Source: Candidatus Zixiibacteriota bacterium | GTDB lineage: Bacteria > Zixibacteria > MSB-5A5 > GN15 > FEB-12 | Assembly (NCBI GenBank): GCA_041742355.1 | Contig: JBGSIV010000139.1 | Coordinates: 511-64,510 of the forward strand | Reading direction: 5' to 3' | DNA: 64,000 bases | In this document: piece after piece, positions 1-64,000 of the stretch | How the letters are laid out: each line of letters opens with the position of its first letter | How positions within the stretch are numbered: position 1 is the stretch's first letter | Notes under the pieces: model-generated | What the model was told of the DNA's origin: nothing | Database searches by the model: none | What the model saw: only the letters and a program-made list of their open reading frames with translations | Program-made: the position numbers and the translations under genes

Positions 1-3000
1 GCCGAAATTGCCGGAGCTGTTGACAACGAGCTGCGTCAGCGTCGTCGCGATCGTGTCGAGCACTTCGTTCTCGCAGATGTCGCCGATGCCGTTGAGGTTG
101 ACATCTTCCTGGCCGGGGTTGAACACCGACGGGCAGTTGTCGACATCGCCGCAGAGTCCGTCGCCGTCGGCGTCGTTGCCGCCGTCGTTCGGGCAGGCAT
201 CGCACACATCGCCGATCGTGTCGCCGTCGGCATTCGCCTGATCGACATTGGGAATCGAGGGGCAGTTGTCGCAGTCATCGCCACGGTTGTCGCCGTCGAG
301 ATCCGCCTGCGAGACGTTCGCGTGCGCCGGGCAGTTGTCGCAGAGGTCGCCGTAGCCGTCGGCATCGACATCCCGCTGGTCCGGGTTGACCGTGACGAGG
401 CAGTTGTCACAGGCATCGCCGACGCCGTCGCCGTCAGCATCCGTCTGTGCCGGATTCGGGGTGGTCGGGCAGTTGTCGTTGATGTTCGCTATGCCGTCGC
501 TGTCAAGATCCCCCGCCTCGCAGGCATCGAGCACGCCGTTGCCGTTGATGTCGTTCGGCGAGGCCGGGAGGAAATCCAGCCCCGAGGCCTGATTGATCGC
601 GCTTGAGCCGCGGACGAACGAACGGTAGTACTTGCCGAGATCGGAATGGTACTCGTAGACGCGCGAGGTGCCGCCGATAAACAGGTTGCCGTTGGGGCCG
701 ACCCGCAGTCCCCAGGGGCGGCTGATCCCGAATTCGTCGCTGAAGACGCGGACGAAAGCGCCGGTCACGGCGTTGTACTCGAGTATCTGGTTGTTGTTGT
801 ACGACGCGACCACGAGGTTGCCGTTGGGGAGGAAGGCCATCCCGCGCGGGCCGGTGAGCCCGCCTGAGCCGGCGGACACGAACACGCCGAGGGGGGATCC
901 GGCCGCGTCGTAGCGGTAGACCGCGTTGGCGGTGTTGCTGTTGACGTAGAGGGTGCTCCCCGGCCCCATCACCATACCGTACGGCTGGCTCAGCCCGCCC
1001 GCTCCCGGCGTCACGAGGTTGCCGAGATAGGCGCCGGTCGTGCGGTTGTACCGCCGCACCGCCGCGTTGGTCAGGTCAAGCACGAGGAGTTCACCCGAGG
1101 TGGAGATGAGCAGCCCCGAGGGTTGGCCGAGTCCGCCCGAACCGGCGGCGACCAGCGCGCCGACCGTGCCGCTGTTCACCGTGTGGCGAAGAACCTGGCC
1201 GGTGCTGGTCGAGAGATACACGTAGCCGCCGTTGGGATCGGCCACAACATCGTACACGCCCGCCACCGGGCCGCCGCCGTAGGTGCCGATCAGCACCCCG
1301 CTGGCTTCGTGGAACTCCGACAGGCCGCTGTTGACCCGGTCACCGGTGAACAGGTTGAACTGGTTGTTCATGTCCATCCAGTCGGGCGCGACGTTGCCGT
1401 CGCAGTCCTGGCACTCGTCGAGCACCGTGTTGCGGTCGATATCCAAAGCCAGGTTCGCCTGAATTTCCGCCCAGTCAAGCGCCGCATTGCCATTGCAGTC
1501 GGGGTCGCATTCGTCCGGCACAAAGTTGCCGTCGGCATCGGCGGCGATCAGGTTCCACGTTTCCGCCCGGTCGGGGTAGGCATTGGCGTTGCAGTCGAGC
1601 TCGGCGTTGTCCGGAATCCCGTTGCCGTCGACATCCGGCATTCCGCCGCTGATATCGGCCGGGTCGAGAATTCCGTTGTTGTTGCGATCTTCGCATTCAT
1701 CCGGGATGCTGTTGCCGTTGACATCGGCGCTTACCGCGCCGGAGATGTCGAGCGCATCATCGACGCCGTTGCCGTTGCAGTCGAACGGATGGCAGCCCGC
1801 GAAGTAGGTGGTCGAACGAATCGTGCCGGCTACCCGGCGGTGCATGTGGAGGGTGATGTTGCGCTGGTATCCCGGGAACGTGTGGCAGTAGCTCATGATC
1901 GTTCCCTGCGCCGGCGATCCGTTGCCGCAGTTGTCGATGAGGGGGGAGTACTGCGCGTCGTGCGTGTGGTAGGTGCCGCAGTTGTGGCCCATTTCGTGGG
2001 CGGTCACGTTCACATCCCAGTTGCCGTTGTCGGGGGAGGTCACCGGGGCGACAAAACTCCCGTTCAGGAGCGCGTCGATACCATACGCGCCGCCGCAGGT
2101 ATTCGAAATGTAGGCTACGCCGCCGTAGGGTGTGTCGCGGCGGCCGGAAAACATGTGGACGATGTTGTAGGGACTCGGATCTTCATTGGTGTTCCAGTAG
2201 TCGGCGAATCCGCCGAGGTCGCTGGGGTTGAACGGCTCGCCGCCGGAAGGCCAGAGCCGGGCAAATCGCACGAAGAGCCGGAGGTCGAGATCGCGCACGT
2301 AGATGGCGCTGACGGCTCCCATGAGCTGGACGATGTAGTCGGCCGCCGCCACCGTGCTGCCGAGCATGTACACGAACTCCTCGTCGGCGTCAATCGCGAC
2401 ATACAGGAGTTTCGGCCCGGCCGAGGTCACGATCATCGCCTCTTTGGCCATCTCGACATCACGGTCGAACTCGCTTCCCGGCTCGGTGCCGCAGAACGGC
2501 ACGTCCAGTTCGCCCACACCGGAGGATTTGCGGACAGTGGTCAGCCGGGGGGCCAGCACCGTTTGCTGCATCGGCGTTCCGACCATAAAGAGCTCGCCTC
2601 CCCTGTCGACAAAACCGTTCACCATCCCGGCGGGGGAGACCGCGAGGTAGGCCGACGAGTGTGCCTCGCCGTACACTGTTCCCCGGTAGAGCACGACTTC
2701 CGGGCGGGCGATCGGCGTGTTGCCGTTCGGGCCGCCGATCATAAACCGGGCATCGGGCGCGATCACCTCGAAGCGCTCAAGGTCGAGCGTCACCCGCTCA
2801 TCCGCCGGCAGCGGCAGTTCGAGATACTGGCGGCTCTCGGAGGCCTGCAAGCGGGAGTAGAGGCCCGGGTCGACCTCGACCTGCACCTCTTCCCGGATGG
2901 CATCGGCGGATTGCACGGAGAAGGGCCGCTGGACCTCGCCGATGACCGGGGCGGTATCGGCCGACACGGCGGCGGGGACCAGGAGCACTCCGGCCAGGAT

Positions 3001-3051
3001 GACCGCGCACGCGGACAACCGGCGGAGAAGCGATAGCAGACTGCGGCTCAT
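1..3051 (-). CDS. Secreted zinc metalloprotease (HExxH) with NHL-type propeller repeats and thrombospondin type-3-like Ca-binding repeats. The 3' end runs off the left edge.
   Basis: Absent from the ORF track because no stop lies in the window. Hand translation of the minus frame gives ATG at 3049-3051 preceded by GGAGG. The N-terminus MSRSLLSLLRRLSACAVILAGVLLVPAAVSAD is a signal peptide. VNVTAHEMGHN lies at 1984-2013. GSPLGVFVSAGSGGLTGPRGMAFLPNGNLVVASYNNNQIL (781-900) is NHL-like. DLDGDNRGDDCDNCP-type repeats fill 1-600. The frame is identical at all three checkpoints. The 1123..3036 plus ORF is its shadow. Confidence 0.8.
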   Translation of the reverse strand, partial: MSRSLLSLLRRLSACAVILAGVLLVPAAVSADTAPVIGEVQRPFSVQSADAIREEVQVEVDPGLYSRLQASESRQYLELPLPADERVTLDLERFEVIAPDARFMIGGPNGNTPIARPEVVLYRGTVYGEAHSSAYLAVSPAGMVNGFVDRGGELFMVGTPMQQTVLAPRLTTVRKSSGVGELDVPFCGTEPGSEFDRDVEMAKEAMIVTSAGPKLLYVAIDADEEFVYMLGSTVAAADYIVQLMGAVSAIYVRDLDLRLFVRFARLWPSGGEPFNPSDLGGFADYWNTNEDPSPYNIVHMFSGRRDTPYGGVAYISNTCGGAYGIDALLNGSFVAPVTSPDNGNWDVNVTAHEMGHNCGTYHTHDAQYSPLIDNCGNGSPAQGTIMSYCHTFPGYQRNITLHMHRRVAGTIRSTTYFAGCHPFDCNGNGVDDALDISGAVSADVNGNSIPDECEDRNNNGILDPADISGGMPDVDGNGIPDNAELDCNANAYPDRAETWNLIAADADGNFVPDECDPDCNGNAALDWAEIQANLALDIDRNTVLDECQDCDGNVAPDWMDMNNQFNLFTGDRVNSGLSEFHEASGVLIGTYGGGPVAGVYDVVADPNGGYVYLSTSTGQVLRHTVNSGTVGALVAAGSGGLGQPSGLLISTSGELLVLDLTNAAVRRYNRTTGAYLGNLVTPGAGGLSQPYGMVMGPGSTLYVNSNTANAVYRYDAAGSPLGVFVSAGSGGLTGPRGMAFLPNGNLVVASYNNNQILEYNAVTGAFVRVFSDEFGISRPWGLRVGPNGNLFIGGTSRVYEYHSDLGKYYRSFVRGSSAINQASGLDFLPASPNDINGNGVLDACEAGDLDSDGIANINDNCPTTPNPAQTDADGDGVGDACDNCLVTVNPDQRDVDADGYGDLCDNCPAHANVSQADLDGDNRGDDCDNCPSIPNVDQANADGDTIGDVCDACPNDGGNDADGDGLCGDVDNCPSVFNPGQEDVNLNGIGDICENEVLDTIATTLTQLVVNSSGNFG

Positions 3052-3241
3052 GAAATGTCCTCCAGGGGCATGGGTATGTTCAGATATGATCAGTCAACGC
3101 AAAAGGAACAGGCGGTTGGGGCAGGATCCCGGCGGACCGGGCGGTGAGGAAGGCCCGGCGGCGTTCTTCCCGCTGCGCGGATCTATATGTAGTAAAATAC
3201 TCTTTGTTCGGCGGCGTGTCAACGCTGAAGAACGCCCCGCT

Positions 3242-3820
3242 CTACCCGCGTGCGGCAAATTCCCGGTCGAGCAAACCGAAGACGATAGCGTCGTACCAGC
3301 GCCCCCGAAGGAAGCAGTCTTTCCGCCAGCGTCCCTCGATACAGAACCCCAGTTTCCGCAACAGCCCGGCCGATGCGACATTCGGCGCCAGCGCGAGGGC
3401 CGACACGCGGTGCAGGCGGAGGTCCCGGAAGGCGAAACGAAGCGCCAGGCGAATCGCTTCTTCGGCCAGCCCCTGCCGCCGAAACTCCCGTCCGATCCAG
3501 GCTCCCAGGTCGGCGTGACGGTCGGCCCGGTTGATCTCTTTAACCCCAATTACTCCAATCACCTCGGCTCGCTCGGCCAACTCGATCCCGAAGTAGTACC
3601 CGTCGCCCGAACGGGCTTTCTCAGCCGATTTCCGCAGCACTTCCCGCGCCTGCGCCTCGCCGAACGGATAGGCCAGATTGGGCATCCACCGCGACACCTC
3701 GGGATGCCCGGCATAATGGCAGAGCGAAGGAATGTCCTCGGCCCGAAGATCGCGGAGAATGACCCGTTTGCCGCGCAGGGTCGGCACAACCTGAAGCCGA
3801 CGGTCCGTCTTCGGTGTCAT
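3242..3820 (-). CDS. GNAT family N-acetyltransferase (RimJ/RimL-like)
   Basis: 192 aa. The acetyl-CoA loop IGREFRRQGLAEEAIRLALRFAF fits the R-x-x-G-x-A pattern. It is a paralog of the next gene, and its start overlaps that gene's stop by 4 nt. Confidence 0.8.
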   Translation of the reverse strand: MTPKTDRRLQVVPTLRGKRVILRDLRAEDIPSLCHYAGHPEVSRWMPNLAYPFGEAQAREVLRKSAEKARSGDGYYFGIELAERAEVIGVIGVKEINRADRHADLGAWIGREFRRQGLAEEAIRLALRFAFRDLRLHRVSALALAPNVASAGLLRKLGFCIEGRWRKDCFLRGRWYDAIVFGLLDREFAARG

Positions 3821-4419
3821 GATTTCGTTCCCCGGCTCCGGTATCCCCGCGGCGAATACTCCTCCAGCAGAAGGCCGTAGGTGTACTCGTCGACATACGC
3901 CCGTCCGATCCGGCGCTTCTCCCGGGCCACGACCTCGCGTTGGAACCCGGCTTTCTCCAGCAGCGCAGCCGAACCGGTATTGGTGGCCACGACGATTGCG
4001 AACAGCCGGTGCAGCCGAAGTTCGTCGAACGCAAAACGGACAATCAGCCGCAACGCCTCTTCGGTCAACCCCTGCCGCCAGTACGGCCGGGCCAGCCAGT
4101 AGCCGATCTCGGCGTTACGATCCTCGGCATTAATCCGGTTGAGGCCGATCATGCCGACAATTTCGCCGGTCTCCCTGAGTTCTATCCCGAAGTGGTAGTC
4201 GGTCCCCGCTTCCGCCATATCCCGCGTGATTCGCACCCACTCGTGCGCATCGTCGACACGGTACGGCTTCGGCACTCTCGGCAGCCAGCGGTTCACGCGG
4301 CTGTCGCTCAGGTAACGGTAAATCGATGCCGCGTCCATCGGGCGCAGGGCGCGCAGGGTGACGCGTTCTCCCTCCAAGGTTGGTACGCGCCTGATGCTGA
4401 TTTCCGTCCGTTTCGCCAT
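3817..4419 (-). CDS. GNAT family N-acetyltransferase (RimJ/RimL-like), tandem paralog
   Basis: 200 aa. It contains LARPYWRQGLTEEALRLIVRFAF and is collinear with the 3242..3820 product. Confidence 0.8.
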   Translation of the reverse strand: MAKRTEISIRRVPTLEGERVTLRALRPMDAASIYRYLSDSRVNRWLPRVPKPYRVDDAHEWVRITRDMAEAGTDYHFGIELRETGEIVGMIGLNRINAEDRNAEIGYWLARPYWRQGLTEEALRLIVRFAFDELRLHRLFAIVVATNTGSAALLEKAGFQREVVAREKRRIGRAYVDEYTYGLLLEEYSPRGYRSRGTKS

Positions 4420-4441
4420 GTCCCCTCGGCCGCGAAAGGCC

Positions 4442-4927
4442 CTACCCTTGCGCGAGTTCGGCCAGTTTCTCCGCCACCTGCTGCGCGTGGCCCGCCGCTT
4501 TCACATTCGGCCAGACATGCGCGATCTTTCCCTTCGGGTCGATCAGGAAGGTCGAGCGGATCACGCCGACCACCGGCTTGCCGTACATCATCTTCTCGCC
4601 GTACGCGCCGTACTTCTCGAGCACTTTCCGCTCCGGATCGGCCAGCAGCGTGATCCTGAGGTTGTGCTTCTTCGCGAACTTCTGGTGGCTTTCGACCGAA
4701 TCGGGGGAGATCCCCAGCACGACCGCGTTGAGACTCTCGTACTGCTTCAGGCTGTCGGTGAACTCGCAGGCTTCGGTCGTGCAGCCGGGGGTGTCATCTT
4801 TCGGGTAGAAATAGACGACCACCCAGCGGCCGGTGAAATCGGCCAGGCTGACTTTGTTGCCGGTCTGGTCGGGCAGGGAAAGAGCCGGGGCTTTTTCCCC
4901 GGTTTCCGGGACGCTTGTTTTCGCCAT
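4442..4927 (-). CDS. bcp: Thiol peroxidase Bcp (peroxiredoxin, AhpC/TSA family)
   Basis: WVVVYFYPKDDTPGCTTEACEF carries the peroxidatic Cys motif. I chose the internal start MAKTSVPETGEKAP (ATG at 4925-4927) over the 216-aa track ORF, whose N-terminal extension is low-complexity. Confidence 0.85.
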   Translation of the reverse strand: MAKTSVPETGEKAPALSLPDQTGNKVSLADFTGRWVVVYFYPKDDTPGCTTEACEFTDSLKQYESLNAVVLGISPDSVESHQKFAKKHNLRITLLADPERKVLEKYGAYGEKMMYGKPVVGVIRSTFLIDPKGKIAHVWPNVKAAGHAQQVAEKLAELAQG

Positions 4928-5010
4928 AGCGCACACTCCGCGTTGTTGGTTGACGGTTCCGTTGATTCCCCTGTAACCACCGGATCCGCCGTTTGCTCCC
5001 GCCGACCGGC

Positions 5011-5463
5011 TCAGGATCGTGCGAGGAGCTGCTCGATCGTTTTCTCCAGGCGGCGCAGACGGGTCTCGGGCTTTTTCGCCTCTTCGATCCACTCGACATA
5101 CTCCCGCTTGTGGGTGTAGCTGAGTGTCTCCCAGACCGCCTGTGCCGCCGTGCTTCCCTTGAGGGCCTTCTTCAGATCGGGCGGCGGGGTCACCGTCCTC
5201 GGCGCGGTGTCGGGGGCGACCGTGATGCTGAGCGTGTCCCCCGCCTTCACCCCGGCCGCGTCGCGGTGCTCCTTACGGATGCCGATGAGGTACCGCCCGC
5301 CCATCGAGAAGATCGTGGTGCGAAAAGCGTACCGGCCGATAGTCACCACCACCGGCGCGCGCACTTTCCCGAACTGCTCCTTCGGGTCAAACGGCAGGGT
5401 GACCCAGCAGTGATTGGCTTCGGCGGCCTTCTCCAGCGTGACTTTGCACTTGATGCTTTTCAT
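5011..5463 (-). CDS. DUF1905 / YdeI-like protein
   Basis: The C-terminal 150 aa of the 341-aa track ORF, starting at MKSIKCKVTLEK (ATG 5461-5463). WVTLPFDPKEQFGKVRAPVVVTIGRYAFRTTIFSMGGRYLIGI matches the DUF1905 pattern. HKREYVEWIEEAKKPETRLRRLEKTIEQL matches the YdeI C-terminal pattern. Confidence 0.7.
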   Translation of the reverse strand: MKSIKCKVTLEKAAEANHCWVTLPFDPKEQFGKVRAPVVVTIGRYAFRTTIFSMGGRYLIGIRKEHRDAAGVKAGDTLSITVAPDTAPRTVTPPPDLKKALKGSTAAQAVWETLSYTHKREYVEWIEEAKKPETRLRRLEKTIEQLLARS

Positions 5464-5610
5464 CGGATCTCCTCGCGAATGAGCCGAAGATACACGCGCC
5501 GCTGCATTGCGGCAAGCGCCTTTCCCGATTCGCGCCGGCCGCGGGAACCGCGAGAGAGGGCCGGCTGTTGCAACGACAATAACTCCACGACGATCAGATA
5601 GGATGCCATC

Positions 5611-6213
5611 ATGCGCCGTCAAACGGCCGTCTTGCTCGTTCTCGTTGCGATGACTATGGGACCCGGCTGCAGCGCGGGCGAAAAATCCGCTCCCGCCCCG
5701 GCAAAAACAGGAGACACCACCATGAGCGCCGACTACCGCACGCTTCCCCTCGAAACCATCACCGGTGATACCACTTCGCTGGCTGCCCTGCACGGCAAGG
5801 CCATCGTGCTGGTGAATGTCGCCAGCGAGTGCGGCTACACCCCGCAGTACGCCGGTCTCGAAGAACTCCACCGCTCGTACAAAGACAGCGGCCTCGTGGT
5901 CATCGGCTTCCCGGCCAACAACTTCGGCGGCCAGGAGCCGGGCACGAACAGCCAGATCCTGAAGTTCTGCACGTCCAGGTTCGACGTCACCTTCCCGATG
6001 ATGGCCAAAGTGAGTGTCAAGGGGGCCGACAAGCATCCTCTGTTCATCTGGCTGACCGAACGATCCCCGCTTCCCGGTGAGATCAAATGGAACTTCTCCA
6101 AGTTTGTGCTCGACCGCGAGGGGAATCTGGTTGCCCGGTTCGATTCAGGTGTGGAACCTATGTCCGAGGAGATGCGGGGTGCGGTCGCGAAAGCGCTGGT
6201 TCCGAAAAGTTAA
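5611..6213 (+). CDS. Glutathione peroxidase (Cys-type), probable exported or lipoprotein form
   Basis: Contains LVNVASECGYTPQY, GFPANNFGGQEPG and WNFSKFVLDREG. The N-terminus MRRQTAVLLVLVAMTMGPGCSAG is a signal sequence with a Cys. Confidence 0.85.
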   Translation: MRRQTAVLLVLVAMTMGPGCSAGEKSAPAPAKTGDTTMSADYRTLPLETITGDTTSLAALHGKAIVLVNVASECGYTPQYAGLEELHRSYKDSGLVVIGFPANNFGGQEPGTNSQILKFCTSRFDVTFPMMAKVSVKGADKHPLFIWLTERSPLPGEIKWNFSKFVLDREGNLVARFDSGVEPMSEEMRGAVAKALVPKS

Positions 6214-6235
6214 TGCTCCACAACCGGTTAATACC

Positions 6236-6264
6236 TTGACGCGATCCCTGCCGGGTGCTACTAT
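6236..6264 (+). promoter_or_regulatory. Sigma70-like promoter candidate for the 6292 gene
   Basis: TTGACG (6236-6241), a 17-nt spacer and TACTAT (6259-6264) lie about 28 nt upstream of the GTG start. This is pattern match only, and the promoter consensus of this lineage is unknown. Confidence 0.3.
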
Positions 6265-6291
6265 GATGAAGATTAGGGAAAGAGGAATGTC

Positions 6292-7047
6292 GTGTCGAAC
6301 GTGAGTACATCGGAATTCAGGGTCGTCACCATCCGGGAATTTCCCGAGCTGCGCGCCGTGACCAACAAGTTGGCGGTCGAGTCGTGGGTGGAATTCATGA
6401 TGCACGATCCGGTCACCAACCACATGAGCCTGCTGTGGGATCGCTGCCCCGAGTACCAGTTCGCCCTGCTCAACGAGCGGGATGAAGCGGTGGTGGCCGC
6501 GAACTCGGTCCCGCTGCCGTGGAATGGCCGGTCGGAAGATCTTCCCGACACCGGCCTTGACTGGATGCTCTCGACCTTTGCCGCCCATGAATCTTACGCT
6601 CACCTGAACCAGTTCGCGATCCAGGTCATGGTGCGCCGCGACTATCTCGGCCACGGCCTCAGCGCCAGAGCTGTCACCGCCATGGGAGAGATCGGTCGTG
6701 CCCACGGGTGCCGCAACCTGTTCGCGCCGGTTCGTCCGAACCGGAAGTGCGACTACCCGCTCATCCCGATGGAGCGGTATGTCCGGTGGACCCGCGAGGA
6801 TGGCCTGCCGTTCGATCCGTGGATACGCGTCCACGCCCGCCTCGGCGCCGACCTTGTCAAGGTCTGCCCGCAGTCGATGTACATTCCCGGCACGATCGCC
6901 GAATGGGAAACCTGGACCGGGCTGAAGATGCCCGAATCGGGATCGTACGTCGTCCCGGGTGCGCTCGTTCCGGTTACCGTGAATCGCGAGAAAGACTTAG
7001 CCGAATACACCGAGCCCAACGTCTGGATGCGCCATCCTTTGGTCTGA
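6292..7047 (+). CDS. GNAT-like acetyltransferase (uncharacterised subfamily)
   Basis: 251 aa. QVMVRRDYLGHGLSARAVTAMGEIGRAHG resembles the R-x-x-G-x-G/A acetyl-CoA loop. The start is GTG. Confidence 0.5.
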   Translation: MSNVSTSEFRVVTIREFPELRAVTNKLAVESWVEFMMHDPVTNHMSLLWDRCPEYQFALLNERDEAVVAANSVPLPWNGRSEDLPDTGLDWMLSTFAAHESYAHLNQFAIQVMVRRDYLGHGLSARAVTAMGEIGRAHGCRNLFAPVRPNRKCDYPLIPMERYVRWTREDGLPFDPWIRVHARLGADLVKVCPQSMYIPGTIAEWETWTGLKMPESGSYVVPGALVPVTVNREKDLAEYTEPNVWMRHPLV

Positions 7048-7128
7048 TTCGCCCGCGCGGCTCCGCGGGTATCCTCAACACGGGTCGCCCGGATTCCGTA
7101 TTACGTACACATTCTATAAGGAAGCCTC

Positions 7129-7827
7129 ATGTCCACAGTGACTTTCGTATCCGGCGCGAACCGGGGAATCGGATTTGAATTCGCCCGTCAGCTCACTGAC
7201 CGCGGCGGTCAGGTGATCGCCGGATACCGCTCCGCCGAGCGCTCCCGCGAACTGCTCGAAATGGCTGAAGGCCACGAGTGCCTCCACGCTTTCCCAGTCG
7301 ATGTCAACAACCAGCGCCAGTTGCGCAAACTGCACCGCTACATCCGCGACACCTTCGACCGCCTCGACCTGCTCATCAATAATGCCGGCATCAACCCCGG
7401 CGCCGGTGTTCCCCTCGATGAAACCGGGATCGATTCTCTCCGCACCGCCTACGATGTCAACGTTCTCGGCCCCCTCCTTGCCGCCCGCTATCTGCGGCCC
7501 CTCCTGACCGGGTCCGACAACCCCCGCATCGTCAACATCGGCTCCCGCGCCGGCGTTATATCGCTTTCCAAAGGGGACAACGCCCCCTATCGCATCAGCA
7601 AGTGTGCCGTGAACATGCTCACCCGTATCCAGGCCCAGGCATACGAACCCGATGGCATCACCGTCGTCGTCATGACTCCCGGCTGGGTTCGAACTGACAT
7701 GGGGGGAACCGATGCCCACCTCAGCCCCGAGGAATCGGTCAGCGGTATGTTGACCGTAATCGACGGACTCACCAAAGATCACAGCGGGCGGTTCTTCGCC
7801 CACGACGGGCAGGAGATTGCGATCTAA
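7129..7827 (+). CDS. Short-chain dehydrogenase/reductase (SDR)
   Basis: VTFVSGANRGIGFEF is the cofactor-binding motif, NNAG is present, and YRISKCAV fits the YxxxK catalytic motif. Confidence 0.85.
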   Translation: MSTVTFVSGANRGIGFEFARQLTDRGGQVIAGYRSAERSRELLEMAEGHECLHAFPVDVNNQRQLRKLHRYIRDTFDRLDLLINNAGINPGAGVPLDETGIDSLRTAYDVNVLGPLLAARYLRPLLTGSDNPRIVNIGSRAGVISLSKGDNAPYRISKCAVNMLTRIQAQAYEPDGITVVVMTPGWVRTDMGGTDAHLSPEESVSGMLTVIDGLTKDHSGRFFAHDGQEIAI

Positions 7828-7858
7828 GCGTTATCCTCGCGCGTAGACGCCCGATCGC

Positions 7859-9373
7859 TCAGATTATCCGGGCCTGCGACCGCAGCGCCCGATCCGCCTC
7901 ACGGCCGACCCGCACCACGATCTCCGGCAGCGCCTTGATATCCTCCAACGTCGTCCGGAAATTCACGACACACACCCGCAGCGCGTAGATGTGACCGATC
8001 ACAGCGTTGCTGAAAAACGCCTCTCCGCCCCGCTCGATCCGCTGGAGAATCTCCTCGTTCAACTGGTTGAGGTATTCTCCGGCGGCTTCATCGCGCCGGT
8101 TGCGGTAATCCTCCGGGACATAGCGGAAGGTGGTGATGCTCAGTACCTGCGTGAGCGCCTCCAGATCCGGCGTTGCCTGCACGGTGCGATAGAGCGCTTC
8201 GGCCAGCCGGATATCGTCCCCGATCATTTCCTCGTACCCCTTGCGTCCCACCTGCTGCAGCGCCAGCCAGACTTTGAGCGCCCGGAAGCCCCGGGAGTTC
8301 TGCGGGCCGTAGTCGAAGTAGTTGATCGCCTCTTCCTCGAAGTGGTAGTACGGCGGATGGTAGGCGAACGCATTGCGCAGCGCCTCGGCGTCTTTCACCA
8401 GCGTGCATCCCGCCTCGAGCGGTGCGTAGAGCCACTTGTGCGGGTCGATCGCGATCGAATCCGCCTCGGCCAAGTGGTGCAGCTCTTCCGGTGCTTCCGG
8501 CACGACCGCGGCGAACCCGCCGTAGGCGCCGTCGATGTGGAACCACATATTGTGTTCGCGGCACACCGCGGCAATCTCCCGCAGTGGATCGACCGCCCCC
8601 GTGCTGACTGTTCCGGCCGAACCGATTGCCACCATCGGCAGGTAGCCGTCATCCTGATCCCGCTCGATCTGCCGCCGCAATTGGTCCACATCCATGCGGC
8701 GCTCGCGGTCGACGCCGATCCAGCGGATGGCGTCGGTGCCGAACCCGAACATATCGGCCGCTTTCTGGATCCAGGTGTGTGTCTCCGACGCGGCGTAGAG
8801 CGTGAGGCGTTCGGCGTTGTCAAAATGCAGCCCGCGCTCGCGCACGTTCCACCGCGCCCTGGCCACCCGGGCCGTGAGGATCCCGTTGAAATTCGCGACA
8901 TTCCCGCCGCTCGTCAGGAGTCCTCCGCACTCGGTCGGGTACTTGATCATCTCGGCGATCCAGCGGATCGTCTGCGCTTCGATCTCCGAGGCGATCGGGG
9001 AGAGCTTCCACCCGCCGACATTCGGGTTCACCGCCGCGGCGAGCATATCGCCGAGCGCCCCGATCGGCGCCGGCGACGAGGTGACGTACCCCCAGAACCG
9101 GGGATGGCCGTTGTAGAGCGAATTCTCGATCAGGAGCGAGGCCGCCCGTTCCAGAAGCGGACCCGCCTCGGTGCCGTGTTCCGGCAGCCCTGCTCCCGCG
9201 TCGAGCCGCTCGCGAATCCGATGCGGCGCGGCATCGATGGTCACCGGCCGGCTGCGCATCGAACCGAGCAGATCGGCAATCCTGTCCACCAACTGGCGCC
9301 CGACCGCGCGAAACTCCTCCGGGGACATCTCGATCGGCGCTCTCCGCCGGGAGAGCCTTTCATCAGCGTTCAC
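7859..9373 (-). CDS. Group II pyridoxal-dependent decarboxylase (aromatic amino acid / glutamate decarboxylase family)
   Basis: 504 aa. Contains HIDGAYGGFAAV and SIAIDPHKWLYAPLEAGC, the latter with the PLP lysine. Confidence 0.85.
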   Translation of the reverse strand: MNADERLSRRRAPIEMSPEEFRAVGRQLVDRIADLLGSMRSRPVTIDAAPHRIRERLDAGAGLPEHGTEAGPLLERAASLLIENSLYNGHPRFWGYVTSSPAPIGALGDMLAAAVNPNVGGWKLSPIASEIEAQTIRWIAEMIKYPTECGGLLTSGGNVANFNGILTARVARARWNVRERGLHFDNAERLTLYAASETHTWIQKAADMFGFGTDAIRWIGVDRERRMDVDQLRRQIERDQDDGYLPMVAIGSAGTVSTGAVDPLREIAAVCREHNMWFHIDGAYGGFAAVVPEAPEELHHLAEADSIAIDPHKWLYAPLEAGCTLVKDAEALRNAFAYHPPYYHFEEEAINYFDYGPQNSRGFRALKVWLALQQVGRKGYEEMIGDDIRLAEALYRTVQATPDLEALTQVLSITTFRYVPEDYRNRRDEAAGEYLNQLNEEILQRIERGGEAFFSNAVIGHIYALRVCVVNFRTTLEDIKALPEIVVRVGREADRALRSQARII

Positions 9374-9406
9374 GTTTCCTCCGATTACCTTCAGGTTGCC
9401 GTCGGG

Positions 9407-10231
9407 CTACCGCAGACCCTCGAACAGGTCGGTCTCGCGCGTGCGCCCGCCGTTCACCAGACTAAATGCGCGGTAGAACTCCTGCGATCCCCAGAGTGAC
9501 TGGTGGTACTCCGGGGGCAAGTCGGCCAGTTTGGTGTAGATCGCCAGTTGTGTTTCGTGGCAGGAGATCGCCTCCCACGCCACCGACCAGTATGCCGTCG
9601 TATCGACCACGGTGGTGACCGCCCAGTCGGCCCAGGGGGTGGCGTAGCGGTCGACCCCGTCGATTGTCGTCTTTAGCTGTTTGAACGCCGCCTGATAGGC
9701 CGCCCACTTCGGCTCGGTCCAGGCCATGTAGTAGAGCTTCGCCACGGCGTGCGGCGGATGGTCGCCGGGGAACTCCGGATCGGCGGCGCGCACAATCCCC
9801 GCCTGCGTGAACTGGCAGATCGCGATGTGATCGGGATGTCCGTACGCTCCGTCAGGAGCGAACGTGACCACCACCTGCGGGCGGATCCTCCGAATATGCC
9901 CGGCAATCCGCGCCGCCGCTTCCCGGGGGTCGGCCTCGTCCAGCTCGCCGTCGATGTAATCGAGAAAGTGCACCTGCCGCACGCCGAGCACCCGCGCCGC
10001 CGCGCGAAGTTCCCCTTCGCGTTTTTTCGCCACCACGTCTGTCGGCGGACGGTCCGGGTCGGTGCGCAGGTAGTTGCCGTAGCGCCCCGCCTCGCCGCGG
10101 GTCGCGGTGATGACGTATGTCTCGATCCCTTCCCGGGCGTAGCGGGCAAGGGTTCCGCCGAGTCCGAGAGACTCGTCATCCGGGTGGGCCAGAATGGCCA
10201 TGAGCCGGAGCGGTGCCGTCACGGTTCGCAT
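9407..10231 (-). CDS. PIG-L / LmbE family deacetylase
   Basis: LMAILAHPDDESLGLGGTLARY carries the AHPDDE motif, and HPDH follows later in the sequence. Confidence 0.8.
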   Translation of the reverse strand: MRTVTAPLRLMAILAHPDDESLGLGGTLARYAREGIETYVITATRGEAGRYGNYLRTDPDRPPTDVVAKKREGELRAAARVLGVRQVHFLDYIDGELDEADPREAAARIAGHIRRIRPQVVVTFAPDGAYGHPDHIAICQFTQAGIVRAADPEFPGDHPPHAVAKLYYMAWTEPKWAAYQAAFKQLKTTIDGVDRYATPWADWAVTTVVDTTAYWSVAWEAISCHETQLAIYTKLADLPPEYHQSLWGSQEFYRAFSLVNGGRTRETDLFEGLR

Positions 10232-10395
10232 CTCCTCCTGAATTCCAAATATCGATGAAAATAGTCAACGAAGCGGCCCCCGGCAAGGGCTTTTGCGCCC
10301 GGTTGCGCGGCGGGGGAGAAGGGGCGTCCGGACCGGGCTCTGATTTTGGTACGCGGCGCGTTTCCGCTTTGCGAGCAGAAGATCCCTGCAACGGA

Positions 10396-10428
10396 AAGGG
10401 CCCGCGACCGGTGTGGTCGCGGGCCCTT
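10396..10428 (-). terminator. Rho-independent terminator downstream of the LamG/dockerin gene
   Basis: A perfect 12-bp GC-rich stem, GGGCCCGCGACC / GGTCGCGGGCCC (10398-10409 pairing with 10415-10426), encloses a 5-nt loop. On the minus strand a TTTCCGTT tract follows it. Confidence 0.65.
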
Positions 10429-10451
10429 GAACCATCAATGCTACAGGTACT

Positions 10452-13400
10452 CTAATCGCACGGCGGCGGCGGCGTGCCCGCCTTGAACAGGAAGTTCACG
10501 AGGTACGTCAGATCCGACACGATAATCGTGCCCGAATTGTTGGCGTCCCCTTCTTCCAGGCACGGCGGCGGCGGGCCGGATTTGAACAGGAAGTTGACCA
10601 GGAAGGTTAGATCCGCCACATTCACCACACCCGTGCCGTTGGCATTCCCGCGGAACTGGCAGCACGACTCCACGTCGACTGTCCAGCCGGTGAAGCCGAC
10701 CGCCGGGATCTTCGCGCCCGACACGACAACCCGGGTGAGGAACCCGAACGGGGGCGAGGGCAGCTCGGGCGTGAACCGCACCGAATCGGCCATCACGTGC
10801 AGGGCATCCTTGTTGTAGTCGAGGTGAATCTCCACGGGGGTATCCCAGATGCCGGTGCAGGCGAGATCGCCCGGCGCTCCGCCCGTCCCCCGGGTGCTCC
10901 ACTGCCAGCCATCCGGCGGCGAGGGCACTGTCCCGCCGGGACCGGCGTGCTGCTGCACGGTCGCGATCAGCTGATTGTTGCGGAAAACCTGCACCGTGTG
11001 GGTGGCCGCTCCGAGCGACGAGAAGTCGGCCTCGAGTTGCCACTCCCCGGTCAGGGTCTTCGTGGCTCGTGCCGAGCCGGCGGCCCGCTCGAGAGTCCCC
11101 GGCGCATCCTGATAGGCTTTGGTCTGCAGGAACGCCCCCGGCGGCAGGAGCACGCCGGTACCCTCCGGTTCGAGATCCCCCCAGTGCGTGCCCCAGGCCT
11201 TTGTCGCCGTGTCGTGCATTACAAACGTCACGCCGATCGGGCCTGGATCAAACGGTCCGATCCATATGACCGTGTCGAGCGTCACCGTATCCACGTCGAT
11301 CGGCGGGAACCAGATGACGATGATGATGACGGTATCAATGGGCCAGACCCAGACCAGGGTATCCGGCGGGCAGGGGCTCGGCAGCGGCAGACACTTCGTG
11401 CTGTCCCCCTGGTACGATCCCTCGATGCAATTGTCATGAACGTACTGGTAACAGGTGTCGGCCAGGCAGCACGACCCGGTTACCGTATTCGGATTACAGC
11501 AAGTTTCCACCGGGTATCCGCCGTACGGCGTGAAGCACGATGGCCCGTTCTGGAGGAAGCACTCGAGCAGCTCGATATCCTCCTGGTCGACGGCGCAGTC
11601 GCCGTTGAGGTCGGCGTGGCACATCGAGTCGATCGGCGGCGCCCAGCCGTACACGATTCCGATCAGGATCTCCAGGTCGATATCGGTCAGAGGCACGCCG
11701 TTGCCGTCGATATCCCCGGTTGCCAGGCAGACGCAGGTGTCGCAGGAAACCGAGTCACACAGGGTGAGGTCTCCCTGGTAGATTCCGCCCATCAGTTCGC
11801 ATGCCGCCTGGCCCATGGTCATGATGCATCGCCCGCCGCCGCCGCCCGGATCTCCTCCGACCCCGCCCGGTAAGCAGCACGCCCCCAGCGGGAAGCATTC
11901 GGTCGTCGCACACGACGATCCGATTCCCTGGTAGACGCCGTTCAGGACATAGGTGCACGAATCATAGGTCGTGCTGTCGGCGCAACTGCCGTCCGGAAGG
12001 CAGCAGGACCCGAACTGGTACTGGTCGCAGATGGCCGAGTCACAGTTGGTGCTGTCCCCGAGGTAGAACCCGCCCAGGTCGTCGCACTCCTGCTGGCCGA
12101 GCGTCATCACGCAGGTCTTGTCCTGCATGCAGCACGCCCCGATGATCACATCCGTGGAGCACTTCCCGAGCGAATCCGCCAGGAGCAGTGAATACATTTC
12201 GGTGCTCGACAGTTTTCGGTCGAATATCTCTACTTCGTCAAGCTCTCCCGGATACCGTTGGCCTCCCATGCTCCGTCCCCCGAGCACGAGCGACACCGTG
12301 TTCGTCAGGGAGGCGCTGTGCGGTGTCGGATCCGCCGTCCCGATCGCCAGCCCGTCCACGTAGAACGTAATGCCGGTCGGGGAGGCCCGATCCACCGAAA
12401 CCGCGACCAAATGCCAGTTCCCATCCGCCACGAAATACCCGGAGAGGAACGTCGAGGCCGTTCCGTCGGCCATTTCCAGCGCCAGGATACCGTTCTTCAG
12501 CAGCAGCGAGTAGCCGATCATCGACACCGTGTCCATCTTGTCCACCAGCGCCACCGTGCCGGAGGACGCCGTTGTTTTGATCCACGTGTCGATCGAGAAG
12601 TCCCCCAGCCCGAAATTCACTTCGACCGCGTCCGCGACATCAACCTGGTCGTTGACACCGTCGAATTGCAGGGCGCCGCCGACCTTCCCCGCCACCGGGG
12701 TCGGCCCCCCGACATGCGTCCCGTTGTCCGCGGTGCCGCGAATGTCTCCGGCCGTGGGACCGCCGATTTCATCCAGCGGCCACCAGTTGAGCAGGTCATC
12801 CGGCGCGTTCACACAGTTGATCGAGGTGAATCCTTCTCCGCGCGCCAGGATATACGGCTGCCCGATCGAACCGTCGATCGCCACGTAGGTACCCAGATTC
12901 CGGCCGATCGCCAGCACGACGAAATCGCTCGGCCAGCTGTCAAACACCTCGTGGGTTGAGCACGACCAATACGACAGGATCGAGTCGGTCAGGTTCGTCA
13001 GCGCCGGGTGCGTCACCACGATGTGCGAAAGGTTGTGGCAGGATGAACCGAACACGCTGAATGTCCCGTTCGGGCTCAGCGAGTCGAACATCGTCACCTG
13101 GATCGGCGTGGCCGAAAACCCGTAGGAACAGCCCAGCGACGCATACAGCCCCGTCTCTCCGCTGCCGGCGTTGGCGGTCACATACTGTATCCCGTACTTT
13201 GAGAGGCTGTCGCCTCCCGAAACCGAGTGGAAGACCTCGTCGGTGCCGATCAGGATGACGTTCCCGTCCACCGCCGCATTCCAGGTCGCCTGGTTGAGAA
13301 TCGCCGCCAGAAAAGGCGTCGTGTCCCCCACGCAGCCCGGGTCGCCGATAACAATCGCCTCGTACGAGGAGAACTGGGCGGTCGACATCGATCCCCAGGT

Positions 13401-13592
13401 GGCGTTGTTGACCACCACGGGCGTGAACCCGGCCTGTTGAACCCAGTAGTACTCGCGGCTGTTAGCGGCCGGCGAGCTTACTGTCGACTCGAGAATGAGC
13501 ACTTCGTTGGGCGCCGCCTCAGCGCCCGAGACCGTGCCAAGCACCAGCAGCGTGGAAAGCACCACGCCCGCTCCTGCACTTGTGAATCGCAT
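10452..13592 (-). CDS. Large secreted protein with a LamG (concanavalin-like) domain, four Cys-rich modules and dockerin-like EF-hand repeats
   Basis: The signal peptide MRFTSAGAGVVLSTLLVLGTVSGAEA sets my preferred start at 13592 (the track ORF starts at 13637). The LamG-like core is LQFDGVNDQVDVADA...DFSIDTWIK...GNWHLVAVS...LDEVEIFDRKLS. Modules of the form G(A/S)CC..C..C..Y(Q/L)GD.T.C repeat four times. The C-terminus GNANGTGVVNVADLTFLVNFLF / GDANNSGTIIVSDLTYLVNFLF is dockerin-like. Confidence 0.75.
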   Translation of the reverse strand: MRFTSAGAGVVLSTLLVLGTVSGAEAAPNEVLILESTVSSPAANSREYYWVQQAGFTPVVVNNATWGSMSTAQFSSYEAIVIGDPGCVGDTTPFLAAILNQATWNAAVDGNVILIGTDEVFHSVSGGDSLSKYGIQYVTANAGSGETGLYASLGCSYGFSATPIQVTMFDSLSPNGTFSVFGSSCHNLSHIVVTHPALTNLTDSILSYWSCSTHEVFDSWPSDFVVLAIGRNLGTYVAIDGSIGQPYILARGEGFTSINCVNAPDDLLNWWPLDEIGGPTAGDIRGTADNGTHVGGPTPVAGKVGGALQFDGVNDQVDVADAVEVNFGLGDFSIDTWIKTTASSGTVALVDKMDTVSMIGYSLLLKNGILALEMADGTASTFLSGYFVADGNWHLVAVSVDRASPTGITFYVDGLAIGTADPTPHSASLTNTVSLVLGGRSMGGQRYPGELDEVEIFDRKLSSTEMYSLLLADSLGKCSTDVIIGACCMQDKTCVMTLGQQECDDLGGFYLGDSTNCDSAICDQYQFGSCCLPDGSCADSTTYDSCTYVLNGVYQGIGSSCATTECFPLGACCLPGGVGGDPGGGGGRCIMTMGQAACELMGGIYQGDLTLCDSVSCDTCVCLATGDIDGNGVPLTDIDLEILIGIVYGWAPPIDSMCHADLNGDCAVDQEDIELLECFLQNGPSCFTPYGGYPVETCCNPNTVTGSCCLADTCYQYVHDNCIEGSYQGDSTKCLPLPSPCPPDTLVWVWPIDTVIIIVIWFPPIDVDTVTLDTVIWIGPFDPGPIGVTFVMHDTATKAWGTHWGDLEPEGTGVLLPPGAFLQTKAYQDAPGTLERAAGSARATKTLTGEWQLEADFSSLGAATHTVQVFRNNQLIATVQQHAGPGGTVPSPPDGWQWSTRGTGGAPGDLACTGIWDTPVEIHLDYNKDALHVMADSVRFTPELPSPPFGFLTRVVVSGAKIPAVGFTGWTVDVESCCQFRGNANGTGVVNVADLTFLVNFLFKSGPPPPCLEEGDANNSGTIIVSDLTYLVNFLFKAGTPPPPCD

Positions 13593-13924
13593 ACTGTCCT
13601 GTCTTTGAGAGGTTTTTCCTTCAGCCGTTCGCTGCACCTACGGAACACTTCGCACGCTCGGCCCCACGGTGTCCCGAGGGCCGGTCTTGTATGGATCTGT
13701 CAAACGTATAGTACCTGCGCGAGGATCTTCGGACGGGTTAATGATATACTATATCGGTCTATAAAGTCAAGGAAAATCGCCGGCCGAGGATCCTGCCGGC
13801 CCCCGGCGCGGCCGGGTGGGGGGGAAAGCGGGCTGTTCGGCCCCTGCGGGCGGTCCGGCTCCCCCGGATCGAACGGGCCGCTCCATCGGATTGCGGCCGT
13901 GAAGATCCCGTGCGAAGCGCTATC

Positions 13925-14014
13925 GGTGAATGGCCCTGGTGAGGCGAATGGCCCTGGTGAGGCGAATGGCCTTGGTGCGGTGAGTGGCCTTGGTGAGGCG
14001 AAAGTCCCTGGCGC
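13925..14014. repeat. Tandem repeat, 5 x 18 bp (GGCGAATGGCCCTGGTGA consensus, degenerating rightward)
   Basis: Read directly from the sequence. It lies in non-coding high-GC DNA just left of the compositional break. Confidence 0.8.
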
Positions 14015-15460
14015 GACGGGAAAGCGAAGGGACGTTCTGTGCAGGATGGTGTGAAGGCTCACCGTCAGCCTCTCCGGGGAGCCTGGTGGAACCTCCCGGA
14101 TGAAGCGACCGATGGAGCAGGGGAGTTACGCGATTGGGTCGAGGCTGCCGATATCCAGGATCTGAGGCGGGAGGTGTATCGAGGGAAGGTGACAGAAGTG
14201 TATTGAGAGTCGGACGTAAGAGGCGGATGCAGCTGAAAGCATTACTCTCGAACTGCACCTTCGATGGCGCAACTCTTTGCCCGACATACAAAACCCCTTT
14301 CAACTTGGTCGCTGAAGGGGTGCATATTCATAAAAAAGCTCCGTAGTAGAAGCTTTGTTCCAAACTAGGCTATTTGACCCAAATTGGCCCTCCTTGTACC
14401 ATCTTCCGAAAACTTTCCTACAGAAGCCCGTGAATTCCGGCCAACATGCCAGCCTACTGCATTTAAGCATCGCTAAGACAGTGAGTTATGGCAACGGCGG
14501 GGCTGGCCGACATCCGGTCCGAGGGGACATCTCGGTACATTTCAAAGCGCAAATAGGGTTGAGTTGGGGGCAAGTGAGCCTTGATAGGGACGCTGGCAAT
14601 AATACAACAATCAGGCAACTTGGGACGCTATTAGAATCTCTCTTGCGCTGACATGATTCAAATCCTCACAGCGGAAACATCAGTCCATTTTGTGCCGCAT
14701 GCGATTAGGATACATAGATCCACATCCGTCAAGCCCCGCATTTGATCGATTTCTGGATCCCTATCCGTTCGAGGGACAACAGACTACGAAGGCTGATTCT
14801 ATTTGAGAAGGGTTCTTACTTGCTCAGGGCTAACTGCCTCGAGCGTCTCAGGGTTGAATAAGATGTCATCTCGGGTGCAGTAGTACAGCTTCTCCCAGCG
14901 TTCCAATAAAACTCTCCAAGTCTCCTCCTGAATCTTCAAGACCTACTCATCCGCCTCCGTTCCCCGAATTCCTCAAGAAGCTTTCGTCGAGCACTTGCCA
15001 TGGTGATCCAGTGAAGTGCAGTCTGCGCTTCGCGGACCTCGGAGTCAAGAATTGATCCACCCATTCTCTCAAAGATAGGAGGCTTATCCCGACTGATAGA
15101 AGTCTTTGCGCAACTCATATGATTCCATCGCGTCAAGTTTCTCACCATGGATGCCGTCGGCGACTTGCGATTCCTTTCAATGGCCTGAGTGAGCCGTACT
15201 TGTGAACTTCAGTTGTCCAGTCAGGTGCACCTTCGACTCGACGTGATCTAACGGCGCAGAGATTATTCCTGCGACTCCGAAGCCGTGACAGCTCTTGCGG
15301 TTATGGCGCAGCAGCAACTGCCGCGAGATACCAGTTGTGAACAGGGAAAGAATTTCTGAAATTCCCGTGAAAATCACAGGCATCGCGGCCATGTACATGT
15401 GAGTAGACTGCTGGAGATATCGTCCGGCGAAATAAGTTGACCCGATAACGAGGAGATCGC

Positions 15461-16030
15461 ATGAGTGATTCAGCCCGTGCATTTTGGGATGAGGTCCTCG
15501 ATGAAGGATGGCAACGGCGAGGACCCGCCATAGTGGTCAACCGCATATTCGCCAAATATCAACTTACAATCCCGTTTCAAGAGGCTGAAGATCTTTTCTC
15601 GGAGGCTCTGGAGCGCATCCTCAAGAACGAATCGATCGCTAAGCTTCAACGTATGCCGGCTATCGACGTTCGGAGGCTGTTATTTGGTTATCTCCGGAAT
15701 GTAGTGAGAGAGTGGTTTCGAAAGACCAAGCGGCATCCGTCGATTTCTTTGGACGGGCCGGGATCTCAAGTTGCGTTGGAATATCAGGTAGAAAGCCTGA
15801 TACAGAAGCCCGATCTTCGTGGACGGATTATCCGCGAGGCTCGAGACGCCCTTGAACCGGAAGAGCGGTTGATTTTTGAGCTTTACTATTTTGATGGAAG
15901 AACTCAGCAAGAGATATCTGATTATATGTCCTGCTCGATCGGAACGGTAAATGGGCTTGTGCAGAGCTCTTCTAGAAAGTTTCGCGATGTTGTTGATAGA
16001 GTATGCGAGGTGAAGTATGAAAAGATGTAG
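15461..16030 (+). CDS. ECF-type sigma-70 family RNA polymerase sigma factor
   Basis: 189 aa. LFGYLRNVVREWFRK looks like region 2. ERLIFELYYFDGRTQQEISDYMSCSIGTVNGLVQSSSRKFRDVV is the region 4 HTH. GAGGAG lies upstream of the ATG. Confidence 0.8.
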   Translation: MSDSARAFWDEVLDEGWQRRGPAIVVNRIFAKYQLTIPFQEAEDLFSEALERILKNESIAKLQRMPAIDVRRLLFGYLRNVVREWFRKTKRHPSISLDGPGSQVALEYQVESLIQKPDLRGRIIREARDALEPEERLIFELYYFDGRTQQEISDYMSCSIGTVNGLVQSSSRKFRDVVDRVCEVKYEKM

Positions 16031-16655
16031 AGGGGATCAAGAACTGCGCCAATACCTCCGCGGCAATTTGCAGGATGAACTCATGGACGCGATTGAGGAG
16101 CACCTCATTATCTGCGACAATTGTGCGTCCCGAATTAAAGAGGTGCGCCTGGAGGTGGAAGTTGAGAGACTGGTGACTCCTGTGGTTCAGGATATGAAGA
16201 AGATTTTTGCCGAAGACCGGACAAGTGCGTTCCAAGTTATTGTCCGGCAAGCCGATCAGGTATTCAAAGACTCTCTGGCTGGCCTGGAGGATGCTCTCAG
16301 GCGCCTCCTCGATGGGTTTCGTCTGGCCACTTTGGTTCCAGCTGTCGGAGGAGTCTTGAGTTCCGATGATACACGGCAGAGTAGAGCAATTGAACTGCTG
16401 CTTCATGACAGGAAATTGAAGCTCGAAGAACTATCATCGGATGCGAAGTTCGAAATGAAACTTGATCGCGACGGACGGAATCTGCGGCTCTATGTTCCTA
16501 AGAAGATGATTGAGAAGCACTCAACCTTGGATGTTGTTGACGGAAGAACCAGATCGACAATCCAGCAGATCCATACGGATGCTACGGACGGTTCATACGT
16601 CATTCCCCTCGACTTACTACAGCAAGGTGTGATGCTGCAGATACGAAAGGAATAG
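16017..16655 (+). CDS. Zinc-binding anti-sigma factor (ZAS, HxxxCxxC), apparently cytoplasmic
   Basis: EEHLIICDNCASRI carries the H-x3-C-x2-C motif near the N-terminus. Its start overlaps the sigma gene by 14 nt. No hydrophobic transmembrane segment is visible. Confidence 0.65.
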   Translation: MKRCRGDQELRQYLRGNLQDELMDAIEEHLIICDNCASRIKEVRLEVEVERLVTPVVQDMKKIFAEDRTSAFQVIVRQADQVFKDSLAGLEDALRRLLDGFRLATLVPAVGGVLSSDDTRQSRAIELLLHDRKLKLEELSSDAKFEMKLDRDGRNLRLYVPKKMIEKHSTLDVVDGRTRSTIQQIHTDATDGSYVIPLDLLQQGVMLQIRKE

Positions 16656-17354
16656 TGTAGCCACTTCTGTCCGCCGATATCCTTCTGTCTTTCCGGTGCT
16701 GCTCACTGCTTGTTTTCCTATTGCGTCTGATAGATGTACGCCCCGTCGGTGCTAAGACGGTTCTCCCAGTCGTCATGAGTATTCTCGGCAGGCGGGCCGT
16801 ACAGATGGTGAAGGCGAGACTGAAGCGTAGTCAGCATTTGCAGGCGGGATCAATTCTGGCCCATAACAAACTCCCCTCAGTATGCCAAGAATGATCGCGT
16901 CAATTTCAAGCATGTCGTTACCGGTTTCGCTGGATGGCAACTATAGTGGCCGGTTCCGAAACCAGCAGCGCCGTCAACTGCACCATCGCATTACCCTCGC
17001 GAACACGAGTTACGAGAGGCTGTGCGCTCTTAGCTCTGAGAACTACGGGTGGTGCGATATCGGGTACTACAGTAACCAATTTTGCACGAAAGAACTTGTC
17101 CCGGCGAGTCGAATACTATCCAAATCGAACCGGGCAGGGTCACTTGCTAAGACTACACACCGGTTCGGAAGCTGCAACGGCTGCTCGATCTCTGGCCTAC
17201 CTTTGTCGGCATTCGCTATGATCCGTATGATGATGAAATTCAAACCTGGTGAGCCCGAAGAGGATCAAGTGGGAAAGGCAAGGGCTAAACATGATTGCTA
17301 TCTTCCTGGTTCACCTAAAGGCTACAGAAATTGAAGTAATCTCTCAGGAACACC

Positions 17355-19325
17355 TTAGTCTCGCTCTTCAAGGATGGCAATGCAGTTGGCAGCTGCTCCA
17401 CCGGCTGTTAAGAAGGCCCCTCCGGCGACCAGGGCACCTTCGTGGACCGTCAGGGCCCTGACTTGTTGAGAAGCTCCTTCCATCCCGGAACCCATGGCCG
17501 ACCAGCGTTCACCATCCCAGAAGGCGATACTGCTAGCGCCCATTCCCCCGGCACGTGTGAACACCCCGCCCGCAACCAAGTAGCCATCGTACTGCGCTAG
17601 CGAATAGACGGGAAGGTCCGTTCCCGAATCAAGAGCCGACCAGTCCATACCATTCCATGCAGCGATGTTATTTGCAGTCACTCCCCCGGCACTGGTAAAG
17701 TATCCTCCCGCAATCAGGTTTCCGCCATACACAGCCAGTGCATTGATGTAGCCGTTTGTCCCCGAGCTAACGGCGGACCAGCTGTAACCATTCCAGGAGG
17801 CGATATTGGAGGCAGGCGTGCCGCCAGCCATTGTGAACTGTCCAGCAACAATTAGGTTTCCGTCATGCACGGTGAGAGCATTGACTTGCCCATTCACCCC
17901 TCCAGCAGTGAGGCCGTACCAGCTGAGAAAATACCACTTGGCAATATTGGCGACGCTTCTTCCACCAGCAGACGTGAATTCTCCACCAGCTATGAGATCA
18001 TCTTGATAACCGGTCAGCGCATGGACCCCGTTGTTCAGTCCCGAACCTAGCGCCGACCAAGTATTGCCATCCCACAAACCGATGTAGTTCGCATAGGTTC
18101 CCCCTATGACGCTAAACCACCCTCCAGCGATCAAGTTGCCATTGTGTAGCGTAAGAGCTTTTACAGTCTCGTTTGGCCGTGAGCCTAACGAGGACCAGTC
18201 TATACCGTTCCATGAAGCGATATAATTGGCGGTGTCTCCACCGTGGCTAACGAAGTATCCGCTTCCGCCTGCGATCAGGTTGCCATCGTACATAATCAGA
18301 GCCCGAACCATCCTGTATACACCCTCAATTCCGGATCCCAGCGGTTCCCACACCATCCTTGGTTGAAGAATCTTGAGCGTTTCCGGGTTACAATCATTCC
18401 CAAGCGCTATGACTACGCCATGGCGCGAAGTTTCCGTGAAATTGTCCTGAGCCGTGACCGTGAAGAAGTCCGGCGTCGTCCCGGATCTCTTGCTGACCTT
18501 CAGCCAGGATGTGTCGCTCGACGCTACAGAGTAGGCAGGGTTGATCACATTTGCCATGGTGATTTGGATCTGCCCACTGGTTCCTCCCATCCCCGGCAAT
18601 CGCACGGAATCAGGACTTATCACCAATGTCGGCTGGGTACCTGAAGGATATTGGGTGACCATGATGGTGTCCGGGCCACCGACTGCTCCTGGAGCGCTCA
18701 CGATGACTATCCCCTGGCGAAGCTCCGAAGTGCTATTCTCGGTCGTCACCTGAATTTGAAAGCTGTCCGGCGCCGCTCCTGATACTTTGCTCAGGGCGAT
18801 CCAACTGTCAGACCCAGCCGGCGTGCTGGCACTCCAATTGAAGCGGCTGCCGCCGTTACTGTTCTGCACCCGTATCGTGCGGTTGAAGCCTCCCGTCGCC
18901 GGGGCCGCCACGCTATCGGGCGTCACACCGAGGGTGGCACCTGGAGCCTGTATGCCGTCATAGGCGCTACGGGCCGACTCTTCTCCCCTCGAACCGACGG
19001 CACAGACTCGATAATAGTAGGTACGGCCCGCCCAGACCTCACCATCGGTGTAGGTGTTACGATCAGCGCTGACGTTCCCGGCTACAACGTCTTGGCCGGT
19101 ATCGGCCTCGCTGCGGTAGATCCGATAACCCTTGATTCCTGCGGCCGAGACTCTGTGCCACGTGACAGCGATACCTGCCGACTTGGTGTCCGCGCTGACA
19201 GCGAACGGGTCGTGGTTCTTAAAGACCTCTGGGTCAAGGGGGTTGTCGCGCTCACCGGGGCAGGCCACCAGCAGCAGGCCAAAGACTACTGCAAGCACGA
19301 AGACCAGAAGGAGAGAGTTTCGCAT
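17355..19325 (-). CDS. Lipoprotein: Fn3-like domain, two BACON-like Ig domains and a 7-bladed propeller (paralog 1, N-terminal type A)
   Basis: The lipobox is LLLVAC-PGERDNPLDP. IAVTWHRV...GYRIYRS...YYYRVCAV looks like Fn3. Seven roughly 47-aa repeats follow the pattern W(N/D)GxxWSxLGSG...LIAGGxFTxAGGxxANxIA. The C-terminus is IAILEERD. Confidence 0.75.
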   Translation of the reverse strand: MRNSLLLVFVLAVVFGLLLVACPGERDNPLDPEVFKNHDPFAVSADTKSAGIAVTWHRVSAAGIKGYRIYRSEADTGQDVVAGNVSADRNTYTDGEVWAGRTYYYRVCAVGSRGEESARSAYDGIQAPGATLGVTPDSVAAPATGGFNRTIRVQNSNGGSRFNWSASTPAGSDSWIALSKVSGAAPDSFQIQVTTENSTSELRQGIVIVSAPGAVGGPDTIMVTQYPSGTQPTLVISPDSVRLPGMGGTSGQIQITMANVINPAYSVASSDTSWLKVSKRSGTTPDFFTVTAQDNFTETSRHGVVIALGNDCNPETLKILQPRMVWEPLGSGIEGVYRMVRALIMYDGNLIAGGSGYFVSHGGDTANYIASWNGIDWSSLGSRPNETVKALTLHNGNLIAGGWFSVIGGTYANYIGLWDGNTWSALGSGLNNGVHALTGYQDDLIAGGEFTSAGGRSVANIAKWYFLSWYGLTAGGVNGQVNALTVHDGNLIVAGQFTMAGGTPASNIASWNGYSWSAVSSGTNGYINALAVYGGNLIAGGYFTSAGGVTANNIAAWNGMDWSALDSGTDLPVYSLAQYDGYLVAGGVFTRAGGMGASSIAFWDGERWSAMGSGMEGASQQVRALTVHEGALVAGGAFLTAGGAAANCIAILEERD

Positions 19326-19328
19326 AGC

Positions 19329-21275
19329 TCAGTCCTGCTCCTTGAGGATGGCGATCCTGTTGGCTGGCGATCCACCGGCCTCCGTAAAGTCTCCCGCAGC
19401 CACCAAGTCGCCGTTGAACACGGTCAGGGCATAAACATAACCGTTCATACCTTGTCCGAGCGTCAACCACTGCGATCCATCCCACCGCGCAATGTTGTAT
19501 GCTGGGACCCCACCTGAAATCACAAATCGCCCACCAACGATTATCTGCTTATTGTACCACTCCAGCGCCTCCACTCTTTCCGTTGTCCCGGATCCAAGAG
19601 GTCGCCATGAAGCCCCGTCCCACACTGCAATGTTATTGGCTACGATACCACCTGCCATTGTGAAATCCCCTCCGGCCACGAGCTCGCCGGTTTCCATAAT
19701 AGAAAGAAGCGACCACACATTCCCATCGATTCCACTTCCGAGAGTGGGCCAACCCGGGTATATGTTTCTGGCAATCCCACTGGCAATTTGACCCCCGATA
19801 ATCAAGTCTGAATTGTAACTTGCAATCGCCTCCACAGCTCCAAGATTGACCCCAATTGCCGACCATGACTCACTTGAGGCATTCCAACGAGCGACGTTCG
19901 TTCCCGATGCAGGAGTACCAAAGGCACCACCCACGATAAGCCCGTATCGGTCTTCACCAACGGCATACCCCGCTCCCGGACTCCATGATTGGTTTCCCAA
20001 TCCACTTCCAAGGGTGCTCCACGCGGTACTATCCCATGCAGCGACATTGAGTCCTGGTGAATTGAACCAGCCCGTGACGATGAGCTTTCCGCCATACACG
20101 TACAGCGCGTGAACCTGTGCTCCAGCATCTGATTGCCTTACCCCTTGAACCAAAGGGGCCCAGTGGGTTCCATCCCAGCGCGCGATTTTGTTAAGGGAAC
20201 CAACGCCCCATTCGTTGACTGGTCCGGTGAAGTAGCCCCCCGCATAGAGCTCACCTTTGTAAACGCATGTGGCCATCACCCGATTGTCTAAACCCTCCCC
20301 CAGTGGCTCCCATACCATCCTCGGCTGGTAGACCTTTAGCGTCTCGGGGGCACAGCCATTGGCAAGTGCGATGACTACACCATGCCGCGAAGTTGCCGTG
20401 AAATTGTCCTGAGCCGTCACCGTGAAGAAGTCCGGCGTCGTTCCGCCACTCTTGCTGACCGTCAGCCAAGAGGATTCGCTTGAGGCAACGCTAAAAGTTG
20501 GACTCGTACCATTCACAATAGTAATCTGAATCTGGTCGCTCGTTCCCCCAAGCCCCGGCAGGCGCACCGAATCCGGGCTGATCACCAACATGGGCTCAGC
20601 ATCCGAGGGGTACTGCGTCACTGCTATTGTATCCGGAGTACCGGCCACTCCCAACGCCGTTACAATGACGCGCCCCGTCCGGGAGGTACTGGAACTGCTG
20701 GTCCCCACTTTTGTCCAGACACTGTCCGGCGCGGTCCCGCTTGTTTTGCTGACCGTCAGCCACCCCGAGTCGCTCGCGATCGTGTAGTTGAACCGGCAAA
20801 TCGTGCTGTCGCTGCTGATGTGCAGCCAGAGGCTGTCCTTGGCCGCCCCCGCCGACCAACTTGACGGACTGGTCGAGAGCCGCGCGCCTGTCACCGTCAC
20901 CGAGTCCGGCTGGCAGGCCTCGGATTCCTTACCCTCGCTGTCGAGCGCCACGATGCGGTACCAGTAGGTTGTATTGGCATAACCTTCCTGATCCAGATAG
21001 CTGGTGACAGTCGTCGGTACCTCTCCGACAGGGATCGCTGCGGAGGCAGCCTGCGTGGAGCGGTAGACCCGGTAGCCGTCGACGCCTTTGACCTTGACGG
21101 CCTGCCACTCGACCAGGACACCTTGGGGGGTGAGATCGGCCTGCATGTGGAAGGGGTCGGGCAGGTCGGCCCCGGGATCAAGGGGGTTGTCGCGCTCTTC
21201 AGGGCAGCCCAGGACCAGCAGCAGCAAACCACAGGCTGCACCAAGCACGAGGATTGGCGTGAAGGTGTTTCGCAT
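19329..21275 (-). CDS. Lipoprotein: Fn3-like, BACON-like and propeller domains (paralog 2, N-terminal type B)
   Basis: The lipobox is LLVLGC-PEERDNPLDP, and the architecture matches paralog 1. The C-terminus is IAILKEQD. Only 3 nt separate it from the next start. Confidence 0.75.
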   Translation of the reverse strand: MRNTFTPILVLGAACGLLLLVLGCPEERDNPLDPGADLPDPFHMQADLTPQGVLVEWQAVKVKGVDGYRVYRSTQAASAAIPVGEVPTTVTSYLDQEGYANTTYWYRIVALDSEGKESEACQPDSVTVTGARLSTSPSSWSAGAAKDSLWLHISSDSTICRFNYTIASDSGWLTVSKTSGTAPDSVWTKVGTSSSSTSRTGRVIVTALGVAGTPDTIAVTQYPSDAEPMLVISPDSVRLPGLGGTSDQIQITIVNGTSPTFSVASSESSWLTVSKSGGTTPDFFTVTAQDNFTATSRHGVVIALANGCAPETLKVYQPRMVWEPLGEGLDNRVMATCVYKGELYAGGYFTGPVNEWGVGSLNKIARWDGTHWAPLVQGVRQSDAGAQVHALYVYGGKLIVTGWFNSPGLNVAAWDSTAWSTLGSGLGNQSWSPGAGYAVGEDRYGLIVGGAFGTPASGTNVARWNASSESWSAIGVNLGAVEAIASYNSDLIIGGQIASGIARNIYPGWPTLGSGIDGNVWSLLSIMETGELVAGGDFTMAGGIVANNIAVWDGASWRPLGSGTTERVEALEWYNKQIIVGGRFVISGGVPAYNIARWDGSQWLTLGQGMNGYVYALTVFNGDLVAAGDFTEAGGSPANRIAILKEQD

Positions 21276-21278
21276 GGC

Positions 21279-23258
21279 TCAGTCCTGCTCTTCAAGTCTG
21301 GCAACGTGATTCACAGAATGGCCGCTCGCAGTAGTGAAACTCCCCCCTACAACAAGATGATGGTCAAAAACGACCATGCAAAGGGGTGACACGGCGGGTA
21401 GGAAACCCGCTCCCATAGACTTCCAAGAGGAACCGTCCCACCGAGCAATACCCTGTGCTGGCACTCCGCCCGCACTACTAAATGGCCCGGCGACTACCAA
21501 CCAACCTTCGAATTCCGCAAGAGCTCTGCCGCCTAAGAACGAATTCAGGCCCGTTCCCACTGTTTTCCATGAACTTCCGTCCCGCCGCGCTATGCGGGCG
21601 CCCTCGTTCGTGAAGCCTCCGGTAGCATAGAGCTCATCGCGATATACTGCAACGGCGGAGACAAATGCGTTGAGTCCGGATCCAAGTTTCTGCCATGACT
21701 GGGTACTTCCGTCCCAAGCAGCTATATGTCCGCCACCGGTCGGTTGTGACACGTAGAATTGACCGCCTGCTATCAATCGATTCTGGAACATTGCCAACGC
21801 ACTAACAAAACCATTCAATTCGAAGCCAAGATCATCCCATGAGGAACCCATCCACAATGCGACGTTCTTGGCGGGTTGTCCGCCTGCTGCTGAAAAGAAG
21901 CCGCCGGCAACACGCCATGTACCCCATGTCAGAGCTCGAACTTCGGTCGCGTAGTCGCCCTCGTTGTCCATTCCAAGGTCCATTGCCCGCCAAGAAGCAC
22001 CGTCCCACGTGGCAATGCTATTCACCAATTGACCTCCAGCAGAGTCAAACTGGCCCCCGGCGTACAGCGAGTATGGATCGGCCGCCAAAGCGTACACCGC
22101 ACCGGTGGATGTTCCGGAGCCAAGCGCTTGCCAAGACGAGCCGTTCCAACGGGCAATGTTATTAACGATTGTTCCGTCGCCCGCTGAAGAGAACTGCCCA
22201 CCTGCAACCAGCTCGCCCTTGTAAACAGTGAGTGCATTCACCGGGCCATTTAGACCGAGGCCAAAGGGAGACCAACCCATCCACGGTTGATGAACTAGTA
22301 ATGTCTCCGGTAGACTGCCATTGGCATTAACCACAATAACTGCGTTTCTCGCGCTGTCATCGAAATTGGCAGAAGTAATGACTGAGTAGCTGCCTGGCGT
22401 GGAACTGGAACTTGAATTGACAGTCAACCACGAGATACTATTATCATCGGCAGTGACTGCGTAGGAGATGCTTCCCCCCGTTCCAATGTTACTAACTGTC
22501 ACGGTCAGAGTGTCACCAAGTCCGGCAGCCCGCCAAGCCGTATCCGATAGGTGTAGTTGGGGCGTCTGGGGAGGAACAGCTGGCTGGGTGACCTTGATGG
22601 TATCAAGTCCATCAGTTGCCCCCGAGGCACTCACGACAACTATCCCCTGACGGAGTTGTGAAGTGCCATTCTCGGTCGTCACCTGAATCTGAAAGCTGTC
22701 CGGCGCTGTCCCCGACGGCTTGCTCAGCTCGATCCAAGCAGCTGAGCCGGCCGGAGTGCTGGCAGTCCAGTTGAAGCGGCTGCCTCCGGTGCCGTTTTGC
22801 ACCCGTACCGTGCGGTTGAAGTCTCCCTCTGCTGGCGCTGCTACGCTGTCAGGGCTTACACTCAGCGTAGCGCCACGAGCCTTTATGCCGCCATAGGCGC
22901 TGCGAACCGACTCCTCTCCCCTCAATCCAACCGCACATACCCTGTAGTAGTAGGTGCGGCCCGCCCAGACCTCACCATCGGTGTACGTGCTCATGTCGGC
23001 GCTGACGTTTCCGGCCACGACATCTTGGCCGGTATCGGCTTCGCTCCTATAGATGCGGTATCCCTTGATTCCGCTTCCAGAGACCTTGTGCCAGGCTACC
23101 GCTATGCCAGCCGACGTCGTATCGACACTGACGGCAAACGGGTCGTGGTCCTTAAAGACCCCCGGATCCAGCGGGTTGTCACGCTCGCCGGGACAGGCCA
23201 GCAGCAGCAGGCCAACCGCTGCAGTGAGCGCGAAGACCGGAAGGAGAGAGTGTCGCAT
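21279..23258 (-). CDS. Lipoprotein: Fn3-like, BACON-like and propeller domains (paralog 3, N-terminal type A)
   Basis: The N-terminal 120 aa are nearly collinear with paralog 1 (GERDNPLDPGVFKDHDPFAVSVDTTSAGIAVAWHKV...). The C-terminus is VARLEEQD. Confidence 0.75.
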   Translation of the reverse strand: MRHSLLPVFALTAAVGLLLLACPGERDNPLDPGVFKDHDPFAVSVDTTSAGIAVAWHKVSGSGIKGYRIYRSEADTGQDVVAGNVSADMSTYTDGEVWAGRTYYYRVCAVGLRGEESVRSAYGGIKARGATLSVSPDSVAAPAEGDFNRTVRVQNGTGGSRFNWTASTPAGSAAWIELSKPSGTAPDSFQIQVTTENGTSQLRQGIVVVSASGATDGLDTIKVTQPAVPPQTPQLHLSDTAWRAAGLGDTLTVTVSNIGTGGSISYAVTADDNSISWLTVNSSSSSTPGSYSVITSANFDDSARNAVIVVNANGSLPETLLVHQPWMGWSPFGLGLNGPVNALTVYKGELVAGGQFSSAGDGTIVNNIARWNGSSWQALGSGTSTGAVYALAADPYSLYAGGQFDSAGGQLVNSIATWDGASWRAMDLGMDNEGDYATEVRALTWGTWRVAGGFFSAAGGQPAKNVALWMGSSWDDLGFELNGFVSALAMFQNRLIAGGQFYVSQPTGGGHIAAWDGSTQSWQKLGSGLNAFVSAVAVYRDELYATGGFTNEGARIARRDGSSWKTVGTGLNSFLGGRALAEFEGWLVVAGPFSSAGGVPAQGIARWDGSSWKSMGAGFLPAVSPLCMVVFDHHLVVGGSFTTASGHSVNHVARLEEQD

Positions 23259-23261
23259 CGG

Positions 23262-25187
23262 TCAGTCCTCCTCCTTGAGGACGGCAATGTTGTTGGCGGG
23301 GACCCCGCCGGCTTGCTCGAAATAGCCCGCCGCGATCAGTTGATTGTTGTATACCTCCAGAGCATAGACTCTGTCGTTCATCCCCGAGCCCAGAGGCGAC
23401 CACTCAACTCCGTCCCAGGAGGCAATCCCAGAGGCGGCTGTCCCTCCAGCCGAATCAAAAAACCCTGCGGCAATCAATCTGCCATCATAGACGGTCAGAG
23501 CTACTACGAGGTTATTCACGCCGGATCCCAAAGGGGACCAACTGGAGCCATTCCATGAGGCAACGTGGTTCGCACTGACCCCACCCGCTGATGTGAACAC
23601 GCCTCCCGCGATCAGATTGCCGTCGTACACTGCCAAGGCATAGACGTCCTCATACGCTCCCCCGGTTCCTGATCCGAGCGATGACCAAGTAGAACCATCC
23701 CATGCGGCGATACAACGATAGGGGGTCCAGAAGTTCCCTCCCGCAATAAGCTTGCCGTTATAGGTAGTCAGAGCGATAACACGACCATAAATGCCACTCA
23801 AGCCTGAACCCACTCGGGACCAGCCCGAGCTACTCCAAAAGGCGAGATAGTTGATGGCCGCATCCCCTACACTGTCGAATCCCCCCCCCACGTAGAGTGT
23901 GCCTTGATATCGGGCCAGAGCTTCCACCCACCCGTTCATTCCCGATGCAACCGTATCCCAGTAGGAACCGGTCCAATACGCGACGCCATCGACAAAGCCC
24001 GCGTACAAGAGCTCGAAAACGTTCAGCATCGTTGCCGGCCCGACTCCGTTGCCCGAACCGAAGGGCGACCATGTTTGCCCATCCCAAGAAGCCATGTGAT
24101 CGACGGCGATCCCGCCTGCCGTTGTGAACTGGCCCGCAGCGATGAGCTTTCCATCGCACGTTTCCAGGCAACGGACCAAGTAGTTGGTCCCAGACCCCAG
24201 AGGCTCCCACACCATTCTCGCCTGATGGACTTTCAGTGACTCCGGCTGCGGGATTCCGGACGCATAGACTCGCACCCAAGCATCCCGAGGACTCTCTCCG
24301 AAATTGTCCCTGGCGCTTACGGTAATAGTGTCGGGAATCGAACCACTGATCTTGCTCGGTGTAACCCAGGAATCACTGACGCTTATTGTGTATGACGAGA
24401 ACGAGCCTCCGGTAACACTGATGACAATCGCCTCGCTGGTGCCACCCAACCCCGGCAACCGCACAGAATAGGGGTTGATCACCAACGCCGCCCCTGGGTC
24501 GCTTGCGCTCTGCGTTACGACGACGGTATCAGGCGAATCGGCCACGTTGGGTGCATTCACCATGATGAGCGCGCTGTGCTCGGAGCCGGTGCTGTTGGCA
24601 CCAACTCTTATCAACACGCTATCCGGCGCCGTTCCGCCGGATTTACTTACGCTTAGCCAGCCAGCCGTACTGCTCACCGAGTAGTTGAACCGGCAGATCG
24701 TGCTGTCGCTGCCGATGTGAAGCTGGAAGCTGGCTGAATCCGCCTCCGGAGCCCACAGCAGGGGCGTCGCATGCAGTCGCGCCCCGGCAATGGTCACGCT
24801 GTCCGGCAGGCTCGGACTCGACACGGCACCATTGGCATCGACTGCAGCCACCCGGTACCAGTAGGTCGTGGTGTTGAAGCCGGTTTGATCGAGGTAGCTG
24901 GTGACGGTGGAGGACACATGTCCAACCACCGTCCCGGCTGTGGCTTCTTGAGAGGAGCGGTAGATTCGATAGCCCTTGACGCCGCTCACCTTAACACCCT
25001 GCCACTCCAACTGCACTCCCTCATCACTTAGTGAAACTTCAATCTGGAAGGGATCAGGCAAACTGCTGTTAGGATCCAATGGGTTGTCGCGGTCGCCGGG
25101 GCAGCCCAAGAGGAATACGACCGCTGCACAGGCAGCCGGCACCATTAGGATCCTGGATATAGCTCGCATAAGCGGATCCTTCTCCAA
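23262..25187 (-). CDS. Lipoprotein: Fn3-like, BACON-like and propeller domains (paralog 4, N-terminal type B)
   Basis: The lipobox is FLLGC-PGDRDNPLDP, and the N-terminal region is collinear with paralog 2. The C-terminus is IAVLKEED. The start may instead be the MRAISR codon at 25169. Confidence 0.75.
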   Translation of the reverse strand: MEKDPLMRAISRILMVPAACAAVVFLLGCPGDRDNPLDPNSSLPDPFQIEVSLSDEGVQLEWQGVKVSGVKGYRIYRSSQEATAGTVVGHVSSTVTSYLDQTGFNTTTYWYRVAAVDANGAVSSPSLPDSVTIAGARLHATPLLWAPEADSASFQLHIGSDSTICRFNYSVSSTAGWLSVSKSGGTAPDSVLIRVGANSTGSEHSALIMVNAPNVADSPDTVVVTQSASDPGAALVINPYSVRLPGLGGTSEAIVISVTGGSFSSYTISVSDSWVTPSKISGSIPDTITVSARDNFGESPRDAWVRVYASGIPQPESLKVHQARMVWEPLGSGTNYLVRCLETCDGKLIAAGQFTTAGGIAVDHMASWDGQTWSPFGSGNGVGPATMLNVFELLYAGFVDGVAYWTGSYWDTVASGMNGWVEALARYQGTLYVGGGFDSVGDAAINYLAFWSSSGWSRVGSGLSGIYGRVIALTTYNGKLIAGGNFWTPYRCIAAWDGSTWSSLGSGTGGAYEDVYALAVYDGNLIAGGVFTSAGGVSANHVASWNGSSWSPLGSGVNNLVVALTVYDGRLIAAGFFDSAGGTAASGIASWDGVEWSPLGSGMNDRVYALEVYNNQLIAAGYFEQAGGVPANNIAVLKEED

Positions 25188-25203
25188 CCAGCAACTATAG
25201 TGG

Positions 25204-26937
25204 TCATCTCAAGTTATTTCTAAGTAGTGCCACTCTCCCGGTGGACAAGCTGTAAGAGCCAATCACCGCGAGGTCCACATCTCCATCGCCGTCATAGTCC
25301 AGCCGCGCCATTTTCACAGGTCGACTGGGAACAGGAAAATAGACTGGAGTCGGCGGCATTCCGGCTTCCGAAAACAGGAATATGGCGACAGATTGCTCCG
25401 TTAGCGTCGCCAGATCCTCGAACCCGTTCTCGTCGAAGTCGCTACTCTCAATGATTGTTGCACCGGGGTAGCCGGCAACACTCCGGCATGATTGGCTCAA
25501 TTGACCCTGACCGTTGCTGACAAGAATTGCCAGGGTGCCGGAAGAGCAACTCACCGCCAGATCCGCTTGCCCTGTGGCAGAGTTGACCTTAACGCATAGA
25601 TCAGTCGGGGGTTCGCCGCATGGACTGTAGTAGGTGGGAGCAGCGAATTGGGCAGGTCCCGAACTCAAGATGACCGCAATAGAAGATGCGGAGATACATG
25701 CGAAATCATCGTACGCATCGCCGTTCAGGCGACATTTGACAACTCGGTCGCCGATATCAGGAACAGCAAGCGATGCGACAGTATCGAGCGTCCATTGTCC
25801 ATCCAATCCCCATCGACTCTTCCAGAACACCATCCTGTACTCACAGCCAGCAACGAGATCAGTCTTTCCGTCATTATTCAGGTCAGACATTACTACAGCT
25901 GAGGCATATCCTTGAGAGCTCCTGGACCAGTCAGGGCCAGCCCTCTGGATGAACCCACCTCCCCCATTATTTAGGTGCAAACGAAATGTATGAGTCAAGA
26001 CCACAGCGGCTGCGATGTCTATCTTCCCGTCATTGTTGATGTCACCTACCGCTGTTGGCGCTATCCCGGACATACCAGTGCATTCAGCTCCCAAGATATT
26101 CCAATTCCAGTAGGTACCGTCGGTTGGGGATCCAACGATGATCTCGTCATCGCCATCACCATCGAGGTCCGCGCAGAAAACTTCCACCTTGAGGTACGGG
26201 TCTTGGTACAGCTGTTCGTAGCCGTACAAGTCTCTCACGCCTGAGGTCACCGGCACGACGATTGCAGTGTCGGCCCCGACGAAGACTAGTTCCGCACTCA
26301 GGGCATCCGATCCAATCTCAGTTGTATTCATATCCACCGCTACCGACATGCTGTTTCCCACACCCGAATCCGGGTGGACGTTCAGCCAGGAGCCGTTGAC
26401 CACAGACACCTGCCACGTCAGTGTCCCTCCTCCAAGGTTTTTCACCAGAAGCGTCTCTGGGGAAGGCAACAGCCCACCACGGAATGCCTCGAAGTGCAGC
26501 GAGTCAGGCTGAACCGACAGCCGAGGTTCCCCTATCCCCAGATTAGTTACAACCGAACTGCGAACACTCTCCTTGTTGGCTCCTCCCAGAGCCGTTACCG
26601 CATAGTAGTAGGTGTTCCCCGGTTCAGCGGTTTGATCCAAGTAGCCATGATCAGTCCCGGGTAGAGTCACTAAAGGAGTCAAGTTCGTCTCAAGTACTCC
26701 CCGGTATAGCCGGTAGCCGGTGACTCCCGGGTTGCCGATGGATTGCCACTCCAGTAACCAGCCAGCACTTTGCGGCATGATTGTCAGCTTAAATGGATCC
26801 TCAGACACAACATTGGACGGATCCAAAGGGTTATCGGGATCAACGGGACAACCAAGTATACCAAGCGCGAGAGCCAGCCCCGCAATAGAAACACCCCACA
26901 GTGCGATCGTCCCTATCACAGCGCGAAGAAATCCCAT
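25204..26937 (-). CDS. Lipoprotein with an Fn3-like domain, an Ig-like domain and FG-GAP/VCBS-type (integrin-alpha-like) repeats
   Basis: It begins with ILGC-PVDPDNPLDP. The repeats include DLDGDGDDEIIVG, DINNDGKIDIAAA, DLNNDGKTDLVAG and DYDGDGDVDLAVIG. Confidence 0.7.
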   Translation of the reverse strand: MGFLRAVIGTIALWGVSIAGLALALGILGCPVDPDNPLDPSNVVSEDPFKLTIMPQSAGWLLEWQSIGNPGVTGYRLYRGVLETNLTPLVTLPGTDHGYLDQTAEPGNTYYYAVTALGGANKESVRSSVVTNLGIGEPRLSVQPDSLHFEAFRGGLLPSPETLLVKNLGGGTLTWQVSVVNGSWLNVHPDSGVGNSMSVAVDMNTTEIGSDALSAELVFVGADTAIVVPVTSGVRDLYGYEQLYQDPYLKVEVFCADLDGDGDDEIIVGSPTDGTYWNWNILGAECTGMSGIAPTAVGDINNDGKIDIAAAVVLTHTFRLHLNNGGGGFIQRAGPDWSRSSQGYASAVVMSDLNNDGKTDLVAGCEYRMVFWKSRWGLDGQWTLDTVASLAVPDIGDRVVKCRLNGDAYDDFACISASSIAVILSSGPAQFAAPTYYSPCGEPPTDLCVKVNSATGQADLAVSCSSGTLAILVSNGQGQLSQSCRSVAGYPGATIIESSDFDENGFEDLATLTEQSVAIFLFSEAGMPPTPVYFPVPSRPVKMARLDYDGDGDVDLAVIGSYSLSTGRVALLRNNLR

Positions 26938-26961
26938 TTCTTGGGCTCCACCGAATAGGGT

Positions 26962-27783
26962 TCAAATCCCGCCAAACCACAGCGTTGCTGTCAGACCACG
27001 ACCATCGGTTGTCAAACCAATCTTGGGAGCTTTGGCTTTCTCACGATATCCATCACAGCCGAAATCCGGCTCGTGCGGCTTAGTGGCCAAGAAATAGACC
27101 TCAGTCACAAAGAGTGCTCCTGCGGCTCCAATCAGGATGTTCCGCAGTTGGACCTTGGTTGTATAGTCATCCCAGGCAGAGCTGATATCAGCCGGAGCTA
27201 CCGAGGCGCGGTACTCATCATGTGCGTCACCGGCTTGCCGATTAACCACCAGCGCGCCGACTATAGCGGCGGCTCCTGCCCCGGCGGCGACCATCCTGTA
27301 TACTCGATTCCTCTTAGCATCTCGCAGGAACAACTGACATGCACGTATTCGACGCTCGTCTTCATAATAAGCCCTCGCGCGCAGGGAGTCTGTTGCTGCT
27401 CTGAAGGTAGAGTCGACGATTGGGTCTCCAGATACCTCGGGTTTGAAGGAGGGGTTTTCATTCAATGCCATCAGGTACTGCTCCAGTCCTGCCTTACACT
27501 TGTCTACAGCCTCCTGATGCATAGAGATATACACGTACGCCAACCACCCATGGCATCTCGAGCGGGAGAAGCTAGACAATGTGTCACTCTGGAGGAATTC
27601 CTTGAGAATACGTTCTGCGCACGGATAATTCGTTGCGCGGATATAGTCTTCGGCTTTCTCGATGGAAGCCTTTTCGTAGACGCACGAATCATTCTGTGCC
27701 AGCACACCCGCCGCACTAAACAGAATGCAGGCAATAATGACGAGAGCGCTTGATGGCAAGTCACGAAGAAGCTGGTGTTGCAT
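26962..27783 (-). CDS. Hypothetical membrane protein (N-terminal signal or anchor, helical TPR-like region, two predicted transmembrane helices)
   Basis: 273 aa. The hydrophobic segments are ALVIIACILFSAAGVLA, VYRMVAAGAGAAAIVGALVV and ILIGAAGALFVTEVYFLA. It sits in the operon between the CHAT and FG-GAP genes. Confidence 0.5.
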   Translation of the reverse strand: MQHQLLRDLPSSALVIIACILFSAAGVLAQNDSCVYEKASIEKAEDYIRATNYPCAERILKEFLQSDTLSSFSRSRCHGWLAYVYISMHQEAVDKCKAGLEQYLMALNENPSFKPEVSGDPIVDSTFRAATDSLRARAYYEDERRIRACQLFLRDAKRNRVYRMVAAGAGAAAIVGALVVNRQAGDAHDEYRASVAPADISSAWDDYTTKVQLRNILIGAAGALFVTEVYFLATKPHEPDFGCDGYREKAKAPKIGLTTDGRGLTATLWFGGI

Positions 27784-27817
27784 TCTAATACCCTGCTCTC
27801 TAATGGTTGGGGAGGCA

Positions 27818-30208
27818 CTATTTTATCAACATAGTAACCTGCCTGTAATCCCTCAGCTCACCGTTCAAGTCAAGCTCGACCTTATTGCCCTGAAATGATA
27901 TCCGCCGGTCGGGCCCATATGGGAAGAGTATGATTGAATCCACATCAGAAGACGCACTCGGCGTATCGGGCCTAAGGAACTCCAAATGCCAAGTTCCTCT
28001 GCACAGGTTAAGGACAATATTGGGACCCGGAGGCGCCATAGGACGGGGAAAACCATTCGCTTTGAGCTTCAGCGACTTAAGTCCGTTGCCTCCTATCTGG
28101 ACTCTTACCTCTTCGCACCCTTTATATATTTCTTCCAGACTTACAGGCAACGGATCGTTGCTCTCGACATCATAGCGAAAGGAGTAAATAGGAAAATTCG
28201 GATTCTCAATCCGTATCTCATGTTGCCCTTGGGAAACACTGACCTCGGTACCAACATCCCAATACTTGTCATCGATAGACAGGCGCGAACTTTCTTTCGG
28301 CGTAATCTCCACCATAAAGGTGAACATCGGCAAGATGGACACGGGGGAGAGCCGCTGGCTCTCGGCGGTTGGGTCAGGGATTGCTGGAACCAAGGAAGAT
28401 GTTGTGCAGGACAACAGTCCTGAGGGAGATGATTCGAATTGTCCAAGGTACGACTTGATTCCAAACGTGTATCCCGTATTCGGTCTTAATTCCCCCACCG
28501 TGTAAGAGCTTCTGCTGACATCGACCGTGTCGACGCGGCAGACGGTCCCGGCGCAACTACCCGTGATGATAACCCCAGACTCTCCGTTCTGCTTGAACTC
28601 CCAGGCCAACGTGATGCTCGACGGAGTCGACGATATTGCCGTCAGAGACGTCGGGGTTGTAAGTTCTTCCGTTTTCGCATTGCCCTGGCCGGGTTCCGAT
28701 ACCCACCGTCCTGATACGGCCTGAATTGAATAGCGGTATTCAGTGCCAGGTGCCAATCCGGTATCTTGAAAAACGGTGGTATTGCCGGGAAGCGAGGCGG
28801 TCCGGTGAGAATCATCGGAACGCCGAGTTAGTAAGTACTTGTCGACGTGCAGGCTTGCTTCCGAGAGTGGGGAATCTGACCAATCAACAAAGATATCGGT
28901 GTGCGAGGGACTAAGTGTGACCTGGGGCGCCGGGGGTGCGAACAGAGGGTTAAGCAGCCGCATGGTGTAATCCGAGAACAGCACGCTTGTACCTAGTCCA
29001 AGCGCAATCACGGCCAGGAAACCGATCATGACTCGAATGGCCGCCTTGGGTACACCCCTTAATGCTCTCCTCCACCAAGGTGTTCGTATTTTGAAGAGTC
29101 TTCCATCCCTTGACCGCATGTATAGTACAGGTGTACCCCATTCAAGAAGAAGATCTTGTTCCTGGGCTAAGGCCTTTCGAGCGTGCACTGTGGCGAGATC
29201 GACCGGTTCACCTTTGGCGATCCTACCGTAGAACTTCTGAGTCAGCAAGCCAGCAGCCGACACTGAAATGGCATTGTTCATTCCAAGTACTGCCGGTATA
29301 CCTTGAGCTACCAGAGCTTGGGCCACAGAAATCGCAGTCGAACCCGCCATTGCCCCTTTACAGGCCGCGAGAAAAACGAACTTCACCGTGGGATGATCGC
29401 CTACTGTGCGTGCAAACCTGTTCGCCGTTACAGCGACCGAACGATGGAGAGAGTCCTCGAGGCAAAGGTAGGTTTCCCCTACCCGTTGGTCTATATCCCC
29501 GTGGCCGACAAAATGAACTACGTGGTACTCTCGTTCACCAAGTTTCTCTTCGAGCGATTCAATCGATGGGTGGTCAAGCCAATCGATTGCAACCTGCCGT
29601 CTTTCGATGTGCGGTTCCAGCGCACCGGCAATAGCTCTCCACTCGGCCCTTGCATCAATCGGAGCAAGATCGTCGGGGTGCGCCGTCACGACCAGCACAT
29701 TCAGAGCCTTCTTGACCGCCACGGCGACAATTGGGAATGGAGACGGAAGAAACCGAACGAACGGGGTCCGAGGCGAGAGGGCCAGATGGCCGAAGATTCG
29801 ATGATGCAGGAACTCCCAAGGCAACTGCTCGAACTCTCCTGCGTTATCGAATGATATGTACAAACGTACAAAAGTGCCACCCTTGCGAGCATCATCACTC
29901 GCTTGTAAGAACTTCGCGAGACTGTAGTCATCTGCAAGGAGTGAGTGCAGTAACCGTTCACCGATCCGCTCAGGAGAGAGTGTCTCACCAACAACCGAGC
30001 TTTCTTCTAGTGAGGTCGTTGCACTCAGGACTCTGGTGGCCGATACCCTGCGGCTAGTTTCAAATGCACGCGACTCCTCTGCAGACAACGGTGGATTAAA
30101 CGGATGTTCTGTTTGGCCATACTCCGAGTCCGTAGATACGACAAAACCATCGATCGACCTTCTCAAGGTTATCTTGAACGGAATGTATTTCTCTTCCCGC
30201 CCTGCCAT
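27818..30208 (-). CDS. CHAT-domain (caspase-like) protein with one transmembrane helix, two Fn3 domains and a C-terminal beta-rich domain
   Basis: 796 aa. YHVVHFVGHGD (catalytic His context) and VKFVFLAACKGAMAG (catalytic Cys context) mark the CHAT domain. The transmembrane helix is AIRVMIGFLAVIALGLGTSVLF. The Fn3-like segments are VTLSPSHTDIFVDWS...TEYRYSIQAV and LTAISSTPSSITLAWEF...NTGYTFGIKSY. Confidence 0.8.
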   Translation of the reverse strand: MAGREEKYIPFKITLRRSIDGFVVSTDSEYGQTEHPFNPPLSAEESRAFETSRRVSATRVLSATTSLEESSVVGETLSPERIGERLLHSLLADDYSLAKFLQASDDARKGGTFVRLYISFDNAGEFEQLPWEFLHHRIFGHLALSPRTPFVRFLPSPFPIVAVAVKKALNVLVVTAHPDDLAPIDARAEWRAIAGALEPHIERRQVAIDWLDHPSIESLEEKLGEREYHVVHFVGHGDIDQRVGETYLCLEDSLHRSVAVTANRFARTVGDHPTVKFVFLAACKGAMAGSTAISVAQALVAQGIPAVLGMNNAISVSAAGLLTQKFYGRIAKGEPVDLATVHARKALAQEQDLLLEWGTPVLYMRSRDGRLFKIRTPWWRRALRGVPKAAIRVMIGFLAVIALGLGTSVLFSDYTMRLLNPLFAPPAPQVTLSPSHTDIFVDWSDSPLSEASLHVDKYLLTRRSDDSHRTASLPGNTTVFQDTGLAPGTEYRYSIQAVSGRWVSEPGQGNAKTEELTTPTSLTAISSTPSSITLAWEFKQNGESGVIITGSCAGTVCRVDTVDVSRSSYTVGELRPNTGYTFGIKSYLGQFESSPSGLLSCTTSSLVPAIPDPTAESQRLSPVSILPMFTFMVEITPKESSRLSIDDKYWDVGTEVSVSQGQHEIRIENPNFPIYSFRYDVESNDPLPVSLEEIYKGCEEVRVQIGGNGLKSLKLKANGFPRPMAPPGPNIVLNLCRGTWHLEFLRPDTPSASSDVDSIILFPYGPDRRISFQGNKVELDLNGELRDYRQVTMLIK

Positions 30209-31193
30209 ACCCGTGATTCCTGTGCCTATGATCAGTCGAACGATCTTCGCAGCAAATAGCCTTGCCTCTGGCTATCCAGCTCCGTAGCATCGCGCTAGTC
30301 GCATGTGACTAAGATATCCGTTGAAATGAAGTTGTCAATAGCTACTCTAATATGGCGTTACTTCCCGCGACATGGGGCTGAAAGGCAGAGAAGTAGCTGG
30401 AAGACGTGCGTCTCGGCACTAACATAGGGGCACAGACGAGCCGCCCGTCTGAGTCTAAAAAAGTAGCATCTACCCGTTTGCCAAGGGAGAACATCGCTCC
30501 GCCGCTTGCGAAGGCACTTCCGGTTCCCAAGCGAAATCCTACCTGGTCTCGATTGCCGCGGCCCTCCGCCGCTCACCGGCCTGTTTACGGCAGCCATAGT
30601 CTGCCCTTTTGCCTCGGTTGCTCTGTCGCGGGCGCCGGCTGGCCTGTAGCCTTCACCTGAACTCGGGGACATCGGCTATAGGCTAGCAGTGTTTCAAGGA
30701 GCTTGTCGTCAGCAGCCCCAAGTAGCTGAGCTTCCGCATGCATATCTGACTCCGGCGAGGTTCTTACAGCAGCTTCTGAAGTGCGGCTGCAGGACCCCTC
30801 CCTCTGGGGTTAAACTTCGGGTGAGACACCATCCTCAGCCATGATCCTGAAAGATCAGAAATCATTCTTCTCACAAAGTGATGGAAACCTGTGAAAATTC
30901 GGCGGCTCGCTGCCATATGGAGTATGAAGGCCTTCGGTAAGCCGATTACACTGGTGTTTCAGCTAAACCGCACGCCGCTATGGCTAATCGCCAATGCTAA
31001 CAGCAGACAAACCAATACAACTGCGAAATTGAATAACAGGACGCGCTTCGCAATCTCTTGCTGCTTGAAAGGAGGCCAGAAGTTGAACTCTCACCGGCCG
31101 GGCACCGGTCTGATCCCAAAGAGAGCAGTCCGGTACGGCGCGGCGTCCAGAATTTGATAAGTCCTTCAACCAAAACATTCTGAAAGGCATTGT

Positions 31194-32528
31194 ATGAAAA
31201 CCGTTGCTCTTGAACTGTTCTTGGCCGGCCTGATCTCCCTCTTCCTGCTGGCCTCAGGCTCATCCATCTCCGCTCAGCCGACCACCTTGGTCAGCAACTC
31301 GGATGGCAATCGCTTTTTCAATCACAAACCGTATCTCCCCGATCCGGTCCCGGAGAATATCCCTGACCCCTGCGAGCCGGACGTCCTTGACGACTGGTAT
31401 CCCTGGGACACTATCTTTGATCCCTTCATCGGGGACCCGTCAGGCATTCTGGTTGACTCGGTGATTTACCTGGACAGCATCATCGGCGATCCCATCCTAT
31501 TCAACCACCCTGATGATTTCTATGACGAAATCCCTGAGGAGGGTGGCTACCCGGAGAGCAGCTCCCCGGACGACTGGCAGGTCGGAGACCAGCGCGGTGA
31601 CCTCTACTGGCAGACCGATGCTTCTACCAGCCTCCAGCTGGTCAGCTGCACGATGGATGAAGAGTACGGTGATCTGTACTCTGATGACCCCTGTCGGTGG
31701 GACGATTACCCCTACTGGGACGACGATCACTGGAGTGATTGCTACTGTTTAGAGGACTACGATTGCAGCATGGATGTGGACACTGTGCTGGTGAGCCTCG
31801 AGAGAGATCTCAGGGCAACCTTTGCTGACCTCATCAAGGCGTACCTTGATCAGGAGGTAGCGGACGAGCTGCCCGGCATCGAGAACTCCGGGGAACACGA
31901 TCGACTATTCACGCTCATGAACTCCTACATGAGCCTCTTCGAGACAGCGTCTTTCGCGTGGGATGAACCCTACTACGAGCCGTCCTATGAACCGTGCTGG
32001 GATGAACCCTATTGGCAGTCTATGGAGGACTACTCAGTGCCCAATGATACGGACTACTACTACTATCAGTCCGACGGCAATTCGGCCGTACGGTTCGAGA
32101 ATCCGGCTGGACAATCCCGTGCTGTAGATTTGATCGCTTGGCTCGGATCGGCAGGCAAGTCAGGGCAACTTGCCACAGCCAGTACCTGTGGATTTGCAGA
32201 CGCGAGTGCCGAACTCGCGTCTGCGGGTGGCGGTTCTCTCGGTCTCCTTGGGATCGGTGAAGGAAGCTCCTGCACCAGGAAATGCAATGTCTTCCTTCAA
32301 TATGCCTCGGCGTATCCGTATGGCATCGGGATTGAGGTAGATGGCATGCGGTACGATCTATTCCAAGGCGATTACGTCAGCGTTCCCATACCGTCACAGG
32401 TTTCCTCCGTGAAGATCTGGAATTGCCCCGATGCCGGCTGCCGTTGGTCTCGCTTCCGTGTGACAGACGGTGAAACTTACTATATCCGGGACGGGCGCGT
32501 GCCTGGATCCCTGATCCTCACGCGGTAA
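31194..32528 (+). CDS. Secreted, highly acidic, aromatic-rich protein
   Basis: The signal peptide is MKTVALELFLAGLISLFLLASGSSISAQP. D/E/W/Y/P-rich stretches include DDWYPWDTIFDPF and RWDDYPYWDDDHWSDCYC. It shares the motif [19 protein letters not shown] with the next gene. Confidence 0.65.
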   Translation: MKTVALELFLAGLISLFLLASGSSISAQPTTLVSNSDGNRFFNHKPYLPDPVPENIPDPCEPDVLDDWYPWDTIFDPFIGDPSGILVDSVIYLDSIIGDPILFNHPDDFYDEIPEEGGYPESSSPDDWQVGDQRGDLYWQTDASTSLQLVSCTMDEEYGDLYSDDPCRWDDYPYWDDDHWSDCYCLEDYDCSMDVDTVLVSLERDLRATFADLIKAYLDQEVADELPGIENSGEHDRLFTLMNSYMSLFETASFAWDEPYYEPSYEPCWDEPYWQSMEDYSVPNDTDYYYYQSDGNSAVRFENPAGQSRAVDLIAWLGSAGKSGQLATASTCGFADASAELASAGGGSLGLLGIGEGSSCTRKCNVFLQYASAYPYGIGIEVDGMRYDLFQGDYVSVPIPSQVSSVKIWNCPDAGCRWSRFRVTDGETYYIRDGRVPGSLILTR

Positions 32529-32619
32529 GGAAGCCATGCGGCGGCCCGACGTCAAGTCAGTTCAGACAATCGAAGCACGAAACAGACAACGTGAACCAAA
32601 TCTGAGAAGGAGAACAAAA

Positions 32620-34074
32620 ATGCTACAAGTAATGAAAAGAGTTCTGGTGCCGCTGATCTTGACCGCGACGGTCTTGTTGGCCCCAGGCCTGAGCATGGCT
32701 CAGTGGTATTCGGCGGAAAGCGATCTGACATTCCCGCTGGAACTCGATGTCACTATCAACGGTACGGTGAATCACTTCACGATTGACGATTATGAAAGCC
32801 TTGTGAACTTCCGGTCTAATCTGGAACTGATCTCACGTGCTCAGGCGGAAGATTATGGCACGAGGATGACGCGGATCGAAGCGGAGCGTCAGAAAGCGAT
32901 GGAGCGATTCCGGCAACTGGGCGCGGAAATCCAAGAGGTGTCTGACCAGTACATTGATGACACCAGGAATACGGTCATAGGCCAGTATGGTGGAACGGTA
33001 GCTTACGCAGCGAAGGCGGCCTCCGATGCCATCTTGGCGACCGTGGGCGCGTTGGGTATCGGAAAACCGATCGAGGCTGGTACCAAGGCTATTGAATCGG
33101 CGATAACGCTGTCATATGATTTCGCCAATCTCGGGATCGATCTGTCTCAAGGTAATGTCGACGCTTTGGGTGTGGGCAGCACTGCCGCTGACCTTGGAGC
33201 TGCGCTTACCGACGGTCCTCTTGGAACTGGTCTTGAGGTTGCTGGTTCTGGTCTTGGATTTGTGAGTGCTGCCGTTGAGTGTCGCCAGGCAATCGACACT
33301 TGGAAGGAGATGAGCCAGAACCAGAGCCTTATTGACGGCAACTATACTTCCGAGGTCGACCGCCTCCTTGAAAGACAGCAAGCCGTCCTTGGCGAACTTG
33401 CTGCTCTAAAGGTTGAGAAGATGGCGTTGGAAAGCGGCCTGGATGAGTCGATAGATTATGTACTCGAAGACCTCGACTCCCAGTTTCCTGAGGTTGCCGA
33501 TCAAGTTCAGGCCGAGTGGAGTGGCGTCTCTCCAGACGACGTCCTAAATGACGTAGTAGATGACCCTGCCTCCACGTACGAGCCGTCCGATGAACCGTAC
33601 TGGGACGAGCCCTACTACGAGCCGTCCGATGAACCGTACTGGGATGAACCCTACTACGAGCCGTCCGATGAGCCGTACTGGGACGAGCCCTACTACGAGC
33701 CGTCCGATGAGCCGTACTGGGACGAGCCCTACTACGAGCCGTCCGATGAACCGTACTGGGACGATGGCGGCTGGGACGATGGCGGCTACGACGATGGCGG
33801 CTGGGACGATGGCGGCTGGGACGATGGCGGCTGGGACGATGGCGGCTGGGACGATGGCGGCTGGGACGATGGCGGCTACGACGATGGCGGCTGGGACGAT
33901 GGCGGCTACGACGATGGCGGCTGGGACGATGGCGGCTACGACGATGGCGGCTACGACGATGGCGGCTGGGACGATGGCGGCTACGACGATGGCGGCTGGG
34001 ACGATGGTGGCTACGACGATGGCGGCTACGACGATGGTGGGTGGGACGATGGTGGTGAACCTGTTGATGACTGA
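32620..34074 (+). CDS. Secreted protein with a coiled coil, a Gly/Ala-rich amphipathic segment and a C-terminal ([13 protein letters not shown])n-([W/Y]DDGG)20 repeat tail
   Basis: I chose the ATG at 32620 (AAGGAG lies 7 nt upstream; the signal peptide is [28 protein letters not shown]) over the track start at 32536. The repeats were read directly from the sequence. Confidence 0.7.
33577..33756 (+). repeat. Coding tandem repeat, 39 bp x 4.6 (TACGAGCCGTCCGATGAACCGTACTGGGACGAGCCCTAC)
   Basis: Units start at 33577, 33616, 33655, 33694 and 33733. Only synonymous or near-synonymous differences separate them (gaa/gag, gac/gat, gag/gaa). Confidence 0.9.
33757..34056 (+). repeat. Coding tandem repeat, 15 bp x 20 (TGG or TAC followed by GACGATGGCGGC)
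   Basis: There are 20 consecutive units that differ essentially only in codon 1 (tgg versus tac). The order is W W Y W W W W W Y W Y W Y Y W Y W Y Y W. The last units use ggt variants. Confidence 0.9.
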
Positions 34075-34104
34075 TATTGACCCGCGAGACATGGTGCACT
34101 GCGC

Positions 34105-34138
34105 ATGGGCCCGGCAACTGCCAATCTGCCGGGCCCAT
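34105..34138 (+). terminator. Hairpin terminator candidate between convergent genes
   Basis: A perfect 12-bp stem, ATGGGCCCGGCA / TGCCGGGCCCAT, encloses a 10-nt loop. Only TTT follows it. Confidence 0.45.
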
Positions 34139-34502
34139 TTGGTGGTGGATTCGTTTACCGGGGGGCTACCATCTCAAATTCGCCGCTGGTCAGGAATCCG
34201 ATTCAAACCGATCATGTTTCGTCCCCATCAAAATCTGTCCACGGTAGGGAGACTTATTCATAGCTCCTTGGAAGTGCTCAGTCATATCCATTTGCCCACA
34301 GCATAAAGCTCGCACGGACTGCTCCCGTCTATCGTGGAATTGCTACTTCGCGAGGAGGAGCTGTAGATGGGCAGGGGCGTCTGCTATTTCGTGTCGTCCA
34401 TCTGGTTTGCAGCCAATCCAACTGCATCGCGGCAAACATCAGGAGCGATGCACTATTTGGTGAACCCTCCACGAGCTCTGCTGCTGGTCAATCCAGCACC
34501 TC

Positions 34503-35021
34503 TCACTGTTCCAGAAAGTCCTTGTACTCGTCAACAAGGGATTGGGGAACGATGCACTGGTGCATTGTGTCCCCGCGCCCATTGTCGGGAATGATGATGG
34601 CAACCTTGGCGCGCTTCTGCCGCTGTCCATCTTCGATCTGGCGTCTCAACTGAAGCAACGCCAGCCGCAGGCGCTCCAATTTCACAGAATCCCGGAAAGA
34701 GACCTTTATTCGTCCCTCAGCGATGCTTCTTGCCAGCTGCCGAAGTTGTGCGTCCAGCACCTTTCTCGTCCTGGCGGCCTGCTCTGCCCTGACCTTCTCG
34801 GCGGCTGTTCTGTACTTCTGCGCTTCCCACTCTTGCCATAGCTGCACCCGCCGTTTCCAGCCGAATCGCTTGGCCCAATTCTTGACGGTGCTCTTTGAGA
34901 CATTCAGTGCCGAGGCTACAGCCGCGTAGCTTCGCTGTGGTCCCAGTTTCATGTAGAGCCTGAAGGCCTGCTTGTGGTACAGCCGCTCCGCTCCATTGGC
35001 TGCACGTCCCGGCTTGTTCAT
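34503..35021 (-). CDS. HTH DNA-binding protein resembling phage terminase small subunits or mobile-element regulators
   Basis: 172 aa. RSYAAVASALNVSKSTVKNWAKRFGWKRR is the HTH and a coiled coil follows. It is a paralog of the upstream gene, with a 4-nt overlap. Confidence 0.45.
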   Translation of the reverse strand: MNKPGRAANGAERLYHKQAFRLYMKLGPQRSYAAVASALNVSKSTVKNWAKRFGWKRRVQLWQEWEAQKYRTAAEKVRAEQAARTRKVLDAQLRQLARSIAEGRIKVSFRDSVKLERLRLALLQLRRQIEDGQRQKRAKVAIIIPDNGRGDTMHQCIVPQSLVDEYKDFLEQ

Positions 35022-35512
35022 AAAGGACCTCCACCTTCGCCTGAATTGGGTTCTGATTCTCCATTGTCATTGCTGTCGGGCCGGACCACGATGACCTGTC
35101 CATAGGGTTGAGCGTCAGCTGTCGTCATGTCGGGCAGGACCACCCCATCCAGGGCGAGGCGGGCTTCAATGAGGGTGATGAGTTCGCTGGTCTTCGGGGC
35201 GGCATTCCCCTCTGTCAGGTTCTTCATCGCCACTACCTGAGCCGCCTCGACCATTCGCGTGTACTGGTTAATCTGATCCAGGTCACCCTCAAAACCCGAT
35301 TCCAGCAGTGACTGCATCTTGGCGGCATCCCACTCTTCGGCGCGCTCTTTCCAGTGGAAGGCTCGGGACCAGTTCTTGATTGTGCTCAGCGACACTTTGA
35401 GCTGCTTAGCAACCTTGGCGCACGATCGCTTGCGACCCAGGCCGCAGTAGATTTCAAACGCCAATTGCTGTGTCGGCGTCTCGAACGAGTACCTCTTGCG
35501 GTTATTAGTCAC
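35018..35512 (-). CDS. HTH DNA-binding protein, paralog of 34503..35021
   Basis: 164 aa. RSCAKVAKQLKVSLSTIKNWSRAFHWKERAEEWD is the HTH. Its start overlaps the methyltransferase stop by 8 nt. Confidence 0.45.
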   Translation of the reverse strand: MTNNRKRYSFETPTQQLAFEIYCGLGRKRSCAKVAKQLKVSLSTIKNWSRAFHWKERAEEWDAAKMQSLLESGFEGDLDQINQYTRMVEAAQVVAMKNLTEGNAAPKTSELITLIEARLALDGVVLPDMTTADAQPYGQVIVVRPDSNDNGESEPNSGEGGGPL

Positions 35513-36866
35513 GGTTCACCTCCAGTGCGGTCGCGGTTTCCGGCCGCTGCAATTTGGCCGTCTGGCCGGTGTACTTCTCCCACCGGGAAACGATCACATC
35601 GCAGTATTTCGGTTCAATTTCCATGGCCAGACAGCGGCGCCCCAACTGTTGGCAGGCGATGAGCGTGCTGCCGGAACCTGCAAAGGGGTCAAGGACATTC
35701 TCTCCCCGGATGGTCGAGTTGCGCAGGGCCCGTGAGATCAGGGCAACGGGCTTCTGGGTCGGATGCTGGTAGCCGCCTTCCCGCTCGATCTGCCACACGG
35801 TCGTCTGGGTCCGGTCTTTGACGCGCCGGTGCTTCTCACCGATCCAGCCGTAGAGCAGGCACTCGTGCTGTTCCCGGTAGTCCCCCCAGCCCATTGAGGC
35901 CGACTGCTTGATCCAGACAATGGTCGAGGAGAGCTGGAAACCGGCTGCCAGAAACGCCCGCTCAAAAGCGATCCGGATACCGGCCATACTGATGCCATGG
36001 CAGACGTAGGCGGTCGCACCCGGCCGGCAGACGGCCGCGGTGTTGGTCATGACCGTCCGGAGAAGTGTCTCCAGTGCGTCTGAATCGAGATTGTCATTGC
36101 GGATGTCTCCCCACTGGCCCTTTTTTTTGCCGCGACTGTGGTAGTCCACGCCGTACGGCGGGTCGGTAATCAGGCAGTCGACCTGATGCTCACCTACAAG
36201 CGCCTCGATATCCTCTCGTCGAGTAGCATCACCGCACAGCAGGCGGTGTTCGCCCAAAAGCCACAGATCACCCGGCTGGGTAGTTGCCACCTCGGGGAGG
36301 GGAGGGGCGGAGTCGGCCTTCTCGTCCTCATCCTGGTAGGGCCAGTCCAGGAGCTTCGTCAGCTCGGTGTCGCCAAACCCCAGCGAGGAGAGATCAAAGT
36401 CGGCATCGGCGTTGAGCTCACTTACGAGCCTGCTGAGCAGGTCGTTGTCCCAGGCAGCAATCTCACCAGTCCGGTTGTCGGCGATGGAGAACCCGGTAAA
36501 CTTCGAGCCGACCAGTCCAGGGACCCGAATGACCGGTACTGTAGCCAGGCCAAGGAGCCGGGCTGCTTTGAGGCGGGTATGGCCGGCGGCGATGTTGAGC
36601 TCGCTGTCAGTAATGATAGGATTGTTGAACCCATACGCCTGAATTGAGCGGGCGACGGCCTCGACCGCGTCATCGTTCTTACGGGGGTTGTTGGGATTGG
36701 GCTTGAGCTGGGTAATCGGTACCCGTTCAACGGCAAGCGGTGTGGCACACAGGGCCGATGCCGTCTCGCCACTCTGGATTGGTTTCGTCTCGGCTGGATT
36801 TCCAGCCTGGCGGTCGCTTTGGTCGCTGCGGGCGGATCTCTTGGCACCAGTTGATGTGCAGCGCAT
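35505..36866 (-). CDS. ParB-like nuclease domain fused to a DNA methyltransferase (N6A/N4C class, DPPY motif)
   Basis: VPITQLKPNPNNPRKN...AGHTRLKAARLLG is the ParB N-terminal domain. CLITDPPYGV is catalytic motif IV. VLDPFAGSGSTLIACQQLGRR is the SAM-binding motif I. The start at 36866 (MRCTSTG) has AAGGAG 8 nt upstream. Confidence 0.8.
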   Translation of the reverse strand: MRCTSTGAKRSARSDQSDRQAGNPAETKPIQSGETASALCATPLAVERVPITQLKPNPNNPRKNDDAVEAVARSIQAYGFNNPIITDSELNIAAGHTRLKAARLLGLATVPVIRVPGLVGSKFTGFSIADNRTGEIAAWDNDLLSRLVSELNADADFDLSSLGFGDTELTKLLDWPYQDEDEKADSAPPLPEVATTQPGDLWLLGEHRLLCGDATRREDIEALVGEHQVDCLITDPPYGVDYHSRGKKKGQWGDIRNDNLDSDALETLLRTVMTNTAAVCRPGATAYVCHGISMAGIRIAFERAFLAAGFQLSSTIVWIKQSASMGWGDYREQHECLLYGWIGEKHRRVKDRTQTTVWQIEREGGYQHPTQKPVALISRALRNSTIRGENVLDPFAGSGSTLIACQQLGRRCLAMEIEPKYCDVIVSRWEKYTGQTAKLQRPETATALEVNRD

Positions 36867-37006
36867 GAAGATTACTCCTTCGCACCATGTTGGTGCGGCT
36901 GGACACTCGGTGTCCAGTTTCCGGGTTGAGACCGAAGTACGGGGAACGCCCGCTGCTCCGGCGGAGATCAATCTGTCCAAGCGCAGGTACGGAGACCGTC
37001 CGTCGC

Positions 37007-37810
37007 CTATAGCTTGTATATATCAGTGGTTCGAATCGTTACTATGCCTCCGTTTTTGGTGGTGGCGGTCACCTCGCGGAAATCTCCCGCCTGCATCCGC
37101 TTGGCTGCTTCATCTGGAGCAAATTTGCCCTGCTCCCGACTGGTGGCTTTCACCGTCTTAATCGTGTCCTTGGACTTGACTACTTCTATACGCTCATACC
37201 GCGGGTCAGCCACGATCGAAAGCAGCTTCTGCTCCTTGGCCGTCGGCTGTTTGAGCTGAAGCGTTCGCTGTGCAGCCACTTCGGCCAGGGACAGGGTCAG
37301 CACCCTCCGGACGTAGTTGTGCAGCGGACAGCAGACAACGGGCCCGCGGCTTTCGTCGGGCTGCACTTTGTCAAGAAGGCTGTCAGCCGTCAGGGGAATG
37401 ACCATCCGTCCCGTGCGATCGATCACGAGCGTGTAGCATCCTCCCCGAACGGAGCTGATGACAAACATGTCGAGAAAGGACATACCGGGAGGGAATGCGG
37501 CCAGCTGGGCCAGCACGTACCGGATAATGTCCACGGGGAATCCGATCTGGCGCAGGTCGCTGATTATGAGCAGTTGGAGGACTTCAAAGAAGGAGAACTT
37601 CCGCCAACCGGTTTCCTCTGTGTCGCGGTGCGGGGTGATCAGGTGCAGGCTATCCCAGGTGTTCACCTTTCGGTAGGTGATCGACGAATCGAGCTCGCGG
37701 AGCGCCTGAATTGGATACCGGGGCTCAAGCAGCTCTCGGTGGAGCGCCTTGCCGTCGTGCACGGATGGCATCCAGTTGCGCCACGGTTCTTGTTTACTCT
37801 GTCCGGTCAT
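37007..37810 (-). CDS. Hypothetical protein with a MerR-like HTH N-terminus
   Basis: 267 aa. ITYRKVNTWDSLHLITPHRDTEETGWRKFSFFEVLQLLIISDLRQIG resembles a MerR-type winged helix. It is the first gene of the minus-strand block. Confidence 0.4.
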   Translation of the reverse strand: MTGQSKQEPWRNWMPSVHDGKALHRELLEPRYPIQALRELDSSITYRKVNTWDSLHLITPHRDTEETGWRKFSFFEVLQLLIISDLRQIGFPVDIIRYVLAQLAAFPPGMSFLDMFVISSVRGGCYTLVIDRTGRMVIPLTADSLLDKVQPDESRGPVVCCPLHNYVRRVLTLSLAEVAAQRTLQLKQPTAKEQKLLSIVADPRYERIEVVKSKDTIKTVKATSREQGKFAPDEAAKRMQAGDFREVTATTKNGGIVTIRTTDIYKL

Positions 37811-38149
37811 GGGCTCTCTATAAATTGTACCTCTGTGTTCATTAGTATAGTGTATATTACATAAATTGAACGGTCAACCATAAATTTGTCGTCTCCGGAG
37901 AAAATGCCCGGTTGGCCGACAAGGCGCTCAGCCCCGGCTTTTCTGATAAGAGCACCCAAAACTGCGGCTGACTGATCAGAGTTCTACAGTCTCACTCGCG
38001 TGATAGCCGTAACCGTTTGGAAGAAAGGCGGTTACCTTGGCGATTATCTGCCAACCACGGGCATTCTTCTGCTTGACTTGCGCCCCGAAATAGTCATGAT
38101 GTAAGGTGGCTCCTGAGCTGTAACTTTCACCTAATCAAGGAGTTATCCT

Positions 38150-39481
38150 ATGTCCACGAAGACCACTCAGGCCCCACCGACCCCAGCTTGGAAGAGCCTG
38201 GCCGATTTGCAAAAGCTCTCCCTGCCCGACCAGCGCACGTTGTCCGACGGCTATCCTGAGGGGGATTCCAAGCGACTGTACAAGGCAATACTGGAACAGA
38301 AGCGGAAAGATAACGACGATCCCGATCCGTATCTTTTCGAAGTCGTCGATGGCCAGCAGCGCATCCGCACCATGTTGGAGTTCATGGGGGTTAAACCGCC
38401 GAATGCGCACTGCTACCGGGGGGCTTGGCTCGAACCGTTTAACTCACAGCAAGATTCACCAATTGCTAAAGGGAAACGGTATGATCAACTCAATGTCGAT
38501 CAGAAGATCAGGTTCGATGAGAAACCGCTTACGATCATGATCCTGGAGAACGCCAATATCCAAGAGGTCCGCGACATGTTCCTGCGGCTTCAGAACGGCA
38601 CACCGCTGAATGCACAACAGAAGCGCGATGCGACGGGTTCGCAGATCGGGCGAGCGGCACGCCTCATCGCTGATCTCCCGTTCTTCAAGATATCGGCTGG
38701 TTTCGATGATGCAGGATCAGCCCACCACTCGGTGGCGTCGCAGATGCTTCACCTTGAGATCAAGGAGAGGATTGTCAGCTGCACCTCTCGCCAGCTGGAC
38801 AAGCTCTATGACCATTACAAGTCTACGCCTGTGGACCCGCCGGTGATTGCGAGGACCAAAAAGGTGGTGGAGATCCTCGGGAGAGTCTTCCCCGGTCAGA
38901 ACCCGCATTTGAACCAAAACTACGCACTCAGTCTGTATTGGCTGATTTCCAGGATTCTGCTGACCTACACCATTCCGGAGACCGAATATTCGAAGATCAG
39001 GGACAATTTCGAGCGGATGGATGTCGCTCGAATCGAATCACGGAATGCGGGTTATCCCGGGCCAGATGGCGAAATGTTCGAAGACCTGAGTCTGGCGATG
39101 TCACGCGGGAATACTGGGATTGACGGTATCTCAACTCGACATGATATCGTAGGCCGTTACCTCTTCCAGGGGATCGGCTTGGTGCCACGTCCCGAACTGG
39201 ACCCGACGCGGGACTTCACCCATGAAGAAAAACTGGTCCTGTACTACAGGGCTCGCGGGTGCTGTCAGCTGGAACATGGGCAAAGCGTTTGCGGTCGGCC
39301 GATTGAATTTGACGATGCGGTTGTGGATCATATCATTCCCCACAGCAAACAGGGAAGAACTGAACTGGCCAATGGGCGAATCGCCTTCAAGCTCTGTAAC
39401 ATCGCCAGAGGGAACAGAGACGATTTCGACCCGAAGGCGCAGTGCCACCTGTCGACTGCCTCGGTCGCGAAAGCGGAATAA
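38150..39481 (+). CDS. DUF262 (ParB-like NTPase) plus C-terminal HNH nuclease; GmrSD/BrxU-like type IV restriction candidate
   Basis: 443 aa. FEVVDGQQRIRTMLEF carries the DGQQR motif, FLRLQNGTPLNAQQKRDA is present, and the C-terminus is AVVDHIIPHSKQGRTELANGRIAFKLCNIARGNR (HNH). Confidence 0.7.
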   Translation: MSTKTTQAPPTPAWKSLADLQKLSLPDQRTLSDGYPEGDSKRLYKAILEQKRKDNDDPDPYLFEVVDGQQRIRTMLEFMGVKPPNAHCYRGAWLEPFNSQQDSPIAKGKRYDQLNVDQKIRFDEKPLTIMILENANIQEVRDMFLRLQNGTPLNAQQKRDATGSQIGRAARLIADLPFFKISAGFDDAGSAHHSVASQMLHLEIKERIVSCTSRQLDKLYDHYKSTPVDPPVIARTKKVVEILGRVFPGQNPHLNQNYALSLYWLISRILLTYTIPETEYSKIRDNFERMDVARIESRNAGYPGPDGEMFEDLSLAMSRGNTGIDGISTRHDIVGRYLFQGIGLVPRPELDPTRDFTHEEKLVLYYRARGCCQLEHGQSVCGRPIEFDDAVVDHIIPHSKQGRTELANGRIAFKLCNIARGNRDDFDPKAQCHLSTASVAKAE

Positions 39482-40265
39482 CATGATGTTGCCGACTTGT
39501 GCAATCAATGGAGTGGTGAAGTTATTCCTGATCCTCACCGTTGGCTCACCATTGCTTATGGAACCCGTCGTTCACCTCAGTTCAAATTGAGAACGAAGAC
39601 GTTCTGAAATCACCCGACTGATTGTCGATAAGAGAGTCGATTAGATTTAAGTCCCTGGAGATTCGACAGTGAATGCCAACACCTTGGTAATGGCGGTCCA
39701 ATCACTATACCATGCTGCGCCAACCGAGATGCCCATTTCGAACAAACAAGAGAAATTCGGCGCAATGCATTTAAGACCCTTCCTATTTGGGAGTTCGATA
39801 TAGTCGCTGACGTTCCTTTCACTGTTTCTGAAGAAACGGAGAGGAACTGACACTCAGCAGTGCGACACAAGTTGGTGTTGGTTCTCCTCCGGCACAACAC
39901 AGGGACTTAACGCTGGTCGTCTGCCGCGGGTTATGGGTTCTGCGGGACTACGGGACCATCAAGAACCACTCTCATTGGAGTTTCGCAGACCTTCGGTGGA
40001 AACGGTTAGAGTCTGCATTGTGAGACAATTGCCTTGCCTCTGCAAGACCGGGGGAGTATATTGGCTGAGAGAGCCAGTCGCCGTTTTGTCGCTGGCTGTG
40101 CGTAGGGTTAGAAGCACTTGTGAAAAGAATCCGGAAATCAGGCCACGCGGTGCTTCGGTGTGCCGATTCCTGTTTCTTTTGGCGATGTGTCATTGGTGAG
40201 ATATAACGTCTCCTCGGTGTTTCGCACCCGATTCGACAAACGCAGCTACTTCACGTGGGAACTGT

Positions 40266-40988
40266 GTGAAAGACCAGGGGAGAAAGCGATCTCGGTTTCC
40301 GGACACACGTTGGTCGCTCGTAAGGCGAGCGGCCGGCAGTGACGACGGCGAGCGACAAGATGCTCTATCCCAGTTGCTCATAATCTACGCACCGGCACTG
40401 CTCGCCTACCTTATTAGAGGTCGTCGTATCCCGCCGGACTTGGCCGACGACATTCTGAACGATTTCATTCTCGACAAGATTCTGGAGCGAAGGATTATAG
40501 ACCGGGCAGATTCTAGTCGTGGTCGTTTCCGGAGTTTCATCCTCAAATCCCTCAACAACTACGCTACGACTAAGCTGCGCAGGGAGTACGTCCTGCGAGC
40601 GCGATTAGCCGGTTTCAGTGAAGCTGAGTTCGATGTGGCTCCTCCATCGATGGCAGTCGACGCCTTTGAACTGGAGTGGGTGCGACAGGTGGTTCAAGAT
40701 GCACTTGCCATGATGCAGGAGGATTGCATTAAGAGGCACCGTGACGCCGAGTGGAAGCTGTTCTCGCTGCGCGTAGTCGGGCCGCTCATTGAAGATGTTG
40801 AACCGGTGGAGTATCGAGAATTGATTGAGCAGCTCCACCTGGATACTCCACGACAGGCAATCAATCTCCTCGCCACGGCAAAGCGGACGTTCCTGCGGCA
40901 CCTGCAGACGGCCATCAGTCGTTATGCCGAAGATGGGCAGGAAGTCAGCGCGGAAATCGAGGACCTAAGAAGAATTGTTGGACGTTAA
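40266..40988 (+). CDS. Sigma-70 family factor, ECF43-like (Ser/Thr-kinase-associated type)
   Basis: 240 aa with a GTG start. The N-terminal motif is FPDTRWSLVRRA. ADDILNDFILDKI and FRSFILKSLNNYATTKLRRE look like region 2. TPRQAINLLATAKRTFLRHLQTAI looks like region 4. A kinase lies two genes downstream. Confidence 0.65.
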   Translation: MKDQGRKRSRFPDTRWSLVRRAAGSDDGERQDALSQLLIIYAPALLAYLIRGRRIPPDLADDILNDFILDKILERRIIDRADSSRGRFRSFILKSLNNYATTKLRREYVLRARLAGFSEAEFDVAPPSMAVDAFELEWVRQVVQDALAMMQEDCIKRHRDAEWKLFSLRVVGPLIEDVEPVEYRELIEQLHLDTPRQAINLLATAKRTFLRHLQTAISRYAEDGQEVSAEIEDLRRIVGR

Positions 40989-41023
40989 GGCGCAACCGGG
41001 TCTTGCTCATAGAGTAGTATTTA

Positions 41024-41569
41024 ATGGCTGACGCTGCGGTAGCGAGGTGTATGAAGCAGAGACAAGTGATGGATCCGAGAAGCAAGAGCATTATTAGAGG
41101 GCTTCTGGACCCGGGCGGCGATTTGGCTTCGGTTTGGTCTGCTTCGGATTGTGCCGCCATGATGGAGCACCTGATGGAGACGCCACTCCTCGCAGAATCT
41201 GACCGATTCGCAGAGTTGGCCGGCACAGTGATGCAGCGGATTGATGAGTTGATAAAGGCCACTGGGAACCAGACGTTCTACGAACTACTTAGCTCAGGAC
41301 GAGCCTCTTTGATGCTTCTGACGATGGTCAAAGACTACGCTAAGGTAGCATGTGCCACAGGTGAAGACCTTCCTCCCGATGTGGGCCGAGTGCTGTACGT
41401 GGCGTCCATTCTTGCGGCGATGCGCCGGGGGGACTGCATAACAACACTTTCTGCTGCTGCCGTTGAAAAGGAGCGGCGCCGGTGTCTGACGCTTATCTGG
41501 TTGCCAGATAGAGTTCGATCGCTGTTGGCCAATTGGGGCGAGGAGAGACATTTGAGGATTCAGGAGTAA
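41024..41569 (+). CDS. Hypothetical protein (helical)
   Basis: 181 aa with no motif I recognise. Its TAA stop overlaps the ATG of the kinase (TAATG at 41567-41571). Confidence 0.5.
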   Translation: MADAAVARCMKQRQVMDPRSKSIIRGLLDPGGDLASVWSASDCAAMMEHLMETPLLAESDRFAELAGTVMQRIDELIKATGNQTFYELLSSGRASLMLLTMVKDYAKVACATGEDLPPDVGRVLYVASILAAMRRGDCITTLSAAAVEKERRRCLTLIWLPDRVRSLLANWGEERHLRIQE

Positions 41570-42729
41570 TGCCAATAATTGAGCCGGGTTCGCTTGTTCG
41601 GGGGACTTATGATGTGGAGCGGCTCCTCGGCGAGGGGGCCTTTGCCGAGGTCTACCGTGTTAAGCATCGGTTCATGGGTCGTCAGGCCATGAAGGTTTTT
41701 AAGGCACCGGGTGCTACAATTGAAGAGATTGAGCGTGACCTGGCCGAGGCCATTCTCCTCTCTGTTCTTCGCCACCCGAACGTTGTCGAGGTATTCGACG
41801 CCAATGTCCTTGAGGCGAACGGGAACCAGTTTGGCTACTTCACTATGACGTATGTGCCAGGCGGCACTCTGGAGCGCTACTGGCGTTCCTTTGGCGCGAA
41901 CCTGATGCCGGTGGATCAGGTTGTGGAAATCGGTCGACAGGTGTGTCGGGGACTGGCTACGGCACACGCATCGAAGCCGCCTATTGTCCACCGTGACGTG
42001 AAGCCTCAGAATATTCTGGTAGGATTCGACGGAGATGGACTTAAGGTAAGGCTCAGCGATTTCGGTCTGGCCAAACGGGTCAACCCCCTCACTCTGTTGG
42101 CAACTTCAAAAGGTACCTTAGGTTTCAAGCCGCCCGAATCACTCGCAAATGTCGACTCGTGCGCCGCCGATGTCTGGGCGGTCGGAGCGACGCTGTACCT
42201 ATTGCTTACGGACGAAATGCCGTTCCCTCTACTTGGGATGCGTGACGCTGAGGATGCCAATCGATTCCTGAGACCGATCCGCCCGCCAAGCCTATATAAT
42301 GTCTACGTTGACGCAGGGCTTGAAGCCATTCTCTATCGTTGCCTCGCAGCCCGGCCCGGCGACCGTTATGCTGATGCGAATCAGTTACTTACGGATCTCG
42401 ATCGCTGGTCGCCGGCTGATCCTCGATCAGTCGGTCACGTGAGCCAGTCGAGCTTGGGCCCTAAGGCTTCGATGGATTCACGCTCCCCCCACGACTTCAA
42501 GGCCGAAGCCCACCAGGCGCTTCAGGAAGCCCAGGAGATGGCCCAGAATCCTGCCAACCTGACGGCAGCGGCCGATCTGCTTGAGGAGGCTATAAGCAAA
42601 GATCCCTCGTTGCGACAACGCTATGAGTCGCAACTCAAGCTTTGGCGCCGCGGTGTCATGCACGTGTCCACAGCAGATATGAAGAAGAGACCGGGATATC
42701 CCCCCCGGGGCAAAGACCACGACCGATAA
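41569..42729 (+). CDS. Ser/Thr protein kinase (Hanks type) with a short helical C-terminal tail
   Basis: Contains LGEGAFAEVYRV, AMKVF, HRDVKPQNILV and DFGLAK. The ATG at 41569 is preceded by AGGAG. The track ORF starts 36 nt upstream. Confidence 0.85.
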   Translation: MPIIEPGSLVRGTYDVERLLGEGAFAEVYRVKHRFMGRQAMKVFKAPGATIEEIERDLAEAILLSVLRHPNVVEVFDANVLEANGNQFGYFTMTYVPGGTLERYWRSFGANLMPVDQVVEIGRQVCRGLATAHASKPPIVHRDVKPQNILVGFDGDGLKVRLSDFGLAKRVNPLTLLATSKGTLGFKPPESLANVDSCAADVWAVGATLYLLLTDEMPFPLLGMRDAEDANRFLRPIRPPSLYNVYVDAGLEAILYRCLAARPGDRYADANQLLTDLDRWSPADPRSVGHVSQSSLGPKASMDSRSPHDFKAEAHQALQEAQEMAQNPANLTAAADLLEEAISKDPSLRQRYESQLKLWRRGVMHVSTADMKKRPGYPPRGKDHDR

Positions 42730-42983
42730 AGTCACTATTTCATCCGGCCTGCGCAACACAGGTCATTTGACGTGGTAGTATCGGTAAAGAGAAGTCACTC
42801 AGGAAGACAGACTGATGCAAAGAGTGAGAAACAAGGCGGATCGATCGAAGAAAGGGCTTATTGTCTTCCCGGACAGGTCCATCCTTTCTATCGACCAATC
42901 TGCAAAGAGGGCGTCAGTTCGATCCTGCATTAGACGACACGAACTTCTCGGTTGTTGCAGACCTGACTGAATGGAGCTTTTTC

Positions 42984-45026
42984 ATGAGTGAACCAACCCT
43001 CATGTGCGAACCACTGCTGGACCTTGCTTCTCCGGCGATTTACCGAAGTAACCTCTTCCGCATACTCGGCGTAAGTATCGATGCCTCGGCGCGCGACGTA
43101 CAGCGGCAACTGCAGCGGCGGAGGATGGAGGAACGACTCGGAGTGGCATCGGCTGGCAAGAATGGAAACCTGCTGGAGTTGAATCCTGCTCCAAGTGAAC
43201 AAGATATACAGCTTGCTCTGGAGAGGCTGAACCGCCCGATCGACCGGCTTCTACACGAGATTTTCTGGTTCTGGCCACTCCCGGGCAACGGCTCTGGGGA
43301 CGCCGCTCTCTTAGCACTTGCCCAAGGCAAAACAGGGGAAGCCGTCGAGCTCTGGTCCAAAAACGGAGATCATGAGGTCACCGGCGAGATCTCCCGGCAC
43401 AATGTTGTCGTACTTCGCCACTTGGAGGCGCTCGACGAGATTGCTGCCGGGATTGACCAACAGCCTGGGAAGAAGGAGAAGAAGAGAATCGCCGAGACTT
43501 GGCAGCGGGTGTTTGCGGACTGGCGGCAGGTACTTGAAGGGGAGCATTTTTGGAGTACCGTTCGCTCGCGGGTGACGGATCTCAACGACGCGCAGCTGAC
43601 AACCGGATTTGTGCACCGCGTTCGTCAAACACTGCCGCTGGCAATCCTGCTCATCAATGCCAGAGTCGCCTGTGTTGCTGCAGAACAAGGGAACTCCGCA
43701 CTGGCAGAATGCCACACGGTCATTCTTAAAGATGCCGGATTTGATGAAACTGTCGTCGATGACGCCATTAGTCAGGCGCTTCAGCCAAGCCGAAATCGCC
43801 TTGGAGCAGTTGTCGAGAGCGCCAAGAACCGCTGTACTGCGAAGCCACATCACGCCAATCAGTACGTGCGCGAATTGCATGAACAGGCCCAGGAACCCCT
43901 CAGCGTGATTGGATCGATTCTGCCGGCAGATGATGCCAGAACCGTGGGAGCCCATGATTCGGTTGGTCAGGCAATGCTATCCGGGCAGATCGATTACGGC
44001 GAGAAGACCGACGATTGGAAAGAGTGCCTGGACTTGCTCAAACTTGCACGAGAAGTAGCCCGAGGCGCAGAACTCATTGAGCGTGTAGATCGCAACACAA
44101 GAATCGTCGCCGACAACGCCAAGTCCCAAAACGACTGGTACAGCCCCGGCTACTGGGAACTGCCCCAGCTGGCCATCGATGCACTCGAACGGGCTCATAG
44201 CAAGGTGAAGGCAGGGGACTATGCAGGAGCGATTGGTCTTTTAGTCGCGCTCGATCCCTCCATCGGTAGGCCGCTTCGACGCAGCCTGTCCCTGAGCTTG
44301 AGCGAGCGGGGAAGGCAGATTCGAAACCTGGCCATTGATGAGTTCAACCAGCCTACATCATACGTGAAGAAAGCAATCGACCTCATTCGGCAACTGGGAT
44401 CGATCGGTGTGCCGACCCCTCAAACCCCATCGTACTCGCTTCCGCAGTGTCCTTGTTGCAGTAGCCGGCACTACAGCCAGTGGATGAACATGGAATACGA
44501 CGGCCAGCGCCTGTGGCTGTGTGCCGATTGCTCTAGCCGCGATGACAGGGAGAGGGAAAAGAAGCGTGCGGACCTCAGAATCAAGATCTCCGAAGCGCTG
44601 CAGTATGTGCTGCTCGCGGACGAGGTCGACCCGGGCAACAGTGCAGTTCGCGAAAACCTCAACAGCCTTAAGGAAGTGGCCGGCCAGATTCAATGCGCTG
44701 TTCCCACGGCCCAACCGTTGCGAGTCCGCTTGGGCAAAGATGTTATTCAAGGACTGCCCCTTCCCAGCGACAGACTGGTGGTTGGCGCAACATGCTATTT
44801 CTGCGGCAGCCGGGCAGCTAATCCAGAGTGTCAAATTGAAGTTCCAATGCACGGCGATGTGCAGACGGTGGGGATGATATTCGGACAAGGAACCCGCTAC
44901 CATTTTACCCACGTTGTCGTTCCACGCTGTCAGCGGTGCCAGGAAATGCACCGCGAGTTGCCAACTCGGATAGAGAGCTGGCAGGATCTCCTGCAAGTCG
45001 CAATGGGAGAGTCAGTCTCAGTTTGA
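42984..45026 (+). CDS. Hypothetical protein with a J-domain-like N-terminus (no HPD tripeptide), a long helical middle and C-terminal CxxC zinc ribbons
   Basis: The start MSEPTLMCEPLL has GGAG upstream. IYRSNLFRILGVSIDASARDVQRQLQRRR resembles J-domain helices I-II. CPCCSSRHY...CADCSS and CYFCGS...CQRCQEMH are Cys pairs. Confidence 0.5.
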   Translation: MSEPTLMCEPLLDLASPAIYRSNLFRILGVSIDASARDVQRQLQRRRMEERLGVASAGKNGNLLELNPAPSEQDIQLALERLNRPIDRLLHEIFWFWPLPGNGSGDAALLALAQGKTGEAVELWSKNGDHEVTGEISRHNVVVLRHLEALDEIAAGIDQQPGKKEKKRIAETWQRVFADWRQVLEGEHFWSTVRSRVTDLNDAQLTTGFVHRVRQTLPLAILLINARVACVAAEQGNSALAECHTVILKDAGFDETVVDDAISQALQPSRNRLGAVVESAKNRCTAKPHHANQYVRELHEQAQEPLSVIGSILPADDARTVGAHDSVGQAMLSGQIDYGEKTDDWKECLDLLKLAREVARGAELIERVDRNTRIVADNAKSQNDWYSPGYWELPQLAIDALERAHSKVKAGDYAGAIGLLVALDPSIGRPLRRSLSLSLSERGRQIRNLAIDEFNQPTSYVKKAIDLIRQLGSIGVPTPQTPSYSLPQCPCCSSRHYSQWMNMEYDGQRLWLCADCSSRDDREREKKRADLRIKISEALQYVLLADEVDPGNSAVRENLNSLKEVAGQIQCAVPTAQPLRVRLGKDVIQGLPLPSDRLVVGATCYFCGSRAANPECQIEVPMHGDVQTVGMIFGQGTRYHFTHVVVPRCQRCQEMHRELPTRIESWQDLLQVAMGESVSV

Positions 45027-45042
45027 GCCGCTCGTCGAACGA

Positions 45043-46275
45043 GTGGAAGAGGCCGAGCCGGCGGCCAGGGCAGCCGCCGCATTGATTGAGGAGAAGAAGC
45101 GGGCACAGGCAGCGGCCGAAGCTGCCATCGAAGCCGCCCAGCGAATCGGCGTCGATTGCCCCAAGTGCCGCAAGCCGCTCGAGAACCACCTCTGCCGTAA
45201 CTGCGATGGCAAGTACTTCGGCTTCACAGTTGCTCTCCGCGGATTGATGGTCGCTGAAGCAATCGTGATCATATTGGCAACGGCTCTGGGAGCGCTGAAT
45301 TGGGCAGGTGCCTTACTGTCAGCGGTGACCGGCTGGAAGGGAGATGTAGCCACCTTCTGGGCGGTTGTCTTCATTTCCCTAATGATCGAAGCTGCCACCG
45401 TCATCGCTTTCCCGTTCTGGCAGCGCCGCCGGCGCGCCATGGAGACGATGCGGCGGGTTGAAGACCACGCCCGCCAGCGCGTCGAGGCAACCGCTGCGGC
45501 CAAGGAGCAGCGGCGGCAAGCAGCCATCGACTTGGAGCGTGCAGGGAGGCAGTCGCGCGAGGCTCTGGCGATGTTCCAGAAAGCGAATGAGGCGCTGATT
45601 GCAGCCAAAGCCAAAGTGCAGGCCGATTTTGAAAGAGGGCACCCGCGACCGGCCTTACCGACAGATGTAAAACATGAGGAGAGTTTTTGTCAGTGCGCCG
45701 GTGTCTCAGCCTTGCTGAGTCAGGAGTGGGTGTTTGGAGCAGATCCCTCGAAGAAGGCAGCCGGACCGGCTCTTGAAGCGGCCAAGTCCTGCTCGCGCGG
45801 ACTGGTGTCTCGCGAACCGCGCCCTATGCCTGAGACGGCCTTGGCGAAATGCCCCGGATGTGGGAAACGTCGAAGGGTTCCGATCGAGAAAGAGGTCAGG
45901 GCACAAGTGTGTGACTGCGGCTTCCGCATTGAGTATTGCAACGGTGCAGTCTACATCCCGCCCAAGACTTCACTGCGCACCGCCGGACAACTTGCAACAG
46001 ACCATTCCTCGGTGTTACGCATGGCCCGAGACGCAAACCCCGAGGAGACGCTGACATGTCCTGCATGTAGTGCGAAAGTCAAAGCAAGGAATCTTGTAGC
46101 TCACTTTGACAAGAACCATGGGAACAGCAGTAGCCGTGGTAGTTCGGAGACAAGTGAAAAATCGGGCGCGGCGAAGAAGAAGGGCGTGCATGACTTTGAC
46201 GCCACGGGCATCTGTCGCAATTGTGGTTCCAGTCGTGGTGCGGCTGAACACTTCAGGTGGACCTGCAGGGGATAA
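45043..46275 (+). CDS. Multi-zinc-ribbon membrane protein with a coiled coil
   Basis: 410 aa with a GTG start. CPKCRKPLENHLCRNC is a zinc ribbon. The hydrophobic segments are LMVAEAIVIILATALGALNWAGALLSAV and FWAVVFISLMIEAATVIAFPFW. CPGCGKRRRV...CDCG, CPACSAKVKARNLVAHFDKNH and CRNCGSSRG lie further on. Confidence 0.55.
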   Translation: MEEAEPAARAAAALIEEKKRAQAAAEAAIEAAQRIGVDCPKCRKPLENHLCRNCDGKYFGFTVALRGLMVAEAIVIILATALGALNWAGALLSAVTGWKGDVATFWAVVFISLMIEAATVIAFPFWQRRRRAMETMRRVEDHARQRVEATAAAKEQRRQAAIDLERAGRQSREALAMFQKANEALIAAKAKVQADFERGHPRPALPTDVKHEESFCQCAGVSALLSQEWVFGADPSKKAAGPALEAAKSCSRGLVSREPRPMPETALAKCPGCGKRRRVPIEKEVRAQVCDCGFRIEYCNGAVYIPPKTSLRTAGQLATDHSSVLRMARDANPEETLTCPACSAKVKARNLVAHFDKNHGNSSSRGSSETSEKSGAAKKKGVHDFDATGICRNCGSSRGAAEHFRWTCRG

Positions 46276-46317
46276 CGCATCGCCCAGCAATGCTATGCAA
46301 GGAGGATCACTTTCGTC

Positions 46318-54681: not shown

Positions 54682-54779
54682 GTACTGACGAAAATGTACC
54701 CCGTCTCTCGACAGGGTCCCCCATTAATACCATATCTCGGCTGTTTGTCAACACCTTTTTAGCCCCCAATTCGACCCCC

Positions 54780-54847
54780 ACGCCCCGTATCTCCCCACGC
54801 CCCGTGTCTCCGTACGCCCCGTATCTCCCCACAGCCCCCGTCTCCCC
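54780..54847. repeat. Tandem repeat, 4 x 17 bp (ACGCCCCGTATCTCCCC consensus)
   Basis: Units lie at 54780, 54797, 54814 and 54831. The repeat is non-coding and lies about 100 nt beyond the tRNA 5' end. Confidence 0.8.
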
Positions 54848-54966
54848 GCCGACCTGACCAGACCGCGCCCCCGACCTGTTTCCATCGATTCCCTATTTCC
54901 GGCTTCGCTTGCGCTGCGCCTGCCAATCCCTATCTTTGCAGTGAGGGGTGGAAAGGGAAAGCACGA

Positions 54967-55863
54967 ATGCATATGACCAGTCACACAGACCTTCGTACTC
55001 GCGGACCTCGTCTCGGCTACTGTCGTGACTGCGACGCAGGTACCCGCGGGATCTCATGGACCGGTCGGTTCCCGGCTTCCCTTCTCCTGCTCCTTATAGT
55101 CGCCAGCCTGCTCGTGTCATTTCCCCGTGCCGCCGAACCCCGGACCGGCCTCGTCACCGGACCGCCACGACACCCCGACGGGGCCATCGGGCGCGCCTCC
55201 CTCTCGGTCGCAACGTCGTATGTCTCCGTCTTCAGCGATTCCTGGAGCGGCGGCCGGGACCACCAGAACCTCCACGCGGCACTTTCAGTCGTCGTTCACC
55301 CTCAGGCCTCGCTTCAGGCCGAATACACCCTCTTCGATCCCGGCCTCTCCCACCACCGCTTTCTCGCCGGCCCCACCCTGTACCTCCGCAACCCGCTTGC
55401 AGCCGCCGGCTCGGTCAACCCCGACGGCCCGGTCGGTTCTCCGGTAATCTCTCTTCTGGGCGGCGTCCGTTTCCACACCGACGCCGACTCGGCCGCGATC
55501 GCTCTGGCCGACGTCCGGGTTCTTGTCCCCGTGAGCACCCGGTTGTCTTTCGGCGCCGGCTACCGCTGGCAGGATGAAACGTCCCCCGATCGGGCCGTTG
55601 CCGCTTATGGTCTGCTCGCTATCTACCCGCGCCCGTATCCACCCGACTCCGCCTGGGCCAACCCCGATGGCCCGGTCGGCGTTCCCGTCTTGCGCCTTGA
55701 CGCCGGCGCCGCCGACCGAACCTGGGGCGCTTCAGCGCACGTGCTCCTCCCCATCCAGGCCGATCTCACGCTCGCCGCCTCATTTCAGACCGAACGACTC
55801 GCCTTTCCCGAAAGAACAGCGTACACCGCCCGCCTCGGTTTTACCTGGCACCTCACCCGCTGA
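54967..55863 (+). CDS. Hypothetical exported protein, possibly an outer-membrane beta-barrel
   Basis: 298 aa. The hydrophobic N-terminal segment is FPASLLLLLIVASLLVSFPRAAEP. NPDGPVG(S/V)PV appears twice. The C-terminus has an alternating pattern and ends in an aromatic residue (FTWHLTR). The start is uncertain. Confidence 0.4.
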   Translation: MHMTSHTDLRTRGPRLGYCRDCDAGTRGISWTGRFPASLLLLLIVASLLVSFPRAAEPRTGLVTGPPRHPDGAIGRASLSVATSYVSVFSDSWSGGRDHQNLHAALSVVVHPQASLQAEYTLFDPGLSHHRFLAGPTLYLRNPLAAAGSVNPDGPVGSPVISLLGGVRFHTDADSAAIALADVRVLVPVSTRLSFGAGYRWQDETSPDRAVAAYGLLAIYPRPYPPDSAWANPDGPVGVPVLRLDAGAADRTWGASAHVLLPIQADLTLAASFQTERLAFPERTAYTARLGFTWHLTR

Positions 55864-55964
55864 CGGTCAGGCGATGATTCTTGCGCCGATGAAACCTCGG
55901 CTCCGTCGCCCCGTATATAACCGGTAGCAAGCAAAACGATATGATTCCAACGGAGGATGCGCGC

Positions 55965-57020
55965 ATGAAACGGTATCTCGTGCCGGTCGCCATCGTCGTC
56001 GCGTTGATCGCTTTACTCGTCGCGACCGGTATGGCCCGAAAAGACGCCGACAAACACAGCTGGCTCGGCGTTTACACCCAGTCAGTCGACTACGACATCG
56101 CCGAAGCTTTTGATCTGGATGTCCGGTACGGCGCGGTCGTCAACCTCGTTGTCGACGATTCCCCCGCCGACAAGGCCGGGCTTCGCGAAGACGACGTCAT
56201 CATCGCCTTCAACAACGAAAAGGTCACCGACTCCGACGACCTCGTCGACCTCCTGATCGAGACCAAGCCGGGCGATAACGTCACCCTCACGGTAATTCGC
56301 GATGGCAAGGAACAGAATGTCGCGGTCGAAGTCGGGGAGACCCCCGAGCAGGAGTACGTCGTTCGCGGCCAACGCGGCGTTCCCGATGTTATGTATTTTT
56401 CCGCCGGCCCCCGGGCGTATGTCGGCGTCTACCTTGATGATCTTTCCGAACAGCTCGGCGATTATTTCGGCGTCGCGGACGGCGAAGGCGCCTTGATCAC
56501 CGAGGTCGAGAAGGACTCCCCCGCGCAGAAAGCGGGCTTGAAGGCCGGCGACGTTATTGTCCAGGTCGAAGGGGAGAAGATCCTTGAGGCCGACGATGTC
56601 GGCGAGGTCATCGAAGACTACAAGGAAGGGGATCGAGTCAACTTCACCGTCGTACGCGACCAGCGCCAGAGCCAGATCACGGTCGAGATCACCGAACGCA
56701 AGGGCTCTCCGCTCGGTTATAATTCCTACTTCGGCCCCGACCGCGCCGTTATCAACATCCCCCGCATGCACGGTCTGTTTAACGGCAGTTCCTCCGGCTG
56801 GTTCGATTTCGAAGCCGAGTTCGGCGAGGAATTTGAGGCCGAGATGCGCCAGCTGGCCGAAGAGATGGCCCGCCTGAAGATCGAACTGAAAGATATCGAC
56901 AAGGTCGAAATTGACCGCGACGGGATCCGCCGGGATCTCGAAGAGCTCCGCCGGGAGCTGCGTGAAATGAAACGCGAGATGGAAAGCGAGCTGCGCGAGC
57001 TCAACGAGCGCAAGCAGTAG
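55965..57020 (+). CDS. Membrane-anchored protein with two PDZ domains and a charged coiled-coil tail
   Basis: The start MKRYLVPVAIVVALIALLV has GGAGG 8 nt upstream. SPADKAGLREDDVIIAFNNEKV and SPAQKAGLKAGDVIVQVEGEKI are the PDZ signatures. Confidence 0.75.
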   Translation: MKRYLVPVAIVVALIALLVATGMARKDADKHSWLGVYTQSVDYDIAEAFDLDVRYGAVVNLVVDDSPADKAGLREDDVIIAFNNEKVTDSDDLVDLLIETKPGDNVTLTVIRDGKEQNVAVEVGETPEQEYVVRGQRGVPDVMYFSAGPRAYVGVYLDDLSEQLGDYFGVADGEGALITEVEKDSPAQKAGLKAGDVIVQVEGEKILEADDVGEVIEDYKEGDRVNFTVVRDQRQSQITVEITERKGSPLGYNSYFGPDRAVINIPRMHGLFNGSSSGWFDFEAEFGEEFEAEMRQLAEEMARLKIELKDIDKVEIDRDGIRRDLEELRRELREMKREMESELRELNERKQ

Positions 57021-57158
57021 CGCTCGACCCGGCTCAGGCTGCTGTATTCAGTGCCTTTTTATCCTCCTCGAGAACGCCCCGCCCGCCTGGCGGGGCGTTT
57101 GTTATAGCCCCGTTTTTGCGCTTGTCCTGCACTCCCCAGTGCATATATTGTGGTCGCC

Positions 57159-58130
57159 ATGTCAGGTATCACCGTTGAGAAGCTATTTACGACCCGTACG
57201 CAGGACCTGGAGCTCACCCTCCTGAATTCCAGCGAGGCGGCGCTCCACAAACTCATCCACCACCCCGAACTGCACCGTCCGGGGCTGGCCCTGACCGGCT
57301 TTTTTGAGCGTTTCGCCAACCGCCGTGTCCAGGTCCTCGGCGAAACCGAGATGGCCTACATGAACCGGCTGCCGCTGGAACGACTTTCCGAGATTTCCCA
57401 CGTGCTGTTCGAGAAGGATGTCCCTATGGTGATAATCACCAAGGGGATAACCCCTCCGCCGGAGTTTCTCGACGCCGCCGACCGTTTCCACACCGGCGTC
57501 TTTTCCAGCCGTCTGACCACCGCCGAGCTGACCGCCCGGCTGTCGGCCTACCTCGACCACATCTTCGCCCCGTCAATTACTGTCCACGGCACACTTATGG
57601 ACGTCTACGGCGTCGGCCTCCTGTACACCGGCAAATCCGGCATCGGCAAATCCGAGGTCGCTTTGGACCTGATCGAGCGCGGCCACCGCCTGGTCGCCGA
57701 CGACGTCGTCAAGATCACCCGGGCCGCCCCCGATGTTGTCAAGGGATCAGGTTCCGAACTCCTCGGCCACCACATGGAAATCCGCGGCGTCGGCATTATC
57801 GATATCGAAGAATTGTTCGGCATCCGCGCCATTCGCATGCAGAAACGCATCGAGGTCGAAGTCAACCTTACCCTCTGGTCCGAAACCGACGACTACGAGC
57901 GCCTCGGAATAGAAGAACGGTACACGACGATCCTCGGCGTGCCAATCCCGATCGTTCGCGTCCCCATCTCTCCCGGCAAGAACATCACGGTGATCTCCGA
58001 GGTTATCGCGATGAACCACATGCTCAAGGTGTACGGGGAGAACTCCGCTCTGGAGTTTACGAAGAAGCTTTCGCAGCAGCTGTCCCGACAGTCGCTGACC
58101 AAGGATTATCTCGAGTCCGATTTCGAGTAG
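57159..58130 (+). CDS. hprK: HPr kinase/phosphorylase
   Basis: GVGLLYTGKSGIGKSEVALDLIERGHRLVADDVV carries the Walker A motif, and HHMEIRGVGIIDIEELFG is the HprK signature. Confidence 0.9.
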   Translation: MSGITVEKLFTTRTQDLELTLLNSSEAALHKLIHHPELHRPGLALTGFFERFANRRVQVLGETEMAYMNRLPLERLSEISHVLFEKDVPMVIITKGITPPPEFLDAADRFHTGVFSSRLTTAELTARLSAYLDHIFAPSITVHGTLMDVYGVGLLYTGKSGIGKSEVALDLIERGHRLVADDVVKITRAAPDVVKGSGSELLGHHMEIRGVGIIDIEELFGIRAIRMQKRIEVEVNLTLWSETDDYERLGIEERYTTILGVPIPIVRVPISPGKNITVISEVIAMNHMLKVYGENSALEFTKKLSQQLSRQSLTKDYLESDFE

Positions 58131-58280
58131 CCGGGGCCTCCCGGAGGGGCAATTTCGCGCTTGGCGATAACCGCGTAATTGCCTATAATATACCCCCTTA
58201 TCGCCAATTTGTCAGAAACAAGATCGCGCTGGTGCGGTACAAGGAAAGAAATGCCTGAGGAACTTGGAGGAATACGGTTG

Positions 58281-60014
58281 ATGCGTATACGACACTTTGC
58301 CCTGACTATCTTCTGGGGTCTCGTTCTGACCGGTCTGTTCGTCGGCTGCGGTTCATCGGATAATCCGACCCTCGCCGTTGTCGGTGACTACGAGATCAAA
58401 GCCGAAGAATTTAACGAGTACTTCCGCTCCGTGCGTTATCCCTTCCCGAACGCGCAGGATGAGTTCGCCAAGCGCCGCGAACTGCTCGACTCCGTCATCG
58501 TCAACCGCCTGCTCATCGAAGCCGCGTATGAAAAGGGCATCGACAAGAGCGAGGACCTGACCCGCGCCGTCGTCGCCCAGCAGGACCGCCTCCTCGTCGA
58601 CGTCCTCGGGAAGAGGAAGATCGCCGACCAGGCCGAACCGTCCGATGCCGAACTGCGCGACTACTGGGAGAAGCTCGAGTTCAAAGTCAAAGCCTCCCAT
58701 ATCCTCGTCGATAACCTCGACACGGCCACCGCTCTCGTCTCCCGCATCCAGGCCGGAGAGAGCTTCGAGAAACTGGCTTTCGACTACTCCAAAGATCCCG
58801 CCGCCAAGAAGAACAAAGGCGACCTGGGCTGGTTCACCTGGGGACAGACAGTCGAGGAGTTCGAAATCGCCGCCTGGGCCATGGAGCCCGGCCAGGTCTC
58901 GCCCCCGATTAAGACGCAGTGGGGCTACCACGTCATTAAGCTCGTCGACCGCCTTGCCAACGAGTACCGTCAGGAATTCGACGTCATGAAGCCCGAACTG
59001 CGCCAGCAACTGCGCGGCCGCAAGCAGTCCCGGATCGCCAAGGACTACATCGACCAGCTCAAACTGCGCTACGTCATCACTGTCGATTCCACCACCTGCG
59101 CGTACCTCCTGCACAAACGCGAACTGGTTTACCCCCCGATGCTGCTGGCCACCCTCCCCCGCAACGATTTCGATATCGAACAGCTCGACCGCAATGAACG
59201 CGAACTCGTGATGGCCACCTGGGAGAACGGGCAGATCACGGTCGCCGAGTACCTCGAACTTATCAAGGGCATTTCGCCCACGATCAAGCCGCCGCTCGAC
59301 GACTACGACTCCCTCGCCGCCGTCATATTCCAGCTCAAGCTCCGCGACATTTTCGTCGTCGAAGCGCACAAGGACGGTCTGGACAGCGATCCCGAATACC
59401 AGCGCCTGCTGACCATGTTCCGGGAGCTGGCCATGGCCGACATCATGAAGAACGACTCCCTGCCGAACCCGCCGCCGCCGGACGAAGGCATGGCCCGGCA
59501 GTACTACGACGAACACCTCGACGAGTTCACCAACCCGACCAAGGTCCAGGTTTTCGAGATCCTCCTCTCCGACGAACTGACGGCCAACAAGCTCGCCAAG
59601 GAGATCCGCTCTCTCCAGACATTCAAGGAACGGGCGATGGATCTGACCGAACGGCCGGGCAAGCGCGCCTCTTCGGGCGACCTCGGCTACATCGACCGCA
59701 AGTTCTACCCCGAGATTTACGACGTCGCGGTCAAGACTCCCGTCGGCGCCATCGGCGGCCCGGTCGTCACCATGGGCAAATACTCCATCTTCTACATTGC
59801 CGACAAACTCGATGCCGAGGTGCAGGACTTCCTCAGCGTCAAGCGCCAGATCACGCAGAAACTGGCCGCCGACCTGAAAGCACAGGCGCTCGGCGCCTGG
59901 ATCGCCGAACGCAAAGCGAACACCAGCATCAACGTCAACGAGGACGCGATCTGGAAAACCATCGATCGGGAGAAGTACCCCGAATCGACCGAACAGCCCA
60001 AAGAACAGGGTTAA
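58281..60014 (+). CDS. Parvulin-type peptidyl-prolyl isomerase lipoprotein (PpiC/PrsA-like)
   Basis: The start MRIRHFALTIFWGLVLTGLFVGCGSS (lipobox) has GGAGG upstream. The parvulin core is KASHILV...KGDLGWFTWGQTVEEFE...GYHVIKLVD. Confidence 0.8.
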   Translation: MRIRHFALTIFWGLVLTGLFVGCGSSDNPTLAVVGDYEIKAEEFNEYFRSVRYPFPNAQDEFAKRRELLDSVIVNRLLIEAAYEKGIDKSEDLTRAVVAQQDRLLVDVLGKRKIADQAEPSDAELRDYWEKLEFKVKASHILVDNLDTATALVSRIQAGESFEKLAFDYSKDPAAKKNKGDLGWFTWGQTVEEFEIAAWAMEPGQVSPPIKTQWGYHVIKLVDRLANEYRQEFDVMKPELRQQLRGRKQSRIAKDYIDQLKLRYVITVDSTTCAYLLHKRELVYPPMLLATLPRNDFDIEQLDRNERELVMATWENGQITVAEYLELIKGISPTIKPPLDDYDSLAAVIFQLKLRDIFVVEAHKDGLDSDPEYQRLLTMFRELAMADIMKNDSLPNPPPPDEGMARQYYDEHLDEFTNPTKVQVFEILLSDELTANKLAKEIRSLQTFKERAMDLTERPGKRASSGDLGYIDRKFYPEIYDVAVKTPVGAIGGPVVTMGKYSIFYIADKLDAEVQDFLSVKRQITQKLAADLKAQALGAWIAERKANTSINVNEDAIWKTIDREKYPESTEQPKEQG

Positions 60015-60031
60015 GGGAAGGCTGAAGGAAT

Positions 60032-61381
60032 TTGACGAGATCAGGTTTGCGACATAAATCCCCCGGGTACCCCGCCGCTTGCGGCGGGGTTCTCCTGCTT
60101 GTCCTTGCGGTGATGGCTTTTCTCCCCGCCTCCGCCTCTGCGGCCGAGCGGGAAACGGTCGACCGCATCGTCGCGGTCGTCGGCGACAAGGTCATCCTCG
60201 CCTCCGAGCTGGCCAGCCAGATGCAGCTGACTGTGCTGCAGCGCGGCCGCCAGCCCAAATCCGAGGCCGAGATCGATCAGCTCAAGAAAGACGTGCTCGA
60301 CGAGATGATCTCCGATCAGCTCTTCCTGGTCGCCGCCGAGCAGGACACGAGCGTCAACGTCTCCGATGACGAGGTCAACCAGGCGCTCGACCAGCATGTC
60401 GCCCGCATCTCCGGAAATTTCGCCACCACCGAGGAATTCGAGGCCGCCCTGGCCGCCGAGGGGCTCACCCTCCGCGACCTCAAGAAACGCTACCGCGACG
60501 ACGTCCGCAGCCAGTTGCTCAAGCAGCGGCTCATCGGCCGACGTCTCCAGAGCGTTTCGGTTTCCCGCCACGAAGTCGAGGAGTTCTATAACCAGTTCCG
60601 CGACTCCCTCCCGGCCCAGCCGGAGGCTGTCAAACTGGCACACATTCTCCTGGCTGTCGCGCCGTCCGAAAAGGTCGAGGATTCCGTCCAGGCGGTGGCC
60701 GCCGACCTTCGCCAGCAGGTGCTCGACGGCGCCGATTTCGGCGCCATCTCCACCCGGTACTCCTCCCGGGGCGCCGGTGCCAACGGCGGCGACCTCGGCT
60801 GGATCTCGCGTGACGACGTCGTCGAAGATTTCGCGCGCGCCGCTTTCAGTCTCCAGCCCGGTGATGTCTCCGGCGTCATCCGCACTCAGTTCGGCTACCA
60901 TGTTATCAAGTGCGAAGACCGCCGCGACGAACAGGTTAAGCTCCGCCACATCCTGCTGGCGGTGCCGCCCACCCGTGAAGACACTGTCCGCACCGCCGAG
61001 GTCGCCGATTCGCTCATCGCCGAACTCAGCAGCGGTGCCGACTTCGCCCAGCTCGCCAAAGCCTTCTCCGCCGATGACAACACGCGCGCCAAAGGCGGCG
61101 AACTCGGCTGGTATGCGATCGCCGATCTCCCCAAGGACTTCGCATCCGCCGTGCGCGACTGGCAGACTCCCGGTGAAACCCGCGGCCCGATCCTCTCGGA
61201 GTTCGGCATCCACATCCTCAAACTGCTCGACTACCAGGCCGAACGCACCTTCACGATCGATCAGGACTACGACCGGGTGAAGGACATGGCCCGCCAGGAG
61301 AAGACCGCCCGCCTGATCGAGAAGTGGGTCGACGACATAAAGGCCCGCACGTACATCGACTACCGTCTGGAGACCTCGTGA
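60032..61381 (+). CDS. SurA-like periplasmic chaperone/PPIase with two parvulin domains
   Basis: VDRIVAVVGDKVILASEL looks like the SurA N-terminus. Two parvulin cores are present: LAHILLAV...GGDLGWISRDD...GYHVIKCED and LRHILLAV...GGELGWYAIADL...GIHILKLLD. The exact start is uncertain. Confidence 0.8.
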   Translation: MTRSGLRHKSPGYPAACGGVLLLVLAVMAFLPASASAAERETVDRIVAVVGDKVILASELASQMQLTVLQRGRQPKSEAEIDQLKKDVLDEMISDQLFLVAAEQDTSVNVSDDEVNQALDQHVARISGNFATTEEFEAALAAEGLTLRDLKKRYRDDVRSQLLKQRLIGRRLQSVSVSRHEVEEFYNQFRDSLPAQPEAVKLAHILLAVAPSEKVEDSVQAVAADLRQQVLDGADFGAISTRYSSRGAGANGGDLGWISRDDVVEDFARAAFSLQPGDVSGVIRTQFGYHVIKCEDRRDEQVKLRHILLAVPPTREDTVRTAEVADSLIAELSSGADFAQLAKAFSADDNTRAKGGELGWYAIADLPKDFASAVRDWQTPGETRGPILSEFGIHILKLLDYQAERTFTIDQDYDRVKDMARQEKTARLIEKWVDDIKARTYIDYRLETS

Positions 61382-61629
61382 TGCGGATCGATGACTACCT
61401 GTCGACCGTCGGCGTCATCAAACGCCGCACGGTCGCCAAGGAACTCGGCCAGAACGGCCTGCTCGAAGTCAACGGCCAGAAAGTCAAACCGGCCTACCAG
61501 GTCCACCTCGGTGATATCATACGCATCAAGGGGAACCGCGCCATGACGGTCGAAGTGCTCGAAATTCCGGGCGGATCCATCTCTAAAGACCAGCGCGACC
61601 GCTACTTCAAGACAATTACCTCCGCATAA
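61381..61629 (+). CDS. S4-domain RNA-binding protein
   Basis: 82 aa. It begins MRIDDYLSTVGVIKRRTVAKELGQNGLLEVNGQKVKPAYQVHLGDII. The ATG overlaps the upstream TGA (GTGATG at 61378-61383). Confidence 0.7.
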   Translation: MRIDDYLSTVGVIKRRTVAKELGQNGLLEVNGQKVKPAYQVHLGDIIRIKGNRAMTVEVLEIPGGSISKDQRDRYFKTITSA

Positions 61630-61747
61630 CACCGCGCCCGATTGCACTCGGTTGTTCTTCTCCCCCCTCCGAACTTCTCCGCCTGGATGTTGTTATCCAA
61701 GTGTAGTTGTCAGCCAATAATTACGCCCCTCTGGGCGGAGGAAAGAT

Positions 61748-63226
61748 ATGCGTAAGACGAGACCCGCAACCCTTGGTGAATTGAAGAAATCCGGCTGGAA
61801 GAGTCGGTCGGTGAAGGACGAACTGCGCGACAACCTTCGCGCTCGCATTCAGTCCGGAGAGCCCGTTTTCGACGGCATCATCGGCTACGACAAAACAGTC
61901 GTTCCCAATATCGAAAATGCCATTCTGGCGCGCCACAATTTCATCCTGCTCGGCCTCCGCGGCCTGGCTAAGAGCCGTATCATCCGCCAGAATTTCACGC
62001 TGCTCGACGAATACATCCCCATCATCCCCAGCAGCATGCTCAACGAGGACCCGCTCAACCCGATCTCGCCCAAAGGTCGGGCCATGGTCGAAGAACACGG
62101 CGACAAGATGCCCATCGAGTGGGTCCACCGCAGCGAACGCTACCACGAGAAACTGGCCACGCCCGATGTCTCTATCGCCGATCTCATCGGCGACATCGAC
62201 CCTATCAAGGCCGCGCGCGAAAAACTCGACATCTCCAATGAAGAGGTCATCCACTGGGGGATCATTCCGCGCACCAACCGCGGCATTTTCGCCATTAACG
62301 AACTGCCCGACCTCCAGCCGCGCATCCAGGTCGGCCTCCTGAACATCCTCGAGGAAAAGGACATCCAGGTCCGCGGTTTCCCGCTGCGCGTCCCCCTGGA
62401 CATGCTCCTGGTCTTCACCGCCAACCCCGAGGACTACGCCAACCGCGGCAACATCATCACCCCGCTGAAAGACCGCATCGACTCGCAGATCATTACCCAC
62501 TACCCGCGCACCCTCGAGGATGCCCGCGCGATCACCGCCAACGAAGCCGACATCGCCGCCCGCGACATCCGCGTGCCCGAGATCGTCCGGGACATCATCG
62601 AGGAGGTCTCCTTCCAGGCCCGCGAGAGCGAGTACGTCGACCAGACCTCGGGCGTCTCCGCCCGCGTTTCGATCTCGGCCTATGAGGCCCTGCTGTCCAA
62701 CATCGAACGCCGCGTCCTGCGCAGCAAGGACAACGACTGCTTCCCGCGTATGTCCGATATCTACGCCGTCATCCCCGCCGTCACCGGCAAAATCGAGCTC
62801 GTCTACGAAGGTGAACAGGAGGGGCCGTCGCTGGTGGCCCACAACCTGATCGGCCTTGCGATCAAGGAGGTCTTCTCGCGCTACTTCCCCGAGCCGCGCC
62901 AGGAGAAACGCCACCCCGACCGCGCCGCCCGCGAAAACCAGTACGAGGCCGTCACCGACTTCTTCTCCGCCGGCCGCAAGCTCGAACTCTCCGACGACAT
63001 GGCGTTCGAGCAGTACAAAAAGACTCTGACCTCGATCTCCGGCCTCGACCGGATCGTCAAGTCGCACTTCGACACCAAGGACGACCGGGAATTCCTCCTG
63101 CGCATGGAGTTCGTCCTCGAGGGCCTGCACCAGTACAACGTCATCGCGCGGGAAATCCGCGACTCCGCCGTCAGCTACGGCGACGTCTTCTCCGATATGC
63201 TGCGCAGCATGGGGGATAACCGCTAG
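61748..63226 (+). CDS. AAA+ ATPase of the Mg-chelatase ChlI/BchI-like class (partner of the downstream vWA protein)
   Basis: 492 aa. FILLGLRGLAKSRI looks like Walker A, GIFAINELPDL looks like Walker B, and MLLVFTANPEDY is present. GGAGGA lies upstream. Confidence 0.7.
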   Translation: MRKTRPATLGELKKSGWKSRSVKDELRDNLRARIQSGEPVFDGIIGYDKTVVPNIENAILARHNFILLGLRGLAKSRIIRQNFTLLDEYIPIIPSSMLNEDPLNPISPKGRAMVEEHGDKMPIEWVHRSERYHEKLATPDVSIADLIGDIDPIKAAREKLDISNEEVIHWGIIPRTNRGIFAINELPDLQPRIQVGLLNILEEKDIQVRGFPLRVPLDMLLVFTANPEDYANRGNIITPLKDRIDSQIITHYPRTLEDARAITANEADIAARDIRVPEIVRDIIEEVSFQARESEYVDQTSGVSARVSISAYEALLSNIERRVLRSKDNDCFPRMSDIYAVIPAVTGKIELVYEGEQEGPSLVAHNLIGLAIKEVFSRYFPEPRQEKRHPDRAARENQYEAVTDFFSAGRKLELSDDMAFEQYKKTLTSISGLDRIVKSHFDTKDDREFLLRMEFVLEGLHQYNVIAREIRDSAVSYGDVFSDMLRSMGDNR

Positions 63227-63259
63227 CGCCTCGGCGCCGGCATGATAGGGGGCCAGATT

Positions 63260-64000
63260 ATGAGATTTGTCTATTCCGAGTGGGACGACGAGTTTCTGGA
63301 GAAACTCCAGCAGCTCTCCGACCTCATGGCCATATACAACCACCTGCTCATGCGCCTCGGCGGCGATGTCGAGGAGACGCTCAAGCTCATGCGCCGCCTC
63401 CAGGAGCAGGGAATGCTCGATGAAAAGTTCGATCTCGACGAATTCGAGGAGCAGCTCAAACAGAGCCGCCTCGTCCAGCAGGTCGGCGATAAGCTCGGCC
63501 TGACCGGCAAGGGCGAGCGCAAGCTCCGCCAGGACGCTTTCGAGGCCGTCTTCCAGAAAATGCGCACCCAGGGTACCGGCAATCACCCCCTGCCCTACGA
63601 GGGCGGCTCGTCCGAGGAACTTCTCCCTGAGAAACGCCCCTTCGAGTTCGGTGACAACTTCCGCGCCATCGACTACACCAGCTCGATTTTCAACTCGATC
63701 ACCCGCACCTCCGACCTTAACCTCAACATGGCCGAGGAAGACCTCGAGGTGCACGAGGCCGAGCGCACCACGACCTGCGCCACCGTCCTCATGATCGATA
63801 TTTCCCACTCGATGATCCTCTACGGCGAGGATCGCATCACCCCGGCCAAACAGGTCGCCATGGCTTTCACCGAACTGGTGCTGACCAAGTACCCGAAAGA
63901 CGACCTGACTGTCGTCCTCTTCGGCGACACTGCCAAGCAGGTCCCGATCAAGGAACTGCCTTACATCGCCGTCGGCCCGTACCACACCAACACCCAGGCC
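63260..64000 (+). CDS. vWA-domain protein, 3' end off the right edge
   Basis: Absent from the track because no stop lies in the window. Hand translation from the ATG at 63260 gives MRFVYSEWDDEFLEKLQQL...TCATVLMIDISHSMILYGEDRITPAKQVAMAF, which contains a DxSxS MIDAS motif. Confidence 0.7.
   Translation, partial: MRFVYSEWDDEFLEKLQQLSDLMAIYNHLLMRLGGDVEETLKLMRRLQEQGMLDEKFDLDEFEEQLKQSRLVQQVGDKLGLTGKGERKLRQDAFEAVFQKMRTQGTGNHPLPYEGGSSEELLPEKRPFEFGDNFRAIDYTSSIFNSITRTSDLNLNMAEEDLEVHEAERTTTCATVLMIDISHSMILYGEDRITPAKQVAMAFTELVLTKYPKDDLTVVLFGDTAKQVPIKELPYIAVGPYHTNTQA

Follow-up and report, generated by a model that had tools for sequence, protein, structure and literature searches.

The 64-kb window, by which we mean the whole stretch of DNA analysed here, contains a cluster of genes encoding a transmembrane CHAT protease and an array of surface lipoproteins. 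The locus raises the question of whether such a cluster serves outside-in signalling or conflict, the two functions offered for it in the original prediction, and of what a CHAT protease anchored beneath surface proteins might cut.

The CHAT protein and its surface lipoproteins

The ORF list matched exactly the seven minus-strand genes, 3 to 34 nt apart, of the original prediction. In 5'-to-3' order, they encode the CHAT protein, a membrane protein, an FG-GAP lipoprotein and four propeller lipoproteins, separated by 34, 24, 16, 3, 3 and 3 nt (Table 1). Their description as a single operon is in keeping with this tight packing and with a search for a strong internal terminator within the cluster, which found none. 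The proposed domains were confirmed by Pfam profiles, with E-values of 2.5e-22 for CHAT, whose score clears the Pfam threshold, and 8.7e-17 for two fn3 stretches in the 796-aa protein and with BACON, BACON_2, Rax2 and DUF5122 propeller matches in all four propeller paralogs. Alignment also upheld the CHAT catalytic dyad. All five full-length relatives, although merely 25-31% identical, keep H236 (HFVGHG), C283 (LAACKG) and the surrounding GHG and C-x-G motifs without change, and of about 60 related CHAT modules inspected, almost all have the dyad motifs.

Because the CHAT protein has a single strong TM helix, no N-terminal signal peptide in a search for one and a K/R-rich N-terminal flank (six K/R residues just before the helix, one after), the predicted topology has a cytoplasmic CHAT domain and puts both Fn3 domains on the outer side of the membrane, as originally proposed. 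The conserved C-terminal beta domain completes the ectodomain. AlphaFold pLDDT values were about 80-90 for CHAT and 84-91 for the C-terminal domain, and Foldseek matched the model to SAVED-CHAT 8tl0 and to Fn3 arrays. The membrane partner is a small, predicted bitopic or polytopic protein with hydrophobic segments at residues 161-179 and 216-234 and no Pfam family. Its ortholog (211-286 aa) lies directly 3' of the CHAT gene at all five loci (HMM E 1e-68 to 1e-132).

The five lipoproteins share a lipobox followed by C-P-(G/E/V)-(E/D)-(R/P)-D-N-P-L-D-P, so that the C-P-x-x-(R/P)-DNPLDP motif reported earlier holds for every member. Of the Fn3-like heads claimed for them, that of the last paralog alone is Pfam-significant (7e-5); the assignment is further supported by the AlphaFold model of lipoprotein 7 (Fn3 at residues 43-126, pLDDT about 70-84; propeller about 75-90), by Foldseek, which returned Fn3 matches and a resemblance to Fn3 + propeller ectodomains, and by the mutual homology of the five N-termini. 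The N-terminal 200 aa or so of the FG-GAP lipoprotein are 32-36% identical to the propeller-paralog heads. For the putative Fn3-Fn3 wiring of the lipoproteins to the CHAT ectodomain, specific sequence similarity between the two groups of Fn3 domains was sought and not found. The listed TTG start of lipoprotein 4 is probably too early, and the Met of MRAISRIL at about 25169 suits a signal peptide.

Table 1. Features of the CHAT locus and its neighbourhood in the window
Feature	Position	Strand	Length	Description
ECF-type promoter motif	15367-15392	+		GTGAAAAT-N13-GCCAT(GT), 69 nt upstream of sigma gene
ECF sigma factor	15461-16030	+	189 aa	NCBIfam TIGR02937 sigma70-ECF; Pfam Sigma70_r4_2
Anti-sigma factor	16017-16655	+	212 aa	Soluble, zf-HC2 (ZAS-type); extra C-terminal domain of about 100 aa
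Probable remnant of small secreted Cys/aromatic-rich protein gene	16882-17334	+		Weak similarity to L001 118-aa protein
Lipoprotein 7	17355-19325	-	656 aa	Lipobox, CPGERDNPLDP, Fn3, BACON x2, beta-propeller
Lipoprotein 6	19329-21275	-	648 aa	Architecture as lipoprotein 7
Lipoprotein 5	21279-23258	-	659 aa	Architecture as lipoprotein 7
Lipoprotein 4	23262-25187	-	641 aa	Architecture as lipoprotein 7
FG-GAP lipoprotein	25204-26937	-	577 aa	Pfam FG-GAP_3 (8.5e-26) and BACON_2; lipobox-motif-Fn3-BACON head as in propeller paralogs
Membrane partner	26962-27783	-	273 aa	Signal peptide; helical domain in the periplasm containing a conserved pair of Cys; two TM helices at the C-terminus
CHAT protease	27818-30208	-	796 aa	CHAT 1-375, TM 393-411, Fn3 x2, all-beta C-terminal domain 628-796 (Pfam, hydrophobicity, AlphaFold)
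Housekeeping-type promoter candidate	30311-30338	-		TTGACA-16-TATCTT, for the seven-gene operon; 10/12 consensus match
Second exact ECF-type motif copy	30891-30916	+		Points away from CHAT operon, toward 31194-34074
Predicted sigma target	31194-32528	+	444 aa	Secreted, very acidic, Cys-rich; signal peptide
Predicted sigma target	32536-34074	+	512 aa	Same transcription unit as 444-aa gene; N-terminal hydrophobic segment

A linked sigma/anti-sigma pair

The seven-gene cluster belongs to a larger, very rare module that includes a sigma/anti-sigma pair. The genes assigned to the original box stand, but its extent was too small, missing the pair, the ECF promoter motif and the predicted targets at 31194-34074. 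Among 1.84 billion representative proteins searched with a profile, only five full-length CHAT-protein relatives were identified, so the recurrence of the neighbours described below cannot be put down to the sampling of a large family. Surface proteins adjoin the CHAT gene at all five loci, with Fn3-BACON-propeller lipoproteins at three and FG-GAP proteins at three. The predicted linkage of CHAT to surface lipoproteins thus recurs in other genomes, where propeller lipoproteins with the same post-Cys motif flank the orthologs at loci L015 and L016 and FG-GAP proteins flank those at L001 and L010.

Of the four loci whose length allows a judgement, three (the window, L001 and L016, whose CHAT proteins are 25-31% identical) have the pair beside the CHAT gene, and at these three the genes for sigma, anti-sigma and a small secreted protein converge on the CHAT operon. 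At L015, which has CHAT, the membrane partner and three lipoproteins, HMM searches of 10 kb upstream and 9 kb downstream found neither sigma nor anti-sigma, so the pair is either not obligatory or encoded elsewhere. No such sigma is encoded near four related TM-CHAT proteins whose ectodomains differ.

The window sigma factor scored 53.8 bits against TIGR02937 (cut-off 42.9) over residues 29-174 and is 46% and 35% identical to the L001 and L016 orthologs. Its gene is overlapped by 14 nt by that of the anti-sigma, which is 28% identical to the L001 ortholog over its full length and scored 20.6 bits for Pfam zf-HC2 (cut-off 22.2), with 24.2 bits for the L016 ortholog. H29-x3-C33-x2-C36 (HxxxCxxC) is invariant across four orthologs. 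The alignment also revealed invariant L94, L98 and P108 in the linker and conservation of the extra C-terminal domain; a conserved residue that might serve as P1 was not evident in the linker. No hydrophobic segment was present in the three anti-sigma orthologs scanned (window, L001 and L009). A soluble anti-sigma is beyond periplasmic or intramembrane proteases but within reach of a membrane-tethered cytoplasmic one. The small secreted Cys/aromatic-rich protein has 118-174 aa in L001, L016 and L010. Its window copy is probably decayed: similarity to the L001 118-aa protein is weak (pairwise E 4e-8; HMM E 9e-4), and neither a signal peptide, in whichever frame, nor a preceding ECF motif was found.

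Promoters and predicted sigma targets

The motif GTGAAAAT-N13-GCCAT has exactly two exact matches in the window and none in 100 shuffles. The first is a candidate autoregulated promoter of sigma, and the motif recurs before the sigma orthologs at a distance of 68-70 nt, exactly in L001 and with two mismatches in L016. Exact copies outside the window number two in L001 and one in L016, and near-exact ones occur in L009 and L016. All copies are intergenic, correctly oriented and upstream of a sigma or secreted-protein gene.

No ECF motif was present upstream of the CHAT operon. Sites equivalent to its housekeeping-type promoter candidate precede the CHAT orthologs in L001 (TTGACT-16-TATCTT), L016 (TTGACA-16-TATCGT) and L010 (TTGACA-17-TATTAT); these are consensus matches only, and the overall number of sigma-70-type promoter matches is not above chance. 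Because the operon has the conserved TTGAC(A/T)-16/17-TAT... site instead of the ECF motif, this arrangement fits a CHAT protein that would act as an input to sigma, not an output.

The 444-aa predicted target matched no Pfam or NCBIfam family, and its last 100 aa or so are similar to the C-terminal end of the L016 BACON lipoprotein (tblastn 1e-6). The 512-aa protein carries a 13-letter repeat five times and WDDGG about 20 times, and neither its whole length nor its middle part matched a Pfam or NCBIfam family.

A proposed surface-to-transcription module and its alternatives

On the basis of gene neighbourhood and predicted topology, we propose a surface-to-transcription module centred on a single-pass receptor protease, a tentative reading to which we give not quite an even chance. 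The CHAT ectodomain, assisted by its membrane partner and by either Fn3-headed lipoproteins or FG-GAP proteins, would sense an extracytoplasmic ligand or surface state. The cytoplasmic CHAT domain, activated by sensing and plausibly through clustering, would cut the anti-sigma, either in the conserved linker or in the C-terminal domain. Sigma, once released, would transcribe the operon that encodes it and a few secreted proteins, namely the 118-aa Cys-rich protein elsewhere and the two acidic proteins in the window, with the sensor operon itself expressed from the housekeeping-type promoter. Against this reading, the invariant ZAS motif permits redox control of the anti-sigma with no protease involved, the sigma link rests on three informative loci and the small secreted-protein gene looks decayed in the window.

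In an alternative reading, the two gene groups are functionally independent neighbours. The operon would then be a surface adhesion or glycan/other ligand-binding apparatus, for which BACON, FG-GAP and propeller domains are typical, with CHAT regulating or processing itself, the adjoining membrane protein or some different target in the cytoplasm; the ECF sigma, merely co-inherited, would be controlled by the ZAS anti-sigma through RsrA-type thiol oxidation. The invariant HxxxCxxC, the missing pair in L015 and the lack of an ECF motif before the CHAT operon agree with this. However, it leaves the cytoplasmic protease without a substrate, no other cytoplasmic partner being encoded nearby, and must account for a conserved anti-sigma C-terminal domain superfluous for a plain redox switch and for the convergent arrangement in three genomes at 25-46% protein identity within a family of five known members. 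We regard it as unlikely. That CHAT is a non-catalytic scaffold, the protein being a mere membrane anchor for assembling the lipoprotein array, has a precedent in CHAT domains in a resting or incomplete state, such as that of DdvA (PMC11506125). The invariant His, Cys, GHG and C-x-G at such low identity are nevertheless the pattern expected under selection for catalysis, and with the same motifs in nearly all related modules inspected make a scaffold highly improbable.

An anti-phage or other conflict system would use the propellers as decoy or sentinel receptors, with phage or toxin contact activating CHAT to kill or arrest the cell by cutting essential proteins and sigma release at most an accessory alarm. 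CHAT proteases do serve as effectors in SAVED-CHAT and Craspase systems, the PADLOC SAVED_CHAT model matches the CHAT domain (1.4e-13) and the paralog propellers (30-50% identity) are far more diverged than the stalk modules (70-88%). The locus is also part of a low-GC island that has restriction-type genes, encodes a ParB-methylase, a GmrSD/HNH nuclease and a PD-T4-6-like kinase and stops at a tRNA-Asn, and a Cas9 fragment and an integrase lie near L016 and L015, respectively. This defence-island context is, however, loose and unconserved over the five loci; PADLOC gave no system and no component besides the CHAT domain, no relatives were found among 2.9 million viral contigs and the genes predicted to depend on sigma encode secreted proteins of structural appearance and not defence functions. 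We consider a conflict role improbable.

Comparison with known systems

In the DegS/RseP-RseA pathway, an extracytoplasmic signal leads to proteolytic loss of a membrane-spanning anti-sigma, cut outside and within the membrane. The proposed module would likewise turn an outside signal into anti-sigma proteolysis, but here the anti-sigma is soluble and the membrane-spanning part is the protease. In the Csx29 (TPR-CHAT)-Csx30-CASP-sigma system, or Craspase, the protease cuts a soluble inhibitor, Csx30, which binds the ECF-type sigma through its N-terminal part, and so frees the sigma (PMC10028731). The shared features are a cytoplasmic CHAT, a soluble sigma inhibitor with an extra C-terminal domain and sigma motifs in the own locus. 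In contrast, the window module has no CRISPR, Cas7-11, crRNA or TPR region, Csx30 and the zf-HC2 anti-sigma are unrelated in sequence, the candidate trigger is an extracytoplasmic domain across the membrane instead of RNA recognition and cleavage is here a prediction. In CalpL-CalpT-CalpS (type III-B CRISPR), according to 10.1101/2023.06.23.546230, a signal-activated protease similarly cuts a soluble anti-sigma-like protein to release sigma; CalpL is Lon-like, senses cyclic oligoadenylate through SAVED and is neither CHAT nor membrane-bound.

DdvA-DdvS of Myxococcus xanthus also combines CHAT and a zinc-finger anti-sigma in one envelope-spanning ECF pathway with a single TM helix. However, DdvA is a periplasmic TPR-CHAT fused to the anti-sigma, with release proposed via RseP (PMC11506125), whereas the window CHAT is predicted to be cytoplasmic, lies on a separate protein and lacks TPR, and the anti-sigma has no membrane segment. 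HetF of Anabaena shares an N-terminal CHAT, one TM segment and a C-terminal domain, but it contains TPR, belongs to the divisome, where it binds FtsI, and lacks a linked sigma/anti-sigma pair and lipoprotein array (PMC8406250); the NCBIfam HetF match over the CHAT part is weak (53.7 bits, family cut-off 1200). Regulation of ECF sigmas by CHAT proteins was proposed earlier from comparative genomics of the ECF54 group, whose sigmas have CHAT, subtilase or carboxypeptidase genes nearby; these are actinobacterial and described without an anti-sigma, whereas the window module has a conserved one (PMC8999054; PMC7826278). The literature search found no described system of the cluster's composition, and the claim that none is known has held.

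The original observation is confirmed, and its interpretation is partly supported. The sigma/anti-sigma pair, the conserved promoter motif and the predicted target genes, all outside the seven-gene box, favour signalling over the less probable conflict reading, which leans on a loose context. By analogy, we infer that the module may represent a transmembrane variant of the Craspase/CalpL logic.

Architecture of the CHAT operon

The original prediction described a minus-strand operon in which a membrane-bound CHAT protein with two Fn3 domains is joined to surface lipoproteins. The ORF list agreed, showing seven minus-strand ORFs separated by gaps of 34, 24, 16, 3, 3 and 3 nt, and cotranscription was not contradicted, as the cluster contains no strong intrinsic terminator. 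A Pfam profile search located the CHAT domain (PF12770; caspase-hemoglobinase fold; 2.5e-22; 80.1 bits versus a cut-off of 24) at residues 101-352 of the 796-aa CHAT protein, along with two fn3 stretches. The structural model of the CHAT domain matched SAVED-CHAT 8tl0, and the sequence profile matched 8tl0_A at 1.8e-8. Models were of moderate quality, with a mean pLDDT of 70 for the CHAT protein and 65 for the lipoprotein, built on 5 and 4 aligned sequences, respectively. Alignment upheld the predicted catalytic dyad, with H236 (HFVGHG) and C283 (AACKG) invariant in all five family members. Their spacing of 47 residues is comparable to that of H862/C907 in DdvA and H615/C658 in Csx29 (PMC11506125, PMC10028731). 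A single strong transmembrane helix is predicted at residues 393-411, placing the CHAT domain in the cytoplasm and the Fn3 pair outside, since the protein has no signal peptide and carries six K/R residues before the helix and one after.

Surface lipoproteins

Pfam matches identified FG-GAP and BACON domains in the 577-aa lipoprotein, and two BACON domains with a Rax2/DUF5122 β-propeller in each of the four ~650-aa paralogs. The BACON, FG-GAP and DUF5122-Rax2 matches exceed the curated thresholds, and the propeller is well modelled. In all five proteins the signal peptide ends in a lipobox of the form [LVI][ASTVIGL][GAS]C (ILGC, LLGC, LLAC, VLGC and LVAC at residues 19-30), directly followed by the P-x-x-(R/P)-D-N-P-L-D-P motif that had been noticed originally and by a homologous Fn3-BACON head. 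Within the DNA examined, which holds few other lipoproteins for comparison, this post-Cys motif is confined to the nine lipoproteins of the module and could be a sorting signal. The Fn3 domains of the CHAT ectodomain showed no specific similarity above background to those of the lipoproteins (best E 0.012).

The four genes for propeller lipoproteins have a mosaic structure: paralogs 5 and 7 share 78-88% identity over residues 1-210 and paralogs 6 and 7 share 68-79% over residues 211-330, while the propellers of all four are only 30-50% identical to one another. The pattern points to gene conversion acting on the stalks, to propellers that have diversified, or to both processes.

A sigma factor and a predicted anti-sigma factor next to the operon

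All seven genes of the predicted unit were confirmed, but the unit extends beyond the original box of 17355-30208, with three genes on the plus strand running convergently toward the operon's 3' end. The first encodes an ECF sigma factor with sigma-2 and sigma-4 regions only and a profile match over threshold. The gene directly after it encodes the predicted anti-sigma factor, whose zinc motif lies in an N-terminal domain and is invariant in four orthologs. Its score against Pfam zf-HC2 is 20.6 bits, just below the cut-off of 22.2, and the ortholog from L016, the locus of another full-length CHAT relative, exceeds the cut-off at 24.2. The protein has no hydrophobic segment and carries ~100 extra C-terminal residues. 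The third, a 150-aa ORF, matches its secreted homologs only weakly, has lost both the signal peptide and the ECF promoter, and can be regarded as a probable pseudogene remnant.

Features of the CHAT module and its surroundings in the window and in loci of related proteins.
Locus	Feature	Position	Strand	Remarks
Window	Low-GC stretch	~14000-54700		GC 0.51-0.59 versus 0.60-0.65 in flanks
Window	Tandem repeat, 18 nt x4	13924-14018		Edge of low-GC stretch
Window	Short ORFs only, ~1.4 kb	14060-15460		GC 0.51; between Laminin_G/dockerin-type protein region and sigma gene
Window	ECF-type motif copy	15367-15392	+	Toward sigma gene, 69 nt upstream
Window	ECF sigma factor	15461-16030	+	TIGR02937 53.8 bits versus cut-off 42.9, residues 29-174 of 189
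Window	Predicted anti-sigma factor, 212 aa	16017-16655	+	H-x3-C-x2-C zinc motif; overlaps sigma gene by 14 nt
Window	150-aa ORF	16882-17334	+	Homologous to conserved small secreted Cys/aromatic-rich protein
Window	Propeller lipoprotein genes (paralogs 4-7)	17355-25187	minus	
Window	Membrane partner, long form, 273 aa	26962-27783	minus	
Window	CHAT protein, 796 aa	27818-30208	minus	
Window	ECF-type motif copy	30891-30916	+	Points at acidic-protein genes
Window	Secreted, very acidic protein	31194-32528	+	No known family; divergent from CHAT gene
Window	Secreted, very acidic protein, 512 aa	32536-34074	+	No known family; divergent from CHAT gene
Window	Coding tandem arrays	33538-34115		39 nt x5, then 15 nt x ~20; end of 512-aa protein
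Window	tRNA-Asn	54608-54681	minus	End of low-GC stretch
Window	Tandem repeat, 17 nt x4	54763-54845		Edge of low-GC stretch, ~80 nt from tRNA-Asn
L001	Membrane partner, short form	12404-13045		
L010	Membrane partner, short form	3483-4118		
L015	Membrane partner, long form	12408-13268		
L016	Membrane partner, long form	2680-3510		
L009	Fourth sigma/anti-sigma pair of same family	3107-4709		4.7-kb contig
L011	Large GerE/LuxR-type HTH protein	8289-10658		Directly beside TM-CHAT protein with another ectodomain
L014	Large GerE/LuxR-type HTH protein	6637-7809		Directly beside TM-CHAT protein with another ectodomain
L015	Tyrosine integrase	2792-3955		Beside lipoprotein genes
L016	Cas9 N-terminus gene	9634-10731		GIDLGxNSIGW RuvC-I motif; ~3 kb from sigma gene

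Relatives of the CHAT protein and their neighbourhoods

A profile search of 1.84 billion representatives gave 7,796 matches to the CHAT module at E < 1e-30, and only five proteins matched over the full length: the window protein, P0002, P0003, P0078 and P0092. A word-indexed search recovered a single full-length homolog and another spanning 62% of the query; the remaining matches had only the N-terminal ~375-residue CHAT module in common. Among the relatives inspected this module is joined to many different C-termini, and about half carry a transmembrane segment followed by varied ectodomains.

The loci around the four other full-length proteins (L001, L010, L015 and L016) were set against the window in tblastn and HMM searches. 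Inspection of the five neighbourhoods supported the anticipated linkage of CHAT to surface proteins. A membrane protein of 211-286 aa lies directly downstream of CHAT in every locus. Fn3-BACON(-propeller) lipoproteins with a post-Cys motif of the (D/E)RDNP(L/F)DP type occur in the window, L015 (three paralogs) and L016, and FG-GAP proteins lie near CHAT in the window, L001 and L010. A sigma gene, an anti-sigma gene lacking a transmembrane helix and a small secreted-protein gene converge on the CHAT operon in the window, L001 and L016, the small protein being 118 aa long in the latter two and decayed in the window. The small protein is also encoded in L010, a 6.5-kb contig too short for judging the sigma pair. 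An HMM search found no sigma pair within 10 kb upstream and 9 kb downstream in L015, and no related sigma factor near four TM-CHAT proteins with other ectodomains. Two of these four lie beside HTH proteins (Table), and membrane CHAT proteases may often be paired with transcription regulators.

The membrane partner occurs in two forms. The short form (211-213 aa, one C-terminal transmembrane helix, PPGN end) accompanies FG-GAP proteins with a T9SS-type C-terminal domain, and the long form (273-286 aa, two C-terminal transmembrane helices plus a tail) accompanies Fn3-BACON lipoproteins. The window has the long form although its CHAT protein is closest in sequence to that of L001.

Further loci were sought in three ways. 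With the sigma alignment, a scan of the genome collection recovered the L001 genome alone; with the CHAT alignment, a metagenome scan gave only generic CHAT proteins; and a word-indexed search using the C-terminal ectodomain alignment gave no match. A prophage or viral origin was rejected, as the CHAT and lipoprotein alignments found no match in a viral contig collection.

Predicted promoters

The motif GTGAAAAT-N13-GCCAT(G/A)T precedes the sigma gene in the window and, in L001, both the sigma gene and the small-protein gene. Reduced to GTGAAAAT-N13-GCCAT, with 13 specified bases, the pattern has exactly two matches in the window and none in 100 shuffles. In both L001 and L016, exact or near-exact copies lie upstream of the sigma gene and of the 118-aa gene; the distance to the sigma start codon is 68-70 nt in all three sigma loci. 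In L009, a copy with one mismatch lies upstream of the gene after the anti-sigma gene, which encodes a 256-aa secreted protein and is followed by a gene for an LVIVD-repeat protein, so the sigma targets differ among genomes. No copy was found in the other retrieved loci. The pattern is as expected for an autoregulated ECF promoter whose small regulon encodes secreted proteins. In the window genome, the second ECF promoter is predicted to drive the acidic proteins, not the small-protein remnant. The tandem arrays of the 512-aa protein encode an extremely acidic, aromatic tail.

The CHAT operon itself was rejected as an output of the sigma factor because the minus strand of 17355-30208 and the region upstream of it gave no match to the motif with up to two mismatches, and a housekeeping-type site is present there instead. 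This site, TTGAC(A/T)-16/17-TAT(C/T)(T/G/A)T, is a consensus match only; its recurrence at a similar position near the CHAT operons of four loci suggests that the sensor genes are expressed by a housekeeping sigma factor.

Comparison with known systems

Csx29 (TPR-CHAT) cleaves Csx30 and thereby frees CASP-sigma, a logic that operates inside the cell (PMC10028731), as does that of CalpL, which cleaves CalpT to free CalpS (as summarised in 10.1101/2023.06.23.546230). The window module is not a Craspase since Craspase/type III-E CASP needs CRISPR and TPR, both of which the module lacks. Craspase parts (Cas7-11, a CRISPR array, Csx30/Csx31, a TPR-CHAT architecture) were not found in the window. 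A regulatory RNA was also rejected, both for the long leader 30917-31193 and for the rest of 14-35 kb, where Rfam gave no match at E up to 0.1. In DdvA, a periplasmic CHAT is coupled to an anti-sigma domain within a single membrane protein (PMC11506125), in the order anti-sigma domain, transmembrane helix and periplasmic TPR-CHAT. The window module is not DdvA-like because its CHAT and anti-sigma are separate proteins and its CHAT, N-terminal to the helix and without a signal peptide, lies on the opposite side of the membrane; in contrast to DdvA, its anti-sigma has no transmembrane helix. CHAT genes have been noted near ECF54 sigma factors, which lack anti-sigma factors (PMC8999054; PMC7826278), whereas the window module has one. 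The CHAT protein is also not HetF (NF045509; 53.7 bits versus an equivalog cut-off of 1200).

In PADLOC-DB 2.0 only the CHAT domain found a match (SAVED_CHAT), and the membrane partner, sigma and anti-sigma were unmatched; the module is no PADLOC system. Its proteins belong to the CHAT, ECF-sigma, zf-HC2, BACON, FG-GAP and propeller families. A literature search for a membrane-spanning CHAT protease whose partners include a soluble anti-sigma and arrayed surface lipoproteins agreed with the earlier view that no system of such composition has been described. The module would represent an already known type, protease-gated ECF sigma release, with new features, and is rare but conserved across distant genomes.

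Genomic setting

The low-GC stretch is probably a horizontally acquired island. It also holds genes for a ParB-N6/N4 methylase, a terminase-small-like HTH protein, a MerR protein, a GmrSD_N+HNH nuclease (NsnA-like), a PD-T4-6/mad6-like Ser/Thr kinase, and an 829-aa Hsp70-like protein followed by a TPR protein. The window ORFs scanned included no integrase. The tandem repeats at the two edges of the stretch are unrelated in sequence.

Proposed mechanism and alternatives

Among the principal routes by which bacteria signal across the membrane are ECF sigma factors. They are known to be released by cutting of a membrane-spanning anti-sigma factor, partner switching, phosphorylation or sigma extensions. 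To our knowledge, proteases that free a sigma factor by cleaving a soluble inhibitor have so far been described only for intracellular sensors linked to CRISPR or CBASS (Craspase, CalpL). Because the window anti-sigma is predicted to be soluble, we infer that the periplasmic and intramembrane proteases that cut classical anti-sigmas have no access to it; the only protease encoded with it appears to be the CHAT domain, which faces the cytoplasm and is joined to a sensor directed outward. We therefore rank signalling first between the two roles originally offered, signalling or conflict, and tentatively put at somewhat below an even chance a model drawn from gene neighbourhood, topology and three informative loci. 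In this model, the Fn3-Fn3-beta ectodomain, acting with the membrane partner and with the surface proteins encoded nearby, would receive an extracytoplasmic signal that activates the CHAT domain. The activated CHAT would cleave the anti-sigma, and the released sigma would turn on its own gene and those of a few secreted proteins. Possible but doubtful is a more specific "receptor-caspase" pathway, in which ligand binding by a diversified set of Fn3-headed surface propellers or FG-GAP proteins is passed to a single-pass receptor whose CHAT domain directly cuts the soluble anti-sigma.

The sigma pair might instead be an independent redox switch merely co-inherited with the surface-protein operon, consistent with the ZAS motif of the anti-sigma and with L015, where the pair was not found in the interval searched. 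We consider this unlikely, as the arrangement recurs within the five-member family and the anti-sigma carries an extra domain. A conflict system with CHAT as death effector would fit the low-GC island that ends at tRNA-Asn and carries methylase, GmrSD/HNH and kinase genes, the presence of a Cas9 fragment and an integrase at related loci, and the much faster divergence of propellers than of stalks. However, known defence components and viral relatives are lacking and the sigma targets look structural, which makes this role improbable. That CHAT is a catalytically dead scaffold is very improbable given the invariant dyad.

If CHAT-driven release of the sigma factor holds, the logic of Craspase and CalpL would be driven from outside by a membrane-spanning caspase-like protease, a new receptor type. 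The module's few components (a receptor with its partner, an anti-sigma, a sigma and a defined promoter) would also form a compact, testable kit that could be used as an orthogonal protease-gated switch. The module would provide an initial functional setting for part of the very large family defined by the CHAT module, with more than 7,000 representatives, many of which, among the relatives inspected, bear a transmembrane segment and varied ectodomains. The receptor-caspase pathway, if true, would be a distinct form of information transfer across the membrane, in which the protease rather than the anti-sigma spans it. Formally, it would parallel the death-receptor/caspase signalling of eukaryotes, but with transcription instead of death as its outcome.

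What the first reader, a model, noticed from the sequence alone, without database searches (positions are those of the whole stretch)
17355..25187. Four tandem lipoprotein paralogs in an A-B-A-B mosaic with 3-nt junctions
In genomic coordinate order the paralogs are 1 to 4. Paralogs 1 and 3 share one N-terminal Fn3 type, and paralogs 2 and 4 share another. The second BACON-like domain of paralog 1, however, is nearly identical to that of paralog 2 (protein LVISPDSVRLPG.GGTS.QIQIT...TTPDFFTVTAQDNFT.TSRHGVVIAL). By eye, the DNA at 18400-18520 and 20340-20470 is about 85-90% identical. This implies duplication of a two-gene unit followed by gene conversion. All three junctions have the form CAT-NNN-TCA (19323-19331, 21273-21281, 23256-23264). 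All four proteins end in a conserved tail, I/V-A-x-L-(E/K)-E-x-D. In paralogs 2 and 4 the tail codons (ctc aag gag ...) also form an AAGGAG Shine-Dalgarno sequence for the next gene. The last gene in the array keeps the tail although no gene follows it, so the tail is probably constrained at the protein level as well.
Basis: seen in the sequence. Interest (0 to 1): 0.6.

Follow-up and report, generated by a model that had tools for sequence, protein, structure and literature searches.

The report
Mosaic tandem lipoprotein paralogs, Zixibacteria island
Four neighbouring genes in a Zixibacteria genome encode related surface-type lipoproteins, and one of them is a genuine but ancient patchwork of two others, which is an ordinary way for tandem gene families to evolve, seen here in an uncharacterised family.

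Summary
Four same-strand ORFs (17355-19325, 19329-21275, 21279-23258, 23262-25169) encode lipobox + Fn3 + BACON + BACON_2 + seven-blade beta-propeller proteins. They are joined by three TGA-NNN-ATG junctions and end in I/V-A-x-L-(E/K)-E-x-D.

The mosaic is real. In the first ~225 residues P1 groups with P3 (80% aa, 78% nt) and P2 with P4. In the second BACON domain P1 groups with P2, then P4, with P3 outside. AU tests with outgroup homologues reject a shared topology (p ~3e-5 each way).

The interpretation needs trimming:
- The A-B-A-B pattern covers only the N-terminal third; the propellers show no pairing.
- The shared tracts are old (dS ~1.0-1.6; ~0.5 in a ~140-nt core), so this is not recent homogenisation.
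- Which part of P1 was imported cannot be resolved.
- The two-gene-unit duplication is compatible with the data but unproven.
- Breakpoints fall at domain linkers.
- The tail is the third strand of the closing propeller blade.
- The better-placed Shine-Dalgarno is (G)AGGA, 7 nt from the ATG, not AAGGAG at 12 nt.
- Assembly chimerism is unlikely: the longest shared exact words are 23-29 nt. Reads could not be checked.

The array belongs to a seven-gene operon in a ~40-kb low-GC island next to tRNA-Asn.

The parts
17355..19325 (-). P1, 656 aa. It is the last gene of the operon and the recombinant member. Layout: lipobox (LLVAC), Fn3, BACON, BACON_2, seven-blade propeller, tail IAILEERD, stop TAA.
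18648..19325 (-). A-type N-terminal module of P1 (signal peptide, Fn3, BACON1; residues 1 to about 226). It groups with P3 (22581-23258).
   Evidence: 78% nt and ~80% aa identity, pN 0.10, pS 0.56. The clade has 100/100 support. AU rejects P1+P2 here.
18310..18690 (-). B-type tract of P1 (BACON2 plus linker; residues about 213-339). It groups with P2 (20280-20650) and then with P4.
   Evidence: Breakpoints, mapped to window coordinates. pN is 0.15. Tree ((P1,P2),P4) has 97-99 support. AU rejects P1+P3 with p = 3e-5.
18396..18525 (-). Core of the P1/P2 tract, with reduced synonymous divergence. It is the youngest exchange. Its partner in P2 is 20358-20487.
   Evidence: 86% nt identity. pS is 0.36 and dS about 0.49. 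Codon identity at same-residue sites is 26/36, against about 0.40 for the other pairs.
19329..21275 (-). P2, 648 aa, B-type N-terminus, tail IAILKEQD, stop TGA.
21279..23258 (-). P3, 659 aa, A-type N-terminus. Its BACON2 is divergent and falls outside the P1/P2/P4 clade. Tail VARLEEQD, stop TGA.
23262..25169 (-). P4, 635 aa counted from the ATG at 25169 (the TTG at 25187 is less likely). B-type N-terminus, tail IAVLKEED, stop TGA.
19323..19331 (-). P2-to-P1 junction: TGA-GCT-ATG. AGGA lies 7 nt and AAGGAG 12 nt before the ATG.
21273..21281 (-). P3-to-P2 junction: TGA-GCC-ATG. AGGA lies 7 nt before the ATG and there is no AAGGAG.
23256..23264 (-). P4-to-P3 junction: TGA-CCG-ATG. GGAGGA lies 7 nt before the ATG.
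25204..26937 (-). P5, 577 aa. It is a fifth lipoprotein with the same head (lipobox, DNPLDP, Fn3, BACON-like domain) but an FG-GAP/VCBS propeller.
26962..27783 (-). A 273-aa membrane protein that stays next to these lipoproteins in other organisms.
   Evidence: 30% identity, E = 4e-40, to its counterpart in L197. Found in 17 of 285 Zixibacteria genomes. Same position in G020.
27818..30208 (-). First gene of the operon. Layout: CHAT protease domain, a predicted membrane-spanning helix (read by eye, no predictor run), two Fn3 domains, and a C-terminal domain of about 170 aa. A Ser/Thr kinase (L197) and a short membrane protein (G020) carry the same C-terminal domain.

Best explanation
The region is an old tandem family of four lipoproteins. 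Each has a lipid anchor, an Fn3 domain, two BACON domains and a seven-blade beta-propeller. The genes are translated one after another from a compact operon.

The family diversified partly by homologous recombination between paralogs, with breakpoints at the linkers between domains. P1 carries an A-type Fn3 + BACON1 module, the type found in P3. It carries a B-type BACON2, the type found in P2 and P4. A later short conversion tract of about 140 nt between the adjacent genes P1 and P2 lies in the BACON2 core.

Purifying selection (dN/dS about 0.1) has kept the exchanged modules similar in protein, while synonymous sites have largely randomised. The propellers carry no trace of pairing.

The conserved C-terminal tail is strand C of the last blade. 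It pairs with the N-terminal VWEPLG strand to close the propeller. Its last codons also supply a purine-rich ribosome-binding site 7 nt before the next start codon.

Shown: the gene structure, the domains, the discordant phylogenies and the age of the tracts. Inferred: the conversion mechanism, the strand-level closure of the propeller, translational coupling, and any ligand-binding role at the cell surface.
For: Anatomy.

Discordant trees.
- N-terminal quartet: delta lnL 99 for ((P1,P3),(P2,P4)).
- With six outgroup homologues the N-terminal clades are (P1,P3) at 100/100 and (P2,P4) at 99. The BACON2 tree is ((P1,P2) 99, P4) at 97-99, with P3 outside.
- AU rejects P1+P3 in BACON2 (delta lnL 41, p = 3e-5). 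AU rejects P1+P2 in the N-terminus (delta lnL 130, p = 3e-5).

Breakpoints. Maximum chi-square places them at aa columns ~215-235 and ~324-345, with 0 of 200 permutations as extreme. These positions are the BACON1/BACON2 and BACON2/propeller linkers.

Age and selection.
- P1-P3 N-terminus: pN 0.10, pS 0.56.
- P1-P2 BACON2: pN 0.15, pS 0.66.
- BACON2 core: pS 0.36.

Propeller and tail.
- Each protein has seven repeats, and the last is cut off after ...NIAxL.
- AF2 gives pLDDT 84 for P1 and pLDDT 91.5 with pTM 0.91 for the propeller alone. The strand count is 1 + 6x4 + 3.

Ribosome binding. The 16S rRNA ends in CCUCCU, and GGAG-to-start spacing peaks at 5-9 nt.

The arrangement is conserved elsewhere. 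A metagenome contig (L013) has ...NIAMLVEQE-TAG-ACT-ATG before a 38%-identical homologue.
Against: - The four-sequence quartet test on BACON2 alone is only marginal (AU p = 0.07 for protein, unresolved for nucleotides). The strong rejection depends on six distant outgroups and alignments of about 95 residues.
- Outside the ~140-nt core, synonymous sites of the P1/P2 tract are saturated. Conversion there is inferred from protein trees only.
- Which part of P1 is resident cannot be decided.
- No expression or localisation data exist.
Confidence: 0.8

Rival explanations
1. An ancestral A-B gene pair was duplicated once as a unit, giving A-B-A-B. A gene conversion then copied BACON2 from P2 into P1.
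For: N-terminal types alternate and each pair is strongly monophyletic. P1's BACON2 nests inside the B lineage next to P2, and P2's branch is close to zero length. For the whole propeller, ((P1,P3),(P2,P4)) has the best likelihood, though not significantly (bp-RELL 0.60).
Against: - No propeller pairing is detectable.
- N-terminal depths differ: dN is 0.11 for P1-P3 and 0.39 for P2-P4.
- External homologues sit between the A and B clades rather than outside both. The A/B split may therefore predate this array.
Confidence: 0.35
2. Opposite polarity. P1 began as a tandem duplicate of its neighbour P2 (B-type). Its first ~225 codons were later replaced from a P3-like A-type gene. The BACON2 core was converted again more recently.
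For: P1 and P2 are adjacent. Outside the core, P1-P2 BACON2 synonymous sites (pS 0.85-0.91 in windows at columns 221-260) look at least as old as the P1-P3 N-terminal ones (pS 0.46-0.75). This fits BACON2 being the resident part.
Against: The pS difference is within sampling error: 0.56 +/- 0.04 against 0.66 +/- 0.055 (errors are my estimate). P1's propeller is no closer to P2's than to the others (42% against 40-45% identity).
Confidence: 0.35
3. There was no recombination. One tree applies to the whole gene, and the pattern comes from unequal rates, with P3's BACON2 diverging fast while those of P1 and P2 stayed frozen.
For: With only the four paralogs, the alternative topologies for BACON2 are not rejected at 5% (AU p = 0.07 for protein; nucleotides unresolved).
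Against: With outgroups, the N-terminal topology is rejected on BACON2 (delta lnL 50, p = 4e-5). Synonymous divergence is lowered specifically for P1-P2 in the core (pS 0.36 against 0.74 or more; codon identity 26/36), and protein-level constraint cannot produce that.
Confidence: 0.05
4. Assembly artefact. The MAG contig is a short-read chimera that joined pieces of different paralogs or strains.
For: The genome is a 310-contig MAG. Reads could not be inspected.
Against: - The shared tracts are 78-86% identical, not about 100%.
- The longest exact words shared between paralogs are 23 nt (P1/P2) and 29 nt (P1/P3). I judge these too short to mislead the large k-mers that assemblers normally use.
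- All four frames are intact, with conserved domain boundaries and junctions.
- A distant homologue on an independent contig shows the same junction form.
Confidence: 0.03

Closest known systems
Tandem or multicopy surface-protein families that evolve by gene conversion (for example Helicobacter pylori babA/babB and sabA/sabB, Treponema tpr genes, Borrelia vls cassettes); recalled from general knowledge, not tested here
   Same: Paralogous genes for envelope proteins exchange internal segments. The resulting mosaic genes have segment trees that disagree.
   Different: Those systems show recent or ongoing exchange with near-identical tracts, and often silent donor cassettes, and they produce antigenic variation. 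Here the tracts are old (dS ~0.5-1.6). The longest shared exact word is 29 nt. All four copies are full-length genes in one operon. The Pfam scans of the window's genes returned no recombinase or reverse-transcriptase family.
BACON-domain lipoproteins of Bacteroidota (Pfam PF13004 and PF19190)
   Same: An N-terminal lipid anchor is followed by Ig-like spacer domains (BACON) that carry a functional C-terminal module. The Pfam scores are above the curated cut-offs.
   Different: The host is a Zixibacteria MAG. There are no Sus-like, glycoside-hydrolase or TonB neighbours. The C-terminal module is a seven-blade DUF5122/Rax2-type propeller. The genomic partners are a membrane-anchored CHAT protease and a 273-aa membrane protein.
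Periplasmic sensor propellers of Bacteroides hybrid two-component systems (BT4663 and BT4673; PDB 4a2l, 3va6)
   Same: Seven-blade extracytoplasmic propellers with fold-level similarity (TM about 0.63-0.65 normalised to the query).
   Different: Sequence identity is 8-10%. WD40 propellers score equally well, so the match is generic. No kinase or receiver domain is fused, and these proteins are lipid-anchored.
Metagenomic homologues of the same family: P0004 (L013), P0050 (L197), P0062, P0136 (L198)
   Same: The same architecture of lipobox, Fn3, BACON domains and seven-blade propeller. L013 has a paralog directly upstream with the tail ...IAMLVEQE and a 3-nt junction. P0050 has the tail IAVLREQD and follows a homologue of the 273-aa protein and a membrane protein that shares the C-terminal domain.
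   Different: Identity is 31-41%. They have one or two lipoprotein genes rather than five. P0004 has three BACON domains. The cytoplasmic head of the partner protein is a Ser/Thr kinase (L197) or is absent (G020) instead of CHAT.

Membership tests
Bacterial lipoprotein (SPase II substrate) | An N-terminal basic region, a hydrophobic helix and a lipobox L-[ASVL]-[AG]-C | tested here: met
   Read directly from the translations: LLVAC, LVLGC, LLLAC and FLLGC at residues ~18-24, each after MR.... AF2 gives a helix at residues 6-20. Lipidation itself cannot be tested with these tools.
BACON / BACON_2 (PF13004, PF19190) | Score above Pfam's gathering cut-off | tested here: met
   All four proteins score 41.7-54.0 bits on PF13004 and 37.9-48.7 bits on PF19190, against a cut-off of 25 for each.
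Fibronectin type III (PF00041) | Score above Pfam's cut-off, or an Fn3 fold | tested here: inconclusive
   Only P1 is listed, at 23.4 bits against a cut-off of 25. The AF2 model has a beta-sandwich at residues 43-126. The whole-protein Foldseek search returns multi-Fn3 chains at E ~1e-8, but with low TM scores.
DUF5122 / Rax2-type beta-propeller (PF17164, PF12768) | Repeat score above the cut-off and a closed propeller | tested here: met
   PF17164 scores 28.3-33.9 bits against a cut-off of 27 in all four proteins. PF12768 scores above 28.8 in P1-P3 and 26.9 in P4. A family HMM finds seven repeats in each. The AF2 propeller has pLDDT 91.5 and pTM 0.91.
Gene conversion between paralogs | Adjacent segments support significantly different phylogenies | tested here: met
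   AU tests. Maximum chi-square scan.
Gene conversion between paralogs | Synonymous divergence inside the tract is lower than in the flanks | tested here: inconclusive
   This holds only in the core at codons 270-315 (pS 0.36). The rest of the BACON2 tract (pS 0.85-0.91) and the N-terminal tract (pS 0.56 against 0.58-0.70 for other pairs) are near saturation.
Programmed antigenic- or phase-variation locus (vls/tprK-like, DGR, invertible) | Near-identical donor cassettes or repeats, or an associated recombinase or reverse transcriptase | tested here: not met
   Longest shared exact word is 29 nt and tract identity is at most 88%. The Pfam scans of the window's genes returned no reverse-transcriptase or invertase family. 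The small ORFs were not searched.

The most novel reading that the evidence does not exclude
The four paralogs, together with P5, may be the diversified receptor arm of an undescribed envelope module that recurs in Zixibacteria. The module has three parts. The first is a membrane protein with a shared ~170-aa outer C-terminal domain and an interchangeable cytoplasmic head (CHAT protease, Ser/Thr kinase, or none). The second is a 273-aa membrane protein. The third is one to five Fn3-headed propeller lipoproteins. On this reading, alternating A and B heads would mark obligate receptor pairs, and domain-boundary recombination would reshuffle docking modules (Fn3/BACON) against ligand-binding propellers, giving an outside-in sensing or conflict system.
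Probability: 0.15. Interest if true: 0.7.

Novelty: new member of a known kind. Interest (0 to 1): 0.35.

Why it matters
Mosaic evolution of tandem surface-protein genes is well known, so the mechanism adds little.

Its value is descriptive. It documents a rare, uncharacterised lipoprotein family: only about five full-architecture homologues appeared among 1.8 billion representative proteins. In this family recombination respects domain boundaries.

It also sets out a ready-made contrast between modules under strong purifying selection (Fn3 and BACON, dN/dS about 0.1) and propellers that have diverged to the level of the family consensus.

The surrounding conserved three-part module, with its swappable cytoplasmic effector, is the more interesting lead.

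Tried and rejected
- **P1-P4 similarity patch.** A patch at alignment columns 556-585 (70-80% aa) looked like a second conversion. I rejected it. Synonymous sites there are saturated (pS 0.84-0.86), and both blades are simply close to the repeat consensus.
- **Blade-by-blade orthology.** Diagonal and off-diagonal identities are nearly equal (44-50% against 40-47%), so the propellers cannot be used to date or pair the genes.
- **dN/dS for the propellers.** It cannot be estimated, because dS is saturated or undefined. The idea that the propeller faces are diversifying remains untested.
- **Orthologous arrays.** None appeared among 40 relatives, the GTDB representative genomes or a metagenome scan. 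All three gave only propeller-only or Fn3-only matches.
- **NCBIfam and PADLOC.** Neither gave a hit for the lipoproteins.
- **Promoter and terminator scans.** Neither found more sites than the shuffled controls.
- **Stop-codon read-through.** The 3-nt spacers keep all four ORFs in one frame, so read-through would make a fusion protein. I considered this and rejected it. Each gene has its own signal peptide and lipobox, the stop codons differ (TGA, TAA, and TAG in L013), and the rest of the genome reads normally under table 11.


Full report
**What is there**

Between 17355 and 25187 the minus strand carries four back-to-back ORFs:
- P1, 17355-19325, 656 aa
- P2, 19329-21275, 648 aa
- P3, 21279-23258, 659 aa
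- P4, 23262-25169, 635 aa

I place the P4 start at the ATG at 25169. It aligns with the MR... starts of the other three and has AAGGA 7 nt upstream. The TTG at 25187 is less likely.

Transcription runs P4, P3, P2, P1. The three junctions read TGA-CCG-ATG, TGA-GCC-ATG and TGA-GCT-ATG, and P1 ends in TAA.

Each protein has the following parts:
- A lipobox: LLVAC, LVLGC, LLLAC or FLLGC.
- A conserved C-P-x-(E/D)-R-D-N-P-L-D-P motif directly after the lipobox cysteine.
- An Fn3-like domain, then BACON (PF13004) and BACON_2 (PF19190), both above Pfam's cut-offs.
- A propeller that matches Rax2 and DUF5122.

A family HMM finds seven repeats in every paralog. AlphaFold2 gives a confident model: P1 has mean pLDDT 84, and the propeller alone has pLDDT 91.5 and pTM 0.91. 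Foldseek returns only generic seven-blade propellers, such as WD40 proteins and the Bacteroides hybrid two-component sensor domains, at TM about 0.6 and 8-17% identity. The fold is clear but suggests no specific ligand.

**Checking the mosaic**

Sliding-window identities show the pattern:
- P1/P3 are 71-93% (aa) and 69-87% (nt) identical over alignment columns 1-210.
- P2/P4 are 46-67% (aa) identical over the same stretch.
- At about column 215-235 the pattern switches. P1/P2 become 61-90% identical up to about column 325, while P1/P3 fall to 20-46%.
Positions 18400-18520 are 86.0% identical to P2. The partner is 20362-20482, not 20340-20470.

Maximum chi-square scans put P1's breakpoints at aa columns ~215-235 and ~324-345. 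None of 200 permutations reached the observed value. In window coordinates these are about 18630-18690 and 18310-18370. They are the BACON1/BACON2 linker and the BACON2/propeller linker.

**Is it recombination or rate variation?**

With only the four paralogs, the N-terminal part supports ((P1,P3),(P2,P4)) by 99 lnL units. BACON2 prefers ((P1,P2),(P3,P4)) only marginally, with AU p = 0.07 for the alternatives.

I therefore looked for outgroups. An exhaustive profile search of 1.84 billion representative proteins found few proteins with the same architecture:
- P0004, P0050, P0062 and P0136;
- an FG-GAP version, P0109;
- several fragments.

With these added, the trees are clear. In the N-terminal tree, (P1,P3) has 100/100 support and (P2,P4) has 99. 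In the BACON2 tree, (P1,P2) has 99, P4 joins them at 97-99, and P3 lies outside a clade that also contains P0050.

Constrained searches and AU tests give the following:
- BACON2 rejects P1+P3 (delta lnL 41, p = 3e-5).
- BACON2 rejects the N-terminal topology (delta lnL 50, p = 4e-5).
- The N-terminus rejects P1+P2 (delta lnL 130, p = 3e-5).

P1 is therefore a true recombinant of an A-type and a B-type gene.

**How old are the exchanges?**

Nei-Gojobori estimates:

| Pair and region | pN | pS | dS | dN/dS |
|---|---|---|---|---|
| P1-P3, N-terminus | 0.10 | 0.56 | ~1.0 | 0.10 |
| P2-P4, N-terminus | 0.30 | 0.66 | ~1.6 | 0.25 |
| P1-P2, BACON2 | 0.15 | 0.66 | ~1.6 | 0.10 |
| P1-P2, BACON2 core (codons 270-315) | 0.08 | 0.36 | ~0.49 | 0.17 |

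In the core, codons are identical at 26 of 36 same-residue sites, against about 40% for the other pairs.

Only a ~140-nt core (18396-18525 in P1, 20358-20487 in P2) keeps a nucleotide-level sign of a younger exchange. These tracts are not "nearly identical" DNA, and the exchange is not recent.

The same numbers argue against assembly chimerism. The longest exact words shared are 23 nt (P1/P2) and 29 nt (P1/P3), and the shared tracts differ at 14-22% of positions.

**The propellers do not follow A-B-A-B**

- Over the C-terminal half all six pairs are 37-45% identical.
- AU tests cannot choose a topology.
- Blade-by-blade matrices show almost no positional signal: diagonal 44-50% against off-diagonal 40-47%.
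- Each array propeller scores higher against double-propeller secreted proteins on other contigs (C284, C274, C266; 193-275 bits) than against its neighbours (136-223 bits). Those proteins offer more blades to align to, which may inflate their scores.

A single duplication of a two-gene unit is therefore compatible with the N-terminal pattern but is not demonstrated. Because the propeller carries no signal, I cannot tell which part of P1 is resident. P1 may be an A-type gene that received BACON2 from P2. It may equally be a P2 duplicate whose head was replaced from P3. I give the two polarities similar weight.

Propeller dN/dS cannot be estimated because dS is saturated, so diversifying selection remains untested.

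**Tail and junctions**

The tails are IAILEERD, IAILKEQD, VARLEEQD and IAVLKEED.

The repeat consensus is V-x-A-L-x-V-Y-x-G-x-L-I-A-G-G-x-F-x-x-A-G-G-x-x-A-x-N-I-A-x-W-D-G-x-x-W-x-x-L-G-x-G. The seventh repeat stops at ...N-I-A-x-L. The sequence just before repeat 1, M-V-W-E-P-L-G-S-G, supplies the missing W-x-x-L-G strand.

In the AF2 propeller the strands count as one N-terminal strand, six groups of four, and a final group of three ending with residues 328-334, which is the tail. I infer a "3+1" closure in which the tail is strand C of blade 7. That explains the protein-level conservation, including in P1, which has no downstream gene. It also explains P0050 (tail IAVLREQD), whose next gene starts 92 nt away.

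On the Shine-Dalgarno idea:
- The genome's 16S rRNA ends in ...CACCUCCUUUC.
- GGAG-to-start spacing peaks at 5-9 nt.
- AAGGAG in P2 and P4 lies 12 nt from the ATG.
- (G)AGGA, made by the last two codons, lies 7 nt away at all three junctions. This includes the P3-to-P2 junction, which lacks AAGGAG.

The dual coding/ribosome-binding idea is reasonable, but it probably rests on the E/Q-D codons.

The same junction form (…VEQE-TAG-ACT-ATG) precedes the 38%-identical homologue P0004 on an unrelated metagenome contig. The one-gene-plus-3-nt unit is therefore old.

**Context**

- The organism is a Zixibacteria MAG: its HPr kinase is 70-92% identical to those of Zixibacteria MAGs. The genome has 4.37 Mb in 310 contigs and is 60.4% GC.
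- The array sits in a 53-58% GC stretch from about 14 kb to 54.6 kb that ends at tRNA-Asn.
- A 14-nt direct repeat, ATAAAAAAGCTCCG, occurs at 14330 and at 54600, where it overlaps the 3' end of the tRNA. By my estimate about 0.006 such matches are expected by chance.
- The stretch also holds terminase-like HTH proteins, a ParB-methylase, a GmrSD/HNH nuclease, a Ser/Thr kinase and an Hsp70-like gene.
- No full-architecture homologue was found in 40 relatives, including three genomes of the same genus. This fits horizontal acquisition.
- The four genes close a seven-gene, same-strand cluster with gaps of 3 to 34 nt. The order is: a CHAT protein with a predicted membrane helix, two Fn3 domains and a C-terminal domain (27818-30208); a 273-aa membrane protein (26962-27783); P5, which has Fn3, a BACON-like domain and an FG-GAP propeller (25204-26937); then P4 to P1.
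- The 273-aa protein and the C-terminal domain recur next to such lipoproteins elsewhere. One case is contig L197: a kinase with the C-terminal domain (31% identity over 174 aa, E = 4e-21), a 279-aa protein (E = 4e-40), P0050, and then an Fn3-propeller lipoprotein. Another is a same-family genome, G020: a short membrane protein with the C-terminal domain, a 285-aa protein, and a single FG-GAP lipoprotein.
- Lipoprotein number thus varies from one to five around a conserved core.

**Verdict**

This is an old tandem paralog family with a statistically robust recombinant member and breakpoints at domain boundaries. It is a new member of a known kind of evolutionary pattern. Its function is unknown. 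By inference from the architecture, these are lipid-anchored, ligand-binding envelope proteins that work with the membrane-anchored CHAT protein.

Noticed in passing
window 14330-14343 and 54600-54613; tRNA-Asn at 54608-54681 (-): A 14-nt direct repeat, ATAAAAAAGCTCCG, brackets the low-GC (53-58% against a genome value of 60.4%) stretch of about 40 kb. The right-hand copy overlaps the 3' end of tRNA-Asn, so these look like att-type island borders. None of the island genes I scanned against Pfam matched an integrase family.
   Followed up: partly
window 26962-30208; L197:798-3337; L212 (G020:C47) 4988-8286: A conserved module: a membrane protein with a shared ~170-aa C-terminal domain and an interchangeable cytoplasmic head (CHAT here, Ser/Thr kinase in L197, none in G020), then a ~275-aa membrane protein, then one to five Fn3-headed propeller lipoproteins. 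The ~275-aa protein was found in 17 of 285 Zixibacteria genomes at E <= 1e-8.
   Followed up: partly
G000 contigs C274 (8033-16469), C284, C266, C107, C121, C275: At least eight secreted proteins of 796-1390 aa (three of them adjacent on C274) carry 5-13 copies of the same propeller repeat. All end in a shared C-terminal motif, ...DLTYLVxxLFxGGPxPxxCP, which looks dockerin-like or like a sorting signal. The same motif ends two large proteins in G020 (L212: 3-1988 and 2195-4717).
   Followed up: no
window 17355-25169: Every junction is exactly 3 nt, so all four ORFs lie in one reading frame. Read-through of the TGA stops would make a fused polyprotein. I judged this incidental, because each gene has its own lipoprotein signal peptide.
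   Followed up: partly
window residues +1 to +11 after the lipobox Cys of P1-P5; also L013, L197, L198, L212: A conserved C-P-x-(E/D)-R-D-N-P-L-D-P motif follows the lipidated cysteine. It recurs in lipoprotein heads from Poribacteria, Latescibacterota, Eisenbacteria and Krumholzibacteriota MAGs. It might be a lipoprotein sorting or surface-export signal.
   Followed up: no
L013:2552-6085: The gene after the P0004 homologue encodes a 1177-aa protein with no Pfam hit on record. The contig that carries P0062 has a Tlde1_dom protein just upstream. Neither was analysed.
   Followed up: no

What the first reader, a model, noticed from the sequence alone, without database searches (positions are those of the whole stretch)
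31194..34074. Pair of secreted, extremely acidic, Trp/Tyr-rich proteins that share a WDEPY(Y/W)EPS motif
Both proteins have clear signal peptides and are dominated by D, E, P, W and Y. The first has one copy of [19 protein letters not shown]. The second has 4.6 exact copies of [13 protein letters not shown] followed by 20 copies of [W/Y]DDGG. I know of no characterised family with these repeats. Alternating acidic and aromatic residues suggest cation or mineral binding, carbohydrate or surface adhesion, or a disordered decoy or bait. The genes sit divergently next to the CHAT/lipoprotein operon and may belong to the same functional unit.
Basis: partly seen in the sequence, partly recalled or inferred. 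Interest (0 to 1): 0.65.

Follow-up and report, generated by a model that had tools for sequence, protein, structure and literature searches.

The report
Orphan secreted acidic tandem-repeat protein pair
Two neighbouring genes on a horizontally acquired island encode exported, extremely acidic proteins with tryptophan/tyrosine-rich repeats; they have no relatives among billions of known proteins, so their role (most likely cation or surface binding outside the cell) is still a guess.

Summary
P1 (31194-32528) and P2 (32536-34074, true start probably 32620) are adjacent genes on the same strand. Both have Sec-type signal peptides. P2 ends in 4.6 exact copies of [13 protein letters not shown] followed by 20 copies of [W/Y]DDGG: 165 residues, net charge about -66, no Lys or Arg. 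P1 carries one copy of the WDEPY module, and its 54 nt are 91% identical to a P2 unit, so the motif is shared by descent or gene conversion.

Both proteins are singletons. Pfam, NCBIfam, PHROGs, PADLOC and PDB give nothing convincing. The exception is P1's last ~85 residues. They form a confidently modelled beta-sandwich that belongs to a rare family absent from Pfam. Elsewhere this domain is fused to secreted metallopeptidase-like, BACON and lectin-like modules.

[W/Y]DDGG arrays recur in unrelated proteins, and most of those read in full are extracytoplasmic, so the repeat is a convergent low-complexity type, not a family.

The pair lies on a ~40-kb low-GC island beside tRNA-Asn, divergent from the CHAT/lipoprotein operon. 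Linkage to that operon cannot be tested because there are no homologues.

My best guess is a polyanionic, disordered cation- or surface-binding exoprotein pair. That is inferred from composition only. Interest is moderate to low.

The parts
30209..31193 (.). 985-bp divergent intergenic region between the CHAT gene (- strand) and P1 (+ strand)
   Evidence: ORF list. No Rfam family here. No convincing shared ECF-type promoter motif with the sigma-factor or CHAT upstream regions.
31194..32528 (+). P1 gene: 444 aa, exported, acidic (mature net charge about -57), 12 Cys
   Evidence: Singleton cluster. The same sequence was recovered at 100% identity in an independent Logan assembly.
31194..31274 (+). 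P1 Sec-type signal peptide (aa 1-27, predicted cleavage ISA|QP)
   Evidence: Sequence inspection of the output. No lipobox and no further TM-like segment.
31959..32015 (+). P1 copy of the shared acidic/aromatic module [19 protein letters not shown]
   Evidence: 49 of 54 nt identical to the P2 unit at 33601-33654. BLASTP finds similarity between P1 and P2 only here.
32259..32528 (+). P1 C-terminal ~85-residue beta-sandwich domain (W-x-C-P-x2-3-C-x-W motif); member of a rare family with no Pfam match
   Evidence: 16 distant relatives, E 3e-11 to 7e-4, match only this segment. W, C, C and Y are invariant in the alignment. AlphaFold2 with the alignment gives pLDDT 92.5 and 8 strands. No Pfam hit in any of the 17 members.
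32620..34074 (+). P2 gene: 484 aa from the probable start. The longest ORF starts at 32536, which would give 512 aa.
   Evidence: AAGGAG 7 nt upstream of the ATG at 32620. Database gene call of 484 aa, singleton.
32620..32700 (+). P2 Sec-type signal peptide (27 aa, predicted cleavage SMA|QW)
   Evidence: Sequence inspection. The only TM-like segment in the protein.
32701..33576 (+). P2 N-terminal domain: a beta-hairpin, then two ~60-residue helices bracketing Gly/Ala-rich short helices. No detectable relatives.
   Evidence: AlphaFold2 single-sequence model, pLDDT 55. Foldseek gives only generic coiled-coil hits. No homologues found.
33577..33756 (+). 39-nt tandem array: 4 exact [13 protein letters not shown] units plus an 8-residue partial unit
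   Evidence: The units differ only at 3 third-codon positions.
33757..34056 (+). 15-nt tandem array: 20 x [W/Y]DDGG (12 W units, 8 Y units)
   Evidence: There are two unit types, TGGGACGATGGCGGC and TACGACGATGGCGGC, with only 5 other codon changes, all synonymous.
34363..34385 (+). Weak terminator-like hairpin downstream of P2. None was found between P1 and P2.
   Evidence: The count of such sites is not above shuffled expectation, so this is only suggestive.

Best explanation
P1 and P2 are a two-gene cargo module, probably co-transcribed, on a ~40-kb horizontally acquired island. Both are exported by the Sec pathway and act outside the cytoplasm.

P2 consists of a helical, probably hairpin or coiled-coil, N-terminal domain followed by a 165-residue tail. 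The tail has no basic residues, carries about -66 charge, and places W or Y every 4-5 residues. It is best read as an intrinsically disordered polyanion with aromatic 'stickers'. Such a tail must bind divalent or trivalent cations, and can stick multivalently to cationic, mineral or glycan surfaces.

P1 is an acidic, disulfide-rich protein. Its C-terminal beta-sandwich is a portable extracytoplasmic binding or targeting module.

The two genes exchanged a 54-nt acidic/aromatic module. The arrays are young, or homogenised by recombination, and stay in frame, so tail length can change quickly by slippage or unequal recombination.

Shown: gene structure, repeats, charge, the DNA-level relation of the shared motif, orphan status, the fold and family of the P1 domain, and the island context.
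Inferred: export, disorder, cation or surface binding, and co-transcription.
For: - Repeats and composition.
- Signal peptides with no lipobox or TM segment. The 12 Cys in P1 fit an oxidising compartment.
- Shared module is 49/54 nt identical.
- P1's C-terminal domain is a confident beta-sandwich (pLDDT 92.5). In relatives it is fused to HExxH peptidase-like, BACON and PA-IL-lectin-like modules, several with signal peptides.
- [W/Y]DDGG arrays recur in unrelated proteins, and most of those read in full are extracytoplasmic: signal-peptide mini-proteins L012 and L035, lipoproteins L013 and L037, and the extracellular tails of FtsQ-like L047 and LCP-like L045. WDEPY-type acidic tails occur on extracellular proteins of Firmicutes, L006 and L007. 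This points to a generic extracellular role for such tails.
- No terminator was found between P1 and P2.
- GC3 of both genes matches the island and not the flanks.
Against: - No experimental or comparative evidence for any ligand.
- None of the Ca-binding repeat or loop models in Pfam (which include RTX/HemolysinCabind, EF-hand, dockerin, TSP3 and FG-GAP) matches the tail.
- With no orthologues, neither purifying selection nor conserved linkage can be shown.
- The arrays are so homogeneous that they could be a recent slippage product with no selected function.
- The signal peptides were judged by eye.
- The organism and its envelope type are unknown, so 'secreted' could mean periplasmic.
- The P2 N-domain model is low confidence.
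Confidence: 0.35

Rival explanations
1. The acidic/aromatic modules are multivalent short linear motifs, and the neighbouring surface machinery recognises them. That machinery is the CHAT-TM-fn3 sensor/protease, the FG-GAP lipoprotein and the four BACON/beta-propeller lipoproteins. On this reading P1 and P2 are ligands, baits or substrates of the same functional unit.
For: - Divergent arrangement, with all partners predicted to be extracytoplasmic or membrane-spanning.
- The same island and a similar GC3.
- Both proteins carry the same 18-residue module, as expected for a shared docking motif.
- P1's domain is fused to BACON domains in other organisms, and the neighbouring lipoproteins here carry BACON domains.
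Against: - Co-occurrence cannot be tested because there are no homologues.
- No shared promoter motif.
- The spacer is 985 bp.
- The CHAT domain itself lies on the cytoplasmic side of the TM segment, so direct cleavage of exported proteins is unlikely.
Confidence: 0.15
2. The pair has no specific selected function. They are lineage-restricted ORFans on a mobile island, and their tails are recent products of replication slippage.
For: - Singleton clusters among ~15 billion proteins.
- The arrays are nearly identical at the DNA level.
- Similar arrays arise repeatedly in unrelated genes.
Against: - Both keep intact signal peptides, long non-repeat domains and normal codon-position GC.
- P1 retains a conserved folded domain with all invariant residues.
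- All differences among the 39-nt units are synonymous, and the arrays stay in frame.
Confidence: 0.2
3. P2 is an alpha-helical membrane-active toxin, either ClyA/Ahl-like or glycine-zipper-like. Its acidic tail would be a solubilising pro-region or a receptor-binding region, and P1 would be a targeting or accessory partner.
For: - Predicted long helical hairpin with a Gly/Ala-rich amphipathic tip.
- ClyA pore and AhlB appear among the Foldseek hits.
- Location on a mobile island.
Against: - Those hits are non-significant (E 0.16 to 1.3, TM about 0.2) and sit among generic coiled coils. The model has pLDDT 55.
- No profile or PDB sequence match.
- No hydrophobic stretch reaches TM-like hydropathy apart from the signal peptide.
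- No immunity gene is evident.
Confidence: 0.08
4. The pair is island-encoded surface remodelling: a polyanionic coat or decoy that masks receptors or traps phages or cationic antimicrobials. This would benefit the mobile element's host.
For: - Position between a surface-protein operon and phage-like or defence-like genes: terS-like, ParB-methyltransferase, GmrSD/HNH and a Ser/Thr kinase.
- Strongly anionic exported proteins.
Against: - No convincing PADLOC or PHROG match to P1 or P2; only a weak, filter-level LeoBC hit for P2.
- No anchor to retain the proteins at the surface.
- No relatives in phage or plasmid collections.
Confidence: 0.1

Closest known systems
RTX / beta-roll Ca2+-binding repeat exoproteins (review PMC3034196)
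   Same: Secreted bacterial proteins with long arrays of short Gly- and Asp-rich repeats. The charge of those repeats is neutralised by Ca2+ outside the cell.
   Different: RTX repeats are nonapeptides (GGxGxDxUx) exported by type I secretion through a C-terminal signal. Here the period is 5 (or 13), the hydrophobic position is W/Y flanked by G and D, there is an N-terminal Sec signal, and Pfam gives no hit.
Ehrlichia acidic tandem-repeat proteins TRP32/47/120 (PMC3417381)
   Same: Strongly acidic secreted proteins dominated by near-identical tandem repeats. They are lineage-specific and their length varies.
   Different: TRPs are type I secretion substrates of an obligate intracellular pathogen with host targets. 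P1 and P2 have Sec signal peptides and W/Y-Asp-Gly or Glu-Pro chemistry. No sequence similarity was detected in any search, and the biology of the source organism is unknown.
Glu-Pro rod-like spacers (TonB EP/KP region, trypanosome procyclin EP repeats); from general knowledge, not tested here
   Same: The [13 protein letters not shown] array has an E/D-P dipeptide every 4-5 residues. That pattern would favour an extended, protease-resistant polyanionic rod.
   Different: Those are strict dipeptide repeats without aromatics. Nothing here shows a spanning or coat function.
C-terminal beta-sandwich accessory domains of secreted peptidases (PPC domain) and T9SS C-terminal sorting domains
   Same: P1's ~85-residue all-beta domain sits at the extreme C-terminus in most family members, many of which are HExxH peptidase-like proteins.
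   Different: No Pfam or NCBIfam match, which includes the PPC and Por_Secre_tail models. The domain is N-terminal in P0012 and P0015, and tandem in P0008. It has its own invariant W-C...C-W/Y signature.
Acidic/aromatic transactivation-domain grammar of eukaryotes (PMC11546935)
   Same: The same sequence rule applies: W/Y/F interspersed with D/E and G, and no K/R.
   Different: This is purely a compositional analogy. P2 is a Sec-exported bacterial protein and nothing links it to a eukaryotic nucleus.

Membership tests
RTX / HemolysinCabind beta-roll | Nonapeptide GGxGxDxUx repeats detectable with Pfam PF00353 | tested here: not met
   The tail (33571-34074) gave 0 Pfam families even at E<=10. 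Repeat periods are 15 nt and 39 nt, i.e. 5 and 13 aa.
RTX / HemolysinCabind beta-roll | C-terminal type I secretion signal and no N-terminal signal peptide | tested here: not met
   P2 has an N-terminal Sec-type signal peptide and ends in ...[10 protein letters not shown].
Pentapeptide-repeat proteins (PF00805, A[D/N]LXX) | Profile match, and a register in which the central hydrophobic residue is preceded by D/N | tested here: not met
   No Pfam hit. In G-G-[W/Y]-D-D the aromatic residue is preceded by Gly and followed by Asp.
EF-hand / dockerin / TSP3 / FG-GAP Ca2+ loops | DxDxDG-type loop detectable by the corresponding Pfam models | tested here: not met
   No Pfam hit for P1, P2 or the isolated tail.
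ClyA/Hbl/Nhe/Ahl/Xax alpha-pore-forming toxins | Sequence or profile similarity to a family member | tested here: not met
   No Pfam family with E<=0.01 for P2; the only hit at E<=10 for its N-domain is unrelated (Clathrin_lg_ch, E 0.14). phmmer against PDB gave no hit with E<1.
ClyA/Hbl/Nhe/Ahl/Xax alpha-pore-forming toxins | Elongated helical bundle with a hydrophobic head, shown by structural similarity | tested here: inconclusive
   The model has pLDDT 55. ClyA pore scores E 0.16 with TM 0.21, and AhlB scores E 1.3, both among generic coiled coils.
T9SS C-terminal domain / PPC pre-peptidase C-terminal domain (for the P1 C-terminus) | Match to the Por_Secre_tail/TIGR04183 or PF04151 models, and a strictly C-terminal position | tested here: not met
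   No Pfam or NCBIfam hit for P1, and no Pfam hit for any of the 17 domain sequences. The domain is N-terminal in P0012 and P0015 and duplicated in P0008.
Undescribed 'W-x-C-P...C-x-W' beta-sandwich domain family (defined here) | Invariant W, C, C and Y; the Y-P-x-G-I...G-x-R-Y motif; significant HMMER match | tested here: met
   E 3e-11 to 7e-4 against 16 proteins, over P1 aa ~364-443 only. Invariant columns W54, C56, C61, Y74. Model pLDDT 92.5.
Multi-core RiPP precursor (repeated core peptides) | Adjacent maturation enzymes (radical SAM, YcaO, lanthipeptide synthetase, P450, BURP-like cyclase) and a leader peptide rather than a Sec signal | tested here: not met
   Domain scans of the neighbouring island genes tested (21 genes between 15.4 and 54.4 kb) found none of these enzymes. 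Both proteins have Sec-type signal peptides.
Ehrlichia-type acidic tandem-repeat effectors | Type I secretion and interaction with host cell targets | not testable with these tools
   No sequence model is available and the organism and lifestyle are unknown. The Sec signal peptides argue against the same export route.

The most novel reading that the evidence does not exclude
The 20x [W/Y]DDGG array, possibly together with the WDEPY array, is a new kind of metal-responsive repeat. On binding Ca2+, lanthanides or Fe3+ it would fold or condense into an ordered aromatic-stacked solenoid or a coacervate. That would make P1/P2 a previously unknown bacterial system for extracellular metal capture, mineral nucleation or matrix building. 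The sporadic [10 protein letters not shown] tails on unrelated envelope proteins would then be independent recruitments of the same physical principle.
Probability: 0.1. Interest if true: 0.65.

Novelty: new variant of a known kind. Interest (0 to 1): 0.3.

Why it matters
If the tail really is a high-capacity cation- or surface-binding module, it would be a compact, genetically simple, aromatic-rich polyanion. That would interest people working on biomineralisation, metal recovery and disordered-protein design. It would also explain why similar pentapeptide arrays keep appearing on bacterial envelope proteins.

The more solid gain is small: a rare, confidently folded beta-sandwich domain with no Pfam match, which accompanies secreted peptidase-like and BACON proteins.

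As it stands the pair is one organism's orphan genes, with no conservation to build on, so general significance is limited.

Tried and rejected
1. Homology for whole P1, whole P2 and the P2 N-domain. The word-index search of 5.8 billion clusters found only the query itself. A full HMMER scan of 1.84 billion representatives with P1 found only the C-terminal domain. tblastn of the P2 N-domain and the P1 C-domain against phages and plasmids found nothing.
2. Pfam, PHROGs, PADLOC, NCBIfam and PDB sequence searches gave nothing convincing. The PADLOC LeoBC hit (E 8e-4, no stretch passing) was dismissed as coiled-coil noise.
3. Foldseek of the P2 N-domain model gave only generic coiled coils. Foldseek of the P1 domain against PDB and BFVD gave generic Ig-like sandwiches (PepT2 ectodomain, cholesterol-dependent cytolysin domain 4, DUF4352), with best E about 2e-3.
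4. The domain profile against PDB gave weak summed hits to designed 'Pizza' NHL propellers. I judged this a local P-x-G-I..V..G..Y motif resemblance, not homology.
5. The WDEPY...WDEPY DNA pattern in 185,579 genomes and in viral contigs gave 8 genome loci. None is homologous, and four are non-coding repeats in Salinicoccus/Lacicoccus. The source genome is not among the species representatives.
6. The single viral hit to the WDDGG pattern was in the wrong reading frame.
7. Genomic context of relatives of the P1 domain: the contigs were too short to be informative.
8. The pentapeptide-repeat, RTX, RiPP-precursor and Tat-signal readings were rejected on register and context.
9. A search for a shared ECF promoter found nothing convincing.
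10. Literature searches for the motifs and the run accession found nothing relevant.
Full report
**Observation**

The window has two adjacent + strand ORFs at the stated coordinates: P1 (31194-32528, 444 aa) and P2 (32536-34074, 512 aa).

- P1 contains [19 protein letters not shown] at aa 256-274.
- P2 contains four exact [13 protein letters not shown] units plus an 8-residue partial unit, then exactly 20 [W/Y]DDGG units, and ends in EPVDD.
- Tandem Repeats Finder reports a 39-nt array (4.8 copies, 95% matches, score 348) and a 15-nt array (19.8 copies, 90% matches, score 461).
- Both proteins begin with Sec-type signal peptides, which I judged by eye. There is no lipobox and no other TM-like segment.
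- P2 most likely starts at M29 (nt 32620). An AAGGAG sequence lies 7 nt upstream, and the public gene call is 484 aa.
Net charge is about -57 for mature P1, -99 for mature P2, and -66 over the 165-residue tail, which has no Lys or Arg.
- Codon-position GC looks like normal coding sequence and matches the neighbouring island genes.
- The long ORFs in other frames and on the other strand across 33329-34306 are the expected by-product of the repeats.

**How the two genes are related**

BLASTP finds similarity only in the 18-19-residue module. At the DNA level, P1 31959-32012 matches P2 33601-33654 at 49 of 54 nt, with the same codons. The motif is therefore shared by duplication or gene conversion, not by convergence.

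Within P2, the four 39-nt units differ only at three third-codon positions. The twenty 15-nt units are of two types, TGGGACGATGGCGGC and TACGACGATGGCGGC, with five further synonymous changes. The arrays are therefore young or continually homogenised. Because both unit lengths are multiples of three, array length can change without breaking the reading frame.

**Homology**

- Neither protein matches Pfam, PHROGs or NCBIfam; PADLOC gives only one weak LeoBC hit for P2 (E 8e-4, no stretch passing), and the PDB sequence search gives only one hit each, at E 1.4 and 3.2. This includes relaxed Pfam thresholds on the isolated tail, the P2 N-domain and the P1 C-terminus.
- The word-index search of 5.8 billion clusters returned only the query for P1, P2 and the P2 N-domain.
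- All the island proteins I checked are singleton clusters.
- An independent Logan assembly (SRR28170473) reproduces window 29623-33166 at 100% identity, so the sequence is not an assembly artefact.
It found 16 proteins with E from 3e-11 to 7e-4, and all of them align only to P1 aa ~364-443.
- The orphan status of the P2 N-domain is less thoroughly established, because it was not given a full HMMER scan.

**The P1 C-terminal domain**

The relatives share Y-x-S-x-Y-P-x-G-I..E-V-x-G-x-R-Y ... I-W-E-C-P-x-x-G-C-R-W ... Y-x-I-x-D, with W, C, C and Y invariant.

- With this alignment, AlphaFold2 gives an eight-stranded beta-sandwich at pLDDT 92.5.
- Foldseek finds only generic Ig-like sandwiches: the PepT2 ectodomain, cholesterol-dependent cytolysin domain 4, transthyretin and DUF4352. 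The best E is about 2e-3.
- None of the 17 domain sequences hits Pfam.
- In the relatives the domain follows HExxH peptidase-like regions (faint M48, M10 or SprT matches) or BACON domains. In one case it precedes a PA-IL-lectin-like region, and once it is duplicated in tandem.
- Several of these proteins have signal peptides or lipoboxes.

I read this as a portable extracytoplasmic binding or targeting module with no Pfam match. It is not a sorting signal, because it can also be N-terminal. It occurs only once in this window.

**The P2 N-domain**

The single-sequence AlphaFold2 model is poor (pLDDT 55). It predicts a beta-hairpin followed by two ~60-residue helices that flank Gly/Ala-rich short helices. 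Foldseek hits are non-significant generic coiled coils. ClyA pore (E 0.16) and AhlB (E 1.3) are among them. This is a lead for a membrane-active protein, not evidence.

**Are the repeats unique?**

No. A degenerate DNA pattern for three consecutive [W/Y]DDGG units found 38 metagenome loci. In-frame translation shows:

- small signal-peptide proteins made almost only of WDDGG (L012), or of W/G/H repeats plus WDDGG (L035);
- lipoprotein linkers (L013/L024, L037);
- extracellular tails of an FtsQ-like protein (L047) and an LCP-like protein (L045);
- a marine family with a basic N-terminal region, GYDDGG repeats and a C-terminal TM helix (L031, L044 and others).

A pattern for two WDEPY motifs found eight loci in 185,579 species genomes. 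None is homologous, but two (L006, L007) are acidic/aromatic regions or tails of extracellular Firmicute proteins.

Acidic/aromatic short-period arrays are therefore a recurrent, convergent feature, and most of the proteins I read in full are envelope or exported proteins. The source genome is not among the species representatives.

**Context**

- GC falls from 0.63-0.65 to 0.51-0.59 between about 14 kb and 54.6 kb. GC3 is 0.55-0.77 inside this stretch and 0.81-0.82 outside it.
- tRNA-Asn lies at 54608-54681 on the - strand.
- A 14-bp direct repeat, ATAAAAAAGCTCCG, overlaps the tRNA 3' end (54600) and recurs at 14330. This suggests a ~40-kb integrated island. I found no integrase, and a 14-mer match is only moderately unlikely by chance.
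- To the left of P1 and P2, on the - strand, lie a CHAT-TM-fn3 protein, a small membrane protein, an FG-GAP lipoprotein and four paralogous BACON/beta-propeller lipoproteins. An ECF sigma/anti-sigma pair lies beyond them.
- To the right lie two terS-like HTH paralogues, a ParB-methyltransferase and a MerR-like protein. Further right are a GmrSD/HNH protein, a Ser/Thr kinase, an Hsp70-like protein, a TPR protein and a CFI-box-CTERM protein.
- P1 and P2 are divergent from the CHAT gene across 985 bp. No Rfam element and no shared promoter motif was found there.

**Interpretation**

The secure conclusions are these. The two genes are real and their products are exported. They are strongly anionic and specific to this lineage, and they sit on an acquired island. 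P2's tail is made of young arrays that can vary in length. P1 carries a folded binding-type domain from a rare family.

Function is inferred. A 165-residue tail with -66 charge, no basic residues, regularly spaced W/Y and abundant Gly and Pro should be disordered, and it must bind multivalent cations. The aromatic residues add affinity for surfaces or glycans. The recurrence of such tails on envelope proteins fits a generic extracellular physicochemical role. I give this reading 0.35.

The rivals are:

- bait or ligand for the neighbouring CHAT/propeller unit (0.15);
- no selected function (0.20);
- helical toxin (0.08);
- island-encoded surface decoy (0.10).

Membership of the RTX, pentapeptide-repeat, EF-hand/dockerin/TSP3, T9SS-CTD/PPC, ClyA-type and RiPP-precursor families was tested. 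It was not met in every case except the ClyA structural comparison, which was inconclusive.

**Verdict**

The novelty is a new variant of the loose class of secreted acidic tandem-repeat proteins, plus a small domain family with no Pfam match. Interest is 0.3.

Noticed in passing
window 14330-14343 and 54600-54613; island about 14.3-54.6 kb: A 14-bp direct repeat, ATAAAAAAGCTCCG, overlaps the 3' end of tRNA-Asn (54608-54681, - strand) and recurs exactly where GC drops from ~0.63 to ~0.51. These are candidate att sites of a ~40-kb integrated island. No integrase was recognised.
   Followed up: partly
window 32259-32528 and proteins P0003-P0018: A rare ~85-residue beta-sandwich domain with no Pfam match and invariant W, C, C and Y. 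It is found fused to HExxH peptidase-like, BACON and PA-IL-like modules. Only 17 representatives (including P1 itself) have E<1e-3 among 1.84 billion proteins.
   Followed up: yes
window 17355-26937 (- strand): Four paralogous BACON + beta-propeller lipoproteins and one FG-GAP lipoprotein all carry the same C-P-G-E-R-D-N-P-L-D-P stretch directly after the lipobox cysteine. They lie downstream of a CHAT-TM-fn3 protein (HetF-like CHAT) and opposite an ECF sigma/anti-sigma pair at 15461-16655.
   Followed up: partly
window 34503-37810 (- strand): Two tandem paralogous terminase-small-subunit-like HTH proteins (phrog_6299), a ParB-N6/N4 DNA methyltransferase fusion and a MerR-like protein. This is a phage or satellite-like module with no structural genes nearby.
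   Followed up: no
window 38150-53401 (+ strand): A run of conflict-system-like genes: GmrSD_N + HNH, a second ECF-like sigma, a PD-T4-6/mad6-like Ser/Thr kinase, an 829-aa Hsp70-like protein followed by a TPR protein, a CFI-box-CTERM domain protein (E 1.7e-21), and several large proteins with no matches.
   Followed up: no
L010, L015, L019, L023, L025, L026, L028, L031, L036, L038, L039, L040, L044, L046: A marine metagenome protein family of ~450-590 aa. It has a highly basic Arg/Lys-rich N-terminal region, a variable-length GYDDGG array, and a basic C-terminal region ending in a TM helix. PHROGs matched neither the protein nor most of its neighbours on L044.
   Followed up: partly
L012 9421-9684; L035 721-1134: Small signal-peptide proteins composed almost entirely of WDDGG repeats (L012, cut by the contig end, beside a LuxR-type regulator), or of W/G/H repeats followed by WDDGG x4 (L035).
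   Followed up: partly
L003, L005, L008, L009 (Salinicoccus sp. YB14-2, Lacicoccus qingdaonensis): Multi-copy short elements that match the WDEPY DNA pattern but are interrupted by stop codons (pseudo-translation AVQWLTDRPGAWDEPY...). They are probably dispersed non-coding repeats and are unrelated to the finding.
   Followed up: no
window 10452-13637 (- strand): A flanking 1061-aa protein with a Laminin_G_3 domain, Cys-rich repeats and a C-terminal dockerin-like region. It lies in the high-GC host part of the window.
   Followed up: no
window 33329-34306, other frames and - strand: Long ORFs (269, 182 and 248 aa) encoding His/Arg/Ser/Pro-rich or Ala/Ile/Val-rich or Thr/Met/Ala-rich repeats overlap the P2 tail. 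They are frame artefacts of the tandem arrays, not genes.
   Followed up: yes
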